A DNA stretch of 64,000 bases from Escherichia coli (lineage in GTDB: Bacteria; Pseudomonadota; Gammaproteobacteria; Enterobacterales; Enterobacteriaceae), in assembly GCF_017348835.2 (NCBI RefSeq), contig NZ_CP071375.1; one strand, given 5' to 3'. How positions within the stretch are numbered: position 1 is the first letter of the stretch; the number at the start of each line of letters is the position of its first letter. Made by a program: the position numbers and the translations under genes. Below are positions 1-64,000 of the stretch, in pieces. The notes beneath the pieces were generated by a model. It did no database searches and was not told where the DNA came from. It saw only the letters and a program-made list of their open reading frames with translations.

Positions 1-320
1 CCTTTCGCCAGATCGCCTTCTTCCGTATCGGGATGCAACTGCGCCACGCTCATTGAGGGCGTGGGTGTGACGTAATTGGGGCTGACCACTTCCAGCAGGC
101 GCTGGGTGAAACGGGGGAATTCAGCGTCAATTTTTAGCTGCGTGCGGGCGGTCAGGAAGCTGAAGGCCTCGACCATTCGCTCTACATACGGATCGGCAAT
201 ATCCGTTCCCTGCATGCCCAGCCGGGCGGCGACTTTGGGATGACGGGCGGCAAATTCGGCTCCCGTTTCCCGCAGATAGCTTAGTTCGCGGTTGTAGTAT
301 TCCAGTAGCCGTGGATCCAT
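1..320 (-). CDS. tssF: T6SS baseplate subunit TssF, N-terminal part only (gene runs off the window start)
   Basis: Reverse-strand translation from the ATG at 320 gives [71 protein letters not shown]..., matching the conserved TssF/ImpG N-terminus. Not in the ORF track because no stop lies within the window. Confidence 0.7.
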
Positions 321-425
321 CGGTCTCTCTCTGAATTAAAAAAACGTAATGCGGCTCTGCTCCATATCCAGCGCGCTACGTACGCGGGTTCAGCCGTAAC
401 CGATGTATCTGGTGCCGCCGAGGAG

Positions 426-2591
426 ATGGCAGAACAGGCAGCGGCGGACCTGTTTGGTGCGTTGCCGGAACCGTCAGGTCTGGTTAAAGCCGCAGTAGCT
501 GCTGCGCAGGCTGCCGCTGCAGCAGCAGGGATCCCGGATATGGCTGGTGCAGTTCAGGATGCGGCGGCGTCGATTGCTGCCGGTGGACCGGGGGCGCATA
601 ACGTCACAGTAAGTGGTAGTGCGGTGCCGCCGCAGCTGCTTTTGTTTGCAGGCATGAATGGTTCGGAAGGGCTTGGAAACCTGTTTTCCTACACAGTACA
701 GCTTAAAACCCCGGATACCCTGAACCTCGGATATGTCTCCCCCGCAGCCAACCTGCCGCTCAAGCCGATGGTGGGCAAAGACCTGTGCGTCAGTATCGAA
801 CTGGACGGCGGCGGCAAACGGCATATCAGCGGGCTGGTGACAGCGGCGCGGGTGGTGGGCTATGAGGGCCGCTCGGTAACGTATGAATTACGCCTTGAGC
901 CGTGGCTGAAACTGCTGACCCATACCAGCGACTACAAAGCGTTCCAGAATAAAACCGTGGTGGATATTCTCGATGAAGTACTGGATGAATATTCCTTTCC
1001 GGTGGAAAAGCGGCTGGTGGAAAATTATCCACCCCGCGCCTGGCAGGTGCAGTATGGTGAAACCGACTTCGATTTCATCCAGCGCCTGATGCAGGAATGG
1101 GGGATTTACTGGTGGTTTGAGCACAGCGAGAACAGCCACACGCTGGTGCTGGCGGATGCCATCAATGGTCATAAAGCGTGCCCTGACTCGCCGCTGGTGG
1201 AGTGGCACCAGGAAGGGCTGAAACTGGACAAGGAATTTATCCACACCATTACGGCCAGTGAGAGGCTGCGTACTGGAAAGTGGGTGATGGACGATTTTGA
1301 TTTTATGAAGCCTCGTTCGCTGCTTAAAAGTACCGTGGCTAGTCCGCGTGATACCGGTCATGCTGAATACGAGCATTATGAATGGCCTGGTGATTACTTC
1401 ACTACGGGCGAAGGCGAGATGCTGACGCGCATTCGTATGGAAGCGCAGCGCAGCCCCGGCAGCCGGGCACATGGGGCAGGTCATATCCGCACCCTCATGA
1501 CGGGTTACACCTTTACGCTGATGAATCATCCAACGGCAGAGGTCAACCAGGAATACCTACTGGTACAGACCACGCTGTTTTTACGGGATAATGCGCAGCA
1601 CAGCGGTCAGGAGCAGCATTTTACCTATGTCACCACGTTTGAACTGCACCCCACCAGCGAAGTTTACCGCCCACAGCGAACCCTAAGCAAACCCCACACC
1701 AAAGGCCCGCAGAGCGCCATCGTCACCGGCCCGGCAGGGCAGGAAATCTGGACGGATAAATATGGCCGGGTGAAGGTGCAGTTTGGCTGGGACCGTTACC
1801 TGTACGATGCGGAACAGCCGTACACGCCGGTGGCCGCCATCACGGGGCGCGGAGAGAGCCGGAAAATCTGGTATTACCACACGGACCTGACGGGCACGGT
1901 ACAGGAGGTGACCGCGCCGGACGGGACGCTGGTGTGGGCGGGCTATCAGGCGGGATTTGGTGAAAACCGGGGCGACATCAGCAACAGCGGGGCGTACTTT
2001 GAGCAGCCGCTGCGGCTGCCGGGGCAGTATTATGATGAAGAGACGGGGCTGCACTATAATCTGTTCAGATATTATGCGCCGGAGTGCGGGAGGTTTATCA
2101 GTCAGGATCCGATTTCGATCCGTGGGGGGCTGAATCTTTACCGGTATGCGCCTAATCCGCTGAGATGGATTGATCCGCTTGGATTAGACTGGAATTATCA
2201 TTTAACAGATAGTGATGGTAAGGTTTATTATCATGGACGTGCAAGTGATAATGCGTCAATGGAAGATGTTGCCCGTCGTCACAGCAATACAACAGGAGCT
2301 GATAAGGCAAGATTTGGAGAAACAGATACCATGACACGAATAACTGAGCCGGGTACGCCAAAATTAACAGCACAAGGTGTGGAAGGTATTGCCATAGGTG
2401 ATAATACTATCGGGCGAAGAGCTGATAACGGTAATAGGGGTCGGGGTAATAATATTCGGGGTGTTAATCCCAATGCAACCAATGCTACTGAAAAACTAAA
2501 TGCGGGTAAAGAATTTTTAAATGGACGAATACCAAGTGAAATGACTGGTGAAACATTGACAGGTAAGGAGTATTTTGAATCAAAATGTTAA
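426..2591 (+). CDS. Chimeric VgrG N-terminal domain fused in frame to Rhs core C-terminus plus C-terminal toxin tip (CT1)
   Basis: 721-aa ORF. Residues ~70-455 carry VgrG motifs ([61 protein letters not shown]). From nt ~1800 the sequence becomes Rhs core ([21 protein letters not shown] ... PxxxxDPLGL, motif at 2172-2186), followed by a ~135-aa AT-rich unique tip. The true start may lie downstream of 426. Confidence 0.7.
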
Positions 2592-3463
2592 AATTAACCG
2601 ATGTAAATAAAAATGCATTAAGAATACTTAAAAAATATAACGTGCTGGCAGAAGGTGACATAATAAGAGGTCATCCATTAAGTGAGCGGGATTTGAAATA
2701 TGTTGAGGCGCATTGTATTACAACTGAAGAACGAGCCTTTTTAAATGAAAAAGGTTTGGGGTTCGGATTTATTTCTGTGACTCATGATGAAGCATTAAGA
2801 GATTCGTTTACATATTTTAAATCTTCTAATAAAAATGATGTGACAGCTTCTTTTCTGGTGAGCCTGAGTAGTGCCAGATTAGACTACAGAAGTGGATTGT
2901 CTGCATTTGCAATTATGCAAACAATGCCGATGCATGGCTTTGAACCAAATCAGGCTTCTTTTTGTAAAGTATGTTCCGCAGAAAAATATAAAAAGCATTT
3001 TGATCTAACCAGCTTAAATCAGACTCGTTTCTTTAGTGGTTCTCTAGCAGTCTTTAAAACTCCTTATGAAATTTCTTTTTTTCTGGAGCAACAATCAAAA
3101 TTGGAAGTCGTTCAGCCAACCGAAAAAGATTTCTCTATCTTTAATGCGATTTTGAAAATAATTGTTGACGCAGAATCTGGCGAAAAACTGACATCAATAA
3201 TTAAAAAAATTAGAGCGATTGATGGCTTCAGGATAACTACAGATCAGTGTCGATGTCTTCTGGAAACGCTGGGATTTTGTGGGATTCTGGAAACGAAGGA
3301 ACACAAAGGGTATCTGACTTACTTTACTAATCCTGGACTGGCTCCGAGTAAATCTCATAGTTCTAACTGGGCCTATCCGGTTGATTTCTGGACCGGAGGG
3401 GATGGAATAAATCGCGAAGCGTTAAAATTCTGGTTTGGTGAATATAAAGAAATTGTTATCTGA
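2585..3463 (+). CDS. Putative immunity protein for CT1 (292 aa, no recognised family)
   Basis: Start codon overlaps the CT1 stop (aATGTTAA); AT-rich like the toxin tip; position immediately after an Rhs CT is typical for immunity genes. Confidence 0.55.
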
Positions 3464-3557
3464 TTAATTATTTTATAAATTTTTAATCGAGGGACGGATG
3501 GAAATCAATGCCGGATCCCCACCAGTACTAACAGGCGAAAATCCGGGAGAACTGATC

Positions 3558-4020
3558 TTACGGTTGAATAAGATCGTCAATAAACACCGCACCGTCAACG
3601 GTACGCAACCAGCGTGGCGCTTTCAGTTTTGCCGCAAAGAACCAGACCAGTTCACAAAGCAGCCCCGTCAGGGGTTGTTCCATTTTAGATCCCTGCGCCT
3701 GTTCCGTCAGGAGCTGGAGTAATACCTCGCAATATTCACACAATTGCTCAGGATCCAGGTCAAAGTGCGGAAATGAGGCAGGCAGGTCGTCGAGTGTCAG
3801 GCTGTCTACCAGATGGGGTGGAATAGGATCGTTCAGCGTGGGAGACAGAATGGCGATACAGGCGCGAAGTCGTCCGAACAACGCCATTTTCAGCGCCGGA
3901 TCGTGACACTCTATAAGGGTTCAGCGAAGCGATCGCAGTGATCGGCCAGGTCTGTGAAATCGGTGGCAGAACTGAAAGGAATGGACAATAAATCATAATC
4001 AGGGGTGAGGACTGTAGCCA
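3558..4020 (-). pseudogene. Hypothetical gene of unknown function, apparently frameshifted
   Basis: ATG at 4020 preceded by a GGAGG Shine-Dalgarno; 36 codons then stop at 3910-3912. A second frame continues as the 109-aa ORF 3558..3887. No family recognised. Confidence 0.3.
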
Positions 4021-4097
4021 TAAGGCAACCTCCGATAAGTAGGCGTTAAAACCACCACCGAAGAGACCAATCTTACGGGTGGTGGAACCGGGCGGAG

Positions 4098-6932
4098 TTG
4101 GTCTTACCGGCCTTATCGGATACCGGCGCATCTTTCGATGCCACCGCCCGGCCCACCATTGAGGTACAGCCGTGCGTGCAACACAAAAAAGACGCTGGCG
4201 CGTCATGTGTCGCCGATAAGACTTATTCAGGAGACCAATCCCGACGCCTGATTTTGCAGACGCGGCATAACGATACAACGATCGCGAAATGGCGACAAAC
4301 CCCTTTCCCGGAAGGCGGCTCGCAAAATCAGAAATATCACAGGGAAAGACAGAGCGCCGCAACGCGGCGGGATGTACCGCTTCACGTACAACGAAAACCA
4401 TTTTCCGGTAGCGGTGGAACTCCCCGGCGAACGCAGGTAACGCTGGAATACGACACCCTGAGCCGGGTGGTGAAAGAGACGGACCCGGCAGGCCGGGTGA
4501 CACAGACGCAGTGGAACGGCAGTTTTGCTGAAATCACGCGCCGGGCACTGGATGACGACCACGTATGGAAGGCGGATTACAACGAACACGGCCAGGTGAT
4601 ACGGGAGACGGACCCGGAAGGGCGCGTCACGCGCTACGGGTATGATGAACAGGGGCTGGCGGTCAGCCGCACGGATGCGCGGGGCGGCGAGGCTGCGCTG
4701 GCGCATGATGCGCGCGGCCAGCTGAGGCGTTACACCGACTGTTCAGGGCGTGCCACGGGTTATGAATACGATGAAGACGGCAACCTGACGGTGGTGACGG
4801 ACGCGGAGGGGAAAACGGTACGTATCCGCTATAACCGTCTGGGACTGCCGGAGACGGTAAATCATCCCGGTAAACAGCAGGACCGTTACACGTGGAACGC
4901 GCTGGGGTTACTGAGCAGCCACCGTCGCATCACAGGCAGTGTGCAGTCCTGGCAGTATACGCCGCGCGGTCTGCTGGCGCTCCACGTAGATGAAGAGAAA
5001 CGGGAGACGCGCTGGCATTATACCGCGGAGGGATGGATTGCCAGTCTGAGCAACGGCAACGGAGCGCTTTACCGGTTCAGTCACGATGCGGACGGACGGC
5101 TGACGGGAGAACAGCGCCCGGACGGTCTGATACGGATGTTTGTGCTGAATGCGGGCGGGTATCCGGTCATCATCCAGACGCAGGGTACAGAAGGCGGGGG
5201 GCGCAATGAACAGCAGGAGCGTGACGCGCTGGGCCGCCTGCTGCGCAGTGACACGCAGCACAGTACACGGACCTTCAGCTACAACCGTCTTGACCAGATA
5301 ACGGAAGTGACGCTCACCCCGACGAAAGAAGGGGAACGGCTGCACCACATGCAGGCGGACACGGTGCGCTTTGCGTATGACCGCAGCGGCTGGCTGACGG
5401 CAGAGCACAGCGTGCACGGCAGCATAAAATATCAGCGTGACGCGCTGGGCAATCCCACCGATATCACGTTGCCGGACGGGCAGCATCTCAGTCATCTTTA
5501 CTACGGCAGCGGACATCTGCTCCAGACGGCACTGGACGGTATCACGGTCAGCGAATATGAGCGTGACAGTCTGCACCGTCAGGTGATGCGCACGCAGGGG
5601 AAACTGGCGACGTTCAGCGGCTACAACGCCGACAACCGGTTAAGCTGGCAGCGCAGTCTGCCAGGTGGCAGCCAGAATCCACAGCAGACCGGTAACCCCC
5701 CGGCGCAGAACGACAGCGTGACGGCGCGGGACTATATCTGGAATGCGGACGGTGAGGTCGGCGGCATCAATGACAAACTGCGCGGTTGCCTGGTGTTCAG
5801 CTATGACCGCAGCGGCTGGCTGACCAGTCGCACGGGTCAGATGTACGACCATGACCATTATTATTACGACAAAGCGGGCAACCTGCTGACGGACGAGTAT
5901 CAGAGCGCGGTGATGGATAACCGCCTGCCGGGCTACGGGCGTGACCGTTACCGCTATAACGAATGGGGCGAACTGACAGAGCGCAGGGACCAGCAACTGG
6001 AGTGGAATGCGCAGGGCCAGTTAACGCGGGTCATCAGCAGCAACAGCGAGACGCGGTATCAGTATGATGCGCTGGGCAGGCGTATCAGCAAGGCGACCAG
6101 CAATCTCCATACCGACCGGGGAGAACGAAGCCGGACAACGTTTGTGTGGGAAGGGGTCCGGCTGTTGCAGGAGACAACGTGGCAGGGAAAGCGGACGTAC
6201 CTGTACGACGCGGAACAGCCGTACACGCCGGTGGCCGCCATCACCGGGCGCGGAGAGAGCCGGAAAATCTGGTATTACCACACGGACCTGACGGGCACGG
6301 TACAGGAGGTGACCGCGGCGGACGGGACGCTGGTGTGGGCGGGCTATCAGGCGGGGTTCGGAGAAAACCGGGGCGACATCAGCAACAGCGGGGCGTATTT
6401 TGAACAGCCGCTGCGGCTGCCGGGGCAGTATTATGATGAAGAGACGGGGCTGCACTATAATCTGTTCAGATATTATGCGCCGGAGTGCGGGAGGTTCGTA
6501 AGCCAGGATCCGATTTCGATCCGGGGTGGTCTGAATCTTTACCGGTATGCGCCGAATCCGATTACTTGGATCGATCCGTGGGGATTGGCAAAGGGGGATT
6601 ATGGTAAAATGCCTACGTTCCCTGGTTGGCAGAAACATCATAATATTCCACAAAATATGGCTACTCATTCGGCAATTGTTGACTCTGGATTTGATATACA
6701 TAATAGTCGTAACATTACAACCTTGCCAAAAACTGGAAGTATAGATACTGCCAGAACAGTGCACAGTGGAATGCACACAGGAGATTATGACAGGATGGTA
6801 AAAAATGCTTTAGATCAAATTGACTCGTTGAATGCTTCCCCTGAGATCAAAAAAATGCATATAGAAGCCTTATCTGATGATATTGGCAATAAATTGAGAA
6901 CAAAACAAATTACGTTAAATGCTGCATGTTGA
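4098..6932 (+). CDS. Orphan rhs fragment (N-terminally truncated core with YD repeats) with toxin tip CT2
   Basis: 944-aa ORF; YD-repeat Rhs core similarity begins near nt 4330 with a frame break just upstream. Core ends at DPWGL (6573-6587), then a ~115-aa tip containing WQKHHNIPQ and a downstream His (HSGMHTGDY), possibly an HNH/AHH-type nuclease. Confidence 0.7.
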   Translation: MVLPALSDTGASFDATARPTIEVQPCVQHKKDAGASCVADKTYSGDQSRRLILQTRHNDTTIAKWRQTPFPEGGSQNQKYHRERQSAATRRDVPLHVQRKPFSGSGGTPRRTQVTLEYDTLSRVVKETDPAGRVTQTQWNGSFAEITRRALDDDHVWKADYNEHGQVIRETDPEGRVTRYGYDEQGLAVSRTDARGGEAALAHDARGQLRRYTDCSGRATGYEYDEDGNLTVVTDAEGKTVRIRYNRLGLPETVNHPGKQQDRYTWNALGLLSSHRRITGSVQSWQYTPRGLLALHVDEEKRETRWHYTAEGWIASLSNGNGALYRFSHDADGRLTGEQRPDGLIRMFVLNAGGYPVIIQTQGTEGGGRNEQQERDALGRLLRSDTQHSTRTFSYNRLDQITEVTLTPTKEGERLHHMQADTVRFAYDRSGWLTAEHSVHGSIKYQRDALGNPTDITLPDGQHLSHLYYGSGHLLQTALDGITVSEYERDSLHRQVMRTQGKLATFSGYNADNRLSWQRSLPGGSQNPQQTGNPPAQNDSVTARDYIWNADGEVGGINDKLRGCLVFSYDRSGWLTSRTGQMYDHDHYYYDKAGNLLTDEYQSAVMDNRLPGYGRDRYRYNEWGELTERRDQQLEWNAQGQLTRVISSNSETRYQYDALGRRISKATSNLHTDRGERSRTTFVWEGVRLLQETTWQGKRTYLYDAEQPYTPVAAITGRGESRKIWYYHTDLTGTVQEVTAADGTLVWAGYQAGFGENRGDISNSGAYFEQPLRLPGQYYDEETGLHYNLFRYYAPECGRFVSQDPISIRGGLNLYRYAPNPITWIDPWGLAKGDYGKMPTFPGWQKHHNIPQNMATHSAIVDSGFDIHNSRNITTLPKTGSIDTARTVHSGMHTGDYDRMVKNALDQIDSLNASPEIKKMHIEALSDDIGNKLRTKQITLNAAC

Positions 6933-6947
6933 ATAACGAGGGAATAT

Positions 6948-7538
6948 ATGATTTATTTTTTATCTGATAAAAAAAATACCTTCGGGTTGTTGCATTATGA
7001 TCATAAAACTTCGATCGACTACACAGTATTTAATGAGGGGGTTAGCATAACAGGAATAGACATTAATATTAAATATACATCAAACAATAAAAATGATTTA
7101 AAACGGCTCGAAAAGTGTAACATTATAGAAACGACAGGTCCGACATTGATAAATAATAAGATTAGACATGTTTTTGAAAAATATGCAAGCAATGCGGTTG
7201 AATTTTTTGATGTAGACATTAACGATGATATAGATTTATCAAGGAAGTTTTGTGCGATTAATTTATTATGGGTCTTACCATGTTGTGATATGGAAAAGAG
7301 TGAATTTACATTAAGTAATTTCGATCTTGCCAATCCTAACTATATGTTTATGTATAAAGTTCTAAAAAATGATATTAATAGAGAGGTGGATATATTTCGG
7401 TGTAAGGAGCAGCATACTGAAATTGTTGTAAGTGAAGGAGTTAAGCAAGCATGTATGGACGCGGGAATTAAAGGATTGCGTTTTTGTACGGCTATTGATT
7501 TAACTCCAAAAAATAGATCTGAGTGTGTATTTATTTAA
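6948..7538 (+). CDS. Putative immunity protein for CT2 (196 aa)
   Basis: AT-rich ORF 15 bp downstream of the CT2 stop, same strand. Confidence 0.5.
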   Translation: MIYFLSDKKNTFGLLHYDHKTSIDYTVFNEGVSITGIDINIKYTSNNKNDLKRLEKCNIIETTGPTLINNKIRHVFEKYASNAVEFFDVDINDDIDLSRKFCAINLLWVLPCCDMEKSEFTLSNFDLANPNYMFMYKVLKNDINREVDIFRCKEQHTEIVVSEGVKQACMDAGIKGLRFCTAIDLTPKNRSECVFI

Positions 7539-7559
7539 TATATATGTATCACGCGGTGC

Positions 7560-9656
7560 GGGTATGACGAACAGTTCCTGCCGGAGACGGTCAGCCACCC
7601 CGGTAAACAGCAGGACCGTTACACCTGGAACGCACTGGGGTTACTGAGCAGCCATCGTCGCATCACGGGCAGTGTGCAGTCCTGGCAGTATACGCCGCGC
7701 GGGATGCTGGCGCGCCATACGGATGAAGAGAAACGGGAGACGCGCTGGCAGTACACCCCGGAAGGGCTGGTTGCCAGTCTGAGCAACGGCAACGGAGCGC
7801 TTTACCGGTTCAGTCACGATGCGGACGGACGGCTGACGGGAGAACAGCGCCCGGACGGTCTGATACGGATGTTTGTGCTGAATGCGGGCGGGTATCCGGT
7901 CATCATCCAGACGCAGGGTACAGAAGGCGGGGGGCGCAATGAACAGCAGGAGCGTGACGCGCTGGGCCGCCTGCTGCGCAGTGACACGCAGCACAGTACA
8001 CGGACCTTCAGCTACAACCGTCTTGACCAGATAACGGAAGTGACGCTCACCCCCACGGAAGAAGGGGAACGGCTGCACCACATGCAGGCGGACACGGTGC
8101 GCTTTGCGTATGACCGCAGCGGCTGGCTGACGGCAGAGCACAGCGTGCACGGCAGCATAAAATATCAGCGTGACGCGCTGGGCAATCCCACCGACATCAC
8201 GTTACCGAACGGGCAGCACCTCAGCCATCTTTACTACGGCAGCGGGCATCTGCTCCAGACGGCACTGGACGGTATCACGGTCAGTGAATATGAGCGTGAC
8301 AGTCTGCACCGTCAGGTGATGCGCACGCAGGGGAAACTGGCGACGTTCAGCGGCTACAACGCCGACAACCGGTTAAGCTGGCAGCGCAGCCTGCCAGGTG
8401 GCAGCCAGAACCCACAGCAGGCCGGTAACCCCCCGGCGCAGAAAGACAGCGTGACAGCGCGGGATTATATCTGGAACGCAGACGGTGAAGTCGGCGGCAT
8501 CAATGACAAACTGCGCGGTTGCCTGGTGTTCAGCTATGACCGCAGCGGCTGGCTGACCAGTCGCACGGGTCAGATGTACGACCATGACCATTATTATTAC
8601 GACAAAGCGGGCAATCTGCAGACGGATGAGCATCAGGGAGCGGTGCCGGATAACCGCCTGCCGGGCTACGGGCGTGACCGCTACCGCTATAACGAATGGG
8701 GCGAACTGACAGAGCGCAGGGACCAGCAACTGGAGTGGAATACGCAGGGCCAGTTAACGCGGGTCATCAGCAGCAACAGCGAGACGCGGTATCAGTATGA
8801 TGCGCTGGGCAGGCGTATCAGCAAGGCGACCAGCAATCTCCATACCGACCGGGGAGAACGAAGCCGGACAACGTTTGTGTGGGAAGGGTTCCGGCTGTTG
8901 CAGGAGACAACGTGGCAGGGAAAGCGGACATACCTGTACGACGCGGAACAGCCGTACACGCCGGTGGCGGCCATCACGGGGCGCGGAGAGAGCCAGAAAA
9001 TCTGGTATTACCACACGGACCTGACGGGCACGGTACACGAGGTAACCGCGCCGGACGGGACGCTGGTGTGGGCGGGCTACCAGGCGGGATTTGGCGAAAA
9101 CCGGGGCGACATCAGCAACAGCGGGGCGTACTTTGAGCAGCCGCTGCGACTGCCGGGGCAGTACTTTGACGAAGAAACAGGGCTGCATTACAATCTGTTC
9201 AGGTATTATGCGCCGGAGTGCGGGAGGTTCGTAAGCCAGGATCCGATAGGGTTGCTTGGTGGGCTGAACTTATATGCTTATGCGCCTAATCCGCTGTCAT
9301 GGATCGATCCGTTAGGTTTGACTCCATGTGCAAATGGGGGGAATGCTAAAAAACATGGTGGCACAGGACATAATAATTTTATTGATAATCTTATTGCGGA
9401 TGCTCGCAGTCAGGGTGCTACAAATATCAGGAAAAACCAATGGCAGGTAGATGTTAATGGAAATGTTGTTGGTAAAAATAGACCGGATGTTCAATTTGAT
9501 TTAAATGGTAAACATTATAATATTGAGGTTGATACAACAATAAAAGGCAGCGTTGGTCACCAAAATACTATACCTACACTTGATCCCAACTCAAGAAATA
9601 CATTTTGGCTAATTGATGACTTAGGGAATATTTTAAATGGCCACTCAACCATCTGA
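7560..9656 (+). CDS. Orphan rhs fragment with toxin tip CT3
   Basis: Rhs core similarity starts ~7560 (ORF-track start 7674). DPLGL at 9306-9320, then a ~110-aa tip with RPDVQF ... NIEVDTTIK, possibly a PD-(D/E)xK-like nuclease. Core is near-identical to the next fragment at an offset of 2586 bp. Confidence 0.7.
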   Translation, partial: GYDEQFLPETVSHPGKQQDRYTWNALGLLSSHRRITGSVQSWQYTPRGMLARHTDEEKRETRWQYTPEGLVASLSNGNGALYRFSHDADGRLTGEQRPDGLIRMFVLNAGGYPVIIQTQGTEGGGRNEQQERDALGRLLRSDTQHSTRTFSYNRLDQITEVTLTPTEEGERLHHMQADTVRFAYDRSGWLTAEHSVHGSIKYQRDALGNPTDITLPNGQHLSHLYYGSGHLLQTALDGITVSEYERDSLHRQVMRTQGKLATFSGYNADNRLSWQRSLPGGSQNPQQAGNPPAQKDSVTARDYIWNADGEVGGINDKLRGCLVFSYDRSGWLTSRTGQMYDHDHYYYDKAGNLQTDEHQGAVPDNRLPGYGRDRYRYNEWGELTERRDQQLEWNTQGQLTRVISSNSETRYQYDALGRRISKATSNLHTDRGERSRTTFVWEGFRLLQETTWQGKRTYLYDAEQPYTPVAAITGRGESQKIWYYHTDLTGTVHEVTAPDGTLVWAGYQAGFGENRGDISNSGAYFEQPLRLPGQYFDEETGLHYNLFRYYAPECGRFVSQDPIGLLGGLNLYAYAPNPLSWIDPLGLTPCANGGNAKKHGGTGHNNFIDNLIADARSQGATNIRKNQWQVDVNGNVVGKNRPDVQFDLNGKHYNIEVDTTIKGSVGHQNTIPTLDPNSRNTFWLIDDLGNILNGHSTI

Positions 9657-10221
9657 TAATAAAAAATTAGTGTTTGCTGTAGTGAACAGTGATTTTAATG
9701 ATATAGAAAGAACTATCCATAATGGATTGAACTGGCCGAGTGAACCAATAAGTAGTCGAAAACTTATTGAGGAAATACACTTGACTATTCAACGTGGTGG
9801 GGTCTTGCCGTCCGAGGGGGTTTTCTATTATCCGTGTATAAATGACAGCAAATTAATTTTTCTGTCTAATTTATCTGATGGATGGGACTCTTTACTTTAT
9901 TGCCTGTCAAAACAGAATAAATCTAGCTATCTACTGTTTAGGTTATTGATGGGGGAATACCCTCTGATGGAAATGAGTTTTATAGAGTCAGGGAAAACAA
10001 TACGTTTAATTAGAGTGATAAAAGAAAATAAATGGATTTTTTATGAGGTCGGGGAACCGTTATGGTTTGAAGAAAAGGAAAACTATTCAAAAAGAAGAAT
10101 CGCAGATAGAATTACTTATGATCTCTTACTCTCCTATTCACGGAAAAATGGCATTGACTTTGATTCCCCCGCATTTTTTAAAACGGAAAAAGAATCACTA
10201 TGGTTGAATGAAATACGATAG
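9637..10221 (+). CDS. Putative immunity protein for CT3 (194 aa)
   Basis: Overlaps the CT3 stop by 20 bp; AT-rich. Confidence 0.5.
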   Translation: MATQPSDNKKLVFAVVNSDFNDIERTIHNGLNWPSEPISSRKLIEEIHLTIQRGGVLPSEGVFYYPCINDSKLIFLSNLSDGWDSLLYCLSKQNKSSYLLFRLLMGEYPLMEMSFIESGKTIRLIRVIKENKWIFYEVGEPLWFEEKENYSKRRIADRITYDLLLSYSRKNGIDFDSPAFFKTEKESLWLNEIR

Positions 10222-10234
10222 TTTATTTAAATAA

Positions 10235-10272
10235 AAAGCCGGAAAAGAAATTAAACTTTCCCGGCTTTTTTA
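10235..10272. terminator. Hairpin plus T-tract, likely bidirectional intrinsic terminator
   Basis: aaagccgg ... ccggcttttttatt between the immunity-3 stop and the convergent SymE-like gene. Confidence 0.5.
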
Positions 10273-10276
10273 TTAT

Positions 10277-10457
10277 TTAACTCTCGTTCAGCACACTAAA
10301 CATCCCGTCCCGCATCCCCTTAACTGCCTGTTTAACCTGATAAAGCTCCCTGCGCAGTTCCTGTACTTCGTTGTTATCCGCAAGCAGGATCAGACATCCC
10401 TCCGAGATCTTCACGGTAACGCCCGTGCCGATCTCAAATCCCGCTTCTCTCAGCCAT
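10277..10457 (-). pseudogene. SymE-like toxin gene, 5'-truncated by the adjacent rhs fragment boundary
   Basis: C-terminal 60 aa (AKWLREAGFEIGTGVTVKISEGCLILLADNNEVQELRRELYQVKQAVKGMRDGMFSVLNES) resemble SymE ([28 protein letters not shown]). Similarity ends where rhs core sequence starts at ~10458. Confidence 0.55.
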
Positions 10458-12335
10458 TTGGCGCTGAATGCGGGCGGGTTTCCGGTCATCATCCAGACGC
10501 AGGGCACAGAGGGCGGGGTGCGTAATGAGCGGCAGGAGCGTGATGCGCTGGGCCGCCTGCTGCGCAGTGACACGCAGCACAGTACACGGACCTTCAGCTA
10601 CAACCGTCTTGACCAGATAACGGAAGTGACGCTCACCCCCACGGAAGAAGGGGAACGGCTGCACCACATGCAGGCGGACACGGTGCGCTTTGCGTATGAC
10701 CGCAGCGGCTGGCTGACGGCAGAGCACAGCGTGCACGGCAGCATAAAATATCAGCGTGACGCGCTGGGCAATCCCACCGACATCACGTTACCGAACGGGC
10801 AGCACCTCAGCCATCTTTACTACGGCAGCGGGCATCTGCTCCAGACGGCACTGGACGGTATCACGGTCAGTGAATATGAGCGTGACAGTCTGCACCGTCA
10901 GGTGATGCGCACGCAGGGGAAACTGGCGACGTTCAGCGGCTACAACGCCGACAACCGGTTAAGCTGGCAGCGCAGCCTGCCAGGTGGCAGCCAGAACCCA
11001 CAGCAGGCCGGTAACCCCCCGGCGCAGAAAGACAGCGTGACAGCGCGGGATTATATCTGGAACGCAGACGGTGAAGTCGGCGGCATCAATGACAAACTGC
11101 GCGGTTGCCTGGTGTTCAGCTATGACCGCAGCGGCTGGCTGACCAGTCGCACGGGTCAGATGTACGACCATGACCATTATTATTACGACAAAGCGGGCAA
11201 TCTGCAGACGGATGAGCATCAGGGAGCGGTGCCGGATAACCGCCTGCCGGGCTACGGGCGTGACCGCTACCGCTATAACGAATGGGGCGAACTGACAGAG
11301 CGCAGGGACCAGCAACTGGAGTGGAATACGCAGGGCCAGTTAACGCGGGTCATCAGCAGCAACAGCGAGACGCGGTATCAGTATGATGCGCTGGGCAGGC
11401 GTATCAGCAAGGCGACCAGCAATCTCCATACCGACCGGGGAGAACGAAGCCGGACAACGTTTGTGTGGGAAGGGTTCCGGCTGTTGCAGGAGACAACGTG
11501 GCAGGGAAAGCGGACATACCTGTACGACGCGGAACAGCCGTACACGCCGGTGGCGGCCATCACGGGGCGCGGAGAGAGCCAGAAAATCTGGTATTACCAC
11601 ACGGACCTGACGGGCACGGTACACGAGGTAACCGCGCCGGACGGGACGCTGGTGTGGGCGGGCTACCAGGCGGGATTTGGTGAAAACCGGGGCGACATCA
11701 GCAACAGCGGGGCGTACTTTGAGCAGCCGCTGCGGCTGCCGGGGCAGTATTATGATGAAGATACGGGGCTGCACTATAATCTGTTCAGATATTATGCGCC
11801 GGAGTGCGGGCGGTTTATCAGTCAGGACCCGATAGGGCTGGCGGGAGGAATAAACCTATATGCTTATGCGCCTAATCCGCTAAGTTATATTGATCCTCTT
11901 GGGCTTTGTAAATTAAGGGGAAGCGATGGGCGCTACAGAAGTGCACAGAATATTCAGGAAGAAATAGGCGGCCTACCCAATTTTGCAGGAAAAACTCCAG
12001 GAGAAATACGACAAACTTTGCGTAATCGAGGTTATTCGTCGGTACAAGCGTATAGTGGAGGAGAGGTCTGGACAAAAGCATTACCTGACGGAAATACTGT
12101 TGCAGTGAGGCTTGATCCGGCAAATCCTCGCTCACCTTCACATTATGCTGATGCTGTACCTCATGCTCATATTGAAACAGTTCCAACATCCAGTGTTTCT
12201 AATGGGAATTATCGCCCGCGAGACGTGACTGGCAGGCATACTGCCACTGGTGGGGTTTCTGATCGAGGAACAAATCCGAATCATAACGCTGATGTTTACA
12301 TTCCAATGTCTCCGGGACGATTCCCATATGATTAA
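10458..12335 (+). CDS. Orphan rhs fragment with toxin tip CT4
   Basis: Rhs core similarity from ~10458 (ORF-track start 10371 is a read-through of the SymE antisense). DPLGL at 11892-11906, then a ~143-aa unique tip with no recognised family. Confidence 0.7.
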   Translation: MALNAGGFPVIIQTQGTEGGVRNERQERDALGRLLRSDTQHSTRTFSYNRLDQITEVTLTPTEEGERLHHMQADTVRFAYDRSGWLTAEHSVHGSIKYQRDALGNPTDITLPNGQHLSHLYYGSGHLLQTALDGITVSEYERDSLHRQVMRTQGKLATFSGYNADNRLSWQRSLPGGSQNPQQAGNPPAQKDSVTARDYIWNADGEVGGINDKLRGCLVFSYDRSGWLTSRTGQMYDHDHYYYDKAGNLQTDEHQGAVPDNRLPGYGRDRYRYNEWGELTERRDQQLEWNTQGQLTRVISSNSETRYQYDALGRRISKATSNLHTDRGERSRTTFVWEGFRLLQETTWQGKRTYLYDAEQPYTPVAAITGRGESQKIWYYHTDLTGTVHEVTAPDGTLVWAGYQAGFGENRGDISNSGAYFEQPLRLPGQYYDEDTGLHYNLFRYYAPECGRFISQDPIGLAGGINLYAYAPNPLSYIDPLGLCKLRGSDGRYRSAQNIQEEIGGLPNFAGKTPGEIRQTLRNRGYSSVQAYSGGEVWTKALPDGNTVAVRLDPANPRSPSHYADAVPHAHIETVPTSSVSNGNYRPRDVTGRHTATGGVSDRGTNPNHNADVYIPMSPGRFPYD

Positions 12336-12346
12336 TGTGAGGTTTT

Positions 12347-12610
12347 ATGAATATCCGAAATCAATATAATGAAGCCTTAAATAAATTAGAAGTTGATGTT
12401 AATGATGGTTTGAGAGATTTAATAAACATATATTGTGTGGCTATTGATTCTTTTGAAAATGATATCGTTGACTCGATTGCTTTATACGTGATTGATATGG
12501 GAAATAAAGATACTTGTCGATATCTACAAGAAGTCTTATCAGAGAATGAAGATCCTTATTTAGTAAAAGAATTTAATGCATGGATAAAAGAAATTAAGAA
12601 AAAATATTAA
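12347..12610 (+). CDS. Putative immunity protein for CT4 (87 aa)
   Basis: AT-rich ORF 11 bp after the CT4 stop. Confidence 0.5.
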   Translation: MNIRNQYNEALNKLEVDVNDGLRDLINIYCVAIDSFENDIVDSIALYVIDMGNKDTCRYLQEVLSENEDPYLVKEFNAWIKEIKKKY

Positions 12611-12615
12611 AATAA

Positions 12616-12655
12616 AAGCCGGGAAGGTTATAAAATCTTCCCGGCTTTTTATTTT
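12616..12655. terminator. Intrinsic terminator hairpin (9-bp stem gccgggaag/cttcccggc) with T-tract
   Basis: Perfect inverted repeat followed by tttttattttt. Confidence 0.6.
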
Positions 12656-12900
12656 TAATTCTCGTTCAGTACACTAAACATCCCGTCCCGCATCCCCTTA
12701 ACCGCCTGTTTAACCTGATAAAGTTCCCTGCGCAGTTCCTGTACTTCGTTGTTATCGGCAAGCAGGATCAGGCAGCCTTCCGAGATCTTCACAGTAACGC
12801 CCGTGCCGATCGAAAATTCCGCTTCTCTCAGCCATTTGGCGCTGATTTTGATCACCGGCGTGTCGCTGCTGTTGGGCAGATATCCTACGGTACAACGGCG
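12655..12900 (-). CDS. SymE-like toxin homologue (AbrB-fold type I toxin family), possibly defective at its start
   Basis: 66-aa track ORF begins at a GTG; the SymE-like frame extends further upstream (TPEVTISKTQRRCTVGY...) with no in-frame ATG, while an ATG sits in another frame. Confidence 0.5.
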   Translation of the reverse strand, partial: RRCTVGYLPNSSDTPVIKISAKWLREAEFSIGTGVTVKISEGCLILLADNNEVQELRRELYQVKQAVKGMRDGMFSVLNEN

Positions 12901-13001
12901 TTGTGTTTTGGAAATGGTGACTTCTGGCGTAATATCATGTTTAAGTTAGGGGCTTTCGTAGTCATACCCCGACTCTCCCCGGCCCTAAACACAACCCCCA
13001 C

Positions 13002-13781
13002 TCACCACAACCTAAACTCATCCGCATCCTGCCATGCCGGAAACTTTTCTCTATATTCCCGCAATGCCATCATCGACAGCTCCGCATCAATGCGCGTTGC
13101 CTGATGCGCGTCGGCAGTAGCGATAATCTCGCCTTGTGGATTAATCACCCGGCTGTCACCGCGATAATGGCAGCCGTTGCCATCGCTGCCGACGCGATTG
13201 CATCCCGCCACATACGCCTGATTCTCAATCGCGCGGGCCGTCAGCAATGCCTGCCAGTGCAGAGAGCGCGGAGCAGGCCAGTTGGCGACGTACAGGGCGA
13301 GGTCATAATCGTTGAGATTGCGCGACCACACAGGAAAACGTAAGTCGTAGCACACCAGCGGCAAAATACGCCAGCCGCGCCATTCCACAATCACTCGCGC
13401 ATTGCCCGCTTTATAATGCAGATGCTCATCAGCCATTCGGAACAGATGACGCTTATCATAAAAATGTACCGTGCCGCCCGGCTCAACCAGCAAAAAGCGG
13501 TTAACTGAACCAGACTCCGTTTGTAATGCAACACTGCCTGCAATCAGCGCATTGCACTGCTGCGCTTTAGCTGTCATCCAGTTCACTACGTCATCTTGCG
13601 CTAGCGACGAAGCTGCCGCTTCCATGGCAAAGCCGCTGGTAAACATCTCCGGTAGAACGATCACATCGCGCCCGGTAATACCTTCCAGTTGACGATCAAA
13701 ATGACGCAGGTTGGCAGGACCATCCATCCACACCAGTGGTTGCTGCAAAAGCGTAATCTTCAAACCAGGCACGGTGTACAA
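13002..13781 (-). CDS. yafV: Omega-amidase / nitrilase-family hydrolase YafV
   Basis: 259-aa product ...PGLKITLLQQPLVWMDGPANLRHF... matches YafV. Confidence 0.9.
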   Translation of the reverse strand: MYTVPGLKITLLQQPLVWMDGPANLRHFDRQLEGITGRDVIVLPEMFTSGFAMEAAASSLAQDDVVNWMTAKAQQCNALIAGSVALQTESGSVNRFLLVEPGGTVHFYDKRHLFRMADEHLHYKAGNARVIVEWRGWRILPLVCYDLRFPVWSRNLNDYDLALYVANWPAPRSLHWQALLTARAIENQAYVAGCNRVGSDGNGCHYRGDSRVINPQGEIIATADAHQATRIDAELSMMALREYREKFPAWQDADEFRLW

Positions 13782-13925
13782 CTCCTTTATGCGAAGGGTT
13801 TTATAACTTTAACACCTTATCAGGCAGTTGCCTTAGCGCAGAATAAATTGATAACAAATGCTGATATTGGAAATATCTGATTTGCAAATTATCGTGTTAT
13901 CGCCAGGCTTTAGGAGGTTAATAAC

Positions 13926-14399
13926 ATGGGCAGGATAAGCTCGGGAGGAATGATGTTTAAGGCAATAACGACAGTCGCCGCTCTGGTCATCGCCACCAGT
14001 GCAATGGCGCAGGATGATTTAACCATTAGTAGCCTTGCAAAGGGCGAAACCACCAAAGCTGCGTTTAATCAGATGGTGCAAGGGCATAAGCTGCCTGCAT
14101 GGGTGATGAAAGGCGGTACTTATACTCCCGCACAAACCGTAACGTTGGGAGATGAGACGTATCAGGTGATGAGCGCGTGCAAACCGCATGACTGTGGCTC
14201 GCAACGTATCGCTGTGATGTGGTCCGAGAAATCTAATCAGATGACGGGGCTGTTCTCGACTATTGATGAGAAAACGTCGCAAGAGAAACTCACCTGGTTG
14301 AATGTGAACGATGCGCTTTCGATTGATGGTAAAACGGTGCTGTTCGCGGCGTTGACCGGCAGCCTGGAAAACCATCCGGATGGCTTTAATTTTAAATAA
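13926..14399 (+). CDS. ivy: Inhibitor of vertebrate lysozyme
   Basis: 157-aa product with signal peptide and the CKPHDCG motif. Confidence 0.9.
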   Translation: MGRISSGGMMFKAITTVAALVIATSAMAQDDLTISSLAKGETTKAAFNQMVQGHKLPAWVMKGGTYTPAQTVTLGDETYQVMSACKPHDCGSQRIAVMWSEKSNQMTGLFSTIDEKTSQEKLTWLNVNDALSIDGKTVLFAALTGSLENHPDGFNFK

Positions 14400-14413
14400 T
14401 TAGCGGATAAAGA

Positions 14414-14440
14414 AACGGAGCCTTTCGGCTCCGTTATTCA
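14414..14440. terminator. Bidirectional terminator hairpin between ivy and fadE
   Basis: acggagcctttcggctccgtt. Confidence 0.5.
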
Positions 14441-14441
14441 A

Positions 14442-16886
14442 TTACGCGGCTTCAACTTTCCGCACTTTCTCCGGCAACTTTACCGGCTTCGTCGCCAGCT
14501 CTTCCGGATCAAAGTCATCAACGTTAATACTGCGCAGACGGCTTTCTTCCGCTTTCACCAAAATGGCGGCTTCATCTTTATCAATCAGCCCCTTCGCCAG
14601 CGCGTTGTGCGCCAGTTCATCCAGACGGGTAAATGGCAGATTTTTACCCAGCTCTTTACAGATCCGCTGATGAATCGGGTCGGCGGCAATCACATCCACC
14701 AACGCCTCTTCCAGTAAACCAACCGGATTATGCTCGCTCGGCGTCAGGTACTGACCGCGACCAATACGTGAGCGAGTGGCGTTCGGCACTTGTAAAATCT
14801 TCGCCACTTTATGATCCAGCTTGTCAGACGGTGCCAGATAATGACGTCCGGTCGGGAAGATCACTACATTCAGCAGCCCGGCAACCACGCGGTTCGGGAA
14901 GTTTTGCAGTAAATCGTCCATCGCCTGTTCAGCCTTATACAGCGCATCCTGTACGCCCCAGTGCACCAGCGGCAGATCGGCTTCATTACGGCCTTCGTCG
15001 TCATAACGCTTCAGAACGGCGGAGGCGAGGTAGAGCTGGCTTAAAATATCCCCCAGACGTGCCGAGATACGCTCACGACGTTTCAGGCTGCCGCCCAGCA
15101 CTGCCATCGAGACATCAGAAAGCAGGGCGAGGTTGGCGCTCAGGCGGTTAAGATGCTGATAGTAGCGTTTAGTGGCATCGCCGGTTGGCGTGCTGCTGGT
15201 TAAACCGCGCGTCAGGCCCAGCCAGAAGCTGCGAACTTTGTTGCTACCGACGTGACCGATATGTTTGAACAACAGTTTATCGAACGCGTTAACGTCATTG
15301 TTCTTCGCTGCTTCCATCTCTTCCAGCACGTACGGATGGCAACGAATCGCCCCCTGGCCGAAGATCATCATGCTGCGGGTCAGAATGTTAGCCCCTTCAA
15401 CGGTGATGGCAATCGGTGCGCCCTGGTAAGCACGCGCCAGGAAGTTGCTTTGCCCGAGCATAATGCCTTTGCCACCAGTGATATCCATCGCATCAATAAT
15501 CGACTGCTGCCCGCGGTGGGTACAGTGATACTTAACGATAGCCGACAGCACGGCAGGTTTTTCGCCGAGCATAATGCCGTAGGTAATCAGCGATGCCGCA
15601 GCATCCATTACATAAGCGTTCCCGGCAATACGCGCCAGCGGCTCTTCAATCCCTTCCATCTTACCAATAGAAATTTTGAACTGACGACGAATGTGCGCAT
15701 ACGCACCCGTTGCCAGCGCTACTGATTTCACGCCGCCGGTTGAGTTGGAAGGCAAGGTGATGCCGCGGCCTACCGAGAGGCACTCCACCAGCATCCGCCA
15801 GCCTTGCCCGGCCATTTTTGGTCCGCCGATGATGTAATCGATCGGTACGAAGACATCTTTACCGCGCGTCGGTCCGTTCTGGAAAGGTACGTTAAGCGGG
15901 AAGTGGCGACGACCAATTTCCACGCCCGGCGTGGTGGTCGGGATCAGCGCACAGGTAATACCTAAATCTTCTGCGCCACCCAGCAGCTTTTCCGGGTCGG
16001 AGAGTTTAAACGCCAGCCCAAGCACAGTCGCAATCGGTGCCAGCGTAATGTAGCGTTTGTTCCAGGTCAGACGCATCCCCAGCACCTGCTGGCCCTGCCA
16101 TTCGCCCATGCAGACAATCCCGGTGTCCGGAATCGCGCCCGCATCGGAACCCGCTTCCGGGCTGGTTAGTGCAAAGCAAGGGATTTCCTGACCACGCGCC
16201 AGACGCGGCAGATAGTGATCTTTCTGCTCGTCAGTGCCGTAATGTTGCAGCAGCTCGCCCGGGCCTAATGAGTTCGGCACGCCGACGGTAATCGCCAGGA
16301 TCCCGCTCACGCCGGAGAGTTTTTGCAGCACGCGAGACTGGGCATAAGCCGAGAACTCCAGCCCGCCGTACTCTTTTTTGATGATCATCGCGAAGAAACG
16401 ATGCTCTTTAAGGTACGCCCACAACTCCGGCGGCAGATCCGCCAGTTCATGGGTGATCTGGAAATCATTCGCCATCCGGCAGGCTTCTTCTACCGGGCCG
16501 TCGAGAAACGCTTGCTCTTCAGCCGTCAGGCGCGGCTGCGGATAGTTATGCAGCTTTTTCCAGTCCGGCTTGCCCTGGAACAAGTCGCCCTCCCACCAGG
16601 TGGTGCCCGCATCAATCGCTTCTTTCTCAGTGCGCGACATCGGCGGCATCACCTTACGGAAACCACGAAATACCGGCGCGGAAATCATCGACTTACGCAT
16701 AGGCGCAAAGTTAAATGGCACGAGGATAATGGCCAGAGGCACCAGTACCCACGCCGACCACAGACCAGCAACGCCGAGGGCGGCTGTCCAGGCGAGCAAA
16801 ATCAGACTGCTGATAAATAAGCTCACGCGGTGATAGAACAACGCGCCGAGCAGGACAACCGTAGCGAGAATACTCAAAATCATCAT
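14442..16886 (-). CDS. fadE: Acyl-CoA dehydrogenase FadE
   Basis: Track ORF 14442..16964; start placed at the internal [13 protein letters not shown]. Confidence 0.9.
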
Positions 16887-17125
16887 AACGAAAAGCCCCT
16901 TACTTGTAGGAGGTCTGACCACTTGTGATGATATGGTTGTAGTGGATGTAAAAACATTTAGCAATGTGTTTACAATATAATTACAACAAAGCTCACATTG
17001 TTGCTGTTTTTATCCGCACTTCAGGTCAAAAAGTCCTGGTCATAGCACCTGCCCGTACTTCTCGCTTTTGGCGGTATCCGGTACACTGCATTTTGTCTAT
17101 TACATTTATGCTGAAGGATATCCTC

Positions 17126-17704
17126 ATGTACCAGGATCTTATTCGTAACGAACTGAACGAAGCGGCGGAAACGCTGGCTAACTTTTTAAAAGATGACGCC
17201 AATATTCACGCCATTCAGCGCGCGGCGGTCCTGTTAGCAGATAGCTTTAAAGCCGGTGGCAAAGTGCTTTCCTGCGGCAACGGCGGCTCCCATTGCGACG
17301 CCATGCACTTTGCCGAAGAACTGACAGGTCGCTACCGTGAAAACCGTCCGGGCTACCCGGCGATTGCCATTTCTGACGTTAGTCATATTTCCTGCGTCGG
17401 TAATGATTTCGGTTTCAATGATATTTTCTCCCGCTATGTTGAAGCGGTAGGTCGCGAAGGCGATGTACTGCTGGGGATCTCCACCTCCGGTAACTCTGCA
17501 AACGTGATCAAAGCGATCGCAGCGGCGCGTGAGAAGGGGATGAAAGTGATCACCCTGACCGGTAAAGACGGCGGCAAAATGGCTGGTACGGCGGATATCG
17601 AAATTCGCGTTCCGCACTTTGGTTATGCCGACCGCATTCAGGAGATTCACATTAAAGTAATCCATATCCTGATCCAGTTAATTGAAAAAGAGATGGTTAA
17701 GTAA
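17126..17704 (+). CDS. gmhA: Phosphoheptose isomerase
   Basis: [21 protein letters not shown]...; track ORF has an upstream in-frame extension that I trimmed. Confidence 0.9.
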
Positions 17705-17850
<146 letters not shown>

Positions 17851-17909
17851 AAATTCTTAAATCAATCTTCGCCGGGGGCCATGCGCTCCCGCTGTTGTGG
17901 AGGTTACCC

Positions 17910-18677
17910 ATGTGCGAATTGCTCGGGATGAGCGCCAACGTCCCTACCGATATCTGCTTTAGTTTCACCGGTCTGGTGCAGCGTGGTGGTGGAACCGGGC
18001 CACATAAAGATGGCTGGGGCATTACCTTTTACGAAGGTAAAGGCTGTCGCACATTTAAAGATCCACAACCCAGCTTTAATTCCCCCATCGCCAAACTTGT
18101 CCAGGACTACCCGATAAAATCCTGTTCGGTGGTGGCTCATATTCGCCAGGCTAATCGGGGCGAGGTGGCGCTGGAAAATACTCACCCATTTACCCGCGAG
18201 TTATGGGGGCGTAACTGGACTTATGCCCATAACGGACAACTGACGGGCTACAAATCACTGGAAACCGGCAACTTCCGCCCGGTAGGCGAAACCGACAGCG
18301 AAAAAGCCTTCTGCTGGCTCCTGCATAAATTAACGCAGCGTTACCCGCGCACACCGGGCAACATGGCGGCGGTATTTAAATATATCGCCTCACTGGCGGA
18401 TGAACTGCGGCAGAAGGGCGTTTTCAACATGCTGCTTTCTGACGGGCGCTATGTAATGGCGTATTGCTCGACTAATTTACACTGGATCACCCGCCGCGCG
18501 CCGTTTGGCGTGGCAACGTTGCTGGATCAGGATGTGGAAATCGACTTCAGCTCGCAGACCACACCGAATGATGTGGTCACGGTGATTGCAACACAGCCGC
18601 TGACGGGCAATGAAACCTGGCAAAAGATTATGCCAGGCGAATGGCGCTTATTTTGCCTCGGGGAGCGTGTAGTTTGA
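17910..18677 (+). CDS. yafJ: Class II glutamine amidotransferase-like protein YafJ
   Basis: [19 protein letters not shown]... (N-terminal Cys nucleophile). Confidence 0.85.
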
Positions 18678-19388
18678 TGCCAGCTGTGGTTGCACAACTT
18701 CGTGGCTTAACGGCTTGCTGACCACGTAACGACCATTGACCACAGAAACGGTCGGTGGCTTACGGGTTTGCTCAAAGTAGTCGTAACCCGGCTTCAGTTG
18801 CTCCCAGAAGTCCTTAAAGTTGGAATATTTATGGCGCTTCATATTGGCGTCGGTCATGCGGAACGGGTAAATACTCACTTGCACGCTCGGCTGACCAAAC
18901 ACCAGCGCACCAGTAACGAACTGGAAGATCTCATCAATACCCTGATTGGTCATTGCGTAGCAGCCGATGGAAACACAATCGCCGTGGATCATCAGATATT
19001 TCCCTTCATAACCATGCGCACGGTCATAGGCATTGGGGAATCCAATATTAATCGCTTTGTAGTAACGGCTGTCTGGTTTTAATTGATTACGCTGGACGCT
19101 ATAAAACCCTTCCGGGCTTTTGAAATCGCCCTGACGCTGTTTTGGCCCTAAGCCGCCGGAATATTTACAGATTTTATAGCTGTCGAGCAGTTGATATTGC
19201 TCGCCCATTTTGACGTAGAGATCGAGCGTACGTTCTTCCTTGAAGATCTGGATGTAGACAGGGGATCCCATCAACTGCTGCTTATACTCTTTGCTCACTG
19301 GCGTGGTCGAGCTACTGCTGCCCAGCAAACCGGCAAACGAAACGCACGGGATCAACAACATCGCAAGAATTAATGCGATTTTACGCAT
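18648..19388 (-). CDS. yafK: L,D-transpeptidase-family periplasmic protein YafK
   Basis: 246-aa product with signal peptide. Confidence 0.85.
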
Positions 19389-19543
19389 ACTGCTTATTCC
19401 TTGATAAAACGGTTACACACGCCAGGACGGCAAAATGGATCCCAAATCGGAATAGTCTGGATTTGGAAGGCTCACATTATCACCAAAAGAGTTTTACGCA
19501 AGCCTGTCGGCGCAGGGTTTACAAATTTCATCGGAAGCGGGCT

Positions 19544-19822
19544 TTACCCAAAGAGCACCGCGTGAGTTCCAGTTCTCTCAAATCGTAAAAGTTTATCGGT
19601 AAGTTTGTAAATCAGGAGCCAGTCCGGTTCGACATGAGCATCGCGATAACCTTTCCATGAACCCTGCAGCGGGTGGTCTTTATAAACAGCTGGAAGCGGT
19701 AAAGTATTATTGATAAGAAGCGTCATAAGATATTTCAATTTATTCATATCATTATGACGCTTTTGTGCAAGTTTTACATCCTTTGAAAATTGTCCCGAGT
19801 ATTCAATATCCCTTTGAATCAT
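19544..19822 (-). CDS. yafQ: Type II toxin YafQ (RelE-like mRNA interferase)
   Basis: 92-aa product MIQRDIEYSGQFSKDVKLAQKRH... Confidence 0.9.
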   Translation of the reverse strand: MIQRDIEYSGQFSKDVKLAQKRHNDMNKLKYLMTLLINNTLPLPAVYKDHPLQGSWKGYRDAHVEPDWLLIYKLTDKLLRFERTGTHAVLFG

Positions 19823-19824
19823 AT

Positions 19825-20085
19825 TTAAATTCCTAATTTATCAAATAAATCATCGGCGTCTTTGGCCTTATGAACATCAACGCCAGCTTCGCTGTTTTTG
19901 ATTGATTGAATGGTTAATTGATTAGGCTCGCGTAAATCAAACGGCAATGCCTTTTCACGCGCGACCTTTGTGAGGGTTATGCGAACCAGGTCAGAGATGG
20001 TCAGCCCCATCCCGGCCAGTACGTCCGCCGCCTGATTCTTCAGATCTTCATCGATTCGGGCGCGAACAAATGCATTTGCAGCCAT
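19825..20085 (-). CDS. dinJ: Antitoxin DinJ
   Basis: 86-aa product MAANAFVRARIDEDLKNQAADVLAGMGLTISD... Confidence 0.9.
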   Translation of the reverse strand: MAANAFVRARIDEDLKNQAADVLAGMGLTISDLVRITLTKVAREKALPFDLREPNQLTIQSIKNSEAGVDVHKAKDADDLFDKLGI

Positions 20086-20101
20086 TGGGGTATCTCCTGT
20101 G

Positions 20102-20117
20102 CTGTATATATATTCAG
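20102..20117. promoter_or_regulatory. Putative LexA (SOS) box upstream of dinJ-yafQ
   Basis: CTGTATATATATTCAG, one mismatch to CTGT-N8-ACAG. Confidence 0.5.
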
Positions 20118-20294
20118 CTTGAATTGTAGCTCAATTGAGCAACAGCGGCAATTCATGAGCAATTCAATAAACTGATGTATTTACATAATTCACTGAAATA
20201 TATATGTTAATTTTATAATAATGGTTTATTAAGTTTGTTCAGAAACGATCCGGGATACACTGCAACATTAAAGCATGACCAGCCATTATTGAGT

Positions 20295-21044
20295 ATGTCC
20301 TTGCCGTCGATTCCATCCTTTGTATTGTCGGGATTACTGTTGATTTGTTTGCCGTTTTCTTCATTTGCCAGCGCCACCACATCACATATCTCTTTCAGCT
20401 ACGCCGCCCGCCAGCGGATGCAAAACCGTGCGCGTTTATTAAAACAGTACCAAATCCATCTGAAAAAACAGGCCAGCTATATTGTGGAAGGCAATGCCGA
20501 AAGCAGAAGGGCGCTACGCCTGCACAACCGCGAACAGATAAAACAGCACCCGGAGTGGTTTCCTGGTCCGCTCAAGGCGAACGACCGACGCTGGCAGGCG
20601 CTCGCAGAAAACAACCATTTCTTAAGCAGCGACCACCTGCATAACATCACCGAAGTGGCGATTCACCGCCTAGAGCAGCAGCTTGGCAAGCCTTACGTCT
20701 GGGGCGGCACGCGGCCCGATAAAGGCTTCGACTGTAGCGGGTTGGTTTTTTATGCCTACAACAAGATCCTTGAGGCGAAGCTCCCGCGCACGGCCAATGA
20801 GATGTATCACTACCGCCGGGCAACGATTGTGGCGAATAACGACCTGCGCCGGGGAGATTTGCTGTTTTTCCATATTCACAGTCGTGAGATTGCCGACCAT
20901 ATGGGGGTGTATCTGGGCGATGGGCAATTTATCGAGTCGCCACGCACCGGGGAAACCATTCGGGTAAGCCAGTTAGCTGAACCTTTCTGGCAGGACCATT
21001 TTTTGGGCGCGCGCAGGATTTTGACGGAAGAGACGATTTTGTAA
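20295..21044 (+). CDS. yafL: NlpC/P60-family lipoprotein peptidase YafL
   Basis: MSLPSIPSFVLSGLLLICLPFSSFA... signal/lipobox-like N-terminus; Cys-containing DCSGLV motif. Confidence 0.85.
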   Translation: MSLPSIPSFVLSGLLLICLPFSSFASATTSHISFSYAARQRMQNRARLLKQYQIHLKKQASYIVEGNAESRRALRLHNREQIKQHPEWFPGPLKANDRRWQALAENNHFLSSDHLHNITEVAIHRLEQQLGKPYVWGGTRPDKGFDCSGLVFYAYNKILEAKLPRTANEMYHYRRATIVANNDLRRGDLLFFHIHSREIADHMGVYLGDGQFIESPRTGETIRVSQLAEPFWQDHFLGARRILTEETIL

Positions 21045-21100
21045 ATGGGTAATATTGACGAACTGGCAAAAGGCCGGATGCCACACGGCATCCGACTTGT

Positions 21101-21457
21101 TTACATCTGGGCTGAAAACTCACGTTCTAAGACATCAACAATGAGCTGGTTTTTTGAAATGGAATGTTGTCTGGCGACGATGGTCAGCCGCGAATCAATG
21201 TGATGAGGAACACGAAGCGTCAGGCGTTTTTGCTCTTCTTCTTCACGAAAAGGGGCAATACCGTCCTCTTCACAATCCGCCATCCACTCATCCAGCGCGC
21301 TTTCGCCCTCACGATATAATGCCTCAATGCTTGTGGCTACAAAGTCACAATAACCGTTTACATTGAGGAATTTGCCGCGAAATGCATTGATATCGGCTTC
21401 AAATGTCACTGCGGCTGGTTGACCTTTAATTGTGATAATGTTCGATGCTTTATTCAT
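21101..21457 (-). CDS. HicB-like antitoxin (N-terminal HicB fold, C-terminal ribbon-helix-helix)
   Basis: 118 aa; ...FEADINAFRGKFLNVNGYCDFVATSIEAL...EDGIAPF... then RLTLRVPHHIDSRLTIVARQHSISKNQLIVDVLEREF. Confidence 0.5.
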   Translation of the reverse strand: MNKASNIITIKGQPAAVTFEADINAFRGKFLNVNGYCDFVATSIEALYREGESALDEWMADCEEDGIAPFREEEEQKRLTLRVPHHIDSRLTIVARQHSISKNQLIVDVLEREFSAQM

Positions 21458-21749
21458 AATCTACCCCTACACAGTTAACAAACCACTCCTTAAGACCTGC
21501 TACTGCGCCTTTATCCATCACATTCTTTGGATGTGGCTCATGTGTACTGAATTTGGTCGTTCCAATCTGAAATTTCCTTCTGGACCCATTGTTATTTTTT
21601 ATTGTTCCACCCACCGCTTTAATGAGCGCAACAACATCATCCCATTTAATTCCAGATTTTGGCGGCTCCGTCATTACATCGTCGAATGTTTTTCTATGGC
21701 GGGAGCCTAGCGCGCTGACCTTAATCATACTATCAATCCATGACATCAT
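21450..21749 (-). CDS. HicA-like toxin (start uncertain; may be shorter than the 99-aa ORF)
   Basis: ...GSRRKFQIGTTKFSTHEPHPKNVMDKGAVAGLKEWF resembles the HicA signature; stop overlaps the HicB-like start. Confidence 0.45.
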   Translation of the reverse strand: MMSWIDSMIKVSALGSRHRKTFDDVMTEPPKSGIKWDDVVALIKAVGGTIKNNNGSRRKFQIGTTKFSTHEPHPKNVMDKGAVAGLKEWFVNCVGVDYE

Positions 21750-21832
21750 TGTATGGTGTCATCGTAGTATGTTTGCAATGTGACGTCAATCAATGGTGTC
21801 AGATGCATGCAAAGCATGGAAAAGAATCCCCA

Positions 21833-23572
21833 TCAACTCAACGCCCCCATAATCTTCAACTCCAGCTCATCCGGCACTTCGTTATACGACAGCACATGCA
21901 GCCCCGGCGCAAACAACCTTGCGTAGCGCGCTAGCAAAGGGCGCAGCTGCGGCGGCACCAGCAGCACCGGGTCTTTCCCCGCCGCTTTCATCTGCTCCTT
22001 CACCTGCGGCATCGTGCTCTGGAACTGGTTGAGCATATTCGGGTCGACCGGCACGCTGTCGAGCATCACTTTGCCGCCCTGTTGCGCCTGATTCACCACG
22101 TTGGTCAGCAGATTTTCCAGCTCATTATTCAGCGTATACACCGTCAGCTCCTGCTTGCGAACGAAAGGATGAGTAATGCTGCGCCGCAGCGCCAGGCGCA
22201 CATCGGCCGCCAGCAGAATATGATCTTTGGTCACCGCGCTACTGGCGACCAGCACGGTGGCGATGGTGACGATGTCGCGCAGGGAAACGCCTTCGGTCAG
22301 CAGCGCACGGTACACTTTCAGCAACTGGCTGTAATTCAGCGCCGCGCTCAAATCCTCCGCCAGGCGCGGTGCCATTGACGACAAACGGTTATGCAACTGC
22401 GTGATGTCATCATAGTTAAACAAATCAGGAATATAACTGCGCACAATCTTATTCACATGGGTGGCAATCACGCTGGCGCTGTCGATCACCTGATACCCCA
22501 TATTCAGCGCCTTCGCTTTCTGCGCAGGCTGGATCCAGGTGACTGGCATCCCATACGCCGGGTCGTTCCCCAGCACGCCGTCTATCTCGCCGTAGGTTTC
22601 GCTGGAGGGCAGGGCCATCAGTTTATCCGCCGGAATATCCGCTTCATCAGCCTTAATGCCGTTGATGAAAATGGCGTACTGGCTGGGCTTGAGGCGGAAA
22701 TTTTCCCTAATGCGGATCTCCGGCAGCAGCACGCCGTTGCCGTCGGATATCACCTGCCGCACGCCGCGGATCCGCTGGGTGAGCGGGTTACCCTGTGCTT
22801 TATCGACCAGCGCTACTAGCTTGTAGCCAAGGCTTAAGCTGATGGGTTCGATCAGCGGAATGGTTTCCCAACTGACCTGTTGCTCGCTGGTTTCAGTGAT
22901 GGTGCGGGTCAGCGTTTCGAGGCTTTTCTCCTCCGCCTCTGCCGCCTGCGGCTGTTTGCTCATTCGCCAGCCGGTAAAGCCAAGCAGGGCGCTGAACATC
23001 AGGAACGGCAGGTGCGGCATCCCCGGCACCACTGCCAGCACAAACATAATTCCGGTAGCGGTGTAGAGCACCGACGGGCTTGCCAGCAGTTGGTTACGCA
23101 CGTCATGGGCGATATCGCCGTTGTCGCTGACGCGGGTGACGATAATCGCCGCTGCGGTGGAGAGCAGCAGGGAAGGGATCTGCGCCACCAGCCCATCGCC
23201 GATGGTCATCAGCACATATTGCTGGAAGGCGGCATCGGCGCTCAGGTTGTATTTGAAGATCCTGATACAGACGCCGCCGATCAGGTTGATCGCCAGAATC
23301 ATCATCCCGGCGATGGCATCCCCGCGCACAAACTTCGATGCCCCGTCCATCGCGCCGTAGAAATCGGCTTCGCTGGCGACATCTTTACGCCGGGTTTGCG
23401 CCTGCGCCTGGTTGATCAATCCGGCGTTAAGGTCGGCGTCAATCGCCATCTGCTTGCCGGGCATCGCGTCAAGGGTAAAGCGGGCAGAAACCTCGGAAAT
23501 ACGCTCGGCCCCTTTGGTGACGACAATAAAGTTGATTGTCAACAGCGTCAGTAAATCCGAGCGTGAAAGCAT
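21833..23572 (-). pseudogene. lfhA: FlhA-family export protein remnant lacking its N-terminal membrane domain (Flag-2 remnant)
   Basis: 579-aa product homologous to the FlhA central and C-terminal regions; first ~110 aa absent. Confidence 0.8.
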
Positions 23573-24302
23573 TATCGCCGCGCTGCACGGGCAGTCGATT
23601 TTTAACGGTGGTGGGCTGTCGCCGTTAAATAAAATCAGCCCGTCTCATCCGCCAAAACCTGCCACCGTGGCGGTGCCGGAAGAGACGGAGAAAAAAGCGC
23701 GTGATGTGAATGAGAAAACGGCGCTGCTGAAGAAGAAATCCGCCACCGAGCTTGGCGAGTTGGCAACCAGTATCAACACCATTGCCCGTGATGCGCATAT
23801 GGAAGCGAATCTGGAGATGGAGATTGTTCCCCAGGGATTACGCGTGCTGATTAAAGACGACCAGAATCGCAATATGTTCGAACGCGGCAGCGCGAAGATT
23901 ATGCCGTTCTTTAAAACGCTGCTGGTGGAGCTAGCGCCAGTGTTCGACTCGCTCGATAACAAAATTATTATTACCGGGCATACCGATGCGATGGCCTACA
24001 AAAACAATATCTACAACAACTGGAACCTTTCGGGCGATCGCGCGCTTTCAGCTCGTCGGGTGCTGGAAGAGGCCGGAATGCCGGAAGATAAAGTGATGCA
24101 GGTAAGCGCAATGGCGGACCAGATGCTGCTGGATGCCAAAAATCCGCAAAGCGCGGGCAATCGGCGTATTGAGATTATGGTGCTGACCAAAAGTGCGTCC
24201 GATACGCTGTATCAATACTTTGGTCAGCATGGGGATAAAGTGGTGCAGCCACTGGTGCAAAAGCTGGATAAGCAGCAGGTGCTTTCGCAGCGAACGCGTT
24301 AA
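23412..24302 (+). pseudogene. lafU: MotB/OmpA-like protein remnant (Flag-2 remnant); true start uncertain, ORF overlaps lfhA
   Basis: C-terminal OmpA-like domain (IIITGHTDAMAYKNNIYNNWNLSGDRALSARRVLEE); no N-terminal transmembrane segment. Confidence 0.65.
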
Positions 24303-24338
24303 ATGCTGAATCTTTACGCATTTCTCAAACCCTGAAAT

Positions 24339-24358
24339 CACTGTATACTTTACCAGTG
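24339..24358. promoter_or_regulatory. LexA box of the dinB promoter
   Basis: CACTGTATACTTTACCAGTG 15 bp upstream of the dinB ATG. Confidence 0.7.
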
Positions 24359-24372
24359 TTGAGAGGTGAGCA

Positions 24373-25428
24373 ATGCGTAAAATCATTCATGTGGATATGG
24401 ACTGCTTTTTCGCAGCGGTGGAGATGCGCGACAATCCCGCCCTGCGCGATATCCCTATTGCTATTGGCGGCAGCCGCGAACGTCGAGGGGTGATCAGCAC
24501 CGCCAATTATCCCGCGCGTAAATTTGGCGTACGTAGCGCTATGCCGACAGGGATGGCGCTCAAATTATGCCCACATCTCACCTTGCTTCCGGGGCGCTTT
24601 GACGCCTACAAAGAAGCCTCAAATCATATCCGTGAAATCTTCTCGCGCTACACCTCGCGCATTGAACCGTTGTCACTGGATGAAGCCTATCTCGATGTCA
24701 CCGATAGCGTCCATTGCCACGGTTCTGCGACCCTCATCGCCCAGGAAATCCGCCAGACGATTTTCAGCGAGCTGCAACTGACGGCGTCTGCGGGCGTGGC
24801 ACCAGTAAAGTTTCTCGCCAAAATCGCCTCCGACATGAATAAACCCAACGGCCAGTTTGTGATTACGCCGGCAGAAGTTCCGGCATTTTTACAAACCTTA
24901 CCACTGGCAAAAATCCCCGGCGTCGGCAAAGTCTCGGCGGCAAAACTGGAAGCGATGGGGCTGCGGACCTGCGGTGATGTACAAAAGTGTGATCTGGTGA
25001 TGCTGCTTAAACGCTTTGGCAAATTTGGCCGCATTTTGTGGGAGCGTAGTCAGGGGATTGACGAACGCGATGTTAACAGCGAACGGTTGCGAAAATCCGT
25101 CGGCGTGGAACGCACGATGGCGGAAGATATTCATCACTGGTCTGAATGTGAAGCGATTATCGAGCGGCTGTATCCGGAACTTGAACGCCGTCTGGCAAAG
25201 GTAAAACCTGATTTACTGATTGCTCGCCAGGGGGTGAAATTAAAGTTCGACGATTTTCAGCAAACCACTCAGGAGCACGTCTGGCCGCGGCTGAATAAAG
25301 CTGACTTAATCGCCACCGCGCGTAAAACCTGGGATGAACGCCGCGGCGGGCGCGGTGTGCGACTGGTGGGGCTGCATGTGACGTTGCTTGACCCGCAAAT
25401 GGAAAGACAACTGGTGCTGGGATTATGA
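24373..25428 (+). CDS. dinB: DNA polymerase IV
   Basis: 351-aa product [33 protein letters not shown]... Confidence 0.95.
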
Positions 25429-25877
25429 ATAACATACAAATAAGAAACTATCAGCCTGGCGATTTTCAGCAACTATGCGCTATTTTCATTAGAGCGGTTA
25501 TGATGACCGCCAGTCAGCATTATTCACCACAACAAATTGCCGCCTGGGCGCAGATTGACGAATCTCGCTGGAAGGAGAAACTCGCGAAATCACAAGTGCG
25601 GGTTGCAGTCATTAATGCACAACCGGTTGGTTTTATTTCCCGCATTGAACATTATATCGATATGTTATTTGTTGACCCTGAATACACCCGCCGTGGGGTT
25701 GCCAGCGCTTTGTTAAAACCTTGGATTAAGTCTGAATCCGAACTTACGGTGGACGCAAGCATAACCGCAAAACCCTTTTTTGAACGTTATGGTTTTCAGA
25801 CAGTTAAGCAGCAGCGCGTTGAATGCCGGGGAGCGTGGTTTACTAATTTTTCTATGCGATATAAACCGCAACATTAA
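25425..25877 (+). CDS. yafP: GNAT-family acetyltransferase YafP
   Basis: 150-aa product; ATG overlaps the dinB stop. Confidence 0.85.
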
Positions 25878-26183
25878 ATCCAGCTTGCAATGAAAATAAC
25901 GCCCGCCTGGTATGTGCGCGTTTTCTTATTCCACAAACTGCAAGGAGGTAAATCATGACAAATCCTTTATCAATGACTCTTTGCAGACCTTTCCAGGATT
26001 AATTCTTTTTTTCTTGCCCTGGATTCGTCTGCCATTTCCTGATTTTTAATATTTATATACTCTAAATAATTCGAGTTGCAGGAAGGTGACAAGCGAGTGA
26101 ATCGCCAGGAGCTTACTAAAGTAAGTGACTGGGGTGAACGAACGCAGTCGCAGTACATGCAACTTGAAGTATGACGAGTATAA

Positions 26184-26400
26184 ATGGAATGGTACATGGG
26201 CAAATATATTCGTCCCTTATCCGATGCGGTATTTACCATCGCATCTGATGACCTGTGGATCGAGAGTTTAGCGATCCAACAATTACACACCACGGCAAAT
26301 TTACCCAACATGCAGCGCGTAGTGGGGATGCCAGATTTACACCCCGGACGCGGCTACCCGATTGGCGCAGCGTTCTTCTCTGTTGGTCGTTTTTACCCGA
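26184..26400 (+). pseudogene. ykfJ: RtcB-family fragment
   Basis: [16 protein letters not shown] motif typical of the RtcB N-terminus; only ~70 aa before a frame change into prfH. Confidence 0.6.
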
Positions 26401-26828
26401 CAAGACGTCGCGGTAACAGTGCTGGAAACAGAAACAGGTCGTTACTCTGACACCCTGCGTTCAGCGCTGGTTTCTCTGAATGGCGACAACGCATGGGCAT
26501 TAAGCGAAAGCTGGTATGGCACTATTCAGTGGATTTGTCGGAGTCCGTATCGCCCACATCATGGGCGTAAAAACTGGTTTCTGGGCATTGGGCGTTTTAC
26601 TGCTGATGAGCAGGAACAATCCGACGCGGTCCGTTATGAGACGCTGCGTTCGTCGGGGCCGGGCGGTCAACATGTCAATAAAACCGATTCGGCGGTGCGC
26701 GCCACGCATCTGGCTACCTGGATTAGCGTGAAGGTTCAGTCAGAGCGCAGCCAGCATGCCAACAAGCGGCTGGCACGATTGCTGATTGAACCGCCCCGGG
26801 TTTCCTGGAGAGTGTTTTATCTGTGAAC

Positions 26829-27716
26829 TCAGGCTGCCAGATCATTATTTCCGATGGAAGCATAATAAGCTTTTTCTGCTTCTGCCGGAGGAATATGGCC
26901 CAGCCTTTCCAGCAATCGTCGATTGTTATACCAGTCCACCCACGTTAGTGTGGCCAGTTCCACTTCTGTCCGGTTTTTCCAGCTCTTACGGTGTATTACC
27001 TCCGCTTTGTAAAGACCATTGATGCTCTCCGCCATCGCGTTGTCATACGAGTCGCCAGTACTCCCTGTTGATGCCAGTAATCCGGCTTCCTTAAGCCGCT
27101 GCGTGTAGGCCAGCGATACATACTGAGAACCTTTATCACTGTGATGGATTGTGCCGGACGGCCGACGGGCCCACAACGCCTGCTCCAGTGCATCCAGCAC
27201 GAATGTTGTTTCCATGGATGATGAGACCTGCCATCCCACGATGTATCCGGCGAACACATCAATGATGAACGCCACATAAACGAAGCCCTGCCATGTGCTT
27301 ACCCAGGTAAAATCAGCCACCCACAACTGGTCTGGACGTTCTGCCACGAACTGACGGTTTACGCGGTCGCATGCGGCAACGGCTTTCCGGCTGACGGTAG
27401 TGCGGACCTTTTTACCCCGGAGAACACCGGCAAGTCCCATAACTGCCATGAGACGTGCCACAGTGCATCTGGCCACTCTGATACCTTCCCGTAACAACTG
27501 ACGCCAGACTTTACGCACACCGTATACCTGGTGATTTTCATCGTATACGCGCTGTATCTCTTTCTTCAGCCAGTCATCGTGCTGCGCACGGGCACTGCGT
27601 TTATCCGGATGATGTCGCTGTTGCTGACAATGGTAATACGTTGACGGGGCAATATGCAGTTCGCTGCATACCGGTCCGACCCCGTACTGCTCACGCAGCT
27701 TATCCAGCAGTGGCAT
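26829..27716 (-). CDS. IS629-like transposase OrfB (DDE catalytic domain)
   Basis: 295 aa; start overlaps the orfA stop, consistent with IS3-type frameshifting. Confidence 0.85.
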   Translation of the reverse strand: MPLLDKLREQYGVGPVCSELHIAPSTYYHCQQQRHHPDKRSARAQHDDWLKKEIQRVYDENHQVYGVRKVWRQLLREGIRVARCTVARLMAVMGLAGVLRGKKVRTTVSRKAVAACDRVNRQFVAERPDQLWVADFTWVSTWQGFVYVAFIIDVFAGYIVGWQVSSSMETTFVLDALEQALWARRPSGTIHHSDKGSQYVSLAYTQRLKEAGLLASTGSTGDSYDNAMAESINGLYKAEVIHRKSWKNRTEVELATLTWVDWYNNRRLLERLGHIPPAEAEKAYYASIGNNDLAA

Positions 27717-28042
27717 TATTTTTTCCAGAGGCGGTCGAACTCCGCCTTCGCAAAATAAGCGGAAGCCTGGCGAAGGATATCGTTACTGCGGCGCAGTTCA
27801 CGATTTTCACGTTCCAGCTCTTTCAGACGCTGACGTTCAGCGGTGGTGAGTCCACCATCACCACTCCCGGTATCCCGCTCATGCTGGCGAACCCAGACAC
27901 GCAGAGTCTCCGGCGTACAGCCAATCTTTGGGGCAATGGAACAAATTGCCGCCCACTGTGAGTCATATTCATCCTGACTTTCCAGAACCATACGAATCGC
28001 CCGCTGACGGACTTCGGGGGAAAAACGAGTATTTTTAGTCAT
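27716..28042 (-). CDS. IS629-like transposase OrfA
   Basis: 108 aa, [26 protein letters not shown]..., helix-turn-helix. Confidence 0.85.
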
Positions 28043-28288
28043 CCTGTTTACCTCTTTCTCAGGGAGTTTAGTCTCCAGGATTTCCGGGGCGGTTCAGATT
28101 GCCTGGAAGCTGGAGCAACAGCAACAGGAAAATAGCGCAGTGCTGAAATCGCAGCGGCGAATGTTCCATCACCAGATTGAACGTGGCAACCCGCGACGAA
28201 CGTTTACAGGGATGGCTTTTATCGAAGGATAATGAAGGATGAAACTGCCGGAAGGCGATTAAACGCCATCCGGCAGCAAATCAAATAA

Positions 28289-29746
28289 TTACTTCGCTGG
28301 AATTTCTTTCAGCAGTTCAGTCAGCAGTGTCCAGTAATGACCTACGCTTTCGATGTGAACTTGCTCATCCGGAGAGTGTGGACCGGTGATTGTTGGCCCG
28401 ATAGAAACCATGTCCATTTCCGGATACGGTTTTTTGAACAGACCACATTCCAGGCCCGCGTGGATAATCTGGATGTTCGGCGTCTTGTTGAACAGACGCT
28501 GATAGGTTTCACGTACCAGATGCATCACCGGAGAGTTAGCGTCCGGCTGCCAGCCAGGATATGCGCCTTTCGCTTCGGTTTTCGCGCCAGCCAGTTTACC
28601 CAGCGAATCCAGCATGCTCACCACGTAGTCTTTACCGCTGTCGATCAGAGAACGGATCAGGCAGTGAATTTCTACATTATTGTCAGTCATGGTCACCACA
28701 CCGACGTTCAGGGAGGTTTCGACCACACCTTTTGCCACGTCGGAATTGCGGATAACACCGTTCGGGGTGGCGTTCAGCAGACGAATAAAGGTATCGCGAG
28801 ATTTCGCAATCAGGGCAGCTTTATCGTTCGCTACAGAGTCCAGCAACAAGGCCAGATTTTTCTCTTTCTCTGCCAGCTCGTTTTTCAGGATCTCCTGATA
28901 GGTATTCACCAGAGATTTCAGGGCGTCGACTTTATCAGCTGCGACAGCAATGGTCGCAAAGGCTTCACGCGGGATGGCGTTACGCAGTGTGCCGCCGTTG
29001 AAATCAATAAGACGCAGATCCAGTTCTTCTGCATGACCCGCCAGGAAGCGCACCAGCAGTTTGTTGGCATTACCCAGGCCAACGTGGATTTCACCGCCGG
29101 AGTGACCGCCTTTCAGACCTTTTAAGGTTAACTTGAAGGTTTCAAAACCAGCTGGAACCGCTTCACGATCTAAATGCAGGTTGGAGGTGAAGTCGATACC
29201 CCCCGCACAACCCATGTAGATTTCACCTTCTTCTTCGGAGTCGGTGTTAATCAGAATATCAGCCTGCAACCAGTTGCTCTGTAAGCCGAACGCACCGTCC
29301 ATACCGGCTTCTTCGGTCATGGTCAGCAGCACTTCCAGCGGACCGTGAACCACGTTTTCGTCAGCCAGAACCGCCAGCGCAGACGCCATACCAATGCCGT
29401 TATCCGCACCCAGCGTGGTGCCGCGCGCTTTAACCCATTCGCCATCAATATAAGGCTGGATAGGATCTTTCGTGAAGTCATGCACGGTGTCGTTATTTTT
29501 CTGCGGCACCATATCGAGGTGGGCCTGTAAGACGACCGGTTTACGATTTTCCATACCTGCGGTAGCAGGTTTACGAATCAGGATATTACCTACCTGATCG
29601 CGTTCGACATGGAAACCTTTCTCTTTTGCCCAACCAACAATGTATTCAGCGAGTTGCTCTTCATGATAGGACGGGTGAGGAATAGAACAGATTTTGGCAA
29701 AAATATCCCACAGCGGCTGTGGAGATAATTGAGACAGTTCAGACAC
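28289..29746 (-). CDS. pepD: Cytosol non-specific dipeptidase (aminoacyl-histidine dipeptidase)
   Basis: 485-aa product MSELSQLSPQPLWDIFAKICSIPHPS... Confidence 0.95.
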   Translation of the reverse strand: MSELSQLSPQPLWDIFAKICSIPHPSYHEEQLAEYIVGWAKEKGFHVERDQVGNILIRKPATAGMENRKPVVLQAHLDMVPQKNNDTVHDFTKDPIQPYIDGEWVKARGTTLGADNGIGMASALAVLADENVVHGPLEVLLTMTEEAGMDGAFGLQSNWLQADILINTDSEEEGEIYMGCAGGIDFTSNLHLDREAVPAGFETFKLTLKGLKGGHSGGEIHVGLGNANKLLVRFLAGHAEELDLRLIDFNGGTLRNAIPREAFATIAVAADKVDALKSLVNTYQEILKNELAEKEKNLALLLDSVANDKAALIAKSRDTFIRLLNATPNGVIRNSDVAKGVVETSLNVGVVTMTDNNVEIHCLIRSLIDSGKDYVVSMLDSLGKLAGAKTEAKGAYPGWQPDANSPVMHLVRETYQRLFNKTPNIQIIHAGLECGLFKKPYPEMDMVSIGPTITGPHSPDEQVHIESVGHYWTLLTELLKEIPAK

Positions 29747-30006
29747 GTTAAGTCTCCTTGTCGATCACCCGCAAAACAGTATTGCAGGTCACAGGGTTAG
29801 CAGAAAATGTTGTCAACACAAGACATGCTTGCGAGATATGTTTGAGAATACCACTTTATCCCGCGTCAGGGAGAGGCAGTGCGTAAAAAGACGCGGACTC
29901 ATGTGAAATACTGGTTTTTAGTGCGCCAGATCTCTATAATCTCGCGCAACCTATTTTCCCCTCGAACACTTTTTAAGCCGTAGATAAACAGGCTGGGACA
30001 CTTCAC

Positions 30007-30465
30007 ATGAGCGAAAAATACATCGTCACCTGGGACATGTTGCAGATCCATGCACGTAAACTCGCAAGCCGACTGATGCCTTCTGAACAATGGAAAGGCA
30101 TTATTGCCGTAAGCCGTGGCGGTCTGGTACCGGGTGCGTTACTGGCGCGTGAACTGGGTATTCGTCATGTCGATACCGTTTGTATTTCCAGCTACGATCA
30201 CGACAACCAGCGCGAGCTTAAAGTGCTGAAACGCGCAGAAGGCGATGGCGAAGGCTTCATCGTTATTGATGACCTGGTGGATACCGGTGGTACTGCGGTT
30301 GCGATTCGTGAAATGTATCCAAAAGCGCACTTTGTCACCATCTTTGCAAAACCGGCTGGTCGTCCGCTGGTTGATGACTATGTTGTTGATATCCCGCAAG
30401 ATACCTGGATTGAACAGCCGTGGGATATGGGTGTCGTATTCGTCCCGCCAATCTCCGGTCGCTAA
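30007..30465 (+). CDS. gpt: Xanthine-guanine phosphoribosyltransferase
   Basis: 152-aa product [23 protein letters not shown]... Confidence 0.95.
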
Positions 30466-30556
30466 TCTTTTCAACGCCTGGCACTGCCGGGCGTTGTTCT
30501 TTTTAACTTCAGGCGGGTTACAATAGTTTCCAGTAAGTATTCTGGAGGCTGCATCC

Positions 30557-31801
30557 ATGACACAGGCAAACCTGAGCGAAACCCTGTTCAAACCCCGCTT
30601 TAAACATCCTGAAACCTCGACGCTAGTCCGCCGCTTTAATCACGGCGCACAACCGCCTGTGCAGTCGGCCCTTGATGGTAAAACCATCCCTCACTGGTAT
30701 CGCATGATTAACCGTCTGATGTGGATCTGGCGCGGCATTGACCCACGTGAAATCCTCGACGTCCAGGCACGTATTGTGATGAGCGATGCCGAACGTACCG
30801 ACGATGATTTATACGATACGGTGATTGGCTACCGTGGCGGCAACTGGATTTATGAGTGGGCCACCCAGGCGATGGTGTGGCAACAAAAAGCCTGTGCGGA
30901 AGAAGATCCGCAACTCAGTGGGCGTCACTGGCTGCATGCGGCTACGTTGTACAACATTGCCGCCTATCCTCATCTGAAAGGAGATGACCTGGCCGAGCAA
31001 GCGCAGGCTTTGTCAAACCGCGCCTATGAAGAGGCCGCTCAGCGTCTACCGGGCACGATGCGGCAGATGGAGTTTACCGTACCCGGCGGTGCGCCCATCA
31101 CCGGCTTTTTGCATATGCCGAAAGGCGATGGCCCGTTCCCGACGGTATTAATGTGTGGTGGTCTGGATGCGATGCAGACGGACTATTACAGCCTGTATGA
31201 ACGTTATTTTGCGCCGCGCGGCATTGCGATGCTGACTATTGATATGCCGTCGGTGGGCTTTTCTTCAAAATGGAAGCTCACCCAGGACTCCAGCCTGTTG
31301 CATCAGCACGTCTTAAAGGCGCTGCCTAACGTACCGTGGGTGGATCACACTCGCGTCGCGGCCTTTGGTTTCCGTTTCGGCGCTAACGTTGCCGTGCGTC
31401 TGGCATACCTTGAATCGCCGCGTCTGAAAGCGGTTGCCTGTCTTGGTCCGGTAGTTCATACCCTGTTGAGTGATTTTAAGTGCCAGCAACAGGTGCCGGA
31501 AATGTATCTTGACGTTCTGGCGAGTCGTTTGGGGATGCATGATGCTTCCGACGAAGCGTTACGCGTGGAGCTGAATCGTTATTCATTAAAAGTGCAAGGA
31601 TTGCTGGGGCGTCGCTGCCCAACGCCAATGTTATCAGGCTACTGGAAGAACGATCCGTTCAGCCCGGAAGAGGACTCACGCTTAATCACCTCATCCTCTG
31701 CTGACGGTAAATTATTAGAGATCCCATTTAACCCGGTGTATCGGAATTTTGACAAAGGTCTTCAGGAAATCACGGACTGGATCGAAAAACGTTTGTGTTA
31801 A
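30557..31801 (+). CDS. frsA: Esterase FrsA
   Basis: 414-aa alpha/beta hydrolase matching FrsA. Confidence 0.9.
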
Positions 31802-32260
<459 letters not shown>

Positions 32261-32269
32261 GTGAAATGT

Positions 32270-32291
32270 GCCGGATGCATCACATCCGGCA
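32270..32291. terminator. Hairpin between convergent crl and phoE
   Basis: gccggatg-catca-catccggc. Confidence 0.5.
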
Positions 32292-32298
32292 ATAATCA

Positions 32299-33354
32299 TT
32301 AAAACTGATAGGTCATGCCAACCGCGACAATATCATCATTATTAATATTCAATTTGTTATCGCTATCCAGTTGGTTGATTTTATAATCAACAAACGCTGA
32401 CATATTTTTGTTGAAATAATATGTAGCCCCGACATCGATATAATTGACCAGATCTTCATCACCGATACCTTCAATATCTTTCCCTTTCGATAAGACATAA
32501 CCCAGCGATGGACGCAGACCAAAGTCAAACTGGTATTGAGCGACCGCTTCAAAGTTCTGTGTCTTATTGGCAAAGCCGCCAGTTATTGGCGTCATTTTGC
32601 GTGTTTCAGAATAAAAAGTTGCCAGATAAATATTATTGGCATCGTATTTCAGACCTGTTGCCCATGCTTCTGCACGCTTGCCTGTGCCACGGCTTTGCAG
32701 GTTCTGCTCGTTGGTGCGATCTGAGTTGGTATAGGCCCCACTAATGGCGAAATCGCTGCCGCCAAAGTCATATGTCAATGACGTGCCGAAGCCATCGCCG
32801 TTTTGCTTTTTAACATCGCGGTTTTCGTTTTTCCCTTGATATTGCAGGGTTAAGTTCAGGCCATCGATAACACCGAAGAAGTCGGTGTTCCGATACGTCG
32901 CCAGACCGCTGGCGCGTTTGGTCATAAAGTTGTCGGTCTGCGCCGAGGAGTCGCCACCAAATTCCGGGAACATATCGGTCCAGGCTTCCACGTCATACAA
33001 CGCGCCCAGGTTACGACCATAATCGAAAGAACCCAAATCTTTATATTTCAACCCGGCAAAAGCGAGACGCGTTTTTTGCTGTGCAGTATCACTCTCTGCT
33101 TTATTACCGGCAAACTCTGCTTCCCAACGACCATAACCAGTCAGTTGATCGTTAATTTGTGTTTCGCCTTTAAAACCAAAACGGATATAACTCTGGTCGC
33201 CATCTTTACTGTCGTTATCACTCATATAATGCATGGCTTTAACTTTGCCATAGACATCCAGTTTATTACCGTCTTTGTTATATATTTCTGCGGCCTGTAC
33301 GGATGCAGATGCCACAATGCCCATCACCACTAATGCCCGAGTACTCTTTTTCAT
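32299..33354 (-). CDS. phoE: Outer membrane phosphoporin PhoE
   Basis: Porin sequence ending ...VAVGMTYQF; start placed at [21 protein letters not shown]. Confidence 0.95.
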
Positions 33355-33389
33355 TTTCATTCCTGATTTTAATTAACGCGCGAATATTC

Positions 33390-33455
33390 AGCGGGAGAGT
33401 CCCGTTGAAAACAGGAAAGTTTTTAACCTGAGATTGTTAAAGATATATTACAGAT
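33390..33455 (-). promoter_or_regulatory. phoE promoter region with Pho-box-like repeats
   Basis: Reverse strand reads CTGTAATATATCTTTAACAATCTCAGG..., resembling PhoB-binding CTGTCATA-type repeats. Confidence 0.5.
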
Positions 33456-33641
33456 TAATAATATTCTTAAAATGTGGTAATTTATTAAATCTGTAATGAA
33501 AGCGTAAACAACTGCCGCTACGCTTGCTGATCCCGCGCAACAAAACGCCATGCTTTGCTCGCAGATGGTTGGCAACCGACGACAGTCCTGCTAAAACGTT
33601 CGTTTGATATCATTTTTCCTAAAATTGAATGGCAGAGAATC

Positions 33642-34745
33642 ATGAGTGACAGCCAGACGCTGGTGATAAAACTCGGCACCAGTGTGCTAACAGGCGGATC
33701 GCGCCGCCTGAACCGTGCCCATATCGTTGAACTTGTTCGCCAGTGCGCGCAGTTACATGCCGCCGGGCATCGGATTGTTATTGTGACGTCGGGCGCGATC
33801 GCCGCCGGACGTGAGCACCTGGGTTACCCGGAACTGCCAGCGACTATTGCCTCGAAACAACTGCTGGCGGCGGTAGGGCAGAGTCGACTGATTCAACTGT
33901 GGGAACAGCTGTTTTCGATTTATGGCATTCACGTCGGGCAGATGCTGCTGACTCGTGCTGATATGGAAGACCGTGAACGCTTCCTGAACGCCCGCGACAC
34001 CCTGCGAGCGTTGCTCGATAACAATATCGTTCCGGTAATCAATGAGAACGATGCTGTCGCTACGGCAGAGATTAAAGTCGGCGATAACGATAACCTTTCT
34101 GCACTGGCGGCGATTCTGGCGGGTGCCGATAAACTGTTGTTACTGACCGATCAAAAAGGTTTGTATACCGCTGACCCGCGCAGTAATCCGCAGGCAGAAT
34201 TGATAAAAGATGTTTACGGTATTGATGACGCACTGCGCGCGATTGCCGGTGACAGCGTTTCAGGCCTCGGAACTGGCGGCATGAGTACCAAATTGCAGGC
34301 CGCGGACGTGGCTTGCCGTGCGGGTATCGACACCATTATTGCCGCGGGCAGCAAGCCGGGCGTCATTGGTGATGTGATGGAAGGCATTTCCGTCGGTACG
34401 CTGTTCCATGCCCAGGCGACTCCGCTTGAAAACCGTAAACGCTGGATTTTCGGTGCGCCGCCTGCGGGTGAAATCACGGTAGATGAAGGGGCAACCGCCG
34501 CCATTCTTGAACGCGGCAGCTCCCTGTTGCCGAAAGGCATTAAAAGCGTGACTGGCAATTTCTCGCGTGGTGAAGTCATCCGCATTTGCAACCTCGAAGG
34601 CCGCGATATCGCCCACGGTGTCAGTCGTTATAACAGCGATGCATTACGCCGTATTGCCGGACACCACTCGCAAGAAATTGATGCAATACTGGGATATGAA
34701 TACGGCCCGGTTGCCGTTCACCGTGATGACATGATTACCCGTTAA
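33642..34745 (+). CDS. proB: Glutamate 5-kinase
   Basis: Start placed at [19 protein letters not shown] (track ORF starts earlier at 33555). Confidence 0.95.
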
Positions 34746-34756
34746 GGAGCAGGCTG

Positions 34757-36010
34757 ATGCTGGAACAAATGGGCATTGCCGCGAAGCAAGCCTCGTATAA
34801 ATTAGCGCAACTCTCCAGCCGCGAAAAAAATCGCGTGCTGGAAAAAATCGCCGATGAACTGGAAGCACAAAGCGAAATCATCCTCAACGCTAACGCCCAG
34901 GATGTTGCTGACGCGCGAGCCAATGGCCTTAGCGAAGCGATGCTTGACCGTCTGGCACTGACGCCCGCACGGCTGAAAGGCATTGCCGACGATGTACGTC
35001 AGGTGTGCAACCTCGCCGATCCGGTGGGGCAGGTAATCGATGGCGGCATACTGGACAGCGGCCTGCGTCTTGAGCGTCGTCGCGTACCGCTGGGGGTTAT
35101 TGGCGTGATTTATGAAGCGCGCCCGAACGTGACGGTTGATGTCGCTTCGCTGTGCCTGAAAACCGGTAACGCGGTGATCCTGCGCGGCGGCAAAGAAACC
35201 TGTCGCACTAACGCGGCAACGGTGGCGGTGATTCAGGACGCCCTGAAATCCTGTGGCTTACCGGCGGGTGCCGTGCAGGCAATTGATAATCCTGACCGTG
35301 CGCTGGTCAGTGAAATGCTGCGTATGGATAAATACATCGACATGCTGATCCCGCGCGGCGGGGCTGGTTTGCATAAACTGTGCCGCGAACAGTCGACGAT
35401 CCCGGTGATCACAGGTGGTATAGGCGTATGCCATATTTACGTTGATGAAAGTGCAGAGATCGCTGAAGCATTAAAAGTGATCGTCAACGCGAAAACTCAG
35501 CGTCCGAGCACATGTAATACGGTAGAAACGTTGCTGGTGAATAAAAACATCGCCGATAGCTTCCTGCCCGCATTAAGCAAACAAATGGCGGAAAGCGGCG
35601 TGACATTACACGCAGATGCAGCTGCGCTGACACAGTTGCAGGCAGGCCCCGCGAAGGTGGTGGCTGTTAAAGCGGAAGAGTATGACGATGAGTTTCTGTC
35701 ATTAGATTTGAACGTCAAAATCGTCAGCGATCTTGACGATGCCATCGCCCATATTCGTGAACACGGCACACAACACTCCGATGCGATCCTGACCCGCGAT
35801 ATGCGCAACGCCCAGCGTTTTGTTAACGAAGTGGATTCGTCCGCTGTTTACGTTAACGCCTCTACGCGTTTTACCGACGGCGGCCAGTTTGGACTGGGTG
35901 CGGAAGTGGCGGTAAGCACACAAAAACTCCACGCGCGTGGCCCAATGGGGCTGGAAGCACTGACCACTTACAAGTGGATCGGCATTGGTGATTACACCAT
36001 TCGTGCGTAA
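34757..36010 (+). CDS. proA: Gamma-glutamyl phosphate reductase
   Basis: 417-aa product. Confidence 0.95.
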
Positions 36011-36124
36011 ATAAAACCGGGTGATGCAAAAGTAGCCATTTGATTCACAAGGCCATTGACGCATCGCCCGGTTAGTTTTAACCTTGTCCACCGTGATTCA
36101 CGTTCGTGAACATGTCCTTTCAGG

Positions 36125-36200
36125 GCCGATATAGCTCAGTTGGTAGAGCAGCGCATTCGTAATGCGAAGGTCGTAGGTTCGACTCCTATTATCGGCACCA
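36125..36200 (+). tRNA. thrW: tRNA-Thr (CGU)
   Basis: GCCGATATAGCTCAGTTGGTAGAGCAGCGCATTCGTAATGCGAAGGTCGTAGGTTCGACTCCTATTATCGGCACCA; cloverleaf with CGT anticodon and encoded CCA. Confidence 0.95.
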
Positions 36201-36214
36201 TTAAAATCAATAAG

Positions 36215-37378
36215 TTACACATCATTAGTACCTTCCTTATTTTTTGACTGGGACAAATTTGGGACCGATGGGTTCAGGATCGAGTCTATTTGCCGTGCGT
36301 GTTCGGTAAGGTGATTAGGTGCAAGGTGAGCATATCGACGAACCATTTCGATAGACTCCCAGCCTCCCATTTCCTGTAAAACTGACAACGGGACTCCGGC
36401 TTGAACCAGCCAACTTGCCCAGGTGTGTCTCAAGTCGTGAAATCTGAAATCATCAATACCAGCCCGTCTCAGCGCCGCTTTCCAGGCTGTGTTTGCGTCA
36501 TACCGCATCTTCCTTACTGTTGGCGCTTTCGTTCCGTCTGGTTTGGTACAGCTTTCCTTGTACACAAATACCCAACGGTGATGATTCCCGATTTGTTTTT
36601 TCAAAACGCGACATGCAGTATCATTCAGCGCAACGCCAATTGCGCGGTTTGATTTACTCTCTTCCGGGTTTATCCATGCCACCCGGCGCTGCATGTCTAT
36701 TTGTTGCCATTCAAGGTTGATGATGTTCGAGCGTCTTAAGCCTGTTGCCAGTGCAAATTCAACAACAGACTTTAATGGCTCCGGACATTCATCAATCAGC
36801 CTTTGTGCTTCATGGGGCTCCAGCCAGCGGATCCGTTTATTCTTTGGTTGAGGCACTTTAATAATTGGTGCCTTATCCAGCATTTTCCATTCACGCTCTG
36901 CGGCTCTTAGTAGGGCCTTTATAAATGAAAGATGCGTAGCCTTCGTTGCAACGGACGCTGGTTTTGGCGTGTATTCTGGAACAGGTTTCCCTTTTTTTCT
37001 GCATGCTTCTGCCCTGAGTCTCCAGTTTTCCTCATGACGCCGGTTCGTCATTTTCTGCATTGCTGAATAAATTTTTGATTCAGTAATGTCTCTTAGTTGC
37101 ATTCCTGCGAAATGTTGAAGCCAGAATCCGATCCGGCTTTTGTCATCGTCCAGTGATTTTTTATGTGCTTTCTCTTCAAGCCACCTGACACACGCTTCCT
37201 CGAACGTTATATCAGGTATTTCACCAAGTTTGCTGACCCGCCATGCTTCAGCCTTTAGCTTGTCATGGAGTTCTGTCGCCTGCCTTTTGTCCTTTGTTCC
37301 AAGAGACTGTTTAAATCTTTTACCGTTCGGCAATGTGAAACTGGCGTACCATATTTCACCTCTGCGGAAGAGTGACAT
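36215..37378 (-). CDS. int: Phage integrase (tyrosine recombinase, P22 Int-like)
   Basis: 387 aa, [46 protein letters not shown]...; C-terminal HDLRHT...Y catalytic region. Confidence 0.9.
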
Positions 37379-37605
37379 TTTCTTTCCTCTGTTATGCCAT
37401 CACCCGCGCTCACCTGGACAGTATGCAGCGGAGACTGAAGAGCCGCAATGCAGGCTTGTCGTGTTGTGAGGTAAGGAGATTTATTCTTAGTGGGATCTTT
37501 GCGTGTTGCCTGAAGACGCCCTGTGCGTATCCAGTTAATGGCAGTCGGTCTGGATATCTTGAGAAAATGACAGGCCTCATCGAGTGTGAGGCTGTATGGC
37601 TCCAT
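37255..37605 (-). CDS. xis: Excisionase (Xis)
   Basis: 116 aa from the internal [37 protein letters not shown]...; 3' end overlaps the int start. Confidence 0.6.
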
Positions 37606-37910
37606 TATTTCACCTCTTGCTGTGACATTGTTGAAAAATGGATACCAGCTCGTTGCTGCCAGACGATCCAACCGAGAGTCATATCCCATGCCATGTATTC
37701 GTTATCGCCGTTTTTTGCTCTCCGACGATCTACTAAGTCACCGAAACGCTTTTCCATGAATAATTCATAAGCTTCGCGTTCATCTGGCTCTACTTCCAGA
37801 GATAGGAGTGCGATTTCATAAGCACGGCGCTCAATATCGTCTCGCACGTCAAGGCTGCTGATACGCTCTTTAATTTCTTTAATCAGTTCTTTGTCGGTAA
37901 AAGTGGTCAT
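37605..37910 (-). CDS. Phage early-region hypothetical protein (YfdT-like position)
   Basis: 101-aa ORF in operon-like overlap with neighbours. Confidence 0.4.
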   Translation of the reverse strand: MTTFTDKELIKEIKERISSLDVRDDIERRAYEIALLSLEVEPDEREAYELFMEKRFGDLVDRRRAKNGDNEYMAWDMTLGWIVWQQRAGIHFSTMSQQEVK

Positions 37911-38272
37911 TATGCTCCAGCCTCCGGTGCTTTTGGCATTACTGCCCAGTGAGTGATATTGACGTTTTCAAGGTCCCCAACCTGAAATGTCCACTGCCAT
38001 TCTCCGGTTTCTTTTTGTCCCCAGGTGTACCAGAGAGAACGCCAACCAATTAGCCAGCCTTCTCCGTTAGCATCGAATAACAAAACACTTTCATTTGCTG
38101 GTGGCAGTTCAGTTGACACTGGTATTACTTTGTTTTCCTGTGCTGCACATTTAGCTTCAAGCGCATCGAATTTACGCACCAGGTATTCAGCATCTGTTTC
38201 ATTTACTTTCAGATCTCGCGGTACACATCTCCCACGAAGAAACCCTTCCATTTCGAAAACATTCATGCGCAT
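37910..38272 (-). CDS. Phage early-region hypothetical protein (YfdS-like position)
   Basis: 120-aa ORF in operon-like overlap with neighbours; no family recognised. Confidence 0.4.
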   Translation of the reverse strand: MRMNVFEMEGFLRGRCVPRDLKVNETDAEYLVRKFDALEAKCAAQENKVIPVSTELPPANESVLLFDANGEGWLIGWRSLWYTWGQKETGEWQWTFQVGDLENVNITHWAVMPKAPEAGA

Positions 38273-38799
38273 TTGCGTAACTCCGATAACTCGTTAAAGC
38301 GTTCCATAAACATCCCGTAGGCATGGCCCGGTGCCAGTGGAATCACGTTGAACATCTCTGTTGCCGGGATACCTTCCAGTACAGGCCAGAAAGAGCCATC
38401 ATCAAGCCCGAGATCGCGGCGTTCGGTTGCCAGCATGATGAGATCGGCATATTTCACGGGCGTACTCATAACTGGGGGTAACCCGTATTTCTCACGGATT
38501 ACGGCGTCTATTTTTTCTTCCATTTGTTTATAGTCAGGAAGAAGGCGTTTCAGTGGTGCGGGAATGTCCTGGCAATTCGCTTCTGTTGCATCATGCATTA
38601 ACGCTTCAAAAGCAAATTCCTGCGGCACCAACTGGCTGCAAAGAACCGCATGTTGGGCGACGCTGTAGAAGTGCGAAAGATGACCGGCAAAGCGACAGAT
38701 ATTTGAAAGGGAAACCGCGATATCGTTAATATCGATGTCGTCTTTATTTATCCTGTCATAATAAAAATGCTTCCCGGAAAAAGTTTTAATAAATGACAT
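38263..38799 (-). CDS. HD-domain phosphohydrolase, YfdR-like
   Basis: MSFIKTFSGKHFYYDRINKDD...; H...HD motifs (FAGHLSHFYSVAQHAVL...MHDATEA). Confidence 0.65.
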   Translation of the reverse strand: MSFIKTFSGKHFYYDRINKDDIDINDIAVSLSNICRFAGHLSHFYSVAQHAVLCSQLVPQEFAFEALMHDATEANCQDIPAPLKRLLPDYKQMEEKIDAVIREKYGLPPVMSTPVKYADLIMLATERRDLGLDDGSFWPVLEGIPATEMFNVIPLAPGHAYGMFMERFNELSELRKCA

Positions 38800-38926
38800 T
38801 TTGTTCTCCACGTATATGCGCTGCACCGCGCTGAATTTTGGTTAAAGAAAACCCTCGCCATCAGGCGATTATTGAGTTAATTACGTTTCTATAAATGCCC
38901 CCGCAGGGGCATTTGCAGTAATGAAA

Positions 38927-39751
38927 TCAGGCGGTGAAAGTACCAATAAAGGTTTCTACTTTGCTGTCTTTGAATTTTTCAACAAGCAGATTACGAAATT
39001 CGTTAGCCATTTCTTCCTGTACTGCTTCCAGCTGAATAATGCGCAGAACCAGTACAGGGCGATCACCAGTGATAATGCTGAGGCGTAATTTAAACGGACG
39101 TTCTTTCAGGCCTTCAAACGGAACGCATTTAAACTCAAATGCTACTGGCATAATGTCTTTAGTTTTCGCTTCGACAGACTCCATCAGAGAGCGTTTGCCG
39201 CTGAAGTCATTGTCTTCAAAATCAGCGGTCTGGTTTGCTTCAATCGTGATTTTACGGACCGCCGCAGCCGCTTTTGTTGCCTGAATGGCGTCACCATTAG
39301 CATCAAAGCCCACAAGGTAGTCGGCCCAGTCTTCAATCCATTCTGCCAGTGACTTCTGGGAGTTACGCTCGCCGTTAACAGACAACAGGGCAGAGAACGG
39401 TGCTGTCTTTTTCAGTTTGAGAGTGGCGGTGTTATCTGCGTGACCTGGTTCATCAATAGTACCCAGGTTAAGCACACTGACGGCTCGCATATTATCAGCA
39501 TCGATAAAGCAGCGGGTGCCTTCATCTGCAAGATCTTTAGAATAACGGATAAAGTCATCGATGCTGGCAGTGGAAAGCGCACCACGGAAACGGAAGCGAT
39601 TTAAATTAAATTTTTCCAGATCATGAATGCGGAAATTCTCAGGCAATGCCACAGCATCGGCACCAATCTTACTGATAATTTCATTAACACTCTGAGCAGA
39701 AATAAGGGCATGGATTTGATTAATTTCGGTTGCGTCTAAGTTCTGAGACAT
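38927..39751 (-). CDS. YfdQ-like phage protein (DUF2303-type)
   Basis: 274-aa ORF adjacent to the HD-domain gene, as in P22-like early-left regions. Confidence 0.5.
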
Positions 39752-39816
39752 AATAAGTCCTCACTATATAAAGATATTCAGTGATGAGATAAATAATCAG
39801 TTAATTAAGAACGATA

Positions 39817-40197
39817 TTAATGACCTGCTGCGCGGAGTTTTCCGTCAGGTTCACCGGCAAGAGTCAGTAATTGTCCCTGGTCTTCCTGCAGAATAGTCAG
39901 GCGACCACCGCGATTGACATACATCGGTGTTTCGGTGGTGTCTTCTTCGGAAATTTTCCCGCGGTTAGTCGGGCGAACATATGAGAGTTTGTGTTTGATT
40001 TTCACACGGTTCTCATCAAATGGTTCGATTTCCAGGTTGAGCGAGACCTTACCTTTGGTTTTCGTGTTCATCACACCGGAAGCGACTTCACTGAGAACTG
40101 CGCCGATTTTGGTTTCAAATACGCCGCCGTCCAGCTCCCCGATAAATGCCTGCACATCAGTACTGCGTTCGCTAGCCATTTTGCTGCTCCTCATCAT
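39817..40197 (-). CDS. Phage hypothetical protein (YfdP-like position); start sits at the deletion junction
   Basis: 126-aa ORF whose 5' end coincides with the point where J-homologous sequence begins. Confidence 0.35.
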
Positions 40198-40199
40198 AT

Positions 40200-41874
40200 C
40201 GACCCTGCAAGGTCGGTTATCGCACGGCTGGAAGCAGAAGGCTGGTTAACGCGTAAGGCGCGTCGCCAGGGTAACGGCTGGGAGACGGCGACAGAGCTTG
40301 TTGAAGATACGCAGGCCATTCTCCGTTACGGTCGTAACGTCACGAAGATGGATGCCTTTGGCTGTACCAGCCGGGGGCAGGCGCACCGCGCCGGGCTGTG
40401 GCTGATTAAAACGGAACTACTGGAAACGCAGACCGTGGACTTCAGCGTGGGTGCGGAAGGGCTTCGCCATGTGCCGGGCGATGTCATTGAAATCTGCGAT
40501 GATGACTATGCGGGGATCAGCACCGGCGGGCGCGTGCTGGCGGTGAACAGCCAGACCCGGACGCTGACGCTCGACCGTGAAATCACGCTGCCATCCTCCG
40601 GTACCACGCTGATAAGCCTGGTTGACGGAAGTGGCAATCCGGTCAGCGTGGAGGTCCAGTCCGTCACCGACGGCGTGAAGGTAAAAGTGAGCCGTGTTCC
40701 TGACGGCGTTGCCGGATACAGCGTATGGGGGCTGAAGCTGCCGACGCTGCGCCAGCGCCTGTTCCGCTGCGTGAGTATCCGTGAGAACGACGACGGCACG
40801 TATGCCATCACCGCCGTGCAGCATGTACCGGAAAAAGAAGCCATCGTGGATAACGGGGCGCACTTTGACGGCGACCAGAGCGGCACGGTGAATGGTGTCA
40901 CGCCGCCAGCGGTGCAGCACCTGACCGCAGAAGTCACCGCAGACAGTGGGGAATACCAGGTGCTGGCGCGATGGGACACACCGAAGGTGGTGAAGGGCGT
41001 GAGCTTCCTGCTCCGTCTGACCGTAACAGCGGACGACGGCAGTGAGCGGCTGGTCAGCACGGCCCGGACGACGGAAACCACATACCGCTTCACGCAACTG
41101 GCGCTGGGGAACTACAGGCTGACAGTCCGGGCGGTAAATGCCCGGGGGCAGCAGGGTGATCCGGCGTCGGTATCGTTCCGGATTGCGATGATTAATCCTG
41201 CGAATGGCAACACAAAGCCGATGTTTGTTGGTCAGGGCGATCAGATATTCATGAACGACGTGTTCCTGAAACGCCTGACGGCTCCGACCATTACCAGTGG
41301 CGGTAATCCTCCGGCATTTTCCCTGACACCGGACGGGCGGCTGACGGCGAAAAATGCCGATATCAGCGGTAACGTGAATGCGAACTCCGGGGCGCTCAAC
41401 AACGTCACGATTAACGAGAACTGTCGGGTTCTGGGAAAATTGTCCGCCAACCAGATTGAAGGCGATCTCGTTAAAACAGTGGGCAAAGCTTTCCCCCGGG
41501 ACTCCCGTGCACCGGAACGGTGGCCATCAGGGACCATCACCGTCAGGGTTTATGACGATCAGCCGTTTGACCGGCAGATTGTTATTCCGGCGGTGGCATT
41601 CAGCGGCGCTAAACATGAGCGGGAGAATAACGATATTTATTCGTCATGCCGCCTGATAGTACGGAAAAACGGTGCTGAAATTTATAACCGTACCGCGCTG
41701 GATAATACGCTGATTTACAGTGGTGTTATTGATATGCCAGCTGGTCGCGGCCACATGACGCTGGAGTTTTCGGTGTCATCATGGCTGGTAAATGACTGGT
41801 ATCCCACAGCAAGTATCAGCGATTTGCTGGTTGTGGTGATGAAGAAAGCCACCGCAGGCATCAGTATCAGCTGA
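40200..41874 (+). pseudogene. J: Lambda J-like tail tip/host-specificity gene, 5'-truncated and with an internal deletion
   Basis: ...[94 protein letters not shown]... to the J C-terminus; only the C-terminal part present. Confidence 0.8.
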
Positions 41875-41941
41875 ATTTTATAACCCATATACGGGCGCCA
41901 GAAATGGCGCCTTTTTTATTGCAGAAAAGCGAGAGGTAATT

Positions 41942-42541
41942 ATGCGTAAAGTTTGTGCAGCCATTTTGTCCGCAGCCATCTGTCTGGCCGTATCCGGTGC
42001 GCCTGCATGGGCATCTGAGCAGCAGGCCACGCTGAGCGCAGGGTATCTTCATGCCCGTACGAACGCTTCCGGCAGCGATAATCTGAACGGGATTAACGTG
42101 AAATACCGTTATGAGTTTACGGACACGCTGGGGCTGATTACGTCATTCAGTTATGCCAACGCTGAAGATGAGCAAAAAACGCATTACAGCGATACCCGCT
42201 GGCATGAGGATTCCGTGCGTAATCGCTGGTTCAGCGTGATGGCGGGGCCGTCTGTGCGCGTGAATGAATGGTTCAGCGCGTATGCGATGGCGGGTATGGC
42301 TTACAGCCGTGTGTCGACTTTCTCCGGGGATTATCTCCGCGTAACTGACAACAAGGGGAAAAAGCACGATGTGCTGACCGGAAGTGATGACGGTCGCCAC
42401 AGCAACACGTCTCTGGCGTGGGGAGCTGGCGTGCAGTTTAACCCGACCGAATCCGTGGCCATTGATGTCGCTTATGAAGGCTCCGGCAGTGGTGACTGGC
42501 GCACTGACGGGTTCATCGTGGGTGTTGGTTATAAATTCTGA
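41942..42541 (+). CDS. lom: Lom-family outer membrane protein (Ail/Lom)
   Basis: 199 aa with signal peptide and C-terminal ...GFIVGVGYKF. Confidence 0.9.
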   Translation: MRKVCAAILSAAICLAVSGAPAWASEQQATLSAGYLHARTNASGSDNLNGINVKYRYEFTDTLGLITSFSYANAEDEQKTHYSDTRWHEDSVRNRWFSVMAGPSVRVNEWFSAYAMAGMAYSRVSTFSGDYLRVTDNKGKKHDVLTGSDDGRHSNTSLAWGAGVQFNPTESVAIDVAYEGSGSGDWRTDGFIVGVGYKF

Positions 42542-42599
42542 TTAGCCAGGTAACACAGTGTTATGACAGCCCGCCGGTTCAGGCGGGCTTTTTTGTGGG

Positions 42600-44417
42600 G
42601 TGAATATGGCAGTAAAAATTTCAGGTGTACTGAAAGACGGCACAGGAAAACCGGTACAGAACTGCACAATCCAGCTGAAAGCAAAACGTAACAGTACCAC
42701 GGTGGTGGTGAACACGCTGGCATCTGAAAATCCGGATGAAAAGGGGATAGTACAGCTCAGCAGTGCGACCAACAGCACTTCCGAGTCACTGGCGGCAACG
42801 CCAAAAGCCGTTAAGGCCGCGTATGACCTGGCTAACGGGAAATACACCGCACAGGATGCAACGACAGCACAGAAAGGGATAATCCAGCTAAGCAGCGCGA
42901 CCAACAGCACGTCTGAAACGCTGGCGGCAACGCCAAAGGCAGTAAAAGCAGCCAATGACAATGCTGAGAAACGTCTGCAGAAAGATCAGAACGGTGCGGA
43001 TATCCCTGGCAAAGACACCTTTACGAAAAATATTGGTGCCTGCCGTGCCTTCGGTGGGTCAGTAAGCACAACAACAGGAAACTGGACGACTGCACAGTTT
43101 ATCGAGTGGCTGGATTCTCAGGGAGCATTTAACCATCCATACTGGATGTGCAAGGGTTCCTGGTCTTATGGCAATAATAAAATCATTACTGATACTGGCT
43201 GCGGTAATATTCATCTCGCCGGAGCTGTCATTGAAGTAATGGGGATAAAGTCAGCGATGACGATCCGCATTACCACTCCGACCACATCCAGCGGTGGCGG
43301 AACAACCAACGCCCAGTTTACCTATATTAATCACGGAACAGATTATTCACCTGGCTGGCGAAGGGACTATAACTCCAGAAATAAGCCAACGGCATCAGAG
43401 ATCGGGGCGCTACCGTCAGGTGGAACAGCAGTATCATCAGTTAATCTGGCTTCAAAAGGTCGGGTAGCCGCGCTGACAGACAATACGCAGGGGGCAGCAG
43501 GTCTTGAGTTATACGAGGTGTATAACAACGGATATCCAACAGCGTATGGAAATATCATTCACCTGAAAGGGATGACAGCCGTTGGCGAAGGTGAGTTACT
43601 CATCGGCTGGAGTGGTACAAGTGGTGCTCATGCTCCGGCATTTATTCGTTCACGACGGGATACGACCGACGCAAACTGGTCGCCGTGGGCGCAGCTTTAC
43701 ACCTCGGCTCATCCTCCTGCAGAGTTTTATCCAGTCGGTGCACCAATCCCGTGGCCATCAGATACCGTTCCGTCTGGTTATGCCCTGATGCAGGGGCAGA
43801 CTTTTGACAAATCTGCTTACCCGAAACTTGCAGCCGCTTATCCGTCAGGCGTGATCCCTGATATGCGTGGCTGGACGATTAAGGGCAAGCCCGCCAGTGG
43901 TCGTGCCGTATTGTCTCAGGAACAGGATGGCATTAAATCGCATACCCACAGCGCCAGCGCATCCAGTACGGATTTGGGGACGAAAACCACATCGTCGTTT
44001 GATTACAGCACTAAATCCACGAATAACACTGGTGCGCATACCCATAGTTTAAGTGGCAGCACGAATGCAGCTGGTAATCACAGCCATAGAGATGGCCGTC
44101 GATTTAACCCCAGTGTTTTTAAAGATACTTATCAATATGGTTATACAAGCTCAGGTCAAAATACTTGGGGTGTACAAGGCTCAGTAGGTATGTCTACGGG
44201 GTGGTTAGCTAATACCAGTACAGATGGTAATCATAGCCACTCACTGTCCGGCACAGCAGCATCTGCAGGTGCACACGCGCATACTGTCGGTATTGGTGCT
44301 CATACGCACTCCGTTGCGATTGGTTCACATGGACACACCATCACCGTTAACGCTGCTGGTAACGCGGAAAACACCGTCAAAAACATCGCATTTAACTATA
44401 TTGTGAGGCTTGCATAA
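42600..44417 (+). CDS. stf: Side tail fibre protein Stf (shorter than lambda Stf)
   Basis: [28 protein letters not shown]... N-terminus and the conserved C-terminal His-rich repeats ([27 protein letters not shown]...[18 protein letters not shown]). Confidence 0.85.
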
Positions 44418-45001
44418 TGGCATTCAGAATGAGTGAACAACCACGGACCATAAAAATTTATAATCTGCTGGCCGGAACTAATGAATTTATTGGTGAAGGT
44501 GACGCATATATTCCGCCTCATACAGGTCTGCCAGCAAACAGTACCGATATTGCACCGCCAGATATTCCGGCTGGCTTTGTGGCTGTTTTCAACAGTGATG
44601 AGGCATCGTGGCATCTCGTTGAAGATCATCGGGGAAAAACCGTCTATGACGTGGCTTCCGGCGACGCGTTATTTATTTCTGAACTTGGCTCGTTACCGGA
44701 AAATGTCACCTGGTTATCGCCGGAAGGGGAATATCAGAAGTGGAACGGCACAGCCTGGGTGAAGGATACGGAAGCAGAAAAACTGTTCCGGATCCGGGAG
44801 GCGGAAGAAACAAAAAACAACCTGATGCAGGTAGCCAGTGAGCATATTGCGCCACTTCAGGATGCTGCAGATCTGGAAATCGCAACGGAGGAAGAAAACT
44901 CGTTGCTGGAAGCCTGGAAAAAGTATCGGGTGTTGCTGAACCGTGTTAATACAACAACTGCACCTGATATTGAGTGGCCTACGAACCCTGTCAGGGAGTA
45001 A
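44417..45001 (+). CDS. tfa: Tail fibre assembly protein Tfa
   Basis: 194-aa product; ATG overlaps the stf stop. Confidence 0.85.
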
Positions 45002-45362
45002 TCATTGGGATTATGCCGCAGAAACGTTGTATGCAATAACGTTTTGCGGTTGGCTGGTGAACTTCCGATAGTGCGGGTGTTGAATGATTTCCAGCTGCTA
45101 CCGATTTTACATATTTTTGCCTGAGAGGATTTGAACCGCCTCCACAGACTCTACATCACAGATAACCACTGTCACGAGGACTGTTAGTGCTGTGAGTTCA
45201 ACGGGGCGATGTACGCTACCTTTAATCAAGAGGGAGAGGTACGTTGCTAAGATGAGTTTATATTCATCAACTAAGTGCAGATCAGCGAATAACTAAAACT
45301 TGGCTGTCTGAACCGCCCCGGAAATCCTGGAGACTAAACTCCCTGAGAAAGAGGTAAACAGG

Positions 45363-45689
45363 ATGACTAAAAATACTCGTTTTTCCCCCGAAGTCCGTCA
45401 GCGGGCGATTCGTATGGTTCTGGAAAGTCAGGATGAATATGACTCACAGTGGGCGGCAATTTGTTCCATTGCCCCAAAGATTGGCTGTACGCCGGAGACT
45501 CTGCGTGTCTGGGTTCGCCAGCATGAGCGGGATACCGGGAGTGGTGATGGTGGACTCACCACCGCTGAACGTCAGCGTCTGAAAGAGCTGGAACGTGAAA
45601 ATCGTGAACTGCGCCGCAGTAACGATATCCTTCGCCAGGCTTCCGCTTATTTTGCGAAGGCGGAGTTCGACCGCCTCTGGAAAAAATAA
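45363..45689 (+). CDS. IS629-like transposase OrfA
   Basis: Product identical to the copy at 27716..28042. Confidence 0.85.
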
Positions 45690-46576
45690 TGCCACTGCTG
45701 GATAAGCTGCGTGAGCAGTACGGGGTCGGACCGGTATGCAGCGAACTGCATATTGCCCCGTCAACGTATTACCATTGTCAGCAACAGCGACATCATCCGG
45801 ATAAACGCAGTGCCCGTGCGCAGCACGATGACTGGCTGAAGAAAGAGATACAGCGCGTATACGATGAAAATCACCAGGTATACGGTGTGCGTAAAGTCTG
45901 GCGTCAGTTGTTACGGGAAGGTATCAGAGTGGCCAGATGCACTGTGGCACGTCTCATGGCAGTTATGGGACTTGCCGGTGTTCTCCGGGGTAAAAAGGTC
46001 CGCACTACCGTCAGCCGGAAAGCCGTTGCCGCATGCGACCGCGTAAACCGTCAGTTCGTGGCAGAACGTCCAGACCAGTTGTGGGTGGCTGATTTTACCT
46101 GGGTAAGCACATGGCAGGGCTTCGTTTATGTGGCGTTCATCATTGATGTGTTCGCCGGATACATCGTGGGATGGCAGGTCTCATCATCCATGGAAACAAC
46201 ATTCGTGCTGGATGCACTGGAGCAGGCGTTGTGGGCCCGTCGGCCGTCCGGCACAATCCATCACAGTGATAAAGGTTCTCAGTATGTATCGCTGGCCTAC
46301 ACGCAGCGGCTTAAGGAAGCCGGATTACTGGCATCAACAGGGAGTACTGGCGACTCGTATGACAACGCGATGGCGGAGAGCATCAATGGTCTTTACAAAG
46401 CGGAGGTAATACACCGTAAGAGCTGGAAAAACCGGACAGAAGTGGAACTGGCCACACTAACGTGGGTGGACTGGTATAACAATCGACGATTGCTGGAAAG
46501 GCTGGGCCATATTCCTCCGGCAGAAGCAGAAAAAGCTTATTATGCTTCCATCGGAAATAATGATCTGGCAGCCTGA
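45689..46576 (+). CDS. IS629-like transposase OrfB
   Basis: Product identical to the copy at 26829..27716. Confidence 0.85.
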   Translation: MPLLDKLREQYGVGPVCSELHIAPSTYYHCQQQRHHPDKRSARAQHDDWLKKEIQRVYDENHQVYGVRKVWRQLLREGIRVARCTVARLMAVMGLAGVLRGKKVRTTVSRKAVAACDRVNRQFVAERPDQLWVADFTWVSTWQGFVYVAFIIDVFAGYIVGWQVSSSMETTFVLDALEQALWARRPSGTIHHSDKGSQYVSLAYTQRLKEAGLLASTGSTGDSYDNAMAESINGLYKAEVIHRKSWKNRTEVELATLTWVDWYNNRRLLERLGHIPPAEAEKAYYASIGNNDLAA

Positions 46577-46618
46577 GTTCACAGATAAAACACTCTCCAG
46601 GAAACCCGGGGCGGTTCA

Positions 46619-48420
46619 TCTCCCGTCGCGCTATGCACGCCGACCTCCACAAAATGCCCGGCAAAGGTCGACTGCTGGTACTCCTTGCTCAGTGTTCCGA
46701 ATTCAATGCTCTCTTCCGCTGTCAGTCTGCCGCCTGCGGTGGCCTCATGTAGCGTGGCGCTTCGGGTACCGTTGGTAATCTTGCCGTCGGCAAACTGCGA
46801 CTGCTCAGGATCAAACCCGACTGCCGAGGCAATCATTTCGCGAAGCTTCACACAGGCGGCGTAAACGCCGGAGGTGGAGGTATTCGCGCCCCATTGTCCA
46901 CCAGAACCCGCAGAAACCGGGAAACTGGAATCGCCGAGGTGAACCGCAACCTGCTCCAGCGGTACGCCAAGCATTTCCGCTGCCGTCTGGGCCAGAATGG
47001 TGTAGCTGCCGGTGCCAATGTCGGTCATGTCCGTTTCCACGGTAACGGTGCCGTTTGGTTCGAGGTGAACCCGAGCCCCCGATTTTTCCAGCAGATTATT
47101 GCGAAAGCCCGCCGCGACGCCGTGGCCGACTAGCCACTCTCCGTCGCGTACCTGTCCAGGTGTGGCGTTGCGCTGCTTCCAGCCAAATTTATCCGCTCCG
47201 GCGCGCAAGCACTCGATAAGCTGACGGCGAGAGAAGCGGCGCGTCGGGTCGGCGGGGTCAACCTGAGTGTCATTCAGGATGCGAAACTCGACGGGATCGA
47301 TGCCCGCTTTTTCCGCCAGTTCGTCGATCGCGATTTCGAGCGCCATCAGACCGGGGGCTTCGCCGGGCGCACGCATGGCGTTCCCTTCCGGCAAATCAAG
47401 CGTGGCGAGCCGCAGGCCGGTATGACGGTTTGCCCCGGCGTAGAGTAATTCGCTTTGCTGTACCGCCGTTTCCGGCGTGCCGCCGGGCAGGTTTCCGGAC
47501 CAGCTTTCATGTGAGATAGCGGTGATTTTCCCGCTCTGGTCGGCACCGATACGCAAGTGCTGAAGGGTGGCGGGGCGGTGCGTGGTGTTATTGGGAATAG
47601 AGGGGCGGGGGAGCATCACTTTAACCGGACGTTTCACCGCTCGGGCGGCGAGGGCTGCCAGCAGCGCATCGCTTCTCAGGAAGAGCTTGCCGCCAAACCC
47701 TCCGCCGATATACGGGGAGATAATACGCACATTCTCCACGGGCACTTTCAGCGTTTTTGCCAGATCGGTGCGGCACCAGTCAATCATCTGATTTGAGGTC
47801 CAGAGAGTAAGCTTATTTCCATCCCAGACGGCCATCGAGGCATGCGGCTCCATCGCCATATGGCTCTGGTCCGGGGTCGTGTAGGTAGCATCAATCTTCA
47901 CCGCAGCGGAGGAGAAAGCCCCGTCAAAGTCACCGACGTTTTTGTCGGGCGTGCCTTCCGGCGGCTGATTGACGGCCTGTTTTTCGTCCGCCAGGGAGTA
48001 AGCTCCTTTATTACGGCGATAGTGCGCCTGCACCAGCGAGGCCGCCGCTCGCGCCTGTTCGAAGGTCTCGGCCACTACCAGCGCAATGGCCTGATGATAG
48101 TGCTCAATAGTGGGGCCGCCTAACAGCCTGGCGGTGTTTTTGTCGCCTTTGCCGAGTGCCCCGGCGTTACTGGCGGTAATGACAGCCAGTACGCCCGGCG
48201 CTTTTTGCGCGGCGTCCGTATCAAGGGCGGTGAGGCGTCCTTTGGCAATGGCGGAACCGACGATATAGCCATAGGCGGCGTTGGGGGATTCTTCATGCCA
48301 TTCGTAGGCGTAGCGTGCCGTGCCGGTAGTTTTCAGCGGTCCGTCGATGCGGTCATAGGGACGACCGACAACCTTCAGCTGATCGATCGGGTTTTCCCCT
48401 GCGGGTTTATCAAATTTCAT
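46619..48420 (-). pseudogene. paoC: Aldehyde oxidoreductase molybdopterin-binding subunit PaoC (YagR), 3'-truncated by the IS
   Basis: Track ORF 46579..48420 reads into the IS terminal repeat (C-terminus ...[11 protein letters not shown] is IS-encoded); native protein is ~730 aa, ~600 aa remain. Confidence 0.8.
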
Positions 48421-49373
48421 GCTTGTGCCCTCGCTTCAGCCAGTACGGAGGCAAGCGTTCGCTTCGCCAACAGGAGTTTAAAGGTGTTTTCAGCGGTGGG
48501 ATGGGCGCTGGCGAACAGCGCGTCATATACGGCCTGCGCCCCCTGGGATAGCTGAGCATCCGCAGCCTCAATGCGCCAGGGCTTATGTGCTACTCCGCCC
48601 AGCGCGACGCGCCCGCTGCCGTCAGGCTGAATAATCGCTGCGACCGATACCAGGGCAAAGGCGTAGGAGGCGCGATCGCGCACCTTACGGTAGATATGTT
48701 TTCCGCCGAGCGGCGGAGGTAACGTCACCGCAACGATAAGCTCACCGGGAAGCAGGGCGGTTTCAATGTGCGGCGTTTTCCCCGGTGGGTGATAAAAATC
48801 AGCCAGTGTGATACTGCGAGTCTTTCCCTCCGGCGTGATGGTTTCCACCACCGCATCCAGCAACCGCATTGCGACCGCCATATCGCTCGGATGGGTGGCA
48901 ATGCAGGCTTCGCTTACGCCTACCACCGCGTGCTGACGGCTAAAGCCTTCAAGCGCCGCGCAGCCGCTCCTGGGCAGGCGCTTATTGCAGGGCTGATTGG
49001 TGTCGTAAAAATAGGGGCAGCGCGTGCGCTGGAGCAGATTACCTGCGGTGGTTGCCTGATTGCGTAACTGACCAGACGCGCCAGCGAGCAGGGCGCGGGA
49101 GAGTACCGCGTAATCACGACGCACGCGCTCGTGAGCCGCCAGGTCGGTGTTCCGTACCAGTGCGCCGATGCGCAGCCCACCCGCGTCGGTCACTTCGATC
49201 TTATCGAGCCCGAGCCCGTTCACATCGATAAGGTGGGTGGGCGTTTCAATTTCCAGCTTCATCAGGTCCAGCAGATTGGTCCCGCCCGCGATAAATTTTG
49301 CGCCGGGTACGCGCTGAGCGCTAAGTGCCGCCTCGGCGGGGGTGTTCACTCGTTCATAGGTAAACGCCTTCAT
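48417..49373 (-). CDS. paoB: Aldehyde oxidoreductase FAD-binding subunit PaoB (YagS)
   Basis: 318-aa product with FAD-binding CO-dehydrogenase-type motifs. Confidence 0.85.
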
Positions 49374-50059
49374 GATTTTATCTCCCCCGCAGCGTCTTCA
49401 ATGGCGGCAAGGATGTTAGCGTATGCACCACAGCGACAGATGTTGCCGCTCATACGTTCACGGATCTCATCGGCAGTTGTTTCTGGAGCGGAAACCAAAT
49501 CGACCGTGACGTGACTGGGAATGCCGTCCTGAATCTCTTTTAGCACCGCTACTGATGAGCAAATTTGCCCGGAGGTGCAGTAGCCGCACTGGAAGCCATC
49601 ATGCTTGATAAAGGCCGCCTGCATGGGGTGAAGATTATCTGGTGAACCCAGGCCTTCAATGGTGGTGATCTCGGCCCCCTGATGCATGACTGCAAGCGTC
49701 AGGCAGGCATTAAGCCTGCGACCATTGACCAGCACGGTACAGGCTCCGCACTGTCCGTGATCGCAACCTTTCTTGGTACCGATCAAATGCAGATTTTCAC
49801 GCAAAGCGTCCAGTAGCGTGGTTCGGGTATCCACTTCAAGCTGCTCGGTTTTGCCGTTCACCTTAAGTGTCAGGGGCATTATCTCAGGCGCGGGTGTAGC
49901 TGCCGGAACGCTTGCCGCAAGCGTAGAATGAGGATAAACCACGGCGGTCGCCGCCGTTGCGGCGCTCACTTTAATCAGATCGCGACGGGTCAAACTAAAA
50001 TCGTGCGGCTCGTGCTTCCCAACCCGATTATCTTCGGGGTATTCGCCTTGGTTGCTCAT
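49370..50059 (-). CDS. paoA: Aldehyde oxidoreductase 2Fe-2S subunit PaoA (YagT), Tat-exported
   Basis: Twin-arginine motif LTRRDLIK; two Cys clusters ([18 protein letters not shown]...CRCGAY). Confidence 0.85.
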
Positions 50060-50475
50060 ACCAGGCCTCCGGTATTCTAAAGGGGAAAATAAGAGTGCGT
50101 TGCGAGAGTGCTGATGCTTTTTTAAACGTTAAGCATAGTCGGCGACAGCAGGAGGATTATTCTTAAAACGCGAATGCAGCTATGAGCCCGGCTAATAAAT
50201 TCATGTTCGCCGGGATGTTGATGATGATGGGAGCTGGTTTATTGCTTTAGTTGTACGATGCAAAACCGATAAGGAAACCTGTGATTGTCAGCTCTGCATC
50301 ACCCTGCAAATCTATGTCACTTCTAATATAAAAATAGGGAGAAATGATGGTGCTTATATTCATTGGCGATTAGGCAACCATCATGTTATACAAAACAATA
50401 CAGTTCTTTACATTTGCCTTGTTTTATGAATACTCCTAAAGAGGTGTATAACATAATGGTACAAGCAGGGTAGAT

Positions 50476-51090
50476 ATGAATATATTTGAACAAACTCCAC
50501 CGAACCGCAGACGTTATGGTCTTGCTGCATTCATTGGGCTGATTGCTGGCGTTGTTTCCGCATTTGTGAAGTGGGGGGCTGAAGTTCCATTGCCGCCACG
50601 TAGCCCGGTGGATATGTTTAATGCAGCGTGTGGCCCGGAATCATTAATCAGGGCTGCTGGGCAAATTGATTGCTCGCGTAATTTTCTCAATCCTCCGTAT
50701 ATTTTTCTTCGAGACTGGCTGGGGCTGACAGATCCCAATGCGGCTGTTTATACCTTTGCCGGGCATGTCTTTAACTGGGTTGGTGTTACGCACATTATCT
50801 TTTCGATAGTGTTTGCTGTCGGTTATTGTGTGGTCGCTGAAGTATTTCCAAAAATTAAACTCTGGCAGGGCTTACTGGCAGGTGCTTTAGCCCAACTTTT
50901 TGTTCATATGATTTCATTCCCTCTCATGGGACTGACACCACCTCTGTTTGATCTCCCGTGGTATGAGAATGTTTCTGAAATTTTTGGACATTTAGTCTGG
51001 TTCTGGTCCATTGAAATTATTCGCAGAGATTTACGAAACAGAATTACTCATGAGCCAGACCCTGAGATCCCTTTAGGCTCAAATAGATAA
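50476..51090 (+). CDS. yagU: Inner membrane protein YagU (DUF1440)
   Basis: 204-aa polytopic membrane protein. Confidence 0.8.
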
Positions 51091-51335
51091 TGCATTGAAT
51101 GATAAAATGGCGCAAATACAGCGCCATTTTTACAGGTTAAAAACATTGCTTTTTATATTCTGATTCAGATAGTCAGTGAGTATATAGTGCTACTTCAGGA
51201 TGATGTAGATCCGAAGAACACTACAGAAGAGAGGCATTGTTGCTGGCAAATACAAGAAGTTTCGGGTTTTGTTGTCCCTGAAAACGAAGCCCCGCTATTA
51301 TCGCTGGCGGGGCAGTGCAATTAATTATTGTATGT

Positions 51336-51665
51336 TTATAACGGTGTCAGCCCGTATTTAGCCCTTGCACGATTGCAAGCCTCATTGACGACTCCGTTCT
51401 CACCAGACATGGCGAATTCTCTGCATGTGGACGATCGATTTTTATATATCGTGCAGCAGGCATTTTTGCCCGGGGTTCCTGCAAGGGCAATACATCGGGG
51501 GTTTTTCTGATTAGTTCCGCTCATGCATCGGTGAAAAGGGGATATTTGTTCAGTGAGCCTGGCGGGAATGGTACCACCAGCATCGTCGGCTTCGGCCCAG
51601 TAAAAAGAGACGCGGAAAAATGCACAACAGGCACCACACGTCATGCATGGATTCAGATTGCTCAT
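51336..51665 (-). CDS. ykgJ: Cys-rich ferredoxin-like protein YkgJ
   Basis: [28 protein letters not shown]... Confidence 0.8.
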
Positions 51666-51977
51666 AATTCACCAGTACAGCTATAAATCGTAAAGAGAAC
51701 TGCGGTACGTCGTATGCAGGGACGTATCGCGGTTGGCTGGTGTACTTTCGATAGTGTGAGTATTGAATGATTTCCAGCCGTTACCGATTTTACGTCCTAA
51801 TTAGTGAAGAAACCACTCGTTAGCAGGCCGCCTGGTACCTTTCCGTGTCTCCTGAACACTGTGGTGTGCATATGAGAAAGCCTATCGTTACAGGTGATAT
51901 TGACGATCGCTTCCACATCATTTAAACGATTTTTGAGTCTCTGAGGTGGAATTCTTCCCTCGACCGATGGATAAGTA

Positions 51978-52688
51978 TCAGTCCGCCGAAGGGGGCTTAG
52001 CCGGACAGGAATCGCTAATCTTAATGAATTTGTCGTTATAGACCAGATAGTGATTCCCCGGCTGACGTAACTCAGGCTGATGAACCACGTCTCCCGGACG
52101 TAGATACCAGGCATCGCCTTCCTCTTCGGTCGAATCACATCCTGGTTTAATCAGTAGCTTAAACCACGTGTTGCCGGTGTTACTTACCGTTCCTGTCACC
52201 TTGTCGAAGGACCATTTAAACTGAACCTGACGTGGTCGTACTACCAGAATGGTATCCATCACCACCACCGGCTCCGTGCTAACCTCACCGCCGGTAGGGC
52301 TGCGTTTTGTCAGGTTACGAGTGGGGACCTCGCGAAATGAGACCCGGTAGTAGCGCTCGCGGTTATCCTGTGGCCCATGATAGTAAAATTTAAAATACTC
52401 GCTCTCACCAGCCTGCAACGCCAGCTGGCGGGGGGCGAAAAGTAGTTCACCATCCACCGGTCGGGTGCGCAATTCACTGCTGCCCGGGCTATCAATAGCA
52501 CTGATGGCAATACGGTATATCCGTGCGCTTTTGTTGTTATTCACTACACGTTTGCTGACAAAGTCAGTCTCGGACGGCAGTGAAAAAGTCAGATTGCCGA
52601 CCGAAATCGCCTGTGTCAAAGGTGCCGCCAGCATACAGACCACTGTCAGCAGGGCCTTAGTTAATGTTACGCCACGTCGCCTGAACAT
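51978..52688 (-). CDS. ecpE: E. coli common pilus chaperone EcpE (YagV)
   Basis: Start placed at [27 protein letters not shown]. Confidence 0.8.
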
Positions 52689-54300
52689 GAATCTCTCCTG
52701 AAGCGCTGACTTCGCCAAACCAGCCGTTATCATCTACCGTACGCAGAGAAATGGCGTTATCCATTGGAATCGAAAATTTGACTGTGGTCTTATCCATCTG
52801 CCCCACTTCGCCAGAGATATCAGTCCACGGTGTGGTCAACCACAGAGCATCGGTCATATCCCGCCAGCTATCATCGCACCCGGCATCGTAGGTTTTTGTA
52901 GCTCCGTTGCGGGTAATAAAGGAAAGTGTCGCCGGGAACGGTACTTTCGCCTTACCGTCATCGGAGCTGAAGACACAATAGGAGCGCCCGCCAATCACCT
53001 GCGCGGGTCCGGTCACCTTGATCAGCACTTCGTCGGCAGCTGTTTTACCGCTGGTGGTTACGATATAGCCGAAATCGAGTGCCGACTCGCCGCTGCCAAC
53101 ATATCCCTCCCGCGACGGTGTCTGAGTATATTCATCGGAGATAATACTGATGCTGAAATCACGGGGTTTGATAATCAGCGTGTTGGAGGTAGAAAATTCA
53201 TACCAGCCAGACTCCGGTGATGTGGTGTTCTGAAAGCGAAAGTTGAATAGATCTTTGGTGTTGATATCGCTGATCCCGAGGTTCACCATCTGCTTAAAGA
53301 AGTTGCTCGAGAAGAAAACATAGATCGAGTCTGCGCTCTTCATCTCGTTGAAGGTGTAGTAATAGGCAGTATTGCTCACCGGTTTCCATGAACTGCCATT
53401 CAGACTGAACTGCATATCGTACGCCCCGACGGACGAGGCTAACGACGAGTTGGCGATCGCCGGGAATATATGGATTGAGGTGTTGCTGAGTCCGTTTGTT
53501 TGCAGGGTATAGTTAACCATCTTACAACTTAATCCTGAACGGCTGCCGATGGTTTGCGTCCGGCAGTCGGCGTTCCCTTCGCCCAGAGTCGGTACTCCGT
53601 CGCTGTTGATAAATACTTCCGCCAGCGAGTGGGTATTTATCAACCGTAGATTTGCTGCTTTCGTATGGGTGACGTTGCGAACATACCAGTTGCCGGAGGC
53701 CTGATCCTTACAGCGTGCGCCGCTGCTGGCGTCATAGTTCACAGAGGTCTGGCAGGCATTGATGGTCATTGTAAAGCTGCTGCCGACGGGCATTTGTTGC
53801 AGATACTGGTAAAACGCGTCTGACAACATGCCGTGCATCCACTTCGCGCCGCCGCTGGTCACCGTCGCGCCATAAAATCCACTGGCGTCGGTGGTTTGCG
53901 GCAGGATAAGACTGGTGGTCATATTACACCCTGCGTACCAGTTGATGCAGCGTAAGCCAGTTAAAGGAGATGAAACCGGCGAATTTTCCAGCCACATATC
54001 AAACTTCCAGTTGGTATAGAGGCCGGTGTTGTAACCGTTATCAATGTAGCCGAGGCTTTGCTGATAGATGGTTCCTGAACCATTGTATTTTAAACCGGTC
54101 CAGCGGTTGGCACCGGTCAGGCGCGGATCCAGCGCCCCGCCAGGAGTGACGAAAAAGTTGTCGTCTGAGTTGTTTTCGACAAACACAAACTCGCGTGCCG
54201 GTGCATCCGCCCAGGTTGTTTTGCTCACTGCCGCTCTGAGCGCAGTTACTGGCCAGATTAGCGCAAAGATTATCATCGCTATCAGTAGGTTAACTCTCAT
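52657..54300 (-). CDS. ecpD: E. coli common pilus tip adhesin EcpD (YagW)
   Basis: 547 aa with signal peptide. Confidence 0.8.
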
Positions 54301-56815
54301 TCTCTTCTCCTGTCTGCGTCACCGCCGCCCACGATGAGAGGCCGCTGCAGACCACATCACCGACCCAGACGGCACCGCGCGCCTGGTTGAGTTCCAGTGC
54401 CACTTCGCAGGTTTTATTGCCACTGTAGCGAAAATCGATAGTGGGGTATTTCTTATCCACGTCCATGACAAACTCGCCGTTTTCATCGGTTCGGGTTCGG
54501 CCGATATGGTTGTTAATCCGTGCGTTAGCCAGCAGTGTGCCGTCTTCCGCACGGATACGACCGGAGACGGTAACCATCTGCTTCACCTCTGGCTCAATGA
54601 CAGCGACATTGCCTGGATAGAGAGTCAGATGACTTTTGCGACCGCTGACGATATCGTAACTGTCGAGTGAGTTTTTGCTGTTCTGTAACTCCACCTCATA
54701 TCTTCCATAGGGAGAGAGCGGGAGATAGTTACGCTTGCCGTTAAGCGGGAAAATCCGCCCGTTGATTTTGGCGCTGATCTGACCGTCGTCCTCCAGCCCG
54801 GTGTTGAATATCACCCCAGCGTTGCCATCAGTCCGCCCGCTAGCAGCAATGTTTTTACCCTGCCAGCCGACGCTGCCATTGGCGGTCAAGTTGGTATTGA
54901 CGTAGCCGTCCGCCGCGCTATTGACGTTCAGCGTTCCGCTGGCGTAGCGAGCGTCGAACTGTGCATACGCCCCACCACTGAGAGTTTTGTCATCACCGGT
55001 ATCGCCGGAGATGGCTCGTGACAGATTGGCACCAACAGTGCGAATGGTCCCTTCATCAAACTGCTTGCGTGCTGACAGGTTTGCCATGGTGTAGCCGTTT
55101 TGATGAGTCATCCCTGCGCTAAACCAGTTGCCCAGTGGTAGCGAGAGATCGAGAGCGATATATTTCCCTGTATTGGCGTTGCTGTCGCCGTTGTTATAGC
55201 GCTGAATACCGGCCCGCAGGCCAAGCGAACCAAAGGGACCGCTGTAGACATTTTGATAGTAATCTGCCGTGTAATAATGGCTGTTGTAACGGCGGTCATC
55301 ATTGTAGCTGATGCTGAATGTGCCCAGCTTCGACCACAGTGAGTTCAGGTTGAGTGTGCCGCCGATTGCACGGTTGTCGGCATCGCTACGTCGCAATTGA
55401 TTGCCAATGCGGGTTTTTTCCTGGTTAACCCACAGCGAACTAAAGCCTCCCGGTAGAGTGGCGCTGATGCTGGCGATGTTGCTCCATGAGCTGTCACTGG
55501 CCAGCATATTTTGCAGGTTAACGTTGATCGCCCCCCCAAGCGGCAGCGTCAGACGGGTTTCACCCACCGCCTGATTATCGTATCCATATCCCGTTGCCGC
55601 CCAGCTAAGCGTACTCAGTGAGCCGGAGGTCGAAGCACCTGCTAGCCAACTCTCTTTAGCTGGTCGCGTCTTTTTCCCGTTTTCCGACCAGCGATCCATA
55701 TGAAAGCTACCGCCCCATACCTGCCACGCCAGTGGTGCACCGACGCCGCGCCCCCGGCTAAACAGCTTATTGACCCGCTGGGTACGTTTGCTGATCACGC
55801 GACCGTTAACGATCACCTCAACTTCCACATCGTAAATACCGTACGGTAGACCCCGGGTATCCACTTCATGATTGCCCATGGTGAAGTTCTGAACGCTTAG
55901 TAGCCGCCCATCACGGGTGAGATGTACTTCGCCCGCCGCCGGTAAAAAGGCGATCACTGGCGTGCCTGACTGGCTGCTGTCGAAGATGGTGGAGCTGGCC
56001 TGGTTTCCCCAGGAAAGGCCGTAAATCTTCCCTGCTGAAATGGCGGTCATCGGCCCTAACGACTGCAAGTTCCAGGTGTCGAGCATTCCACCGGCAAATC
56101 GGTGACCGGCAAAATCGCGCTCATACATCGCTTTATATAATTCACTGTCCTGTTGACCGCTACCGATCCCGTACAGCGAGCCGTCGAGCACCACATGATG
56201 TTCGCGCAGTGCAGTAACGTTATTCAGCGACAGATAGCTGGATGTGTTGCTCCCGCCGTTACGCAACTGGTTGTTATAGATGCCGAAGTTATAGCTCAGA
56301 TTACTGCTGAGGGTGTTAACACTGGACTGCCCGATGTCTTCGCTACGTGAGCGTAGTACAGTGCCCAGCGCTTCGCGCTTGACCACCAGCTGCAGCAGCA
56401 GTTGGCGCAAGCTGAGATCCAGCTGCGCGTTGTCAGTCAGGGGGATGGTAAGGGCCTCATTGAACGGGGCGTTTGCCAGAGCCATCAGCTGCTGTCGAGT
56501 TTGTTCGCTGACACTGGCGTTATCTTCACTCTCTTCCAGCTGTATTTTCCGGATGCGTAGCTGTCCATCATCCAGCCAGATAAAAGCGCTGCCGATTCGC
56601 TGATCGTCCTGGCGACCCTGACTACCGGCGAGATGAATATAGAGCGGGACGCTCATGCCGTCCTGAAGCGCCTGACTGAAGGCCTGCGGAATAATCACCC
56701 CACCTATTTGCTGCGCACTTATGTCAGCAGCGCTGGCATCGGGCTGAACGAACAAAAAGACCATGCCGAAGGCAAACTGGGCTTTCAGTCCTGGGGAGAA
56801 CCGTCGTAAAGGCAT
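54290..56815 (-). CDS. ecpC: E. coli common pilus usher EcpC (YagX)
   Basis: 841-aa outer-membrane usher-sized product. Confidence 0.8.
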
Positions 56816-56840
56816 TGTCGTTATCCATCTGCACAGCTAT

Positions 56841-57509
56841 CTATTTCACGGGAATGAACTTATCACCCTGCCAAAGTGCAACCCGTCCTTTGTTATCCGC
56901 CGTGTCCACGCGGGTAAAACGACGCGACTTGCCCGGCATCAGGTAGTAATTCTCTTTACACTCTTTACCATTGGCGGCTTTCAGGCAGGGGCCGTAGGCG
57001 AGGATCCGCAGCGTCGCATTTCCTGTATTTGTCAGGGAGCCGTTGGCGTATTGAAAGTGGTAGTTTGCCTGGCGGGGTGCGACGACCAGAATGGTGCCGA
57101 TGCGGGCGGAAGCAGTGGCCACAGCGCTGCGGTTGGCATTATCGCGCTGCGCATCACTGAGGGCCTGATCAAACCAGACAATGCGGTAGTAGCGCTCTTT
57201 TTCATCTGCGGGTCCCTTATAGAAGAAGCGGATCACTTCGCTGGCTTGGGCGGGTAGCAGCAAGCTGGCGGGAGTGAGTAGCAACTCATCCGGCTTGTCC
57301 ATTGCGATAACCTGCCCGTCGTCAAGCGGTGAAGAGAGCCGTTCGAGACGGATATTGATGAGGCGACCACTGTCGGTACTGTTTTTGATCGTTTTGCTCA
57401 GCGTGCTGCTGTCACTGTTCATAAACGATGATATATCGCCGACATCCAGCGCCTGGGCCGGAGATATTCCGGATAACAGCAGAGCGAGAAGCAGAAGGTG
57501 CTTTTTCAT
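56841..57509 (-). CDS. ecpB: E. coli common pilus chaperone EcpB (YagY)
   Basis: 222 aa with signal peptide. Confidence 0.8.
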
Positions 57510-57566
57510 AACAATTCCGTCCAGGAATAAAGCAGGGGGGCTACCCCTGCTGGTACATCAGAGAGA

Positions 57567-58154
57567 TTAACTGGTCCAGGTCGCGTCGAACTGTACGCTA
57601 ACGTCGCCGCTCCAGATGCCTTCCGGTAGAGTGCTGTAATCGGTTACTGCGGTGGTACCATTGGTGGTGCCGCTGATGATGGAGAAGGTGAAACCATCCT
57701 GTGCGGTGGTACGATTGCTGGCATTGTAACCGTTAGCCAGCGGGCTAAGGTTGCCGCCCAGTACGCCGTTGGCGGTATCGATCATCACGGTATCACCAGT
57801 TTTTTCGACTGCCGCGCCGTTATAATCCACGCCCACATTCAGTGTGGAACCTGAGGTATCCAACTGGGTTAATGTGTTGGTGATAAGACGTGAGGTCAGT
57901 TTAAAGGCGGTAGCCGTTGAGTCACCCTCGATAGCCACGTCAAATAGACCTTTCTGTGAGTTAAAACCTTTAATGCCTTCGGCATACTGGAACGCCAGGC
58001 TACCGAGTGGCGTCACAACCAGCTTACTGGTGGTGTCTTTTTTGGCTGTTGCCGACCAGGTCGCTACCGCCTGAGCTGTTACGTCAGCAGCCTGCGCCAC
58101 ACCTATACCGGTAAACACCGTTACCAGAGCTATTGCCAGAACCTTTTTTTTCAT
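57567..58154 (-). CDS. ecpA: E. coli common pilus major subunit EcpA (YagZ/MatB)
   Basis: 195 aa, [40 protein letters not shown]... Confidence 0.85.
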
Positions 58155-58228
58155 TGCTTTTCTTCCCGAGTTGAATTGAGGACATGAAGTCCCGGTGAGT
58201 CATTTTTTAAAACTAACTTGCCTGGAGT

Positions 58229-58840
<612 letters not shown>

Positions 58841-59854
58841 TTACAGGTACATTCAGTTTCTTTAGTAAATCGGAAGTAAATAAGATACGTAGCACATATC
58901 AATATAGGTTAAACGAGATTAAGTTTTAATTATTTCGATTAGGTTTAAATTTATGTTTTTTTCCTGATGAGTGTCAATATGTGAACAGAAAATGAATTCC
59001 ATGGTTAAGTCAATATTTACAAAAAATGAAAATATTGCTTTTTTGATAAGAAGAAAAAGACATTCAGTTTCATAAGGTTATTGGCAATATAACGTTCAAT
59101 TCTTACTTGCATTTTATATTAGCCAGGAACTTTGCTCTGAGGTGTTAGGAATAGTCTTAATGTGTTGTGTAATGGACTAGTAAAAAAACAAGTCTAAATG
59201 ATAAGAAATAGAATATAAAACTATCATGAGTCATAATTAAAGATGATTTGCCAATCAGCAAGGTGTTTTAATGGATTAACATGCCGCACAAAATGGTTAT
59301 GGGTGTTCATCCTAATAAGTGATGAAAAATTAAACAGGTGTAAGTACGTCATCTGTCCGGTAAGCCCCCTAAGAGCCAAATTAAGTGAAGTTAAACGAAG
59401 ACTGCCAGTTGTCACAGGAACGATGGCCTCTTTGCCAGGGCACTGCATTCAGTCATCTGTGCGCGTTACTCTGACTGGCACTCGAACGTCGGCGATGGGG
59501 TTACCGGTGGATCAGGCCGTTCCTGTGGCGTAAACGTTTTTATGTCAGTACCAACAGATTTACCACATTTATCATCTTAACAGTTTGAGTGTAAATGCAG
59601 GCTGCGTCGCAAAGGGAGGAAACTGAGTGGCGTGTTCAGTCTAAAAGAGGGTTGATGCCAGCATACATGGCGAAGCTGGTCAACAAGTCAACATTAATAT
59701 AATGGAATATTCGGAGAGAAACGTCAGGCAGTTGACCTTAAATGAACAGGAAGATACATCCCCAGGAAAATTAATGCTGGTGTAATAAATACACCAACAT
59801 TAATCCGGTCTGATTATTAATCAGACAAATATCGTTAATTCGTCGAATTTTAAA

Positions 59855-59995
59855 TCAACGTTTTTTCTTACGACCCTGAACGGCCTTAAAACGTGGATTA
59901 GATTTACAAATCACATACAGCCGTCCTTTTCGCTTCACAATCTGACAGTCTGGATGGCGTTCTTTTGCGGTACGCAGAGAGTTAAGGACTTTCAT
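59855..59995 (-). CDS. ykgO: Ribosomal protein L36 paralogue (zinc-independent)
   Basis: 46-aa product [46 protein letters not shown]; below the ORF-track size cut-off; start overlaps the ykgM stop. Confidence 0.85.
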
Positions 59996-60258
59996 CATGC
60001 CCCCTTTTTCGTGCTAACAAAACGACCAAAACGTTGGGTGAACCGTGCAACATTTCCTTCTGATGCCACTGTTCTCAGCTTCCCTGTATAGAACGGGTGC
60101 GATTTAGAAGAGACATCAATTGTCACGTATGGATACGTTACGCCATCCAGCTCAATCTCACGGTCTGTTTTGATAGTCGAGCCGATTTTAAAGTACTCAT
60201 CAACACTGGTGTCATGGAACACCACAGTACGATACTCAGGATGGATATTGGGTTTCAT
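59995..60258 (-). CDS. ykgM: Ribosomal protein L31 paralogue type B (zinc-independent)
   Basis: [60 protein letters not shown]... Confidence 0.9.
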
Positions 60259-60265
60259 CATTTTT

Positions 60266-60290
60266 ACCTGTTATGTTATAACATAACTGT
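60266..60290. promoter_or_regulatory. Putative Zur box upstream of ykgM-ykgO
   Basis: Palindrome GTTATGTTATAACATAAC immediately upstream of ykgM. Confidence 0.5.
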
Positions 60291-61195
60291 AAAGATACAT
60301 GCTCATCCGGATCATTTCAACACCCAATCCCTATGACCCTTTGTGGATGTGGAATTTCCGCAACGGGGAACTCTGGCATTGTTAACAGCCATTGGCGACG
60401 CTCCCATAAACGCCTGGATGAGTGATTGATGATAATTTCGCTGAGAGTATGGATTTTTCGAGAATGGAGGTTATCTCCACTTTACTGGCCGATGATTTAT
60501 CGCAGTATGATTGATTACCTGACAGCGTGTATTCCTCTCCCACGGATATAATAATTACTTACAAAAAGGGAGAGGATGCATATTTTAAATATCACTGAAG
60601 TGAACAGTTTATTGCCGTTATTAATAGAAGTGGAGAAATAAATAGGCGTATTCTACAATTGCGACAAAAACAACGATATTAATCAGTTTATGACTGATTT
60701 GTTGTACTTTATTCTCTTTCATTGGTACTTCCTCGCTTTAAAAAAGAGCGCACTTCGTAAGTGCCCTTATATAAATAACGAGTTTGGTCAACCAATTTTT
60801 TGACATGTATCACAAATTTGAATAGATGTATTACATCGGCTATCTTTTATTGCACCAACGTCATTGATATATGTCGCCTGAAGTCAGTTCCGGGAATGAG
60901 TCTGATCTCAAGACTGGCCCAGTCCTGGCGTTGATTGGCGCTGAGGAGCATATCGCATCTCATCATAATGTCGTATCTCCTGGGGTGTTATACAAGATAT
61001 CGTTGTTGGTAACCTGGGCGAGGAATTGAGCTCTATTAAACCGTCAACTATGCCGGATACATACTGGATTACACTGCAGGCACGCCTTATGAGAGAACGT
61101 GCCGCAGTGACGGGTTAATTATCTGAAAGAATTTGTGAGGCTGTATCGGTTACTCATTGATTTGATAGTTTTACTCTCGGGAGAGTAATAGATAT

Positions 61196-62338
61196 TTAAT
61201 CCATTAACGGAAACCAGCCAGTTCCTTTCGATGCCTGAATTTGATCCCATAGTTTATCCGGAATGGTTAATTCAGGAACAAGTTGTGGATTAAGGGTTGT
61301 TTGAATTTCATGGCCTCTACCTGATTCAGCTAAAGTCACCCATTCTGGATTTATCACCAGCCCTTTACCGATCGCAACAAGTGGCAGGCCAGTGGAAATT
61401 GCTTCTTGTGCCTGAGACGGTGTGCGTATTTTACCTGCAGCGATTACCGGCACTCTGCCTGCAATATGATTTAAAATCAATTCAATAGTTCGGGGGCCAT
61501 TTGGCGACTCAACAGGGTAGCTATCGTTAATACTGACCAGCGAGGTATGTATATACGAAATACCGGATGAAATGAGCCGATCAAGGAGTTTATAAGTATC
61601 CTCTATCCGCAGCCCCCCTGTTGCAGATTCTTCAGGAGATATTCTGTAACCGATGGCAAAGGGCTTTGTCGCATATTCATAGACTACATTTTTTACTTCC
61701 TGTAATACGGCCAGCGGGAAGCGCATACGTCCTTCGAGATCTCCTCCCCATCGGTCATTACGCTGGTTAAATAGAGGGGAGAAGAAATTCTGTAGAAGGA
61801 ATCCGTGCGCACCATGAAGTTCAATGCCATCAAAACCTGCTTTAATCGCCCTTTTTGTGACATCTCCGAATGCTCTAATGGTTTCCTGAATTTCGTTTTC
61901 AGTCATTTCCCTGCTTTGTACCACTCTCTTCATAAAGTCACCAGATTTTACGCTTGATGCGCTGGCACTAATAACATCGTTATTTGGTACAAGCTCCGGG
62001 ATGGCTTTATTACCGGCGTGGAAAATCTGCAAAATAGCCGGAGCACCGCCACTTTTGGCTGCCGCTGCTAACTTTTCAAGGCTGTTAATGAAACGGTCGT
62101 CATACGCGGCAAATTCATGAGTAAACCCAATGCCGCTTGGCGTGACATAGGTACATCCTGTTATTACTAAACCAACATTTTGTGAGCGACGTTTATAAAA
62201 TTCGAGTTCTTGCTCAGAGATGGTTCCATCAGGATTCGCTGACCAGGTCGTCATAGGAGCCATAACGATACGATTACGTAGCTTTATTTTTTCTGTCAGC
62301 ATAAAAGGAGAAAACAATGATGGGTGTTTATTTGTCAT
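61196..62338 (-). CDS. Old Yellow Enzyme-family NADH:flavin oxidoreductase
   Basis: 380 aa; TIM-barrel OYE motifs (MAPMTTW...; HGAHGFLLQNFFSPLFNQRNDRWGG). Confidence 0.7.
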   Translation of the reverse strand: MTNKHPSLFSPFMLTEKIKLRNRIVMAPMTTWSANPDGTISEQELEFYKRRSQNVGLVITGCTYVTPSGIGFTHEFAAYDDRFINSLEKLAAAAKSGGAPAILQIFHAGNKAIPELVPNNDVISASASSVKSGDFMKRVVQSREMTENEIQETIRAFGDVTKRAIKAGFDGIELHGAHGFLLQNFFSPLFNQRNDRWGGDLEGRMRFPLAVLQEVKNVVYEYATKPFAIGYRISPEESATGGLRIEDTYKLLDRLISSGISYIHTSLVSINDSYPVESPNGPRTIELILNHIAGRVPVIAAGKIRTPSQAQEAISTGLPLVAIGKGLVINPEWVTLAESGRGHEIQTTLNPQLVPELTIPDKLWDQIQASKGTGWFPLMD

Positions 62339-62582
62339 AACAATACCTCAAATGTTTATCTGATTTTGATGCGTATGTTTTAACTGGTTAGTTGTTGCCA
62401 GCTTTGGAATCAAGATTTCTGGCTTTATTTATAATCCCTTCAAAGGGTTTCTAATAATCTTAATAATTGAGTTGCTGCTTTTTTGTTTCTTTAATGAAAT
62501 TTCTTTTTGAGTAATTTTATTATTGTTGTGTAGTCAATAAAGGATAAATATAAGGGAGATAAGGAATCTCCCTGTAAAATTA

Positions 62583-63503
62583 TTACAAATGTGTTTTATA
62601 AAAAGGAATTAATTTATCGAGTGCCTGTTTCACAGGTTCTGGCTTATCATACAGGTCGTAATGTGAATAACCTTCAACCACGACCAGCTCTTTATGTTTT
62701 GAGGCAGCGCGGCCAATAATTTCGCAGCCGTCACGGTAGGCACCAAATGCGCCCACTCTATCGCCCACCACAACCATTATTGGTTGAGTTAACAGCACTT
62801 CTGCAAGATGAAATGCATCCCAACCCACGGCAACAGTCTGATGTGAGAATAGCGAACGATTTACCCCATTAGGTGCACAGCCTCGTGGCGAACGATAATA
62901 TTCTGTGGCTTCAAAAAGGTCTATTTCTGTTAATCCCGCTTCAAGAGCTGCATCCGGAGAAGAGGGGAGTAAATCATCTACGCGAAGTTTTGCGCCGTTA
63001 GCTTCGTCTGTTCTTTGTTGCGCCATTGCTTCGAGTGCTCCGATAGGATTAAACGCTGTAAATCCCTCACGCATAAGACGCCCGTAGTTTGCACCCGTGA
63101 CAGTACCAATAGCTTTAATTCGACGTTCTGTCATTGCGGCATTAATGGCATATCCACCTCCACCACAAATACCCAGTACACCAATACGCCCGGCATCAAC
63201 GTAAGGTAAGCTGGTAAGGTAATCAACGACAATGCTGAAGTCTTTTACTCGCATTGTTGGATCTTCCAGATAACGCGGTTCCCCACCGCTGCTTCCCTGA
63301 AAACTGGCATCAAAAGCAATGACGATAAAGCCAGCTTTTGCCAGGGCGGCACCATACACACTACCCGATGTCTGTTCTTTGCAGCTTCCAATTGGATGGG
63401 CGCTGATAATGGCAGGATACTTTTTTTCACTATTAAAATCGTCAGGGAAATAGATATCAGCAGCTATATCCCAGTAAGTGTGTTTTATCGAAACAGTTTT
63501 CAT
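62583..63503 (-). CDS. Alpha/beta-hydrolase-fold protein (dienelactone-hydrolase-like)
   Basis: 306 aa; nucleophile-elbow-like GICGGGGYAI. Confidence 0.55.
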   Translation of the reverse strand: MKTVSIKHTYWDIAADIYFPDDFNSEKKYPAIISAHPIGSCKEQTSGSVYGAALAKAGFIVIAFDASFQGSSGGEPRYLEDPTMRVKDFSIVVDYLTSLPYVDAGRIGVLGICGGGGYAINAAMTERRIKAIGTVTGANYGRLMREGFTAFNPIGALEAMAQQRTDEANGAKLRVDDLLPSSPDAALEAGLTEIDLFEATEYYRSPRGCAPNGVNRSLFSHQTVAVGWDAFHLAEVLLTQPIMVVVGDRVGAFGAYRDGCEIIGRAASKHKELVVVEGYSHYDLYDKPEPVKQALDKLIPFYKTHL

Positions 63504-63659
63504 TTCAAGCTCCGGGGATTTGCCTAAACAGATTTAAATATCATTTCTATTATCCGCAACTGGCATTCGTGTTCATATCGAGAACGGCGTAATAGTATGA
63601 CTTGTATTGGTTATCATCAATGGTCTAATATCTATCACAGTGTTAAGTTAAGGTTTACA

Positions 63660-64000
63660 ATGATGAAAATAGAGCCTTCAATTTTGCCTTCTCTTGCCTG
63701 GTTTGCGCTTATTGTTCGTGCCGGCAGTTTTTCCAGAGCCGCTTCTGAAATGGGTATTACGCGGGCCGCATTGTCCCAGAATTTAAAATCTCTTGAGGAA
63801 CGTCTTAACACCAAGCTGATATACCGTACGACCCGCAATATGTCGCTTACTGAGGAAGGACAGCGTCTGTATGAAGTGCTGGTGTCGGCTTTGGGGCAAA
63901 TTGATGATGCTTTGAAAGATGTTGGTGATACCCAACTTGAACCTACAGGCCTGTTGAGAATAAATTCCTCCCGTGTTGCAGCACGGATGCTTGTTGAGCC
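63660..64000 (+). CDS. LysR-family transcriptional regulator, N-terminal part (runs off the window end)
   Basis: N-terminal HTH FSRAASEMGITRAALSQNLKSLEERLNTKLIYRTTRNMSLTEEG; divergent from the hydrolase gene. Confidence 0.7.
   Translation, partial: MMKIEPSILPSLAWFALIVRAGSFSRAASEMGITRAALSQNLKSLEERLNTKLIYRTTRNMSLTEEGQRLYEVLVSALGQIDDALKDVGDTQLEPTGLLRINSSRVAARMLVE

Follow-up and report, generated by a model that had tools for sequence, protein, structure and literature searches.

A probable decayed T6SS island remnant with an Rhs orphan array between aspV and yafV in Escherichia coli

The window, a 64,000-nt stretch of Escherichia coli DNA (contig NZ_CP071375.1), was analyzed together with its left flank, which was read from the RefSeq record of E. 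coli PE164, a pig isolate from China that is near-identical to the window (one mismatch in 14,500 bases, at window position 861). The annotated upstream flank examined in this record comprises 17 kb. Junctions and cassettes were counted over 5,426 complete E. coli genomes, and the islands of strains 06-00048 and PapRG-06-5 were used for intact comparison. The features are listed in Table 1. In the PE164 record aspV (tRNA-Asp GTC) is located 3.7 kb left of the window. Homology to K-12 ends 7 nt past aspV (position 13263 of locus L001) and restarts at window position 12950, and the 16.7 kb between these edges are without K-12 counterpart. They substitute exactly for the 2.35 kb of K-12 that carry yafT-ykfM-yafU-yafF. 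The region thus represents a genomic island inserted at aspV, as it occupies the slot between the aspV 3' end and yafV and replaces the K-12 segment. The sequence-only reading had given the K-12 order aspV-yafT-ykfM-yafU-yafF-yafV, which matches the order found, and had described an rhs toxin/immunity array reaching up to yafV, which also holds: the last immunity ORF ends at 12610, the last symE remnant at 12855, and yafV begins at 13002. When the island was searched for yafT, ykfM and yafU of K-12, none of them was detected; yafF of K-12 comprises a larger part of the ISAs1/ISEc1 element that marks the right edge of the island.

Table 1. Features of the island remnant and its right edge (positions in the window).
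Position	Strand	Feature	Evidence
1..320	-	tssF 5' part, first 106 codons; gene runs on leftward out of the window	Pfam, PE164 annotation
336..387	-	tssE tail, final 52 nt; rest of gene gone	alignment to 06-00048 island
387..388	.	deletion junction 1: tssE last 52 nt joined to vgrG codon 33	
388..1799	+	vgrG fragment, codons ~33-503 of 737	alignment to PapRG-06-5 vgrG, Phage_GPD
426..2591	+	chimeric ORF, 721 aa: VgrG' + last ~130 aa of Rhs core + tip CT1	
1797..1799	.	deletion junction 2, 3-bp overlap, in frame: vgrG codon ~503 to rhs codon ~1122	
2187-2591	+	toxin tip CT1 of the chimera	no family match
2585..3463	+	candidate immunity gene 1, 292 aa, overlaps toxin stop codon	no family match, low GC
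3511..4364	-	phage/P4-like element fragment inside array	Rfam, DNA match
3558-4021		frameshifted hypothetical gene in phage-like fragment	
4075-4163		C4 antisense RNA in phage-like fragment	Rfam RF01695, 70.6 bits, above gathering
4185-4263		isrK in phage-like fragment	Rfam RF01394, 65.8 bits, above gathering
4364..6932	+	orphan rhs A, from ~rhs codon 510, frameshifted near 5' end	
6588-6932	+	toxin tip of orphan rhs A, AHH nuclease	Pfam
6948..7538	+	Imm11-family immunity gene, cognate to AHH tip	Pfam Imm11, E 5.8e-13
7578..9656	+	orphan rhs B, core from ~codon 671	
9321-9656	+	toxin tip CT3 of orphan rhs B	no family match
9637..10221	+	candidate immunity gene 3, 194 aa	length and position as in A20
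10277..10492	-	symE remnant 1, conserved N-terminus swapped for antisense-rhs sequence	Pfam SymE_toxin E 1.2e-7, protein alignment
10463..12335	+	orphan rhs C, core from ~codon 771	
11907-12335	+	toxin tip CT4 of orphan rhs C	no family match
12347..12610	+	candidate immunity gene 4, 87 aa	
12655..12855	-	symE remnant 2, 66 aa, N-terminus missing	
12950..13001	.	island right edge: last 12 nt of ISAs1/ISEc1 transposase ORF + spacer before yafV	
13002..13772	-	yafV (2-oxoglutaramate amidase), first backbone gene	PE164 RefSeq annotation

As had been read from the letters alone, the window opens inside tssF. In PE164 the boundary of this leftward-pointing gene lies at 320, and window positions 3-320 match positions 1-105 of Pfam T6SS_TssF on the minus strand (E 2.6e-53). 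An ARAGORN 'tRNA-His' of 94 nt within tssF was treated as a false positive. Between aspV and tssF the PE164 record contains tssG and tssA (ImpA) alone. All three genes are still full-length ORFs, which fits a recent deletion but would also fit retained function. In intact relatives tssA-G-F-E-tagJ-tagK run leftward, and the other core genes (tssH, B, C, hcp, J, K, L, M) occupy the interval from tssF to vgrG, which in the window is a gap of 67 bp. Window position 387 corresponds to position 12060 of the 06-00048 island (L004), in which tssE extends from 12009 to 12503, and junction 1 connects this position to 33550, so that ~21,489 bp are missing compared to 06-00048. This deletion took tssE, tagJ, tagK, tssH, tssB, tssC, hcp, tssJ, tssK, tssL and tssM. 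Also lost were tai4/tae4 and tagF, several genes with an accessory or hypothetical annotation, and the first 32 codons of vgrG. Inspection of junction 1 revealed no IS and no obvious microhomology. Of the 13 core genes tssA-tssM that form a complete T6SS cluster, eight (tssB, C, D, H, J, K, L and M) are missing throughout the aspV-to-yafV region, two (tssE and vgrG, the latter being tssI) are fragments, and tssA/ImpA, tssG and tssF alone are intact.

The vgrG fragment is 99.0% identical to vgrG of PapRG-06-5 (L005 6607-8019) and is labeled 'missing N- and C-terminus' by PGAP. It matches Phage_GPD (E 2e-101) and consists of the gp27-like hub only, without the gp5 OB-fold or beta-helix spike. 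At junction 2, positions 8019 and 12576 of the PapRG-06-5 locus are joined, and this second deletion of ~4.56 kb removed the 3' third of vgrG, the gene for a DcrB-related (Eag-type) chaperone and rhs codons 1-~1121. IS sequence is absent at both junctions, and an IS-mediated deletion was rejected for this reason. The resulting chimeric ORF and the three rhs orphans behind it bear out the earlier description of the effector end as a fused vgrG-rhs gene plus orphan cassettes. The chimera harbors in one frame a VgrG domain (TIGR03361, E 3.6e-106; HMM positions 7-391 of 513 only) followed by an Rhs-associated core (TIGR03696, E 2.6e-25). It does not encode a specialised ('evolved') VgrG, in which complete gp27, gp5 and beta-helix spike domains precede an effector.

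The three further rhs ORFs (4098-6932, 7674-9656 and 10371-12335) are also truncated at their 5' ends. Their cores (4845-6587, 7578-9320 and 10463-11896) are direct repeats that share 94-98% identity and begin at codons ~510, ~671 and ~771 of the PapRG-06-5 main rhs. All four rhs ORFs lack the N-terminal 510-1121 codons, and none encodes a full-length T6SS Rhs effector with an N-terminal loading region (PAAR-like/VgrG- and Eag-binding) and a complete YD shell. The motifs IDPLGL, IDPWGL, IDPLGL and IDPLGL, in this order, precede the tips, and a different tip follows each of them. The GC content is about 0.60 in the cores versus 0.31-0.41 in the tips and immunity genes. Truncated direct-repeat cores, DPxGL motifs that lead into unrelated tips, small ORFs behind the tips and a drop in GC content give the region the characteristics of an Rhs orphan array formed by C-terminal displacement. 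Searches of CT1, CT3 and CT4 against Pfam, NCBIfam and PDB sequences yielded nothing usable, and the same was true for the 292-, 194- and 87-aa immunity candidates against Pfam and NCBIfam; CT1 gave only the impression of being GIY-YIG-like. The CT3 tip recurs in strain A20 on a full-length Rhs that is linked to vgrG. Counterparts of CT3/imm3 with 98.9% identity are present in strains A20 and A36, where tip and immunity gene belong to a full-length Rhs linked to both vgrG and Eag. CT1/imm1 and AHH/Imm11 were each detected in two of the 5,426 genomes and CT4/imm4 in 24.

Remnants of symE and a phage-like fragment are interspersed with the cassettes. The fragment is syntenic with PapRG-06-5, and its DNA matches at 76% a region for which most of the matches listed give the annotation 'hypothetical protein / ash family protein'; 445 genomes fall within 60-80% identity. 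According to a protein alignment both symE copies are without the conserved N-terminal ~35 residues of their 97-109-aa homologues, and matches to an antisense isrA-like RNA remained below the Rfam gathering score. Neither copy forms a SymE/SymR type I toxin-antitoxin pair, that is, a full-length SymE whose 5' end is covered by an antisense RNA. A hairpin with a 16-bp stem (12614-12649) is located just 3' of symE remnant 2, between that remnant and immunity gene 4.

Junctions 1 and 2 are each contiguous only in PE164 and F2_81 (2/5,426 genomes), both of which are pig isolates, from China and Australia, respectively. In the intact islands of 06-00048 and PapRG-06-5 the gene set from tssF to vgrG is complete, and the orphans are preceded by vgrG-Eag-rhs-imm. 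Window positions 3511-6577 are collinear with PapRG-06-5 at 95.5%, which indicates that the orphan array is older than the deletions. F2_81 has one cassette fewer than PE164: it carries a recombinant orphan composed of the 5' part of cassette B and the tip of cassette C, and CT3/imm3/symE are absent. The second vgrG-Eag-rhs locus of PE164, at ansP, which is the sole other Rhs locus inspected in this strain, is truncated as well. A similar vgrG'-'rhs collapse occurs at the ansP-pptA locus of RM14723, where it is annotated as pseudogenes.

We interpret the region as the decayed remnant of a T6SS island inserted at aspV, which was disabled by two deletions and is accompanied by an older Rhs orphan array (probability about 0.9). 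Two illegitimate deletions would have disabled the island in the common ancestor of PE164 and F2_81. With the first (~21.5 kb) the island would have lost sheath and tube, ClpV and the membrane complex, together with the divergent promoter region that separates tagK from tssH. Through the second, the final ~130 residues of the main Rhs core would have come to follow the gp27-like half of VgrG in one reading frame, at the cost of the spike of VgrG, the Eag-type chaperone and, on the Rhs side, the shell and the N-terminal loading region. The array downstream, with three truncated rhs copies, distinct tips and cognate immunity genes, would have arisen earlier by C-terminal displacement. None of the four toxins is predicted to be loadable on a T6SS from this locus, because the N-terminal loading regions and spike domains are missing. 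A consensus promoter scan detected no site between 320 and 426 and several inside the AT-rich tips. A cryptic promoter for the chimera or the immunity genes is conceivable, but tssF-G-A and the chimera are probably transcriptional orphans. The region would now evolve by recombination between the direct rhs-core repeats, with the immunity genes presumably as the only parts that may still be useful.

Selection might have kept the array as an immunity island that shields a T6SS-less strain from the Rhs toxins of competitors, as in orphan immunity arrays and in acquired interbacterial defence clusters, a possibility that deserves consideration but is rather doubtful. The 5' truncation affects every rhs, whereas the four candidate immunity ORFs are all intact, CT4/imm4 recurs in 24 genomes, and the near-identity of CT3/imm3 to the full-length Rhs pair in A20 and A36 indicates that a matching attacker exists. 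However, among complete E. coli genomes CT1/imm1 and AHH/Imm11 are confined to PE164 and F2_81, and imm3 has been lost in F2_81. Moreover, the toxin tips are as intact as the immunity genes, and thus intactness cannot separate selection from recency.

A role of the in-frame VgrG'-Rhs-CT1 chimera as a working specialised effector, or as part of a toxin-immunity addiction pair, is far less probable. The frame is kept over junction 2, the complete Rhs-associated core domain and the DPLGL motif are retained and an immunity ORF follows directly, but an in-frame join is expected by chance in one of three cases. The chimera is without VgrG residues 1-32, gp5, beta-helix spike, Eag chaperone and Rhs shell, the promoter scan found no promoter-like site upstream of it, and the comparable collapse in RM14723 is annotated as pseudogenes.

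The sequence-only reading had proposed a T6SS island at the aspV hotspot, with its terminal effector region reduced and the remaining tss genes, together with aspV, to be found by extending the window leftward. The slot between aspV and yafV stands, and aspV was found. The outcome named as refuting the proposal, no further tss genes upstream, formally did not occur, as tssG and tssA/ImpA are present, yet the bulk of the T6SS is absent. A working T6SS at this locus has virtually no chance of being correct: the 17-kb flank holds nothing beyond these two genes between aspV and the window, which refutes it, and the other ten core genes of intact relatives lie right of tssF, at the position of the 67-bp gap. 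An assembly artefact, i.e. a collapse across rhs repeats in a repeat-rich array, was rejected as equally implausible, since junction 1 lies in unique sequence (tssE/vgrG) and both junctions are base-identical in PE164 and F2_81, whose complete genomes were sequenced independently and come from different continents, which shows that they are real and inherited by descent.

The decay proposed for this island has published parallels in E. coli, from which both ~20-kb T6SS deletions and Rhs orphan arrays are already known. In ST410-B/H24 the T6SS was lost by deletions of 21.0 kb (rhsG-tssM) and 19.8 kb (tssD-tssA), with rhsG/tssM remnants left behind (Cummins et al. 2023, PMC10711316). As in ST410, one deletion of ~20 kb takes most core genes and spares a few tss genes and an rhs remnant, no mobile element is found at the junction, and the junction sequence is a clonal marker. 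In contrast to ST410, the cluster is of another T6SS type, the breakpoints are tssE/vgrG and then vgrG/rhs, and the lineage is rare and pig-associated (two of 5,426 complete genomes). The Salmonella SPI-6 T6SS is also inserted beside aspV and harbors an Rhs variable region (VR3) with orphan Rhs toxins (Blondel 2009, PMC2907695; PMC12288458). In both loci orphan rhs-CT/immunity modules from C-terminal displacement lie behind a distal vgrG-Eag-rhs. Orphans can be activated through recombination with the main rhs, according to Koskiniemi 2014 as cited in PMC12288458. Unlike in SPI-6, the apparatus and main rhs are destroyed here, and therefore such activation has no functional target. The order tssA-G-F-E-tagJ-tagK // tssH ... 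tssM ... vgrG of intact E. coli relatives matches, in gene order alone, what we take to be the sciA-sciS/vrgS order of SPI-6, in which a divergent clpV comes after tagK. One PGAP product name in an intact relative, 'STY0301 family protein', presumably derives from a Salmonella Typhi locus tag and is a hint only. An SPI-6-type (sci) assignment is only hinted at by gene order, this product name and the weak isrA matches. C-terminal displacement arrays of Rhs in E. coli were reportedly treated by Jackson et al. in BMC Genomics in 2009. The array resembles such arrays in its GC-rich core direct repeats ending in PxxxxDPxGL, differing AT-rich tips, small immunity ORFs and an ISAs1/H-repeat at the array end; nothing essential differs, apart from the extra symE remnants and phage-like fragment between the cassettes.

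We consider it unlikely, though worth stating, that tip/immunity cassettes travel with a convergent gene for a SymE-type type I toxin, complete units adding an HTH-primase-tyrosine recombinase (XerC-like) element. In this case the turnover of rhs cassettes would be driven or stabilised in part by a mobile addictive module and not by homologous recombination alone, and the two symE stumps in the window would be scars of two arrivals. In scoring, the region belongs with T6SS-negative relics and not with T6SS islands, which matters where gene-presence screens take matches to tssF, tssG, tssA or vgrG as evidence of a T6SS. Both junction sequences are clean clonal markers of a pig-associated lineage. 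The array shows toxin tips and immunity genes outlasting their firing machinery.

The first 14,500 nucleotides of the window correspond, with one mismatch, to positions 3,965,771-3,980,270 (minus strand) of the chromosome of Escherichia coli PE164 (NZ_CP114128.1; pig, diarrhoea and blood, Nanjing). The sole differing base relative to the RefSeq record is window 861, inside the vgrG fragment. The PE164 record was taken together with 17-kb flanks to the left and right (L001; L001 positions minus 17,000 are window positions). In the alignment to K-12, homology ends 7 nt past aspV and returns at window 12950. Thus the island has a size of 16.7 kb in PE164 and replaces exactly a 2.35-kb K-12 segment. 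The latter shows the order aspV-yafT-ykfM-yafU-yafF-yafV, as the sequence-only reading had stated. The right edge at 12950 consists of the final 12 nt of an ISAs1/ISEc1 transposase ORF, and K-12 yafF is a longer portion of this element. The window was confirmed to open inside tssF: minus-strand positions 3-320 match positions 1-105 of Pfam T6SS_TssF (E 2.6e-53), and the RefSeq annotation places the end of the gene at 320, so that only the first 106 codons of this leftward-reading gene lie within the window. Left of the window tssF, tssG and an ImpA-family tssA were located on the minus strand, all full length with strong Pfam matches, and beyond tssA follow tRNA-Asp(GTC), which is aspV, and dnaQ. 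The leftward extension that had been proposed for locating aspV and the remaining tss genes therefore recovered aspV, tssG and tssA, but no other tss genes, as the RefSeq annotation of the 17-kb upstream flank lists nothing else between the window and aspV.

The island is nearly intact in strain 06-00048. There, the leftward block after aspV comprises tssA, tssG, tssF, tssE, tagJ and tagK, the rightward block tssH, tssB, tssC, hcp, tssJ, tssK, tssL, tssM, tai4/tae4, tagF and two hypothetical genes, and the right end vgrG, an Eag-type gene related to DcrB, an rhs of 4.1 kb, an immunity gene, symE, a fragment of ISAs1 and yafV. PapRG-06-5 shares this right-hand end and additionally contains orphan rhs cassettes as well as an intact ISEc1 adjoining yafV. 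This gene order, which probably matches that of Salmonella SPI-6, indicates that most of the apparatus belongs between tssF and vgrG, an interval of 67 bp in the window. Of the proposed T6SS island at aspV with a reduced effector end, the slot, the fusion and the orphans hold, but the apparatus between tssF and vgrG is gone. Alignment of window 250-470 with both sides of the 06-00048 island (L004) placed a first deletion junction at 387/388 (L004 12060/33550). Here the final 52 nt of tssE abut vgrG codon 33, 21,489 bp are missing compared to 06-00048, and neither an IS nor clear microhomology was found in this alignment. A second junction was located at 1797-1799, where a vgrG match (PapRG-06-5 record L005, 6607-8019, 99.0%) shares 3 bp with an rhs-core match (L005 12576-12965). 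It joins vgrG codon ~503 in frame to rhs codon ~1122, and the deleted 4.56 kb contained the gp5 and beta-helix part of vgrG, the gene for the Eag-type chaperone, and the N-terminus of Rhs together with most of its shell. Probes of 200 bp across the junctions showed that each is contiguous in two of 5,426 complete E. coli genomes, namely PE164 and F2_81 (pig rectal swab, Australia), and detected no intermediate with one deletion alone in this set. As both junctions are contiguous in these two genomes only, the deletions are genuine, inherited from a common ancestor and rare.

The expected toxin/immunity array, running from a fused vgrG-rhs gene through orphan cassettes up to yafV, was found with four rhs ORFs, their tips and small ORFs (see table). 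In the chimera, the VgrG frame continues into an Rhs-associated core (TIGR03696 E 2.6e-25) and then into a tip of 134 aa. The core repeats of orphans A, B and C are 94-98% identical, and all four rhs ORFs harbor a DPxGL motif followed by mutually unrelated tips. The cores have a GC content of ~0.60, compared to 0.31-0.41 for the tips and immunity genes. Among the four pairs, only one could be assigned to families, with an AHH nuclease as its tip and an immunity protein of the Imm11 family. Alignment to the main rhs of PapRG-06-5 showed that the orphans start at approximately codons 510, 671 and 771, and that all three lack the loading region. Window 3511-6577 is collinear with PapRG-06-5 (95.5% identity), which indicates that the orphan array is older than the deletions. 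A foreign phage/P4-like fragment with a frameshifted gene (3511-4364) is positioned between cassette 1 and orphan A, as in PapRG-06-5 and AR_0077. Its similarity to a region that many genomes annotate as 'hypothetical protein / ash family protein' amounts to 76%, with 445 genomes in the 60-80% identity band.

Features of the island, occurrence of its toxin/immunity cassettes and symE-linked loci elsewhere
Feature	Coordinates	Strand	Evidence or occurrence
vgrG'-'rhs chimera	426-2591 (721 aa)	plus	VgrG hub: Phage_GPD E 2e-101, TIGR03361 E 3.6e-106
Orphan rhs ORF A	4098-6932	plus	core repeat
Orphan rhs ORF B	7674-9656	plus	core repeat
Orphan rhs ORF C	10371-12335	plus	core repeat
Small ORFs 3' of the four rhs ORFs	2585-3463, 6948-7538, 9637-10221, 12347-12610	plus	immunity candidates
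C4 antisense RNA	4075-4163		Rfam 70.6 bits, above gathering score
isrK	4185-4263		Rfam 65.8 bits, above gathering score
yafV	13002-13772	minus	RefSeq annotation
CT1/imm1 cassette			2/5,426 complete E. coli genomes
AHH/Imm11 cassette			2/5,426 complete E. coli genomes
CT3/imm3 cassette			3/5,426 complete E. coli genomes
CT4/imm4 cassette			24/5,426 complete E. coli genomes
symE-rhs immunity linkage	L004 40674-40967; L005 18007-18162; L007 8953-9282; L008 8752-8952		
symE-rhs immunity linkage	L011 215-508 and 9048-9341; L012 7043-7285 and 12296-12625		

The architecture is shown; in functional terms, the locus would be unable to build or load a T6SS. Its tssF-G-A genes would be deprived of the promoter region between tagK and tssH, and the toxin tips would be silent cargo. 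The chimera has no spike and no shell, and a consensus scan revealed no promoter-like site upstream of it. A 98.9% identical CT3/imm3 terminates a full-length Rhs in strain A20, where vgrG and an Eag-type gene precede this Rhs, and A36 likewise has CT3 on an Rhs of full length; at least one retained immunity gene thus matches a deliverable toxin of other strains. That the immunity genes are still protective is rather unlikely, since the tips are no less intact and an attacker is not known for two of the cassettes.

F2_81 carries both deletions and, at L006 12539-15186, one cassette fewer than the window and a 426-bp internal duplication in its rhs core. Its last orphan joins the 5' end of cassette B to the cassette C tip and immunity gene, an arrangement that recombination between direct core repeats would give. 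The second vgrG-Eag-rhs module of PE164, beside ansP (L010 25034-29318; chromosome 2,500,033-2,504,317), is degraded too: its rhs breaks off after ~456 codons, where it is fused to a 5'-truncated nhoA, and both pptA and yddH are absent. At the ansP-pptA locus of RM14723 (L008 6083-8952), a vgrG without its C-terminus directly adjoins an rhs fragment carrying a CT4/imm4-like cassette and symE. This collapse is separate from that in the window; vgrG'-'rhs deletion fusions are therefore a recurrent decay route. Further relics are annotated downstream (21833-24302 and 26196-31463): a remnant of lateral flagella, in which a 5'-truncated flhA lies beside lafU; truncated pseudogenes of rtcB and prfH; an IS3 element; and tail-fibre genes of a prophage.

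Minus-strand symE remnants follow immunity genes 3 and 4 (within window 10200-10573 and 12580-12949). In the protein alignment, the ~35 conserved residues at the N-terminus of the 97-109-aa homologues are absent from both. Immunity gene 4 is separated from the symE remnant by a perfect-looking hairpin with a 16-bp stem and T-runs on both sides (12614-12649), which is likely a bidirectional terminator. Sub-threshold plus-strand Rfam matches to Ssr1 and isrA are antisense to the window symE, those to isrA over its 5' end. In every locus inspected, a convergent SymE-family type I toxin gene is positioned just 3' of an rhs immunity gene, a linkage seen at four or more sites of the chromosome, among them aspV, ansP and ybfA-kdp. 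Behind symE, A20 and D6 carry genes for an HTH protein, a primase and a XerC-like recombinase. The symE-linked module occurs at 504 places in 190 genomes, with up to eight per genome.

T6SS insertion at aspV is established in E. coli and Salmonella (PMC5363993, PMC2808357, PMC2907695), and Rhs C-terminal displacement and orphans have been reviewed for the SPI-6 variable region (PMC12288458). E. coli ST410 lost its T6SS by ~20-kb deletions leaving rhs and tss remnants (PMC10711316), which resembles the situation described here. The PGAP annotation already labels pieces of the island as pseudogenes. The island represents a known type of genome decay within a RefSeq genome that is already annotated, and the recurrent linkage of symE to rhs immunity genes is the only possibly new lead it offers.

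Follow-up and report, generated by a model that had tools for sequence, protein, structure and literature searches.

Orphan Rhs toxin/immunity cassettes at the distal end of a T6SS-1 island with two deletions in Escherichia coli PE164

What role is left for a row of four Rhs toxin/immunity cassettes at a locus that has lost the means to deliver them? The question is raised by a stretch of Escherichia coli DNA of 64,000 nucleotides (the window), of which positions 1-13000 are 100% identical to E. coli PE164. In this strain the cassette array lies between tssG/tssF upstream and yafV-ivy-fadE downstream, at the distal end of the E. coli T6SS-1 island, which extends from aspV to yafV. The usual occupant of this end of the island is a vgrG-eagR-rhs effector operon. 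Neither T6SS nor Rhs is mentioned in the PE164 genome paper.

Anatomy of the array

A preliminary description of this DNA had placed the four cassettes on three truncated rhs cores. Instead, we found four core fragments, the first of which is fused to vgrG (Table 1). Each ends at a DP[LW]GL motif on the plus strand, and these motifs start exactly where they had been described, at nt 2172, 6573, 9306 and 11892. Over the final 300 nt ahead of the motifs, a single repeat is present in four copies (94-97% identical), and the four fragments align at about 94-96% with the 3' part of annotated full-length rhs. Hence, the four-motif pattern is not a product of chance. In cores 3 and 4, an extra DPIGL lies 22 codons ahead of the final motif and is a conserved part of the core. 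PGAP names the cores RHS repeat-associated core domain proteins, but calls vgrG and three of the four core fragments pseudogenes. Core fragment 2 is listed as an RHS pseudogene, frameshifted and without its N-terminus. The vgrG fragment is listed as 'missing N-terminus and C-terminus'; it has lost the first 32 codons as well as the 3' third of the gene.

GC content is 0.59-0.61 in the cores and falls sharply right after the boundary motif at all four sites, to 0.36-0.46 for the tips; the downstream ORFs have 0.26-0.36, compared to 0.51 for the whole window. This comparison bears out the earlier contrast between GC-rich cores and AT-rich tips and ORFs. The four tips are mutually unrelated. Their lengths had been given as 135, 115, 112 and 143 aa, each one too high because the stop codon was counted. 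The lengths reported for the downstream ORFs are correct, as are their shared strand and near-zero spacing (-7, +15, -20 and +11 nt). A Shine-Dalgarno-like sequence stands at the usual distance before three of the four immunity ORFs, and none of the eight tip and immunity frames is interrupted or shortened relative to distant homologues. The rhs cores, the PxxxxDPxGL boundary, the unrelated tips and the paired homologues elsewhere agree with the polymorphic-toxin architecture with orphan modules that had been proposed. The array is a classic case of Rhs C-terminal displacement with orphan modules; since both are textbook knowledge, the architecture itself is nothing new.

Table 1. Features of the array and its borders. 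Positions are those of the window; L002 and L008 (strain 14EC033) are relative loci.
Feature	Position	Strand	Basis
tssF 5' end (1-320) and last ~52 nt of tssE (336-387)	1..386	-	99.5% to 14EC033 L008 32205-32591; PGAP tssF
vgrG fragment, nt 97-1509 of 2214	387..1799	+	99.0% to L002 4001-5413; PGAP pseudogene
721-aa chimera: VgrG' (internal ATG), last ~130 aa of Rhs core, tip 1	426..2591	+	Translation
rhs core fragment 1, 0.39 kb, rhs nt 3364-3753, DPLGL 2172-2186	1797..2186	+	94.4% to L002 rhs 9970-10359
Tip 1, 134 aa	2187..2591	+	After DPLGL
imm1, 292 aa	2585..3463	+	Homologue synteny in Cellulophaga
Hypothetical spacer gene, frameshifted	3558..4021	-	PGAP
C4 antisense RNA (4075-4163) and isrK (4185-4263)	4075..4263	-	Rfam
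rhs core fragment 2, 2.2 kb, rhs nt ~1529-3753, DPWGL 6573-6587	4364..6587	+	95.5% to L002 8135-10358
Tip 2, 114 aa, AHH-family HNH/EndoVII nuclease domain	6588..6932	+	Pfam PF14412; PGAP 'AHH domain-containing protein'
imm2, 196 aa, Imm11 family	6948..7538	+	Pfam PF07791; PGAP 'imm11 family protein'
rhs core fragment 3, 1.74 kb, rhs nt ~2011-3752, DPLGL 9306-9320	7578..9320	+	94.4% to L002 8617-10358
Tip 3, 111 aa, predicted PD-(D/E)xK-like nuclease	9321..9656	+	Predicted fold
imm3, 194 aa	9637..10221	+	Homologue synteny in L012; A20 gene order
SymE-family gene, 5'-truncated	10277..10492	-	Pfam SymE_toxin; PGAP
rhs core fragment 4, 1.44 kb, rhs nt ~2310-3743, DPLGL 11892-11906	10458..11906	+	93.9-95.5% to L002 rhs copies
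Tip 4, 142 aa, predicted PT7-like metal-dependent DNase toxin	11907..12335	+	Predicted fold
imm4, 87 aa	12347..12610	+	Homologue synteny in L014
Terminator-like hairpin, 16-bp stem and T run	12614..12649	+	4 nt past imm4 stop
Second SymE-like remnant beside yafV	12655..12855	-	Repeat; SymE family in F2_81 and 14EC033 annotation

The elements between the cassettes carry traces of how the array was assembled. Blocks 3 and 4 each still have a symE-like 3' flank, and 10268-10467 is repeated at 12646-12845 with 93% identity. The SymE copy of E. coli A20 covers positions 1-53 of the 54 in Pfam model PF08845 (4.8e-18), whereas the copy upstream of core 4 covers positions 27-52 only (1.5e-6). Its 5' truncation point coincides exactly with the start of core 4, whose arrival cut the gene. 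The spacer at 3511-4363 is syntenic with L002 11395-12250. Its frameshifted gene has no Pfam match and occurs as an intact 154-aa version in strain PapRG-06-5. The two small RNAs of the spacer, C4 antisense RNA and isrK, reach the Rfam gathering level (70.6 and 65.8 bits); both are of phage type. The terminator-like hairpin marks the end of the array.

Two deletions removed the delivery functions

Relative loci that are intact or less decayed served to map the core fragments and both deletion junctions. In the reference locus of strain 14EC033 (L008), tssF occupies 30641-32524 and tssE 32540-33034. In the array, a first deletion has joined the 3' end of tssE to nt 97 (codon 33) of vgrG. A second deletion has joined nt 1509 of vgrG in frame to nt 3364 of rhs, and removed eagR together with the delivery part of Rhs. 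The second junction, at 1797-1799, lies in a 3-bp microhomology (TAC) between the vgrG and rhs parents. The same vgrG-rhs fusion is present in the independent complete genome of strain F2_81, and WP_259394526.1, the protein derived from the fusion, was found with its cluster on several contigs. These occurrences rule out that the fusion is an assembly artefact.

Little of the secretion system is left at the locus. On the upstream side there are just tssF, tssG, an ImpA-family gene and tRNA-Asp, and none of tssB/C, hcp, clpV or tssK/L/M is annotated between aspV and yafV. The EagR gene (DUF1795/DcrB-related) is absent from the PE164 locus. A full-length rhs occurs nowhere in the array, as the longest core fragment covers only nt ~1529-3753 of 4125, and all four fragments miss the complete shell and the N-terminal PAAR/VgrG-binding region that make an Rhs protein competent for delivery. 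The preliminary description had overlooked that the locus is devoid of a delivery-competent Rhs, of eagR, of an intact vgrG and of the structural core of the T6SS. Linkage of an intact vgrG, EagR and T6SS core genes is still present in the relatives PapRG-06-5 and A20. In A20, cassette 3 (98.9% identity) forms the end of a 1526-aa Rhs protein, encoded behind vgrG and a DcrB-related (EagR) gene and followed by a full symE. The two deletions, by removing machinery, eagR and the Rhs delivery part, have thus left all four cassettes as orphans in a dead locus.

Could the array nevertheless still be offensive, if the VgrG'-Rhs'-tip 1 chimera or recombined orphans were delivered by another T6SS in the genome? 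In Rhs effectors the toxin must be enclosed in a complete shell that is attached to VgrG through PAAR, which counts against this explanation. The chimera lacks the first 32 codons and the C-terminal spike of VgrG, and on the Rhs side it has neither the PAAR/N-terminal domain nor over 80% of the shell. Moreover, EagR is deleted and the structural genes named above are not annotated from aspV to yafV. Conversely, the chimeric ORF is in frame over its 721 aa, a vgrG/rhs query matched six places in the PE164 genome (i.e. five beyond the array), and re-loading of orphans by core recombination is a published model (PMC7043789, PMC3150448). On balance, we consider continued offensive use very improbable.

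Recombination between cores has been at work in these loci, as shown by F2_81, which lacks 8558-10694 and thereby has lost cassette 3. The PE164 locus offers a clean natural case of a T6SS effector site after loss of the weapon, with junctions mapped to the base.

Four toxin/immunity pairs

The preliminary description could not name a family for any of the eight tip and immunity proteins, and suggested a Pfam search. This search gave matches for pair 2 and nothing significant for pairs 1, 3 and 4; predicted folds now provide leads for tips 3 and 4 as well, which leaves pair 1 as the only pair without a functional lead. Sequence and profile searches of the PDB with the array proteins yielded Rhs-core matches or noise only, and imm1, imm3 and imm4 had no significant match in Pfam, NCBIfam or PHROGs.

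Pair 2 belongs to a known family, in which an AHH nuclease is combined with Imm11. Both profile matches extend nearly end to end, with tip 2 matching Pfam AHH (PF14412) at positions 7-110 of 111 (i-E 1.4e-14), and imm2 matching Imm11 (PF07791) at positions 67-191 of 194 (i-E 1.4e-11). The first residue of the AHH motif is K in tip 2 (KHH), not A.

Tip 3 had no match in Pfam, NCBIfam or PHROG, and a Pfam search with 29 diverse sequences (the query and 28 relatives) did not return any family. Its model contains the alpha-beta-beta-beta-alpha-beta core fold of the PD-(D/E)xK superfamily, and tip 3 is accordingly predicted to be a PD-(D/E)xK-like nuclease with a restriction-endonuclease fold. The conserved motifs are HGGxxH(N/D), IRKNQxQ, NRPD56 and E69-x-D71. 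P55-D56 before strand 2 and E69-x-D71 on strand 3 are invariant, with an Asp in the place of the canonical Lys; the invariant R37 and K38 could serve as stand-ins for this Lys. Tip 3 thus differs from canonical PD-(D/E)xK enzymes both by the change from Lys to Asp and by the extra HGGxxH(N/D) and IRKNQ signature. The presence of E-x-D rather than (D/E)-x-K is a point against the main explanation given below. PD-(D/E)xK toxins of T6SS are known (TseV/VRR-Nuc, PMC9635880; Tox-REase), but no Pfam model of these fits tip 3 or its 28 relatives. The family is large and widespread: it makes up the bulk of the 909 representative-cluster hits, and its scaffolds, of up to 3184 aa, include Rhs and PT-HINT proteins among others.

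The predicted fold of tip 4 matches the DNase toxin PT7(Bc) (PDB 8OWU), and on this model tip 4 is predicted to be a PT7-like DNase toxin that depends on a metal ion (Mg). PT7(Bc)-PIM7(Bc) is an LXG/T7SS polymorphic DNase toxin pair of Bacillus cereus, in which D37 and H47 are catalytic, and its authors described the fold as a new topology (Nachmias et al., bioRxiv 10.1101/2021.10.19.465003). The conserved residues of tip 4 are a PDG motif, R68, D70, D82, H86, H88 and E90; D70, D82, H86 and H88 are invariant and E90 nearly so. Tip 4 differs from PT7(Bc) in being about twice as long, with extensions at both termini, and in its Rhs/T6SS scaffold. The likeness is one of predicted fold: a profile built from 13 relatives of tip 4 failed to recover 8owu at E <= 10, so that there is no HMMER-detectable sequence similarity. 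Tip 4 itself had no Pfam, NCBIfam or PHROG match, and Pfam gave nothing for the 13 relatives. If the structural match reflects homology, the PT7 DNase fold of Firmicutes LXG/T7SS toxins extends to Rhs/T6SS effectors. Together with tip 2, three of the four toxins (tips 2-4) are therefore predicted DNA-cutting enzymes.

Tip 1 belongs to a small family that is always C-terminal and follows DPxGL. No match was found in Pfam, NCBIfam, PHROG or the PDB, nor did Pfam searches with 15 diverse relatives or NCBIfam searches with ten return anything. Conserved residues are Y4, Y14/15, G17, R18, R31, H32, E66 and N88. Tips 1 and 3 were predicted as one chimeric chain, for which PDB neighbours were listed jointly and not per tip; the AF2 model of tip 1 has a pLDDT of ~80-95 except at residues 71-90. 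Among the PDB matches listed for this shared chain, no recognisable fold neighbour of tip 1 was found. We also considered a GIY-YIG / URI nuclease fold for tip 1, and rejected it as no profile or fold similarity was detected.

Gene order in other genomes supports the toxin/immunity pairing, since homologues of tips 1, 3 and 4 are followed there by homologues of the respective downstream ORFs. In Cellulophaga (Bacteroidota), an imm1 homologue (41%, E 1e-61) lies directly downstream of a tip 1 homologue (48%), which suggests that this pair is conserved from Enterobacteria to Bacteroidota. In the metagenome locus L012, an imm3 homologue (34%, E 1e-21) is located downstream of a tip 3 homologue (65%), and in A20 imm3 follows the full-length Rhs-tip 3. 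Likewise, in L014 a 90-aa homologue of imm4 (41%, E 2e-21) stands directly downstream of a tip 4 homologue (64%). On this synteny, imm1, imm3 and imm4 are the predicted cognate immunity proteins of tips 1, 3 and 4, respectively; imm1 is a 'hypothetical protein' in every source. At larger distance the picture changes. Behind P0178, a PT-HINT/Rhs relative of tip 3, the next ORF has no relationship to imm3; behind P0140, a relative of tip 1, the next gene runs in the other direction and is likewise no relative of imm1. Hence, the pairing is conserved only within closer subfamilies.

The three families of tips 1, 3 and 4 were found exclusively as C-terminal parts of large proteins, Rhs and PT-HINT proteins among them, and a literature search with their signature peptides found no relevant paper. 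Neither the tip 1/imm1 family nor the tip 3 family was found in the literature searched, and the two may tentatively be regarded as undescribed polymorphic-toxin families, a possibility that we hold at somewhat less than even weight. If they are, the array supplies ready toxin/immunity pairs to define two new nuclease-toxin families. It also provides E. coli representatives, with their predicted cognate immunity genes, of three toxin domains that are unnamed in curated libraries.

Accumulation of orphans and their remaining role

Taken together, the array is probably an accumulation of orphan cassettes at the distal end of T6SS-1, in a locus gutted by two deletions, with immunity as its likely remaining role. 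In Rhs proteins the toxin lies past the PxxxxDPxGL boundary, and its immunity protein is encoded by the next gene. When a new tip/immunity block recombines into the conserved core, older blocks end up further downstream as orphans, a process called C-terminal displacement. Four blocks would have piled up in this way before the two deletions stripped the locus of its secretion machinery and of the EagR chaperone, and the main Rhs of its PAAR/N-terminal and shell parts. With these lost, none of the four toxins could be loaded or fired from the PE164 locus. The immunity genes, if expressed, would most likely shield the cell from neighbours still able to deliver these toxins, and the array would possibly act as a recombination reservoir for other rhs loci.

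Similar islands have been described. E. coli T6SS-1 vgrG(O1)-eagR-rhs islands carry downstream truncated Rhs-CT/immunity modules (bioRxiv 10.1101/2024.03.05.583533, citing Ma et al. on PAAR-Rhs C-terminal toxins). They share the PxxxxDPxGL boundary with the array, and its relatives likewise contain, in this order, vgrG, a DcrB/DUF1795 EagR gene, full-length rhs, an immunity gene and PAAR-less rhs fragments with other tips, including Rhs-AHH. In PE164, by contrast, vgrG is cut at both ends, and eagR, the 5' part of the main rhs and the T6SS structural genes are gone; furthermore, tips 1, 3 and 4 are not among the toxins named in that study. The main rhs gene of Salmonella Typhimurium with its orphan (Starsta et al. 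2020, PMC7043789) and the orphan modules of CDI/Rhs systems (Poole et al. 2011, PMC3150448) resemble the array in their core homology up to the boundary, in unrelated tips with cognate immunity, in orphan fragments that mostly have no initiation signals of their own, and in immunity genes that look expressible. Those orphans lie downstream of a live main gene, whereas the PE164 array has no main gene and contains four orphans instead of one.

The Salmonella work also raises the alternative that orphan cassettes act inside the cell like type II TA modules, with internal promoters and start codons in the rhs fragments that would yield a little toxin, labile immunity proteins that would restrain it, and growth modulation or locus stabilisation as their function. 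Main and orphan rhs of S. Typhimurium indeed have internal promoters, toxic internal products and a protease-labile RhsI (Starsta et al. 2020, PMC7043789), although this result may not transfer to other tips. In the array, promoter-like hexamers were about twice as frequent as in shuffled sequences, and some lie within cores and tips; however, these are consensus hits that are concentrated in AT-rich DNA and prove nothing. The four tips also retain intact frames and conserved residues despite the loss of delivery. We regard a TA-like function as improbable.

A neutral relic, in which the whole array including the immunity genes has no current function and is being lost, deserves more weight but still seems unlikely. 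Several kinds of decay agree with it, including the gutting of the island by two deletions, the pseudogene calls for vgrG and three of the four core fragments, the truncated or frameshifted symE copies and spacer gene, the loss of cassette 3 in F2_81, and the related locus of 14EC033, which is riddled with IS elements. The cassettes are also rare in the species, as they occur in 2, 2, 3 and 24 of 5426 complete genomes, so that a benefit from immunity may be small. Against a relic stand the eight intact frames, full length relative to distant homologues, and the 100% identity of cassettes 1 and 2 in PE164 and F2_81, pig isolates from China and Australia.

Intact toxin/immunity frames bear on the debate over why orphan modules persist, be it for immunity, for a TA-like role or for no function at all. 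The preferred reading, accumulated orphans with a remaining immunity role, is itself challenged by the tips, whose intact frames and residues are unlike the outcome of long neutral decay and leave room for a toxin-dependent role.

Structure of the array and losses at its left end

Four DP[LW]GL motifs start at 2172, 6573, 9306 and 11892 on the plus strand, exactly where the preliminary description had placed them. The four 300-nt stretches that precede the motifs are copies of one direct repeat, 94–97% identical, and hence the motif pattern reflects homology rather than chance. Each motif is followed by a predicted toxin C-terminal domain (tips 1–4) and a same-strand ORF (imm1–imm4). The four tips measure 134, 114, 111 and 142 aa, each one residue shorter than first described. 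The downstream ORFs have the lengths reported earlier (292, 196, 194 and 87 aa), and their near-zero spacing from the tips (-7, +15, -20 and +11 nt) also holds. A comparison of GC content gave 0.59–0.61 for the cores, 0.36–0.46 for the tips and 0.26–0.36 for the downstream ORFs, with a window average of 0.51.

We used the locus of E. coli PapRG-06-5 as a reference, which contains vgrG (2214 nt), a DcrB-related gene (EagR), a 4125-nt rhs and an immunity gene, followed by a small minus-strand gene and an orphan rhs fragment. Four core fragments could be mapped onto this locus, rather than the three truncated cores counted initially.

Fragments mapped onto PapRG-06-5, and SymE-family genes or remnants
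Feature	Window position	Strand	Correspondence or location
vgrG fragment	387-1799		vgrG nt 97-1509
rhs core 1	1797-2186		rhs nt 3364-3753
rhs core 2	4364-6587		approximately rhs nt 1529-3753
rhs core 3	7578-9320		approximately rhs nt 2011-3752
rhs core 4	10458-11906		approximately rhs nt 2310-3743
SymE-family gene/remnant	10277-10492	-	directly after imm3
SymE-family gene/remnant	12655-12855	-	directly after imm4

The mapped vgrG and rhs fragments thus identify ORF 426–2591 as a VgrG'-'Rhs-tip 1 chimera. It arose when 4.56 kb were deleted in frame at a TAC microhomology; lost with them were the 3' third of vgrG, all of eagR and 82% of the main rhs gene. At a second junction, at 387, the tssF 5' end and the last ~52 nt of tssE (window 1–387) meet vgrG nt 97. 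The T6SS genes normally located between tssE and vgrG are therefore gone, as is the start of vgrG, and only tssA (ImpA family), tssG and tssF remain of the T6SS-1 island machinery in this lineage. F2_81 shares both junctions and cassettes 1, 2 and 4 (core 3' end, tip and imm), and lacks 8558–10694, which would be the expected product of recombination between cores 3 and 4. In 14EC033 the same island has decayed differently, and is riddled with IS2 and IS3.

In E2348/69 (NC_011601.1 1641567-1644436, ansP-pptA locus), a homologue of cassette 4 (94.5% identical) sits behind a truncated vgrG ('phage late control D', without its C-terminus), which is directly adjoined by a truncated rhs. Hence, vgrG'-'rhs deletion fusions may be recurrent.

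Identity of the tips and linkage to the putative immunity genes

The preliminary description could name none of the eight tip and immunity proteins with confidence. Pair 2 nevertheless belongs to a known family, with an AHH nuclease as tip 2 (PF14412, 1.4e-14) and an Imm11 protein as imm2 (PF07791, 1.4e-11). The other six proteins had no match in Pfam, NCBIfam, PHROG or PDB sequences, and imm1, imm3 and imm4 are named hypothetical by all sources. Word-indexed homologue searches yielded only 7–9 close clusters per tip. A full HMMER scan of a chimeric three-tip profile against 1.84 billion representatives gave 909 hits, nearly all at the very C-terminal end of proteins as long as 3184 aa; by domain, the best 150 of these 909 comprised ~125 for tip 3, 13 for tip 1 and 12 for tip 4. 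Pfam recognised none of 57 diverse relatives of the tips.

Predicted models suggest that tip 4 has a characterised structural relative, the PT7(Bc) DNase, and that tip 3 falls within a known fold superfamily (PD-(D/E)xK-like), although its large family is unnamed by curated libraries. The predicted model of tip 1 is well folded. Pair 1 has no functional lead. The conserved residues of tip 1 (Y, YY-G-R, R-H, E and N) pointed to GIY-YIG; however, hhalign comparisons of tip 1 with T4 GIY-YIG enzymes and with Tox-URI2 were at noise level, and the fold lists contained no GIY-YIG structures.

Three pairs have linked homologues elsewhere. In Cellulophaga (Bacteroidota), a tip 1 homologue (48% identical) on an orphan Rhs fragment has an overlapping ORF downstream that is 41% identical to imm1 (E 1e-61). 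A metagenomic 702-aa Rhs protein carries a tip 3 homologue (65% identical), and the 196-aa ORF after it shares 34% identity with imm3 (E 1e-21). A tip 4 homologue (64% identical) precedes a 90-aa ORF that shares 41% identity with imm4 (E 2e-21). Computationally, an immunity role finds its strongest available support in this conserved linkage, and neutralisation itself is inferred. More distant toxin relatives had neighbours unrelated to the imm ORFs, as is usual in polymorphic systems.

The Cellulophaga region (CP002453.1 4263912-4270454) is itself an orphan array of the same logic, composed of an Rhs fragment with a 199-aa ORF, Tox-URI2 with Imm44, and the tip 1 and imm1 homologues, followed by further small ORFs.

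Genomic setting, arrival and function of the cassettes

The array lies in the aspV–yafV T6SS-1 island. The PGAP annotation begins with tssG and tssF (minus strand) and a vgrG pseudogene, and ends with a SymE-family gene, yafV, ivy and fadE. Between them come four features named RHS repeat-associated core, of which three are pseudogenes and one is a short coding gene; pair 2 is annotated as an AHH-domain protein and an imm11-family protein, and the other immunity positions carry three hypothetical proteins. Upstream of tssF, the record holds only tssG, an ImpA-family gene, tRNA-Asp and dnaQ. Window 1–13000 is 100% identical to the chromosome of PE164 (pig isolate, Nanjing), and F2_81 (pig isolate, Australia) matches 91% of it at 98.8% identity; at least 80% of it occurs in no other of 5426 complete genomes. 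The cassettes are rare, occurring in 2, 2, 3 and 24 of 5426 complete E. coli genomes.

In A20, cassette 3 (98.9% identical) terminates a 1526-aa Rhs protein behind vgrG and a DcrB-related gene. A full-length symE comes next, on the opposite strand. In the window, the symE after cassette 3 aligns with the C-terminal half of the Pfam model alone and is broken off at the start of core 4, and a 200-nt copy of this region recurs after imm4 (10268–10467 versus 12646–12845, 93% identical). Each block thus arrived with a core 3' end, a tip and an immunity gene, and blocks 3 and 4 with a symE flank as well. A SymE-family type I toxin gene, or a remnant of one, is similarly placed after homologous cassettes in A20, E2348/69, F2_81 and 14EC033; symE appears to travel with these Rhs cassettes or to mark their right boundary. 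A strong terminator-like hairpin lies 3' of imm4. This block structure fits the published model of C-terminal displacement and orphan modules in Rhs and CDI systems (bioRxiv 10.1101/2024.03.05.583533; PMC7043789; PMC3150448).

The array is almost certainly an orphan set left by displacement and deletion. Missing from the locus are an intact vgrG, EagR, a PAAR/N-terminal region, a complete shell and a T6SS core, so that delivery from it is excluded on present knowledge of Rhs effectors. An active arsenal is highly improbable. All eight tip and imm reading frames are nonetheless intact. Shine-Dalgarno-like sequences precede the immunity genes at the usual distance, except that the one of imm1 is unusually far upstream. 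There is an even chance that the immunity genes of this orphan set still protect; that the array is a pure relic seems rather doubtful, and an internal toxin–antitoxin-like role (PMC7043789) is less likely still. The overall arrangement is already known: it is a decayed form of the vgrG-eagR-rhs island that accompanies T6SS-1 in E. coli and carries orphan modules (bioRxiv 10.1101/2024.03.05.583533).

Other features of the window

The spacer between imm1 and core 2 contains two minus-strand RNAs at Rfam gathering level, a phage-type C4 antisense RNA (4075–4163, 70.6 bits) and the Hfq-binding isrK (4185–4263, 65.8 bits), just upstream of a frameshifted hypothetical gene (3558–4021). PapRG-06-5 shows synteny over this spacer. 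ORF 4098–6932 overlaps both RNAs on the other strand with its first ~90 codons, which do not belong to Rhs.

Relative to RefSeq NZ_CP114128.1, segment 26787–46618 is inverted between two inverted IS3 copies (~26829–28042 and 45363–46576), each with an ALIL pseudoknot; one interrupts prfH and the other truncates paoC. The window has the usual E. coli order (prfH-pepD-gpt-frsA-crl-phoE-proBA-thrW-prophage), which is flipped in NZ_CP114128.1. A tRNA-Thr (CGT) lies at 36125–36200 (+). Adjoining thrW is an ordinary-looking cryptic prophage remnant (~36200–45300, mapped through the inversion from record 3943081–3951990) with an integrase, yfdP-T-like genes, truncated tail tip and tail fibre genes and an Ail/Lom family gene.

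Rfam also detected IS009 RNA at 44760–44958 (+) and 51096–51293 (+), with 226 and 169 bits, and naRNA4/CssrE at 17715–17792 (+), with 80 bits; all three hits are to small-RNA or REP-type elements already known from E. coli. The type II toxin–antitoxin pairs HicA/HicB and DinJ/YafQ (~19500–21800; record 3958543–3960727) lie near truncated lateral-flagellar flhA and lafU, all usual content of that E. coli region.

What the first reader, a model, noticed from the sequence alone, without database searches (positions are those of the whole stretch)
3558..4330. Reverse-strand gene of unknown function with a frame break, between immunity gene 1 and the first orphan rhs fragment
A minus-strand ATG at 4020 with a good GGAGG ribosome-binding site opens a 36-codon frame that stops at 3910, and a different frame continues as a 109-aa ORF to 3558. 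This looks like one ~145-aa gene inactivated by a frameshift. It is opposite in orientation to the rhs cassettes and I cannot assign it to any family. The adjoining 4098-4330 segment immediately 5' of the rhs fragment is not Rhs-like either.
Basis: seen in the sequence. Interest (0 to 1): 0.4.

Follow-up and report, generated by a model that had tools for sequence, protein, structure and literature searches.

The report
Broken gene beside antisense-RNA switch relic
The frameshifted reverse-strand gene and the "non-Rhs" DNA next to it are a roughly 770-base leftover of a mobile island's antisense-RNA immunity switch (the kind used by phages P4 and P1) plus the first gene it controls, here killed by a one-base deletion; it is a decaying relic and fairly ordinary.

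Summary
Minus-strand ORFs 4021..3911 (36 aa) and 3887..3558 (109 aa) are one 154-aa gene. It is broken by a 1-nt deletion in an A-run (plus strand TT at 3920-3921, TTT in intact copies). Two independent E. coli assemblies share the break. Two other strains carry the intact gene at the same rhs position, and one strain carries a further-deleted remnant.

The protein family is real: dN/dS is 0.15-0.31 and the predicted acidic four-helix bundle is confident. It is unnamed and matches nothing in Pfam, PHROGs, NCBIfam, PADLOC or PDB.

The "non-Rhs" segment is not coding. On the minus strand it holds an IsrK/seqA-like leader (4263-4185) and a C4/CI antisense RNA (4163-4075), both above Rfam gathering scores. 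The two C4 loops are complementary to sites upstream and downstream. The downstream b2 site overlaps the gene's GGAGG. Ten diverged copies show compensatory covariation in all four pairings, and phage P4 has the same layout, with kil in this gene's position.

The segment from about 3530 to 4298 is therefore a truncated early-operon fragment of a tRNA-associated enterobacterial island, lodged in the rhs array. The protein's function is still unknown; I guess an antirepressor- or Kil-like protein binder.

The parts
4270..4298 (-). Putative sigma-70 promoter of the module (-35 TTGTCG 4298-4293, 17-nt spacer, -10 TATCGT 4275-4270). The predicted transcript start is near G4263.
   Evidence: In alignment A3 of 10 diverged module copies, TTG of the -35, TATnnT of the -10 and the G at the IsrK start are invariant while the spacer varies. 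The strict consensus scan did not call it, because it matches only 8 of 12 positions. This part is inferred, not shown.
4185..4263 (-). IsrK / P4 seqA-like leader RNA with an intrinsic terminator (stem 4204-4191 followed by a U-run). It carries the upstream target sites a1 (UUGGUCU, 4238-4232) and b1 (CUUAUCGG, 4220-4213).
   Evidence: Rfam RF01394 isrK scores 65.8 bits against a gathering score of 50. The terminator is found. Complementarity to the C4 loops is shown. The overlapping c4-a1b1 match (4276-4224) scores 40.2 bits, below its gathering score of 46.7.
4075..4163 (-). C4 / P4 CI-type antisense RNA. Its specificity elements are b' UCCGAUAAG (4120-4112, hairpin loop) and a' AGACCAA (4104-4098).
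   Evidence: Rfam RF01695 C4 scores 70.6 bits against a gathering score of 45 and matches the full model, positions 1-87. Loop-target complementarity is and covariation.
4029..4070 (-). Downstream (seqC-like) target region: a2 UUGGUCU (4070-4064) and b2 CUUAUCGGA (4039-4031). The b2 site overlaps the Shine-Dalgarno GGAGG (4033-4029).
   Evidence: Exact complementarity to a' and b' is shown. GATTGGTCTC occurs only twice in the 64 kb window, at a1 and a2, against 0.19 expected. Across 10 copies, 95.5% of cells are paired, 8 of 16 pairs show double changes, and slid controls give 24-49%.
3558..4021 (-). Pseudogene of a 154-aa acidic protein (called 'ORF154 family' here). The frame is broken by a 1-nt deletion at plus-strand 3920-3921. 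The reading frames are 4021..3911 (36 aa) and 3887..3558 (109 aa).
   Evidence: Supported. NCBI's genome annotation marks the gene 'frameshifted' in PE164 and F2_81. Family evidence is dN/dS 0.15-0.31 and an AlphaFold2 model with pLDDT 87.8 showing a four-helix bundle plus a C-terminal hairpin.
3530..3557 (-). Degenerate first ~30 nt of the next gene of the operon (an SfsB/Ner-like HTH_35 regulator in intact islands). Homology to the island ends here, so this is the truncation point of the relic.
   Evidence: The DNA alignment of the region downstream of the stop codon compares the window and PapRG with L001, L005 and L010. In intact islands the HTH_35/SfsB-like gene overlaps the ORF's stop codon. 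The similarity is weak and the boundary is approximate.

Best explanation
Window ~3530-4298 (minus strand) is a truncated fragment of the RNA-controlled early operon of a family of tRNA-associated enterobacterial integrative islands, stranded between the main rhs immunity gene and the first orphan rhs. The parts in order are a promoter, an IsrK/seqA-like leader with terminator, a C4/CI-type antisense RNA, a second target site, and the first gene (154 aa).

Mechanism, by analogy with P1 c4-icd-ant and P4 PLE-seqA-cI-seqC-kil: the operon transcript is processed to a stable ~89-nt C4 RNA. Its two exposed elements (b' UCCGAUAAG and a' AGACCAA) pair with a1/b1 in the leader and with a2/b2 just ahead of the gene. 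Because b2 overlaps the GGAGG, pairing blocks translation of the 154-aa gene and, through loss of translation, favours premature termination. The operon therefore stays silent while C4 is present.

In this strain the protein gene is dead from a 1-nt deletion and the rest of the operon (Ner/SfsB-like regulator, HigA-like protein, EFASI RNA, tyrosine recombinase) is missing. The fragment is a decaying relic. Only the RNA part is still intact and could be made.

The protein itself is an acidic (pI 4.3) four-helix bundle. It most likely acts by binding another protein, as an antirepressor-, Kil- or Icd-like early function.

Shown here: the RNA family matches, the complementarity and covariation, the frameshift, the homologues and their contexts. 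Inferred: promoter use, RNA processing, the repression mechanism and the protein's role.
For: - RNA matches: Rfam C4 scores 70.6 bits and isrK 65.8 bits, both above their gathering scores.
- Complementarity: exact 7-9-nt matches link the C4 loops to two upstream and two downstream sites, and b2 overlaps the SD.
- Covariation: in 10 diverged copies, 95.5% and 94% of cells are paired, 8/16 and 9/15 pairs carry compensatory double changes, and slid controls give 23-52%.
- Linkage: 7 of 7 loci holding a family member have isrK and C4 hits directly upstream of the gene.
- P4 parallel: P4 has the same a1b1/isrK/C4 order, and its kil start codon sits where this gene starts, with a similar N-terminus (MATTLTPSHP against MATVLTPDYD). 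Published work equates IsrK with seqA and C4 with CI (PMC3632133, PMC4825925, PMC10111431).
- Frameshift and decay: the frameshift site is located. Intact orthologues lie at the same locus, the same break is in two assemblies, and strain A20 holds a further-deleted version.
- Protein family: dN/dS 0.15-0.31, pLDDT 87.8, family median pI 4.4.
- Relic boundaries: homology to other copies stops at ~4284 and ~3574-3592.
- Intact-island context: the gene is followed by an HTH_35/SfsB-like gene, a HigA-like gene and an Integrase_1 gene, with variable cargo upstream of the promoter: DRT plus AbiE, PARIS-like genes, or VgrG/Rhs.
Against: - No expression data exist for this copy.
- The promoter is a weak consensus match (8/12) that the strict scan missed.
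- The c4-a1b1 match is below its gathering score.
- In Gifsy-1 the IsrK RNA activates translation of the downstream ORF instead of repressing it (PMC4825925), so the direction of regulation by the leader is uncertain.
- Intact copies in two strains at the same locus mean the fragment may not be functionless everywhere.
Confidence: 0.85

Rival explanations
1. The fragment is not a dead relic but a retained 'orphan immunity' element. The intact promoter, IsrK leader and C4 RNA are still expressed. Acting in trans, they silence the early operon of any incoming island or satellite that has the same a/b specificity. This would make the element a superinfection-exclusion or anti-satellite device kept beside the rhs array.
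For: All RNA elements and all four pairings are intact in the window, although the protein gene is broken. C4 and CI RNAs are known to act in trans (P1/P4 literature; PMC3632133 raises the idea of such modules acting as defence against satellites). The many a/b specificity types among copies, including a switch of both a and b between same-locus orthologues (AR_0077 against the window), suggest diversifying pressure on specificity.
Against: Strain A20 has lost C4 and most of the gene by deletion at the same locus. Only 4 of 5426 complete E. coli genomes keep this copy. No second element with matching targets is present in the window or, at megablast level, in PE164. There are no expression data.
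Confidence: 0.12
2. The gene belongs to the Rhs/T6SS system, for example as an extra immunity protein, adaptor or chaperone for a neighbouring toxin, and its position in the rhs array is functional.
For: Family members lie next to VgrG/Rhs genes in several unrelated loci: the window and three other E. coli aspV islands, E. coli loci near cobU and Trabulsiella.
Against: In about 445 E. coli genomes the homologue sits at thrW next to a DRT reverse transcriptase and AbiE, with no Rhs. In Klebsiella and Scandinavium it sits next to other defence cargo. The constant partner is the C4/IsrK module (7/7 loci), not Rhs. The gene is oriented against the rhs cassettes. It matches no immunity family, whereas the true neighbouring immunity gene matches Imm11.
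Confidence: 0.03
3. The frame break is a sequencing or assembly error in a short homopolymer, and the gene is intact in the living strain.
For: The break is a single base in an A-run (AA against AAA), the commonest kind of long-read error.
Against: The same deletion is present in two complete genomes assembled independently from isolates of different countries. A run of three bases is short for homopolymer error.
Confidence: 0.05

Closest known systems
Satellite phage P4 immunity region (PLE - seqA - cI RNA - seqC - kil/eta)
   Same: The order and strand of the elements are the same: a1b1/isrK-like leader, C4-family RNA, then a second target overlapping the RBS of the first ORF. Both have two loop elements, each with an upstream and a downstream complementary site. 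The first ORF starts at the same place with a similar N-terminus.
   Different: The specificity sequences are entirely different: P4 has b' UCCUGUGAA and a' UUCUCAC. The leader-to-C4 spacing is 22 nt here against ~108 nt in P4. The ORF product is unrelated beyond ~10 residues: P4 Kil is 65 aa, and neither it nor P4 ORF151 matches the family profile. No Ash/Eta long reading frame is open here, because the Ash-frame ORF is only 37 aa and closes at 4073. The P4 genes for the primase, sid, delta and psu are absent.
Phage P1/P7 immI operon (c4 RNA - icd - ant)
   Same: Both have a C4-family antisense RNA cut from the same transcript it regulates. In both, the a'/b' loops pair with a2/b2 at the RBS of the first downstream gene, and different specificities arise by compensating changes (my own knowledge of P1/P7; Rfam C4 match; covariation).
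   Different: The downstream genes are not icd or ant. Here the element is an island fragment, not a plasmid prophage.
Salmonella Gifsy-1 isrK - orf45 - anrP locus
   Same: Both have an IsrK-family leader with its own terminator, followed by a processed RNA and an ORF whose translation the RNAs control. Related DNA in lambdoid and Stx phages precedes antirepressor genes (PMC4825925).
   Different: In Gifsy-1 short IsrK activates translation of orf45-anrP. The downstream proteins (a 45-aa ORF and an antirepressor) are unrelated to the 154-aa protein.

Membership tests
C4 antisense RNA (Rfam RF01695; P1 C4 / P4 CI) | Sequence and structure match to the family covariance model at or above the curated gathering score | tested here: met
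   70.6 bits against a gathering score of 45, model positions 1-87 of 87, at 4163-4075 on the minus strand.
C4 antisense RNA (Rfam RF01695; P1 C4 / P4 CI) | Two exposed elements complementary to target sites both upstream and downstream on the same transcript, with the downstream site at the RBS of the next gene | tested here: met
   The b' and a' elements are exactly complementary to b1/a1 and b2/a2, and b2 overlaps GGAGG. Covariation across 10 copies supports all four pairings.
C4 antisense RNA (Rfam RF01695; P1 C4 / P4 CI) | Stable small RNA processed from the operon transcript that represses downstream expression | not testable with these tools
   This needs Northern or RNA-seq data and reporter assays.
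IsrK / P4 seqA leader RNA (Rfam RF01394) | Match to the covariance model at or above the gathering score, including the 3' intrinsic terminator | tested here: met
   65.8 bits against a gathering score of 50 at 4263-4185. The terminator stem at 4204-4191 plus a T-run was found independently.
c4-a1b1 target element (Rfam RF03163) | Match at or above the gathering score | tested here: not met
   40.2 bits against 46.7 in the window. P4 itself also falls below the threshold at 44.1 bits. Two related loci pass.
P4 Kil / Eta (Phage_ASH, PF10554) | Protein homology to Kil/Eta, or an Ash-domain reading frame running through the RNA region into the ORF | tested here: not met
   The family profile aligns to P4 Kil only over residues 1-19 (probability 5.8%). 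The 154-aa protein has no Pfam hit. In the window the Ash-frame ORF is only 37 aa and stops at 4073. Only the neighbouring 54-aa 'ash family' ORF of the thrW copy gives a sub-threshold Phage_ASH hit.
Rhs-associated immunity proteins | Located directly downstream of and co-oriented with an Rhs C-terminal toxin, and matching an immunity family | tested here: not met
   The gene is in the opposite orientation and matches no immunity family. Most homologues are not next to Rhs.
P4-like satellite prophage | Presence of the alpha primase, sid/delta/psu genes and a P4-type integrase alongside the immunity region | tested here: not met
   None of these genes is present in the window fragment. They are also absent from the fuller islands, which carry SfsB-like, HigA-like and Integrase_1 genes instead.

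The most novel reading that the evidence does not exclude
The 154-aa acidic four-helix-bundle protein defines an uncharacterised family. It is the direct translational target of C4-type immunity RNAs in a widespread class of enterobacterial tRNA islands that carry defence or T6SS cargo immediately upstream of the module's promoter. It occupies the place of P4 Kil or P1 Icd and may be a new kind of host- or helper-directed early effector. The surviving orphan C4 RNA in the rhs array may still act in trans as an immunity decoy against incoming islands of the same a/b specificity.
Probability: 0.15. Interest if true: 0.5.

Novelty: new member of a known kind. Interest (0 to 1): 0.3.

Why it matters
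For this window it clears up an odd spot in the rhs array. The reverse-strand gene and its flank are foreign, mobile-island DNA and not part of the Rhs toxin/immunity system, and the gene is a true pseudogene.

More generally, a conserved but unnamed protein family (229 clusters at 50% identity) is always wired to a C4/IsrK RNA switch and sits at the edge of variable defence or T6SS cargo. That gives the family a testable regulatory context, and it gives genome annotators a reason to call the RNA genes there. The many compensating specificity variants are a neat natural example of immunity-type diversification. None of this changes the known principles of P1/P4-type RNA immunity.

Tried and rejected
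- Protein family libraries: Pfam, PHROGs, NCBIfam and PADLOC scans of both fragments and of intact orthologues gave no family.
- PDB: a profile search of PDB sequences gave no hit at E<=10.
- Phage records: tblastn found one unannotated 1.5-kb record only.
- Apparent fusions: longer proteins found in the exhaustive profile search turned out to be ORF calls running through the C4 RNA region (Phage_ASH plus family), not informative domain fusions.
- P4 ORF151: tested for homology because of its similar length, and rejected.
- Next gene: searching for more of the SfsB-like gene downstream of the stop codon by tblastn gave nothing significant. Only ~30 nt of DNA-level resemblance remains.
- Spacer 4299-4363: looked for an origin between the module and the rhs fragment. 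It is found only in the same four genomes plus a partial match in strain A20. The idea that the module and the first orphan rhs arrived together from an island like L007 therefore remains speculation.
- Promoter: the strict promoter scan did not call the proposed promoter.
- Ash annotation: I first suspected that 'ash family protein' calls were spurious translations of the C4 RNA. The literature shows that P4 eta really is translated through this region (PMC10111431), so I dropped that claim.
Full report
**1. The observation**

The sequence and the ORF list show two minus-strand ORFs in different frames. One runs 4021..3911 (36 aa, ATG) and the other 3887..3558 (109 aa). GGAGG at 4033-4029 lies 7 nt ahead of the first ATG.

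The window is 100% identical over 3464-4400 to E. coli PE164 and 99.9% identical to F2_81. In both genomes NCBI annotates exactly this gene as 'hypothetical protein, frameshifted'.

Two other strains, PapRG-06-5 and AR_0077, carry an uninterrupted 154-codon gene at the same place. In both it lies between the immunity gene of the main Rhs and the first orphan rhs fragment, on the opposite strand. The DNA alignment shows that the only frame-breaking difference is one missing A in GCTGAAAC (plus strand TT at 3920-3921). With that base restored the gene translates to 154 aa, 90% identical to its orthologues. Because two independently assembled genomes share the deletion, I treat it as a real mutation.

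**2. The gene family**

The intact protein has no match in Pfam, PHROGs, NCBIfam, PADLOC or PDB sequences. It is nevertheless a real, conserved family.
- 138 relatives turned up in the 90%-clustered protein database. All are Enterobacteriaceae and all are called 'hypothetical'.
- 229 clusters at 50% identity matched in an exhaustive profile search of 1.8 billion proteins.
- dN/dS is 0.15-0.31 in nine pairwise comparisons.
- The AlphaFold2 model is confident (mean pLDDT 87.8, pTM 0.81) and shows a four-helix bundle with a short C-terminal beta-hairpin.
- The family is acidic, with pI 4.26 for this protein and a family median of 4.4.
- Fold searches returned only generic helical bundles and say nothing about function.

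**3. The 'non-Rhs' flank is an antisense-RNA immunity module**

Rfam finds three elements on the minus strand:
- an IsrK RNA at 4263-4185 (65.8 bits, gathering score 50);
- a C4 antisense RNA at 4163-4075 (70.6 bits, gathering score 45);
- a sub-threshold c4-a1b1 element at 4276-4224.

The IsrK terminator (4204-4191 plus a T-run) is also found by the pattern scan.

The C4 RNA exposes two elements, b' UCCGAUAAG (4120-4112) and a' AGACCAA (4104-4098). Exact complements lie upstream at a1 UUGGUCU (4238-4232) and b1 CUUAUCGG (4220-4213). They also lie downstream at a2 UUGGUCU (4070-4064) and b2 CUUAUCGGA (4039-4031). The b2 site overlaps the GGAGG of the 154-aa gene. GATTGGTCTC occurs only at these two sites in the whole 64 kb.

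I took the ~300 nt upstream of ten family members from E. coli (three loci types), Klebsiella, Scandinavium, Trabulsiella and Citrobacter, without prior knowledge of their RNA content. All ten align over the module. The loops and both sets of targets change together.
- For the downstream sites, 95.5% of cells are paired and 8 of 16 pairs carry compensatory double changes.
- For the upstream sites, 94% of cells are paired and 9 of 15 pairs carry double changes.
- Sliding the partners by 1-3 columns gives only 23-52% pairing, and 0-1 of 500 shuffles reach the observed values.

Rfam independently finds isrK and C4 directly upstream of the gene in 7 of 7 loci scanned. The alignment also shows an invariant TTG-(N3+17)-TATnnT and an invariant G at the IsrK start. 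I read this as the module's promoter (4298-4270). It is a weak consensus match that the strict scan missed.

**4. Comparison with known systems**

Phage P4 (NC_001609) has the same three Rfam elements in the same order. Its sequence shows the same logic with different letters: b' UCCUGUGAA pairs with UUCACAGGA at the RBS, and a' UUCUCAC pairs with GUGAGAA on both sides. The first ATG after P4's CI RNA is the kil start. Its N-terminus, MATTLTPSHP, resembles the family's MATVLTPDYD or MATTLTQTHP, but nothing beyond that aligns. P4 ORF151 is unrelated.

The literature states that IsrK and C4 are the structural homologues of P4 seqA and CI RNA (PMC3632133, PMC4825925). It also states that in P4 the CI RNA causes premature termination by pairing with seqA and seqC, with kil/eta translated through this region (PMC4825925, PMC10111431). 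Related RNA modules in lambdoid and Stx phages precede antirepressor genes.

From my own knowledge of P1/P7, C4 blocks the icd RBS at a2/b2 and thereby blocks ant expression, and immunity types differ by compensating loop and target changes.

The window's gene is thus the Kil/Icd-position gene of such an operon. It is directly repressible by C4 at its RBS. This mechanism is inferred and not shown.

**5. What element it came from and how much is left**

In fuller copies the gene is followed by:
- an SfsB/Ner-like HTH_35 regulator, with start and stop codons overlapping;
- often a HigA-like gene;
- an EFASI RNA;
- an Integrase_1-type tyrosine recombinase.

A P4-type integrase lies next to a tRNA at the island end. 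The DNA upstream of the module's promoter is variable cargo: a DRT (UG5-nitrilase) reverse transcriptase plus AbiE at thrW in ~445 E. coli genomes, DUF4747 and AbiE in Klebsiella, PARIS-like or AAA_13 genes in Scandinavium, and VgrG/PAAR-Rhs sets in E. coli and Trabulsiella.

In the window, homology to all other copies stops at ~4284, with the conserved -35 at 4298-4293. At the other end it stops at ~3574-3592. Only ~30 degenerate bases of the SfsB-like gene remain. Rhs homology starts at 4364. The 65 nt in between occur only in the same few genomes.

The state of the fragment varies among strains at this locus: intact in PapRG-06-5 and AR_0077, frameshifted in PE164, F2_81 and the window, and internally deleted in A20, which has lost C4 and most of the gene. 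That series, together with the rarity of this copy (4 of 5426 complete genomes), argues for a decaying relic and against a maintained function.

Whether the module arrived together with the first orphan rhs from an island like L007, where Rhs and the module are also divergent, is plausible but unsupported by flank homology.

**6. Rivals**

- A still-useful orphan immunity RNA is possible, because all RNA parts are intact. The A20 deletion and the lack of any matching target in the genome speak against it.
- A role in the Rhs system is rejected. The constant partner of the family is the C4 module, not Rhs.
- A sequencing error is unlikely, given two concordant assemblies.

**7. Verdict**

The added result is that the gene and its flank are a ~770-bp fossil of a P4/P1-type RNA-immunity early operon.

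The RNA system is of a well-known kind. The protein family is unnamed and its function is unknown. My best guess is an acidic protein-binding early effector, with low confidence. Interest is modest.

Noticed in passing
L004 (E. coli AR_0077) 6498-6790, compared with window 4007-4300: The orthologue at the same locus in AR_0077 is 90% identical overall. Even so, it has switched both specificity elements of the C4 system (b: CCGAUAAG to CCAACAAG; a: AGACCAA to AUGCCAA). Matching changes occur at all four target sites, so it represents a different 'immunity type' at one chromosomal position.
   Followed up: partly
L022 (E. coli A20) 6838-7048: At the same aspV T6SS island position, A20 holds a further-decayed version of the relic. 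Only the 3' end of the gene (matching window 3511-3617) and the promoter/a1 part (matching 4235-4327) remain. C4 and most of the ORF are deleted.
   Followed up: yes
window 426-2591 (+): This 721-aa ORF reads as a VgrG segment (…[11 protein letters not shown]) joined directly to an Rhs C-terminal end ([17 protein letters not shown]…DPxGL plus toxin tail). It looks like a deletion or recombination fusing vgrG to the end of rhs. NCBI annotates it as a partial Vgr pseudogene plus a short RHS core CDS in PE164.
   Followed up: no
L005 11733-11861, L010 11300-11429, L020 9249-9377: EFASI RNA (RF02957) matches well above the gathering score lie just upstream of the Integrase_1-type recombinase gene, in the fuller islands that carry the C4/ORF154 module.
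   Followed up: no
L021 (phage P4 RefSeq) 8168-8584; L001 8486-8650: Protein annotations overlie the C4/CI RNA. P4 RefSeq still carries a 137-aa 'cI gene product / transcriptional repressor' CDS across the CI RNA. NCBI's genome annotation pipeline also calls short 'ash family protein' ORFs across C4 in many E. coli genomes. The RNA genes themselves are not annotated there.
   Followed up: partly
window 36125-36200 (+): tRNA-Thr(CGT), which is thrW, lies in the window. In ~445 other E. coli genomes thrW is the site of an island carrying a 76%-identical copy of this module with DRT and AbiE cargo. No second C4 or isrK hit exists in this window, so that island is absent or different here.
   Followed up: partly
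window 44760-44958, 51096-51293, 27645-27761, 45644-45760, 17715-17792: Other Rfam hits in the window are two IS009 RNAs, two ALIL (IS3-type frameshift pseudoknot) elements and one naRNA4 (REP-derived). They indicate several IS copies downstream of thrW.
   Followed up: no
L002 12814-12937 (about window 10277 onward); L003 10007-10162: SymE-family type I toxin genes are annotated on the opposite strand between orphan rhs cassettes in the related genomes.
   Followed up: no

Follow-up and report, generated by a model that had tools for sequence, protein, structure and literature searches.

A widespread polymorphic-toxin domain with a predicted REase-like fold at the tip of an orphan Rhs module in Escherichia coli

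Rhs modules end in variable tips, and the locus described here raises the question of whether one such tip is a nuclease toxin and, if so, which nucleic acid it would cut. A preliminary description had labeled this tip CT3 and tentatively proposed, from a PD...(D/E)xK motif, that it is a DNase-type toxin with an REase-like fold. We examined the motif against the conservation and predicted fold of the tip, the gene downstream, and the distribution of both genes.

The tip lies on an orphan Rhs fragment at the end of a T6SS cluster

The window, which is the whole stretch of 64,000 nucleotides analyzed, is identical to the chromosome of the pig isolate E. coli PE164 (NZ_CP114128.1) over the stretch tested. 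With tssF and tssG located upstream, the Rhs region is the end of the type VI secretion (T6SS-1) cluster of PE164; the PE164 paper, found via the accession and the strain name, mentions neither T6SS nor Rhs. Four successive Rhs C-terminal modules can be found in the locus: a chimeric vgrG-Rhs ORF (426–2591) followed by a 292-aa ORF, an orphan Rhs fragment with an AHH nuclease (HNH-type) tip and an Imm11 gene (4098–7538), the orphan Rhs with the tip under study (7674–9656) followed by a 194-aa ORF (9637–10221), and a fourth orphan Rhs (10371–12335) with an 87-aa ORF. Core repeats of 300 nt that are 92–99% identical are common to the Rhs modules (e.g., 8931–9230). The GC content is about 0.60 in each Rhs core and about 0.30–0.37 in each tip with its downstream gene, falling from about 0.60 to about 0.33 at the boundary of CT3. 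The locus has the standard Rhs layout with orphan toxin-immunity cassettes. Its arrangement from 4098 to 12610 is exactly that of the Rhs orphan modules known from Salmonella and from E. coli (PMC3150448, PMC3967940, PMC7043789), which have a truncated core, a variable tip and an immunity gene downstream of the main rhs gene and share core repeats that permit recombination. Unlike in those modules, the upstream “main” vgrG/rhs gene of the PE164 locus is a vgrG-Rhs deletion chimera, and it looks deleted.

The third module is a 660-aa ORF on the plus strand (7674–9656) that starts with GTG at 7674. Its orphan core fragment (7674–9320, plus strand) contains the core repeats and matches RHS_repeat, RHS and Rhs_assc_core. 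The Rhs_assc_core match stops at residue 549, at the motif PNPLSWIDPLGL (PxxxxDPxGL; 9285–9320, plus strand), which divides the core from the variable tip. Homology with E. coli A20, the Rhs backbone of which is unrelated, starts approximately at this boundary. The module thus shows the features of an Rhs orphan, namely YD/RHS repeats, an RHS-associated core ending in PxxxxDPxGL and a variable tip thereafter. Domain scans and annotation found no PAAR, N-terminal shell or delivery domain in the window copy, which begins inside the core. In the identical PE164 record, PGAP annotates 7572–9327 as an incomplete RHS pseudogene that ends at the tip boundary. A scan of 7300–10700 for promoters and terminators showed no enrichment over shuffled sequences.

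A large family of C-terminal toxin domains

The tip itself (9321–9656 including the stop, plus strand) is the last 111 residues of the ORF (TPCANGG...NGHSTI), encoded by nucleotides 9321–9653 with the stop codon at 9654–9656. Neither Pfam nor NCBIfam has a model that matches the tip, and the whole ORF matches Rhs core domains only. Sequence and profile searches of the PDB returned only noise (an oxoacyl-ACP reductase, a Prp protease and a designed NTF2 protein). Nine relatives were all that a word-indexed search recovered. When a profile was run against the representatives of 1.84 billion clusters, formed at 50% identity, 814 of them matched at E ≤ 1e-3 and 416 at E ≤ 1e-10, so that the family comprises at least 814 such clusters.

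Among the 157 best matches, the domain is always at the extreme C-terminus of its protein, and the match is followed by a median of five residues. The carriers include prePAAR/PAAR-Rhs, PT-HINT-Rhs, SpvB/TcdB-type Rhs, DUF6443-Rhs and transglutaminase-Rhs proteins, and the named sources include Bacteroidota, Chitinophagaceae, Cellvibrio, Gilliamella, Anaerosporobacter and Escherichia. In these sources the relatives are named only “hypothetical” or “RHS repeat-associated core”, and when 78 of them were scanned against Pfam at E ≤ 10, no family was matched by more than two members. The tip domain is a genuine, widespread polymorphic-toxin domain that has neither a Pfam nor an NCBIfam model, and the family has no representative in the PDB. 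The preliminary description had missed this large unnamed family, as well as the dedicated immunity family described below.

Conserved residues and the PD-(D/E)xK motif

The peptide on which the motif had been based, NRPDVQFDLNGKHYNIEVDTTIK, is present in the tip as quoted. A search for the strict pattern PD-x(5-30)-[DE]-x-K found none in the tip, in which E69-V-D71 stands in place of a (D/E)xK and K75 is located four residues past D71. When the tip was shuffled 20,000 times, 11% of the resulting sequences contained the looser pattern PD...[DE]-x(1-6)-K, and so did 25 of the 145 segments of the window that run for 100 aa or more without a stop. Thus, the pattern alone does no better than chance and is not evidence. 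What raises the PD and the E above chance is their conservation across 157 cluster representatives, the best matches of the profile search, from which all the conservation figures below were obtained.

The family signature, which can be abbreviated to a variant H...PD...ExD...H, begins with N-x-G-x4-H-G-x3-H-[ND]-x2-I-D ... I-R-K-N-Q-x-Q-V-D-x2-G-N-x-V-G-x-N and continues with -R-P-D-x-Q-[YFW]-[DN]-x2-G-x-H-x3-E-x-D-x5-S-x2-H ... N-D-P. At H12, H17, R37, K38, N39, Q40, Q42, H65 and H80, conservation is 95% or higher, and four of these residues are the near-invariant histidines of the family. Two of these histidines form an HGxxxH motif, H12-G-G-x-x-H17, before helix alpha1 (9354–9371, plus strand; H12 96%, H17 97%) and are candidate metal or substrate ligands. 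The near-invariant stretch R37-K38-N39-Q40-x-Q42-x-D44 (9429–9452, plus strand) covers strand beta1 and the next hairpin, with R37 at 99%, K38 at 97%, N39 at 96%, Q40 and Q42 at 99% each and D44 at 90%. H80 on helix alpha2 (9558–9560, plus strand; 95%) is a candidate general base or metal ligand.

As for the proposed catalytic motif, its first two elements stand and its lysine does not. P55-D56 (9483–9488, plus strand) lies directly before beta2 and is conserved at 100% and 99%, respectively. E69-V-D71 (9525–9533, plus strand) is found in beta3 at the place expected for (D/E)xK, with E69 at 99% and an Asp at the position of the Lys, which is D in 98% of the representatives and E in 1%. K75 (9543–9545, plus strand), the lysine picked in the preliminary description, is in the loop between beta3 and alpha2; at its site (profile position 73), K, R and S account for 22%, 21% and 21%. 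Being neither conserved nor within the strand, K75 is probably not catalytic. The lysine is replaced elsewhere in the superfamily, by ExE in BamHI and by ExQ in BglII, and replacement of the Lys is therefore tolerated. The positive charge of the canonical Lys may be provided here by K38 or R37 instead, or one of the invariant histidines may make up for the missing residue. The window copy keeps all the conserved residues of the family and has no frameshift.

Predicted fold and structural relatives

AlphaFold2 gave a model with pLDDT 88.4 from nine sequences; with 78 sequences the pLDDT was 96.8 and the pTM 0.88, and all five models reached at least 95.5. The order of elements in the model is a helix (residues 15–30), strand beta1 (34–38), a short hairpin, strands beta2 (57–61) and beta3 (64–71), a helix (74–87), and two strands (92–98 and 104–110). 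This conforms to the alpha-beta-beta-beta-alpha-beta core of the PD-(D/E)xK superfamily, with a mixed sheet between two helices. P55-D56 supplies the Asp, often in a PD, that members carry at the N-terminus of beta2; in beta3, where they carry (D/E)-x-K, the tip has E69-x-D71.

Nearly all of the top 60 entries in the structural comparison belong to the PD-(D/E)xK superfamily. They include DUF820/TT1808 proteins, NucS, VRR-Nuc, Cas4, BpuSI and N.BspD6I, and also the R2 RLE, RAP domains, TnsA and subunits of the tRNA-splicing endonuclease, and there are RNA-cutting enzymes among the closest neighbors. Foldseek found nothing in the PDB below E 1e-3, its matches agreeing qualitatively with a REase-like fold. 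We confidently predict a REase-like fold for the tip from the model, as had been suggested earlier on weak grounds, and not an unrelated one.

The link to the superfamily comes from the predicted structure and not from sequence. The 13-residue spacing from D56 to E69 equals that between D42 and E55 in Sulfolobus Hjc and between D79 and D92 in the La Crosse virus endonuclease (both sequences checked against their PDB entries), which we take to be catalytic residues of these enzymes. When the family profile was aligned with an Hjc alignment using hhalign, P55-D56 fell on P41-D42, E69 on E55 and D71 on K57, the expected register, although the score (E 0.6) is not significant. The corresponding alignment with the La Crosse endonuclease (E 0.4) is in an unrelated register, and neither score counts as evidence of homology by sequence. 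Hjc (1hh1, 1gef, 2wcw) has a Lys where the tip has an Asp and is a dimeric, structure-specific DNA repair enzyme, whereas the tip is a toxin domain. The cap-snatching endonucleases of bunyaviruses and hantaviruses (5ize, 2xi5, 7ewu), which have no detectable sequence relationship with the tip, retain a catalytic Lys, cleave capped RNA and have additional helices in a length of about 180 aa.

Comparison with known toxin families

In several respects the tip resembles Tox-REase-1 to Tox-REase-10 and PoNe, TseT, TseV, IdrD-CT and Aave_0499 (PMC9635880), all of which are C-terminal toxins with a REase fold. Like them, it occurs on Rhs/PAAR/HINT/TcdB-type carriers, at the C-terminus and adjacent to a downstream immunity gene, and its cassettes are exchanged between backbones. 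According to Zhang et al. 2012 (PMC3482391), D-[EQ]xK is retained in each of Tox-REase-1 to Tox-REase-10. The tip family differs in its D...ExD without a lysine at that place, in its HGxxxH and RKNQxQ motifs and two further invariant histidines, and in its immunity family, which is outside those listed for the Tox-REases. None of the ten published signatures fits the tip, and the Tox-REase Pfam models (PF15646–PF15650) are matched neither by the tip nor by any of the 78 relatives at E ≤ 10. Conversely, the RPD, KNQ and HGG signatures of the tip were not found in Zhang et al. 2012. Judged by its sequence, the tip is a member of none of the Tox-REases, PoNe, TseT, TseV or IdrD-CT.

Other names had to be considered as well. 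The published signature of Ntox17 (“mostly beta; ExD, H”; Zhang et al. 2012, PMC3482391) resembles that of the tip, and the Ntox17 model (PF15524) matched one of the 78 relatives at E 0.095, which is at noise level for so many scans. The only matches of Ntox10 were to a stretch ahead of the toxin in two Tc-type proteins. Ma et al. describe an E. coli “Rhs-CT3”, which is a Tox-REase-3 domain and has in common with our CT3 the label alone.

The downstream gene encodes a predicted immunity protein

The 194-aa gene (9637–10221, plus strand) starts with an ATG inside the toxin ORF, so that the two overlap by the last 20 nt of the latter. We examined seven further loci with the toxin domain, from E. 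coli A20, Gilliamella, two Bacteroidota contigs, two metagenome contigs and Cellvibrio. In six of these, locus L009 included, the gene directly behind the toxin domain is of the same family (approximately 195–205 aa), and pairwise phmmer comparisons with the window protein gave E values from 1e-13 to 1e-133. These six loci are otherwise unrelated, and an overlap with the toxin stop is usual among them. In the Cellvibrio locus, a different gene is downstream of the toxin domain.

The family has no match in Pfam, and the window protein has none in NCBIfam. All sources, among them Escherichia marmotae, Leminorella, Salmonella and Gilliamella, label its homologs “hypothetical”. The gene is intact in the window and conserved across phyla. 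These sequence comparisons lead us to predict that it encodes the specific immunity protein of the tip.

Exchange of the cassette between Rhs backbones

The cassette was found in only 3 of 5426 complete E. coli genomes. In E. coli A20, the tip differs from that of the window at 3 of 336 nucleotides, causing one amino acid change (T86I), and the immunity gene at 7 of 585, and the 600 nt of Rhs core upstream of the cassette are unrelated in the two strains. Near-identical on different Rhs cores, the cassette is thus a mobile unit exchanged between backbones. In A20, it ends a 1526-aa PAAR-Rhs protein, the gene of which lies behind vgrG and a DcrB-type (Eag-like) gene. At least one version of the cassette is thus, from its sequence context, part of a complete, deliverable effector.

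The situation in PE164 is different. Since there is no delivery domain and the main vgrG/rhs gene has apparently been deleted, the cassette may never be deployed from this strain. For the orphan behind a deletion chimera, the likely present roles are immunity and a recombination reserve, the latter likely acting through the shared core repeats.

Proposed mode of action and alternatives

We consider it likely that 9321–10221 is an intact Rhs toxin-immunity cassette, the tip of which is a REase-fold, nucleic-acid-cutting toxin delivered by the T6SS when placed on a full PAAR-Rhs protein. From the sequence, conservation, predicted fold, synteny and sharing of the cassette, we infer how catalysis, substrate, residue roles, cleavage and delivery could fit together. 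The tip would be a minimal REase-fold domain that is expected to cleave phosphodiester bonds in a metal-dependent manner. D56 at the start of beta2 would form its active site together with E69 and D71 in beta3, with an Asp for the usual lysine, and H17, H65, H80 and R37/K38 could supply other ligands, positive charge or a general base. On a full PAAR-Rhs protein, as in A20, the tip would be enclosed in the Rhs shell and cut off at the DPxGL boundary, where cleavage is established for other Rhs effectors. The freed tip would then ride the VgrG spike through the T6SS, and the recipient would be killed by cutting of its nucleic acids. The 194-aa product would be the specific immunity protein. In PE164, the cassette is kept as an orphan behind a truncated Rhs core, where it probably acts as a reserve for recombination and protects against strains firing the tip toxin.

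As to the substrate, some REase-fold CdiA toxins are tRNases, and RNA is cut by several of the proteins whose structures match the tip most closely, so that the earlier DNase-type label is not established. DNA is somewhat more likely than RNA, since the majority of the characterized T6SS PD-(D/E)xK effectors are DNases (PMC9635880). The serious alternative keeps the same fold and toxin-immunity logic and makes the tip a REase-fold RNase toxin acting on tRNA, rRNA or mRNA. The RNA-cutting structural neighbors, the tRNases among the CdiA toxins and the many invariant histidines speak for it, and we regard it as possible, if unlikely. Such an RNase could possibly be Mn-dependent with a His ligand, like the cap-snatching endonucleases, or use metal-independent His acid/base chemistry. 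A bolder version is that the family forms a distinct PD-(D/E)xK branch without the catalytic lysine, targeting RNA through a histidine-assisted site (H17...D44...P55-D56...E69-x-D71...H80), with a new immunity fold and a range from Bacteroidota to Enterobacteriaceae. The site is then likened to the His-plus, Mn-dependent active site of viral cap-snatching enzymes. This version, the likening included, is a speculation that we put forward with some doubt.

The two remaining explanations give up either the function or the fold of the tip. It could be a silent, decaying remnant in which PD...E...K is a chance pattern without function: such a loose pattern often arises by chance, PAAR and the greater part of the Rhs shell are missing from the ORF, which PGAP treats as an incomplete pseudogene ending at the tip boundary, and the cassette is as rare in E. 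coli as noted above. Decay is nevertheless very improbable, given that the ORF is open to its stop with every near-invariant residue kept, that only 3 nt (one amino acid) separate the tip from that of the full-length A20 effector, and that an intact immunity gene, conserved across phyla, follows the tip. The pattern of a helix followed by strands, together with the conserved H, N, R, K and E, fitted another nuclease fold before modeling, either a His-Me finger (HNH) or an RNase of the barnase, EndoU, colicin-E5 or RelE type, and the neighboring orphan does carry an AHH (HNH-type) tip. This explanation, already disfavored, has even less chance of being correct than decay. We therefore retain the reading of the tip as a REase-fold toxin with its own immunity gene.

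Since Rhs proteins and further polymorphic carriers are well known to bear REase-fold toxins, systems of this kind have precedents. The novelty lies in the family, with its clusters spread over T6SS PAAR-Rhs, HINT and Tc-type carriers, for which a high-confidence predicted fold, candidate catalytic residues and a matched, unannotated immunity family are now available. Two new profile models could annotate hundreds of toxin-immunity pairs. The replacement of Lys by Asp together with four invariant histidines makes the family a useful case of active-site drift in REases. For PE164 itself, the cassette chiefly predicts immunity to strains such as A20 that are able to fire the tip toxin.

A SymE-like ORF with a match to the Pfam model SymE_toxin is located on the opposite strand after the cassette (10277–10573, minus strand). 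It also follows the cassette in E. coli A20 and thus travels with it, and a repeat of this ORF is found at 12646–12845.

The CT3 cassette and its SymE-like neighbors

The closest copy of the CT3 cassette (the 111-aa Rhs toxin tip and its immunity gene) outside Escherichia lies in an orphan array at 707-1916 of L006, contig LZHR01000083.1 of the bee-gut bacterium Gilliamella sp. Occ4-3. The toxin and the immunity protein share 77% and 65% identity, respectively, with those encoded in the window, and AHH and GIY-YIG orphan tips adjoin the cassette. This likeness suggests that the CT3 cassette has recently been exchanged between distant gut Gammaproteobacteria.

Two SymE-family type I toxin-like ORFs were found in the window, one after the CT3 cassette (10277-10573, minus strand) and the other after the CT4 cassette of the fourth module (12646-12855, minus strand). 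Both run antisense to their cassettes, each overlapping the orphan Rhs fragment that follows at its 5′ end, and they form a 200-nt repeat of 93% identity. In E. coli A20, which carries a near-identical CT3 cassette, the same SymE-like gene follows it, and a SymE fragment is also present near the Cellvibrio homolog of the CT3 domain (L007, 7076-7171). SymE-like genes may co-travel with Rhs tip-immunity cassettes.

A sigma-70-like site (TTGACG-17-TACAAT, 10/12 consensus match) is located at 9166-9194 on the plus strand, within the conserved Rhs core and ~130 nt upstream of the CT3 tip, and TTG codons occur in frame with CT3 at 9252 and 9318. The promoter scan overall showed no enrichment, with 7 sites versus 4.0 ± 1.7 in shuffles. 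This site and the TTG codons could allow internal expression of the CT3 tip together with its immunity gene, a proposed parallel to the internal expression reported for Salmonella orphans.

In P0075 and P0107, two very long Tc-type SpvB/TcdB-Rhs carriers of the CT3-family domain, the stretch directly preceding the toxin domain is matched by the Ntox10 model of Pfam, in its N-terminal half and under the gathering score in both (residues 2769-2846, E = 2e-4, and residues 2999-3093, E = 5e-4, respectively). This half of the model may represent a reusable pre-toxin linker and not belong to a toxin itself.

The other modules of the array

In the first module, a single 721-aa ORF (426-2591, plus strand) runs from an N-terminal VgrG portion (Phage_GPD, residues 81-389) straight into the final part of an Rhs core (RHS motif, residues 481-513), followed by an unannotated tip, CT1. 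PGAP annotates a truncated vgrG pseudogene and a short RHS CDS here. The fusion looks like the product of a deletion that took out the VgrG spike end and nearly the whole main rhs gene; if so, the primary Rhs effector of the T6SS locus may have been lost. No Pfam toxin or immunity domain was detected in the CT1 tip and its 292-aa downstream ORF (~2100-3463, plus strand), or in the CT4 tip and its 87-aa downstream ORF (~11820-12610, plus strand). These may be additional unannotated toxin-immunity pairs.

In the stretch that separates the first module from the second orphan, adjoining Rfam matches to the C4 antisense RNA (RF01695, 70.6 bits) and the isrK Hfq-binding RNA (RF01394, 65.8 bits), both above the gathering score, were found at 4075-4263 on the minus strand, overlapping the 5′ end of the ORF at 4098-6932. 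These families are usually found in P1/P7-type phages and Salmonella islands, and their matches within the Rhs array are out of that setting.

What the first reader, a model, noticed from the sequence alone, without database searches (positions are those of the whole stretch)
7900..11830. Near-identical 1.3-kb rhs core direct repeats at a 2586-bp offset, with a more diverged third copy
Antisense ORFs at 8373..8729 and 10959..11315 are identical in sequence, and those at 8792..8977 and 11378..11563 are identical, so core stretches ~7905-9240 and ~10490-11825 are essentially the same DNA offset by 2586 bp. The core at 5145-6570 is homologous but visibly diverged. Identity stops about 50 codons before DPxGL. 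Such direct repeats are substrates for recombination that can delete or swap tips, as has been described for orphan Rhs toxins, and they are also an assembly hazard.
Basis: partly seen in the sequence, partly recalled or inferred. Interest (0 to 1): 0.5.

Follow-up and report, generated by a model that had tools for sequence, protein, structure and literature searches.

The report
Orphan Rhs toxin cassette array
The repeats are real: they are the leftover conserved "core" pieces of three silent Rhs toxin/immunity cassettes in E. coli PE164. This is a well-known arrangement, and related strains show these repeats recombining to delete, swap and overwrite cassettes.

Summary
Window 7877-9295 and 10463-11881 align without gaps at 97.7%. 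They include a perfect 1136-bp stretch (7959-9094 = 10545-11680) at a 2586-bp offset. Copy A (5144-6514) is 96% identical to both.

The window is E. coli PE164 (100% match). The repeats are GC-rich 3' rhs core fragments. Each ends in PxxxxDPxGL and is followed by an AT-rich toxin tip and an immunity gene. Together they form an orphan rhs-CT/immunity array, which lies downstream of a decayed T6SS island and a destroyed vgrG-rhs main gene.

The perfect B=C stretch is private to this assembly. In seven other assemblies that carry both cassettes, B and C differ at 33-44 sites there. PE164's C matches its sisters exactly, while its B carries C alleles at 37 consecutive diagnostic sites. This is a C-to-B gene-conversion tract of 0.87-1.14 kb or, less likely, a Unicycler repeat collapse.

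Related strains show in-register crossovers that delete tip A, tips A or B mounted on a full-length rhs, a 2160-bp deletion at a 23-bp YD-repeat microhomology, and other conversion patches.

Interest is low to moderate.

The parts
387..1796 (+). vgrG fragment. It lacks the first 32 codons and everything after about codon 470, and is fused in frame to the rhs core tail (ORF 426-2591).
   Evidence: 99.0% identical to L004 vgrG 6001-7413. TIGR03361 VgrG matches aa 67-458. RefSeq annotates it as a pseudogene missing its N- and C-termini.
1797..2186 (+). Core tail 0. This is the fourth copy of the repeat, the last 390 bp of rhs core ending in [10 protein letters not shown].
   Evidence: 90-94% identical to 6193-6578, 8931-9323 and 11517-11902. 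Equals L004 rhs 11970-12359. Motif located.
2187..3463 (+). Tip 0 (2187-2591, 134 aa, no known domain) and its presumed immunity gene (2585-3463).
   Evidence: ORFs. GC 40% and 36%. No Pfam, NCBIfam, PHROG or PDB match.
3464..4363 (-). Spacer with isrK-like and C4-like RNAs (4185-4263, 4075-4163) upstream of a frameshifted 154-aa ORF (3558-4021).
   Evidence: Rfam hits above gathering score. RefSeq calls the ORF 'frameshifted'. The spacer is conserved in L003 and L004.
4364..6587 (+). Core fragment A (2.2 kb of rhs core, with a 1-nt deletion near 4435). The repeat copy shared with B and C starts at 5144 (rel 0).
   Evidence: Frameshift located against the intact L010 rhs.
6588..7538 (+). Tip A (AHH nuclease, 6588-6932) and its Imm11 immunity gene (6948-7538).
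   Evidence: Pfam AHH at 2.6e-14. Imm11 from RefSeq and precomputed Pfam.
7578..9320 (+). Core fragment B. It starts 40 nt after the Imm11 stop codon, has no PAAR or N-terminal region, and ends in PLSWIDPLGL.
7959..9094 (+). The stretch of B that is perfectly identical to C (maximum extent of the conversion tract). The minimum tract is 8102-8969, holding 37 consecutive diagnostic sites with C alleles.
9321..10221 (+). Tip B (9321-9656, 111 aa, no known domain) and immB (9637-10221).
   Evidence: Among 5,426 complete E. coli genomes it is found only in PE164. The exact immB protein is nevertheless indexed in 100 blocks of the public assembly collection, from which 10 loci were retrieved.
10224..10492 (-). 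Hairpin terminator (10227-10270) plus symE-like ORF 1 (10277-10492). This is the left copy of the 244-bp repeat and abuts the start of core C.
10463..11906 (+). Core fragment C (1444 bp, ends in PLSYIDPLGL). It is the donor of the conversion tract (10545-11680).
   Evidence: It is identical over all 1444 bp to the C core of L009 and L011.
11907..12610 (+). Tip C (11907-12335, 142 aa, no known domain) and immC (12347-12610).
12605..12855 (-). Hairpin terminator (12614-12649) plus symE-like ORF 2 (12655-12855). This is the right copy of the 244-bp repeat and the end of the array, just before yafV.
8535..8557 (+). 23-bp YD-repeat motif TATGACCGCAGCGGCTGGCTGAC. It occurs twice per core, 426 bp apart: 5376, 5802, 8109, 8535, 10695, 11121. 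The copies at 8535 and 10695 are the end points of the F2_81 deletion.

Best explanation
The region is an array of three silent ('orphan') rhs-CT/immunity cassettes, A, B and C. A fourth tip sits on the remnant of the main gene. The array lies at the yafV end of the aspV type VI secretion island of E. coli PE164.

Cassette structure. Each cassette keeps a 1.4-2.2 kb 3' fragment of the GC-rich rhs core ending in PxxxxDPxGL. An unrelated AT-rich toxin tip and its immunity gene follow. The direct repeats are these core fragments. They were left behind as successive tips were displaced downstream, which is the C-terminal displacement model.

Normal state versus PE164. In this lineage the cores are normally about 96% identical. 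In PE164 a non-reciprocal gene conversion copied 0.87-1.14 kb of core C into core B, which created the perfect 1136-bp identity.

Recombination. The cores act as homology arms. Crossovers between them delete cassettes or mount a different tip on a full-length rhs. Conversion homogenises them. Short YD-repeat microhomologies allow out-of-register deletions.

Functional state in PE164. Only tssA-tssG-tssF of the island's T6SS core genes are annotated beside the locus. vgrG is truncated at both ends. The EagR chaperone gene and the 5' 3.4 kb of rhs are deleted. None of the four toxins can therefore be delivered from this locus. The immunity genes, and possibly internally transcribed tips, are what can still function.

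Shown: the repeat anatomy, domain content, population variants and allele pattern. Inferred: that the conversion is real rather than an assembly artefact, and any present-day function.
For: Identity of the window. It matches E. coli PE164 at 100%, and the RefSeq annotation lists RHS pseudogenes, AHH, Imm11 and SymE-family genes.

Rhs nature of the repeats. RHS_repeat, TEN_YD-shell and RHS domains are present, and tip A is an AHH nuclease. Rhs_assc_core and VgrG are found by NCBIfam. The PxxxxDPxGL motif lies at the end of each core. GC is 60-61% in the cores and 26-46% in the tips and immunity genes.

Destroyed main gene. There is a 4556-bp deletion relative to the intact vgrG-DcrB-rhs of L004, with a 3-bp overlap at the junction. 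Next to tRNA-Asp only tssA, tssG and tssF are annotated.

Conversion tract.
- B and C differ at 0 sites in rel 82-1217 in PE164, against 33-44 sites in L005, L007, L009, L010, L011, L013 and L014.
- PE164 C has 0 mismatches in 1444 bp against the C of L009 and L011.
- PE164 B differs from the B of its sisters at 37-38 sites, all switched to the C allele.
- 37 of the 41 differences between PE164 and L011 over 13.9 kb fall in 8102-8969.
- The 83 B/C diagnostic sites read 8 B, then 37 C, then 38 B.

Conversion tracts occur elsewhere in the same array.
- An A-type patch of about 1.1 kb sits in the C core of L005 (a 73-kb contig) and of L013 (a 5.46-Mb contig), two independent assemblies.
- An A-type patch sits in the B core of L010.
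- A C-type patch covering rel 738-804 sits in the A core of F2_81.

Crossovers and tip swaps.
- L005 and L013 versus L014 show A x B crossovers at two different points, each deleting 2733 bp.
- F2_81 has a 2160-bp deletion between the 23-mers at 8535 and 10695.
- L010 carries the AHH tip, and L006/L008 carry tip B, on a full-length prePAAR-PAAR-Rhs next to vgrG and DcrB.

Literature.
- PMC2935791 describes tip displacement and arrays of dissociated tips with conserved cores.
- PMC3967940 describes main/orphan recombination over 522 bp of 95% identity.
Against: The perfect B=C tract is seen in only one assembly. The paper that describes PE164 names Illumina reads and Unicycler in its general methods and does not mention long reads, so a repeat collapse cannot be excluded. 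No independent record of the converted B product was found. No reads were available.

Toxin and immunity activities are assumed from architecture. Only tip A has a recognised domain.

Whether PE164 has another T6SS or a full-length rhs of the same clade elsewhere in its genome was not determined.
Confidence: 0.75

Rival explanations
1. The perfect 1136-bp B=C identity is an assembly artefact. In a short-read-first hybrid assembly (Unicycler), the diverged B arm of the graph was dropped or mis-bridged, and the C path was used twice. The real PE164 genome would then have about 96%-identical cores like its sisters.
For: The identity is unique to PE164 among eight comparable assemblies. The PE164 paper names Illumina and Unicycler in its general methods and reports no long-read platform. 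With k of about 127, the 37 sites collapse into only a few linked bubbles. An 'all C' outcome is therefore not very improbable (my inference).
Against: The tract is clean, with sharp boundaries and intact B-specific flanks on both sides. Comparable kb-scale tracts exist in other assemblies of this array, and one is seen identically in two independent assemblies of very different contiguity (L005, a 73-kb contig, and L013, a 5.46-Mb contig). Arms this long exceed the usual bulge-removal limits of the assembler (my knowledge, not tested).
Confidence: 0.2
2. B and C are near-identical because one cassette is a very recent tandem duplicate of the other, and its tip and immunity gene were later replaced.
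For: The units are in tandem with a regular 2586-bp offset. Both have the same right-hand terminator/symE-like block.
Against: Sister strains have the same B and C tips, flanks and 5' boundaries but cores that are 3-4% diverged. PE164 B keeps B-specific alleles on both sides of the tract. B and C also have different 5' boundaries (7578 vs 10463).
Confidence: 0.03
3. The identity is kept by purifying selection on a functional protein-coding core, without any recombination.
For: The core encodes conserved YD repeats.
Against: Synonymous sites are identical too. The fragments lack starts and N-terminal domains, and A is frameshifted. The same cores differ by 3-4% in sister strains.
Confidence: 0.01

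Closest known systems
Salmonella Typhimurium LT2 rhs-main / rhs-CT-orphan locus (Koskiniemi et al. 2014, PMC3967940)
   Same: An orphan tip and immunity gene lie downstream of a T6SS-linked rhs. They share a stretch of about 95%-identical core with it. Recombination in that stretch mounts the orphan tip on the full-length gene and deletes the intervening tip and immunity gene. L010, L006 and L008 look like this outcome.
   Different: Here there are three orphans with 1.4-2.2 kb of shared core, against one orphan with 522 bp. The main gene, the chaperone gene and most of the island's T6SS genes are deleted in PE164. The events are inferred from natural variants, not observed in culture.
C-terminal displacement arrays of enterobacterial rhs loci (Jackson et al. 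2009, PMC2935791)
   Same: GC-rich conserved core, AT-rich tips, strings of dissociated tips each with a partial core downstream of the intact gene, and cores within a locus that are (near-)identical.
   Different: That paper reports identical cores within a locus. In this lineage the cores are usually about 96% identical and mosaic, and the perfect identity in PE164 is a private tract.
Rhs toxin/immunity arrays of bee-gut symbionts (Steele et al. 2017, PMC5727410) and T6SS immunity-gene arrays of Vibrio cholerae (Kirchberger et al. 2017, PMC5361080)
   Same: Both accumulate displaced effector tips and immunity genes by recombination, giving arrays of orphan modules. I saw only their titles and abstracts.
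   Different: They are different organisms and effector families. I made no direct sequence comparison.
Rhs orphans acting as internally transcribed toxin-antitoxin-like modules in Salmonella (Starsta et al. 2020, PMC7043789)
   Same: A -10-like box (TATAAT in copies 0, A and C; TACAAT with a TTGACG -35 in B) lies about 100 nt upstream of PxxxxDPxGL. This is where the Salmonella P2 start sites lie (89 nt upstream).
   Different: This is only a consensus match within a conserved coding motif. No expression data exist for this locus.
Silent-cassette gene conversion systems (Neisseria pilS/pilE, mafB arrays), cited as analogues in PMC2935791
   Same: Non-reciprocal copying occurs between tandem partial gene copies that share conserved blocks.
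   Different: Here conversion is seen in the conserved block, not in the variable part. There is no evidence of programmed variation.

Membership tests
Rhs / YD-repeat polymorphic toxin (T6SS-linked rhs) | YD/RHS repeats forming the shell-encoding core | tested here: met
   Pfam RHS_repeat and TEN_YD-shell match A, B and C. Only the 3' part of the core is present in each copy.
Rhs / YD-repeat polymorphic toxin (T6SS-linked rhs) | RHS-associated core domain ending in PxxxxDPxGL, followed by a variable tip | tested here: met
   The motifs end at 2186, 6587, 9320 and 11906. TIGR03696 and PF03527 match. The sequences after the motif are unrelated to each other.
Rhs / YD-repeat polymorphic toxin (T6SS-linked rhs) | N-terminal prePAAR/PAAR delivery region, with adjacent vgrG and EagR (DcrB/DUF1795) chaperone genes | tested here: not met
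   This is absent in PE164. vgrG is truncated, and the DcrB gene and the rhs 5' 3.36 kb are deleted. It is present in relatives L006, L008, L010, L003 and L004. The PE164 locus is therefore a remnant, not a functional effector gene.
Orphan rhs-CT/immunity cassette | A 5'-truncated core fragment without its own delivery domain, lying downstream of the main rhs, followed by a tip and a small immunity ORF | tested here: met
   Core B starts 40 nt after the Imm11 stop. Core C abuts the symE-like gene. A is frameshifted. The AHH/Imm11 pair is recognised.
Orphan rhs-CT/immunity cassette | The tip is toxic and the downstream gene gives specific protection | not testable with these tools
   Tips 0, B and C and their immunity genes have no Pfam, NCBIfam, PHROG or PDB match.
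Orphan rhs-CT/immunity cassette | Can be mounted on a full-length rhs by homologous recombination in the shared core | tested here: met
   This was tested by comparison only. The same tips A and B sit on intact full-length Rhs in L010 and in L006/L008. Crossover points were mapped in L005, L013 and L014.
Gene conversion tract | Non-reciprocal: donor unchanged, recipient altered over one continuous run, flanks retained | tested here: met
   C is identical to the sister C copies. B carries 37 consecutive C alleles flanked by 8 and 38 B alleles. The caveat is that this rests on a single assembly.
SymE type I toxin | Match to the SymE family above the curated cut-off, and a SymR-like antisense RNA | tested here: inconclusive
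   NCBIfam PRK13605 scores 34 and 32 bits against a cut-off of 132. A precomputed PF08845 hit exists. There are only sub-threshold Rfam isrA and Ssr1 matches on the opposite strand.

The most novel reading that the evidence does not exclude
The lineage has lost the T6SS machinery and the main rhs at this site, yet the array appears to be actively maintained rather than simply decaying. All four tips and all four immunity genes are intact. Each tip has a -10-like box at the position of the Salmonella internal promoter. Two cassettes end in a symE-like/antisense-RNA-like module.

On this reading the cassettes would persist as self-stabilising toxin-antitoxin-like and immunity modules. Intra-array gene conversion would keep their cores homogeneous enough to be re-armed by any incoming full-length rhs. 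The symE-like block would serve as a second (right-hand) homology arm for cassette exchange.
Probability: 0.15. Interest if true: 0.45.

Novelty: already known. Interest (0 to 1): 0.25.

Why it matters
This is a clean natural example of how Rhs toxin arsenals are reshuffled. A handful of near-clonal isolates differ almost only by crossovers, deletions and conversion tracts inside one cassette array.

It has practical value in two ways. It flags a place where hybrid assemblies may be wrong. It also shows that copy number and tip content at this locus should not be trusted from short reads.

It does not reveal a new kind of system. Orphan Rhs arrays, tip displacement and main/orphan recombination are all established.

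Tried and rejected
- I looked for an independent record of PE164's converted B product (650 aa) by exact lookup. None is on record, so the conversion rests on one assembly.
- I searched cassette B against 5,426 complete E. coli genomes. Its tip and immunity gene are found only in PE164. Draft assemblies had to be reached through the exact immB protein instead.
- I tried to name tips 0, B and C and their immunity genes with NCBIfam, Pfam, PHROGs and PDB sequences. Nothing was found.
- I read the paper that describes PE164 for its assembly method. Its general methods mention only Illumina and Unicycler, and the text does not mention T6SS or Rhs.
- I considered and rejected recent tandem duplication and purifying selection as causes of the identity. 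The allele pattern and the sister strains contradict both.
- I considered the symE-like block as a universal right-hand cassette boundary. I rejected 'universal' because in L006 and L008 most cassettes lack it.
- My first attempt at the allele table was swamped by out-of-register copies. I redid it as pairwise counts and site painting.

Full report
**1. The observation.** A self-comparison of the first 16 kb against the whole window gives one family of direct repeats.
- Window 7877-9295 aligns with 10463-11881 without gaps over 1419 bp, with 33 mismatches (97.7%), at an offset of 2586 bp.
- All mismatches lie at the ends of the alignment. The central 1136 bp (7959-9094 = 10545-11680) is perfectly identical.
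They are a side effect of duplicating GC-rich coding DNA.
- A third copy is about 96% identical: 5144-6514 against C is 95.8% and against B is 96.3%. It shares a further 300 bp of 5' homology with B (4845-6579 vs 7578-9312, 94.8%).
- The only other large repeat in the 64-kb window is an unrelated 1312-bp IS pair.

**2. What the DNA is.** The first 13 kb of the window match the chromosome of E. coli PE164, a pig isolate, at 100%. RefSeq annotates the region as a string of RHS pseudogenes with an AHH protein, an Imm11 protein and SymE-family genes. It lies between tssF and yafV-ivy-fadE.
- Each repeat is the 3' part of an rhs core. Pfam finds RHS_repeat, TEN_YD-shell and RHS domains.
- Each copy ends in a PxxxxDPxGL motif, ending at 2186, 6587, 9320 and 11906.
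- After each motif the sequences become unrelated and AT-rich. Cores are 60-61% GC, and tips and downstream ORFs are 26-46% GC.
- Tip A is an AHH nuclease followed by Imm11. Tips 0, B and C and their downstream ORFs match nothing in NCBIfam, Pfam, PHROGs or PDB sequences.
- Core B begins 40 nt after the Imm11 stop codon. Core C abuts an antisense symE-like gene. Core A carries a 1-nt deletion near 4435.
- None of the three has a PAAR or N-terminal delivery region. These are therefore orphan rhs-CT/immunity cassettes.

**3. State of the main gene.** The ORF at 426-2591 is an in-frame fusion of a vgrG fragment (VgrG family, aa 67-458) to the last 110 residues of Rhs core plus tip 0.
- Against the intact vgrG-DcrB-rhs arrangement of strain PapRG-06-5 (L004), window 387-1799 equals vgrG 6001-7413 (99%), and 1797-2186 equals rhs 11970-12359.
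- A 4556-bp deletion with a 3-bp overlap has therefore removed the vgrG 3' end, the DcrB/EagR chaperone gene and 3.36 kb of rhs.
- vgrG also lacks its first 32 codons.
- Upstream, only tssA, tssG and tssF are annotated between tRNA-Asp and the locus.
- The island is thus a remnant, and no tip can be delivered from this locus. The same fusion is present in F2_81 and in seven draft assemblies, so it is real and inherited.

**4. Population evidence for recombination.** The exact immB protein led to ten further assemblies of the locus (L005-L014).
- L007, L009, L011 and L012 have the PE164 layout (0, A, B, C) and are 99.5-99.7% identical to the window over 13.9 kb.
- L005, L013 and L014 are 2733 bp shorter, which equals the A-B spacing. 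They lack tip A and Imm11.
- Site painting places the crossover for L005 and L013 in the 283-bp stretch where A and B are identical. For L014 it lies between rel 450 and 519. That means two different crossover points.
- L010 has intact vgrG, DcrB and a 1365-aa prePAAR-PAAR-Rhs carrying the AHH tip, followed by orphans B and C.
- L006 and L008 carry tip B on the full-length gene, followed by four other orphans.
- The complete genome F2_81 is 99.7% identical to PE164 but 2160 bp shorter.
  - B and C are joined there at a 23-bp motif, TATGACCGCAGCGGCTGGCTGAC, which encodes YDRSGWLT.
  - The motif occurs twice in every core, 426 bp apart.
  - The F2_81 hybrid is out of register by 426 bp, which keeps the frame, and has lost tip B and immB.

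**5. The perfect B=C identity is private to PE164.**
- In L005, L007, L009, L010, L011, L013 and L014, B and C differ at 33-44 sites within the stretch that is perfectly identical in PE164.
- PE164's C core is identical over all 1444 bp to that of L009 and L011. PE164's B core differs from the sisters' B at 37-38 sites between rel 225 and 1092, each switched to the C allele.
- Of the 41 differences between PE164 and L011 across 13.9 kb, 37 fall in 8102-8969. Only two more occur in the next 6.3 kb.
- The 83 sites that distinguish B from C read 8 B, then 37 C, then 38 B along PE164's B copy.
- This is the signature of a non-reciprocal transfer from C into B, at least 868 bp and at most 1136 bp long.
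- Other patches of the same kind exist:
  - an A-type patch of about 1.1 kb in the C core of both L005 and L013;
  - an A-type patch in the B core of L010;
  - a C-type patch at rel 738-804 in the A core of F2_81.

**6. The caveat.** The paper that describes PE164 names Illumina reads and Unicycler in its general methods and mentions no long-read platform. A short-read-first hybrid assembler can reuse one arm of a repeat bubble, which would produce exactly an identical stretch. No second record of the converted B product exists in the collections I could query.
- The tract is clean.
- Both of its flanks are intact.
- Comparable tracts occur in other assemblies, one of them identically in two independent assemblies of very different contiguity.
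For these reasons I put about 0.75-0.8 on a real conversion and about 0.2 on an artefact. Either way the underlying repeats (about 96% identical, 1.4 kb, three and a half copies) are real and shared by many strains.

**7. How it works.** This part is inferred from the anatomy, the variants and the literature.
- New tips enter by recombination in the conserved core and push the resident tip and immunity gene downstream. This builds the array (PMC2935791).
- The retained core fragments then serve as homology for RecA-type crossovers. These delete intervening cassettes or mount an orphan tip on the full-length gene, as shown experimentally in Salmonella over 522 bp of 95% identity (PMC3967940).
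- Gene conversion among the fragments keeps them similar.
- In PE164 the delivery half is gone. What can still act are the immunity genes and, possibly, internally transcribed tips.
- A -10-like box lies about 100 nt upstream of PxxxxDPxGL. It reads TATAAT in copies 0, A and C, and TACAAT with a TTGACG -35 in B. The Salmonella internal P2 start sites map to this position.
- This is only a consensus match inside a conserved coding motif, and it is untested.

**8. Comparison and verdict.** The locus meets the defining features of orphan Rhs cassettes. It fails the features of a functional T6SS Rhs effector locus, because it has no PAAR region, no chaperone gene and no intact vgrG. Everything seen here has precedent: displaced tips with conserved cores, main/orphan recombination and immunity arrays. 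The one new detail is a strain-private conversion tract together with a well-resolved set of natural recombinants. Novelty is low.

Noticed in passing
window 387-2591: There is an in-frame vgrG'-'rhs fusion ORF (721 aa). It was made by a 4556-bp deletion, with a 3-bp junction overlap, that removed the vgrG 3' end, the DcrB/EagR chaperone gene and the 5' 3.36 kb of rhs. vgrG also lacks its first 32 codons (breakpoint at 387). The fusion is shared by F2_81 and seven draft assemblies.
   Followed up: yes
left of the window (L015; PE164 3979951-3984091) and window 1-320: Between tRNA-Asp (aspV) and the vgrG remnant, only tssA, tssG and tssF are annotated. The rest of the T6SS gene cluster is absent at this site.
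   Followed up: partly
window 4075-4276 (-) and 3558-4021 (-): Rfam finds isrK (65.8 bits), C4 antisense RNA (70.6 bits) and a sub-threshold c4-a1b1 target. They lie in a row upstream of a frameshifted 154-aa ORF, in the spacer between imm0 and orphan A. This phage P1/P7-like immunity-RNA arrangement sits inside an rhs array. The spacer is conserved in L003 and L004, where the ORF is intact. The ORF has no PHROG match.
   Followed up: partly
window 10224-10492 and 12605-12855: A 244-bp repeat (90.6%) holds a strong hairpin terminator and an antisense symE-like ORF after cassettes B and C. The first ORF appears to take its start codon from the antisense of rhs core C. Rfam gives sub-threshold Ssr1 (248 and 150 bits, gathering 820) and isrA (36 and 28 bits, gathering 51) matches on the + strand there. 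This may be a type I toxin/antisense-RNA module linked to rhs cassettes. One paper notes symE next to orphan hcp genes in Pantoea (PMC3942780).
   Followed up: partly
window 2040-2070, 6440-6470, 9166-9194, 11760-11790: A -10-like box (CACTATAATCT) lies about 100 nt upstream of PxxxxDPxGL in copies 0, A and C. In copy B it reads TACAAT and has a TTGACG -35. This matches the position of the internal P2 promoters of the Salmonella rhs main and orphan genes (PMC7043789). It overlaps the conserved [10 protein letters not shown] coding motif.
   Followed up: partly
window 5376, 5802, 8109, 8535, 10695, 11121: An exact 23-mer, TATGACCGCAGCGGCTGGCTGAC (YDRSGWLT), occurs twice in each core, 426 bp apart. 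It is the junction of the out-of-register 2160-bp deletion in strain F2_81.
   Followed up: yes
window 26787-28098 and 45307-46618: There is a perfect 1312-bp inverted repeat. Both copies carry an ALIL pseudoknot (an IS3-family frameshift element). They lie 17 kb apart, which makes them a potential inversion substrate and another assembly hazard. Rfam IS009 hits at 44760-44958 and 51096-51293 lie nearby.
   Followed up: no
window 12886: A single-base difference from L007 and L011 lies in the 5' part of the second symE-like ORF. RefSeq calls this ORF a 66-aa hypothetical protein in PE164, but an 86-aa SymE-family protein in F2_81.
   Followed up: no
L005 and L013, C core (locus coordinates about 11000-12130): In these strains, which have lost cassette A, about 1.1 kb of the C core (rel 177-1299) is A-type. 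The same patch occurs in two independent assemblies, one a 73-kb contig and one a 5.46-Mb contig. This shows that kb-scale conversion is real in this array.
   Followed up: yes
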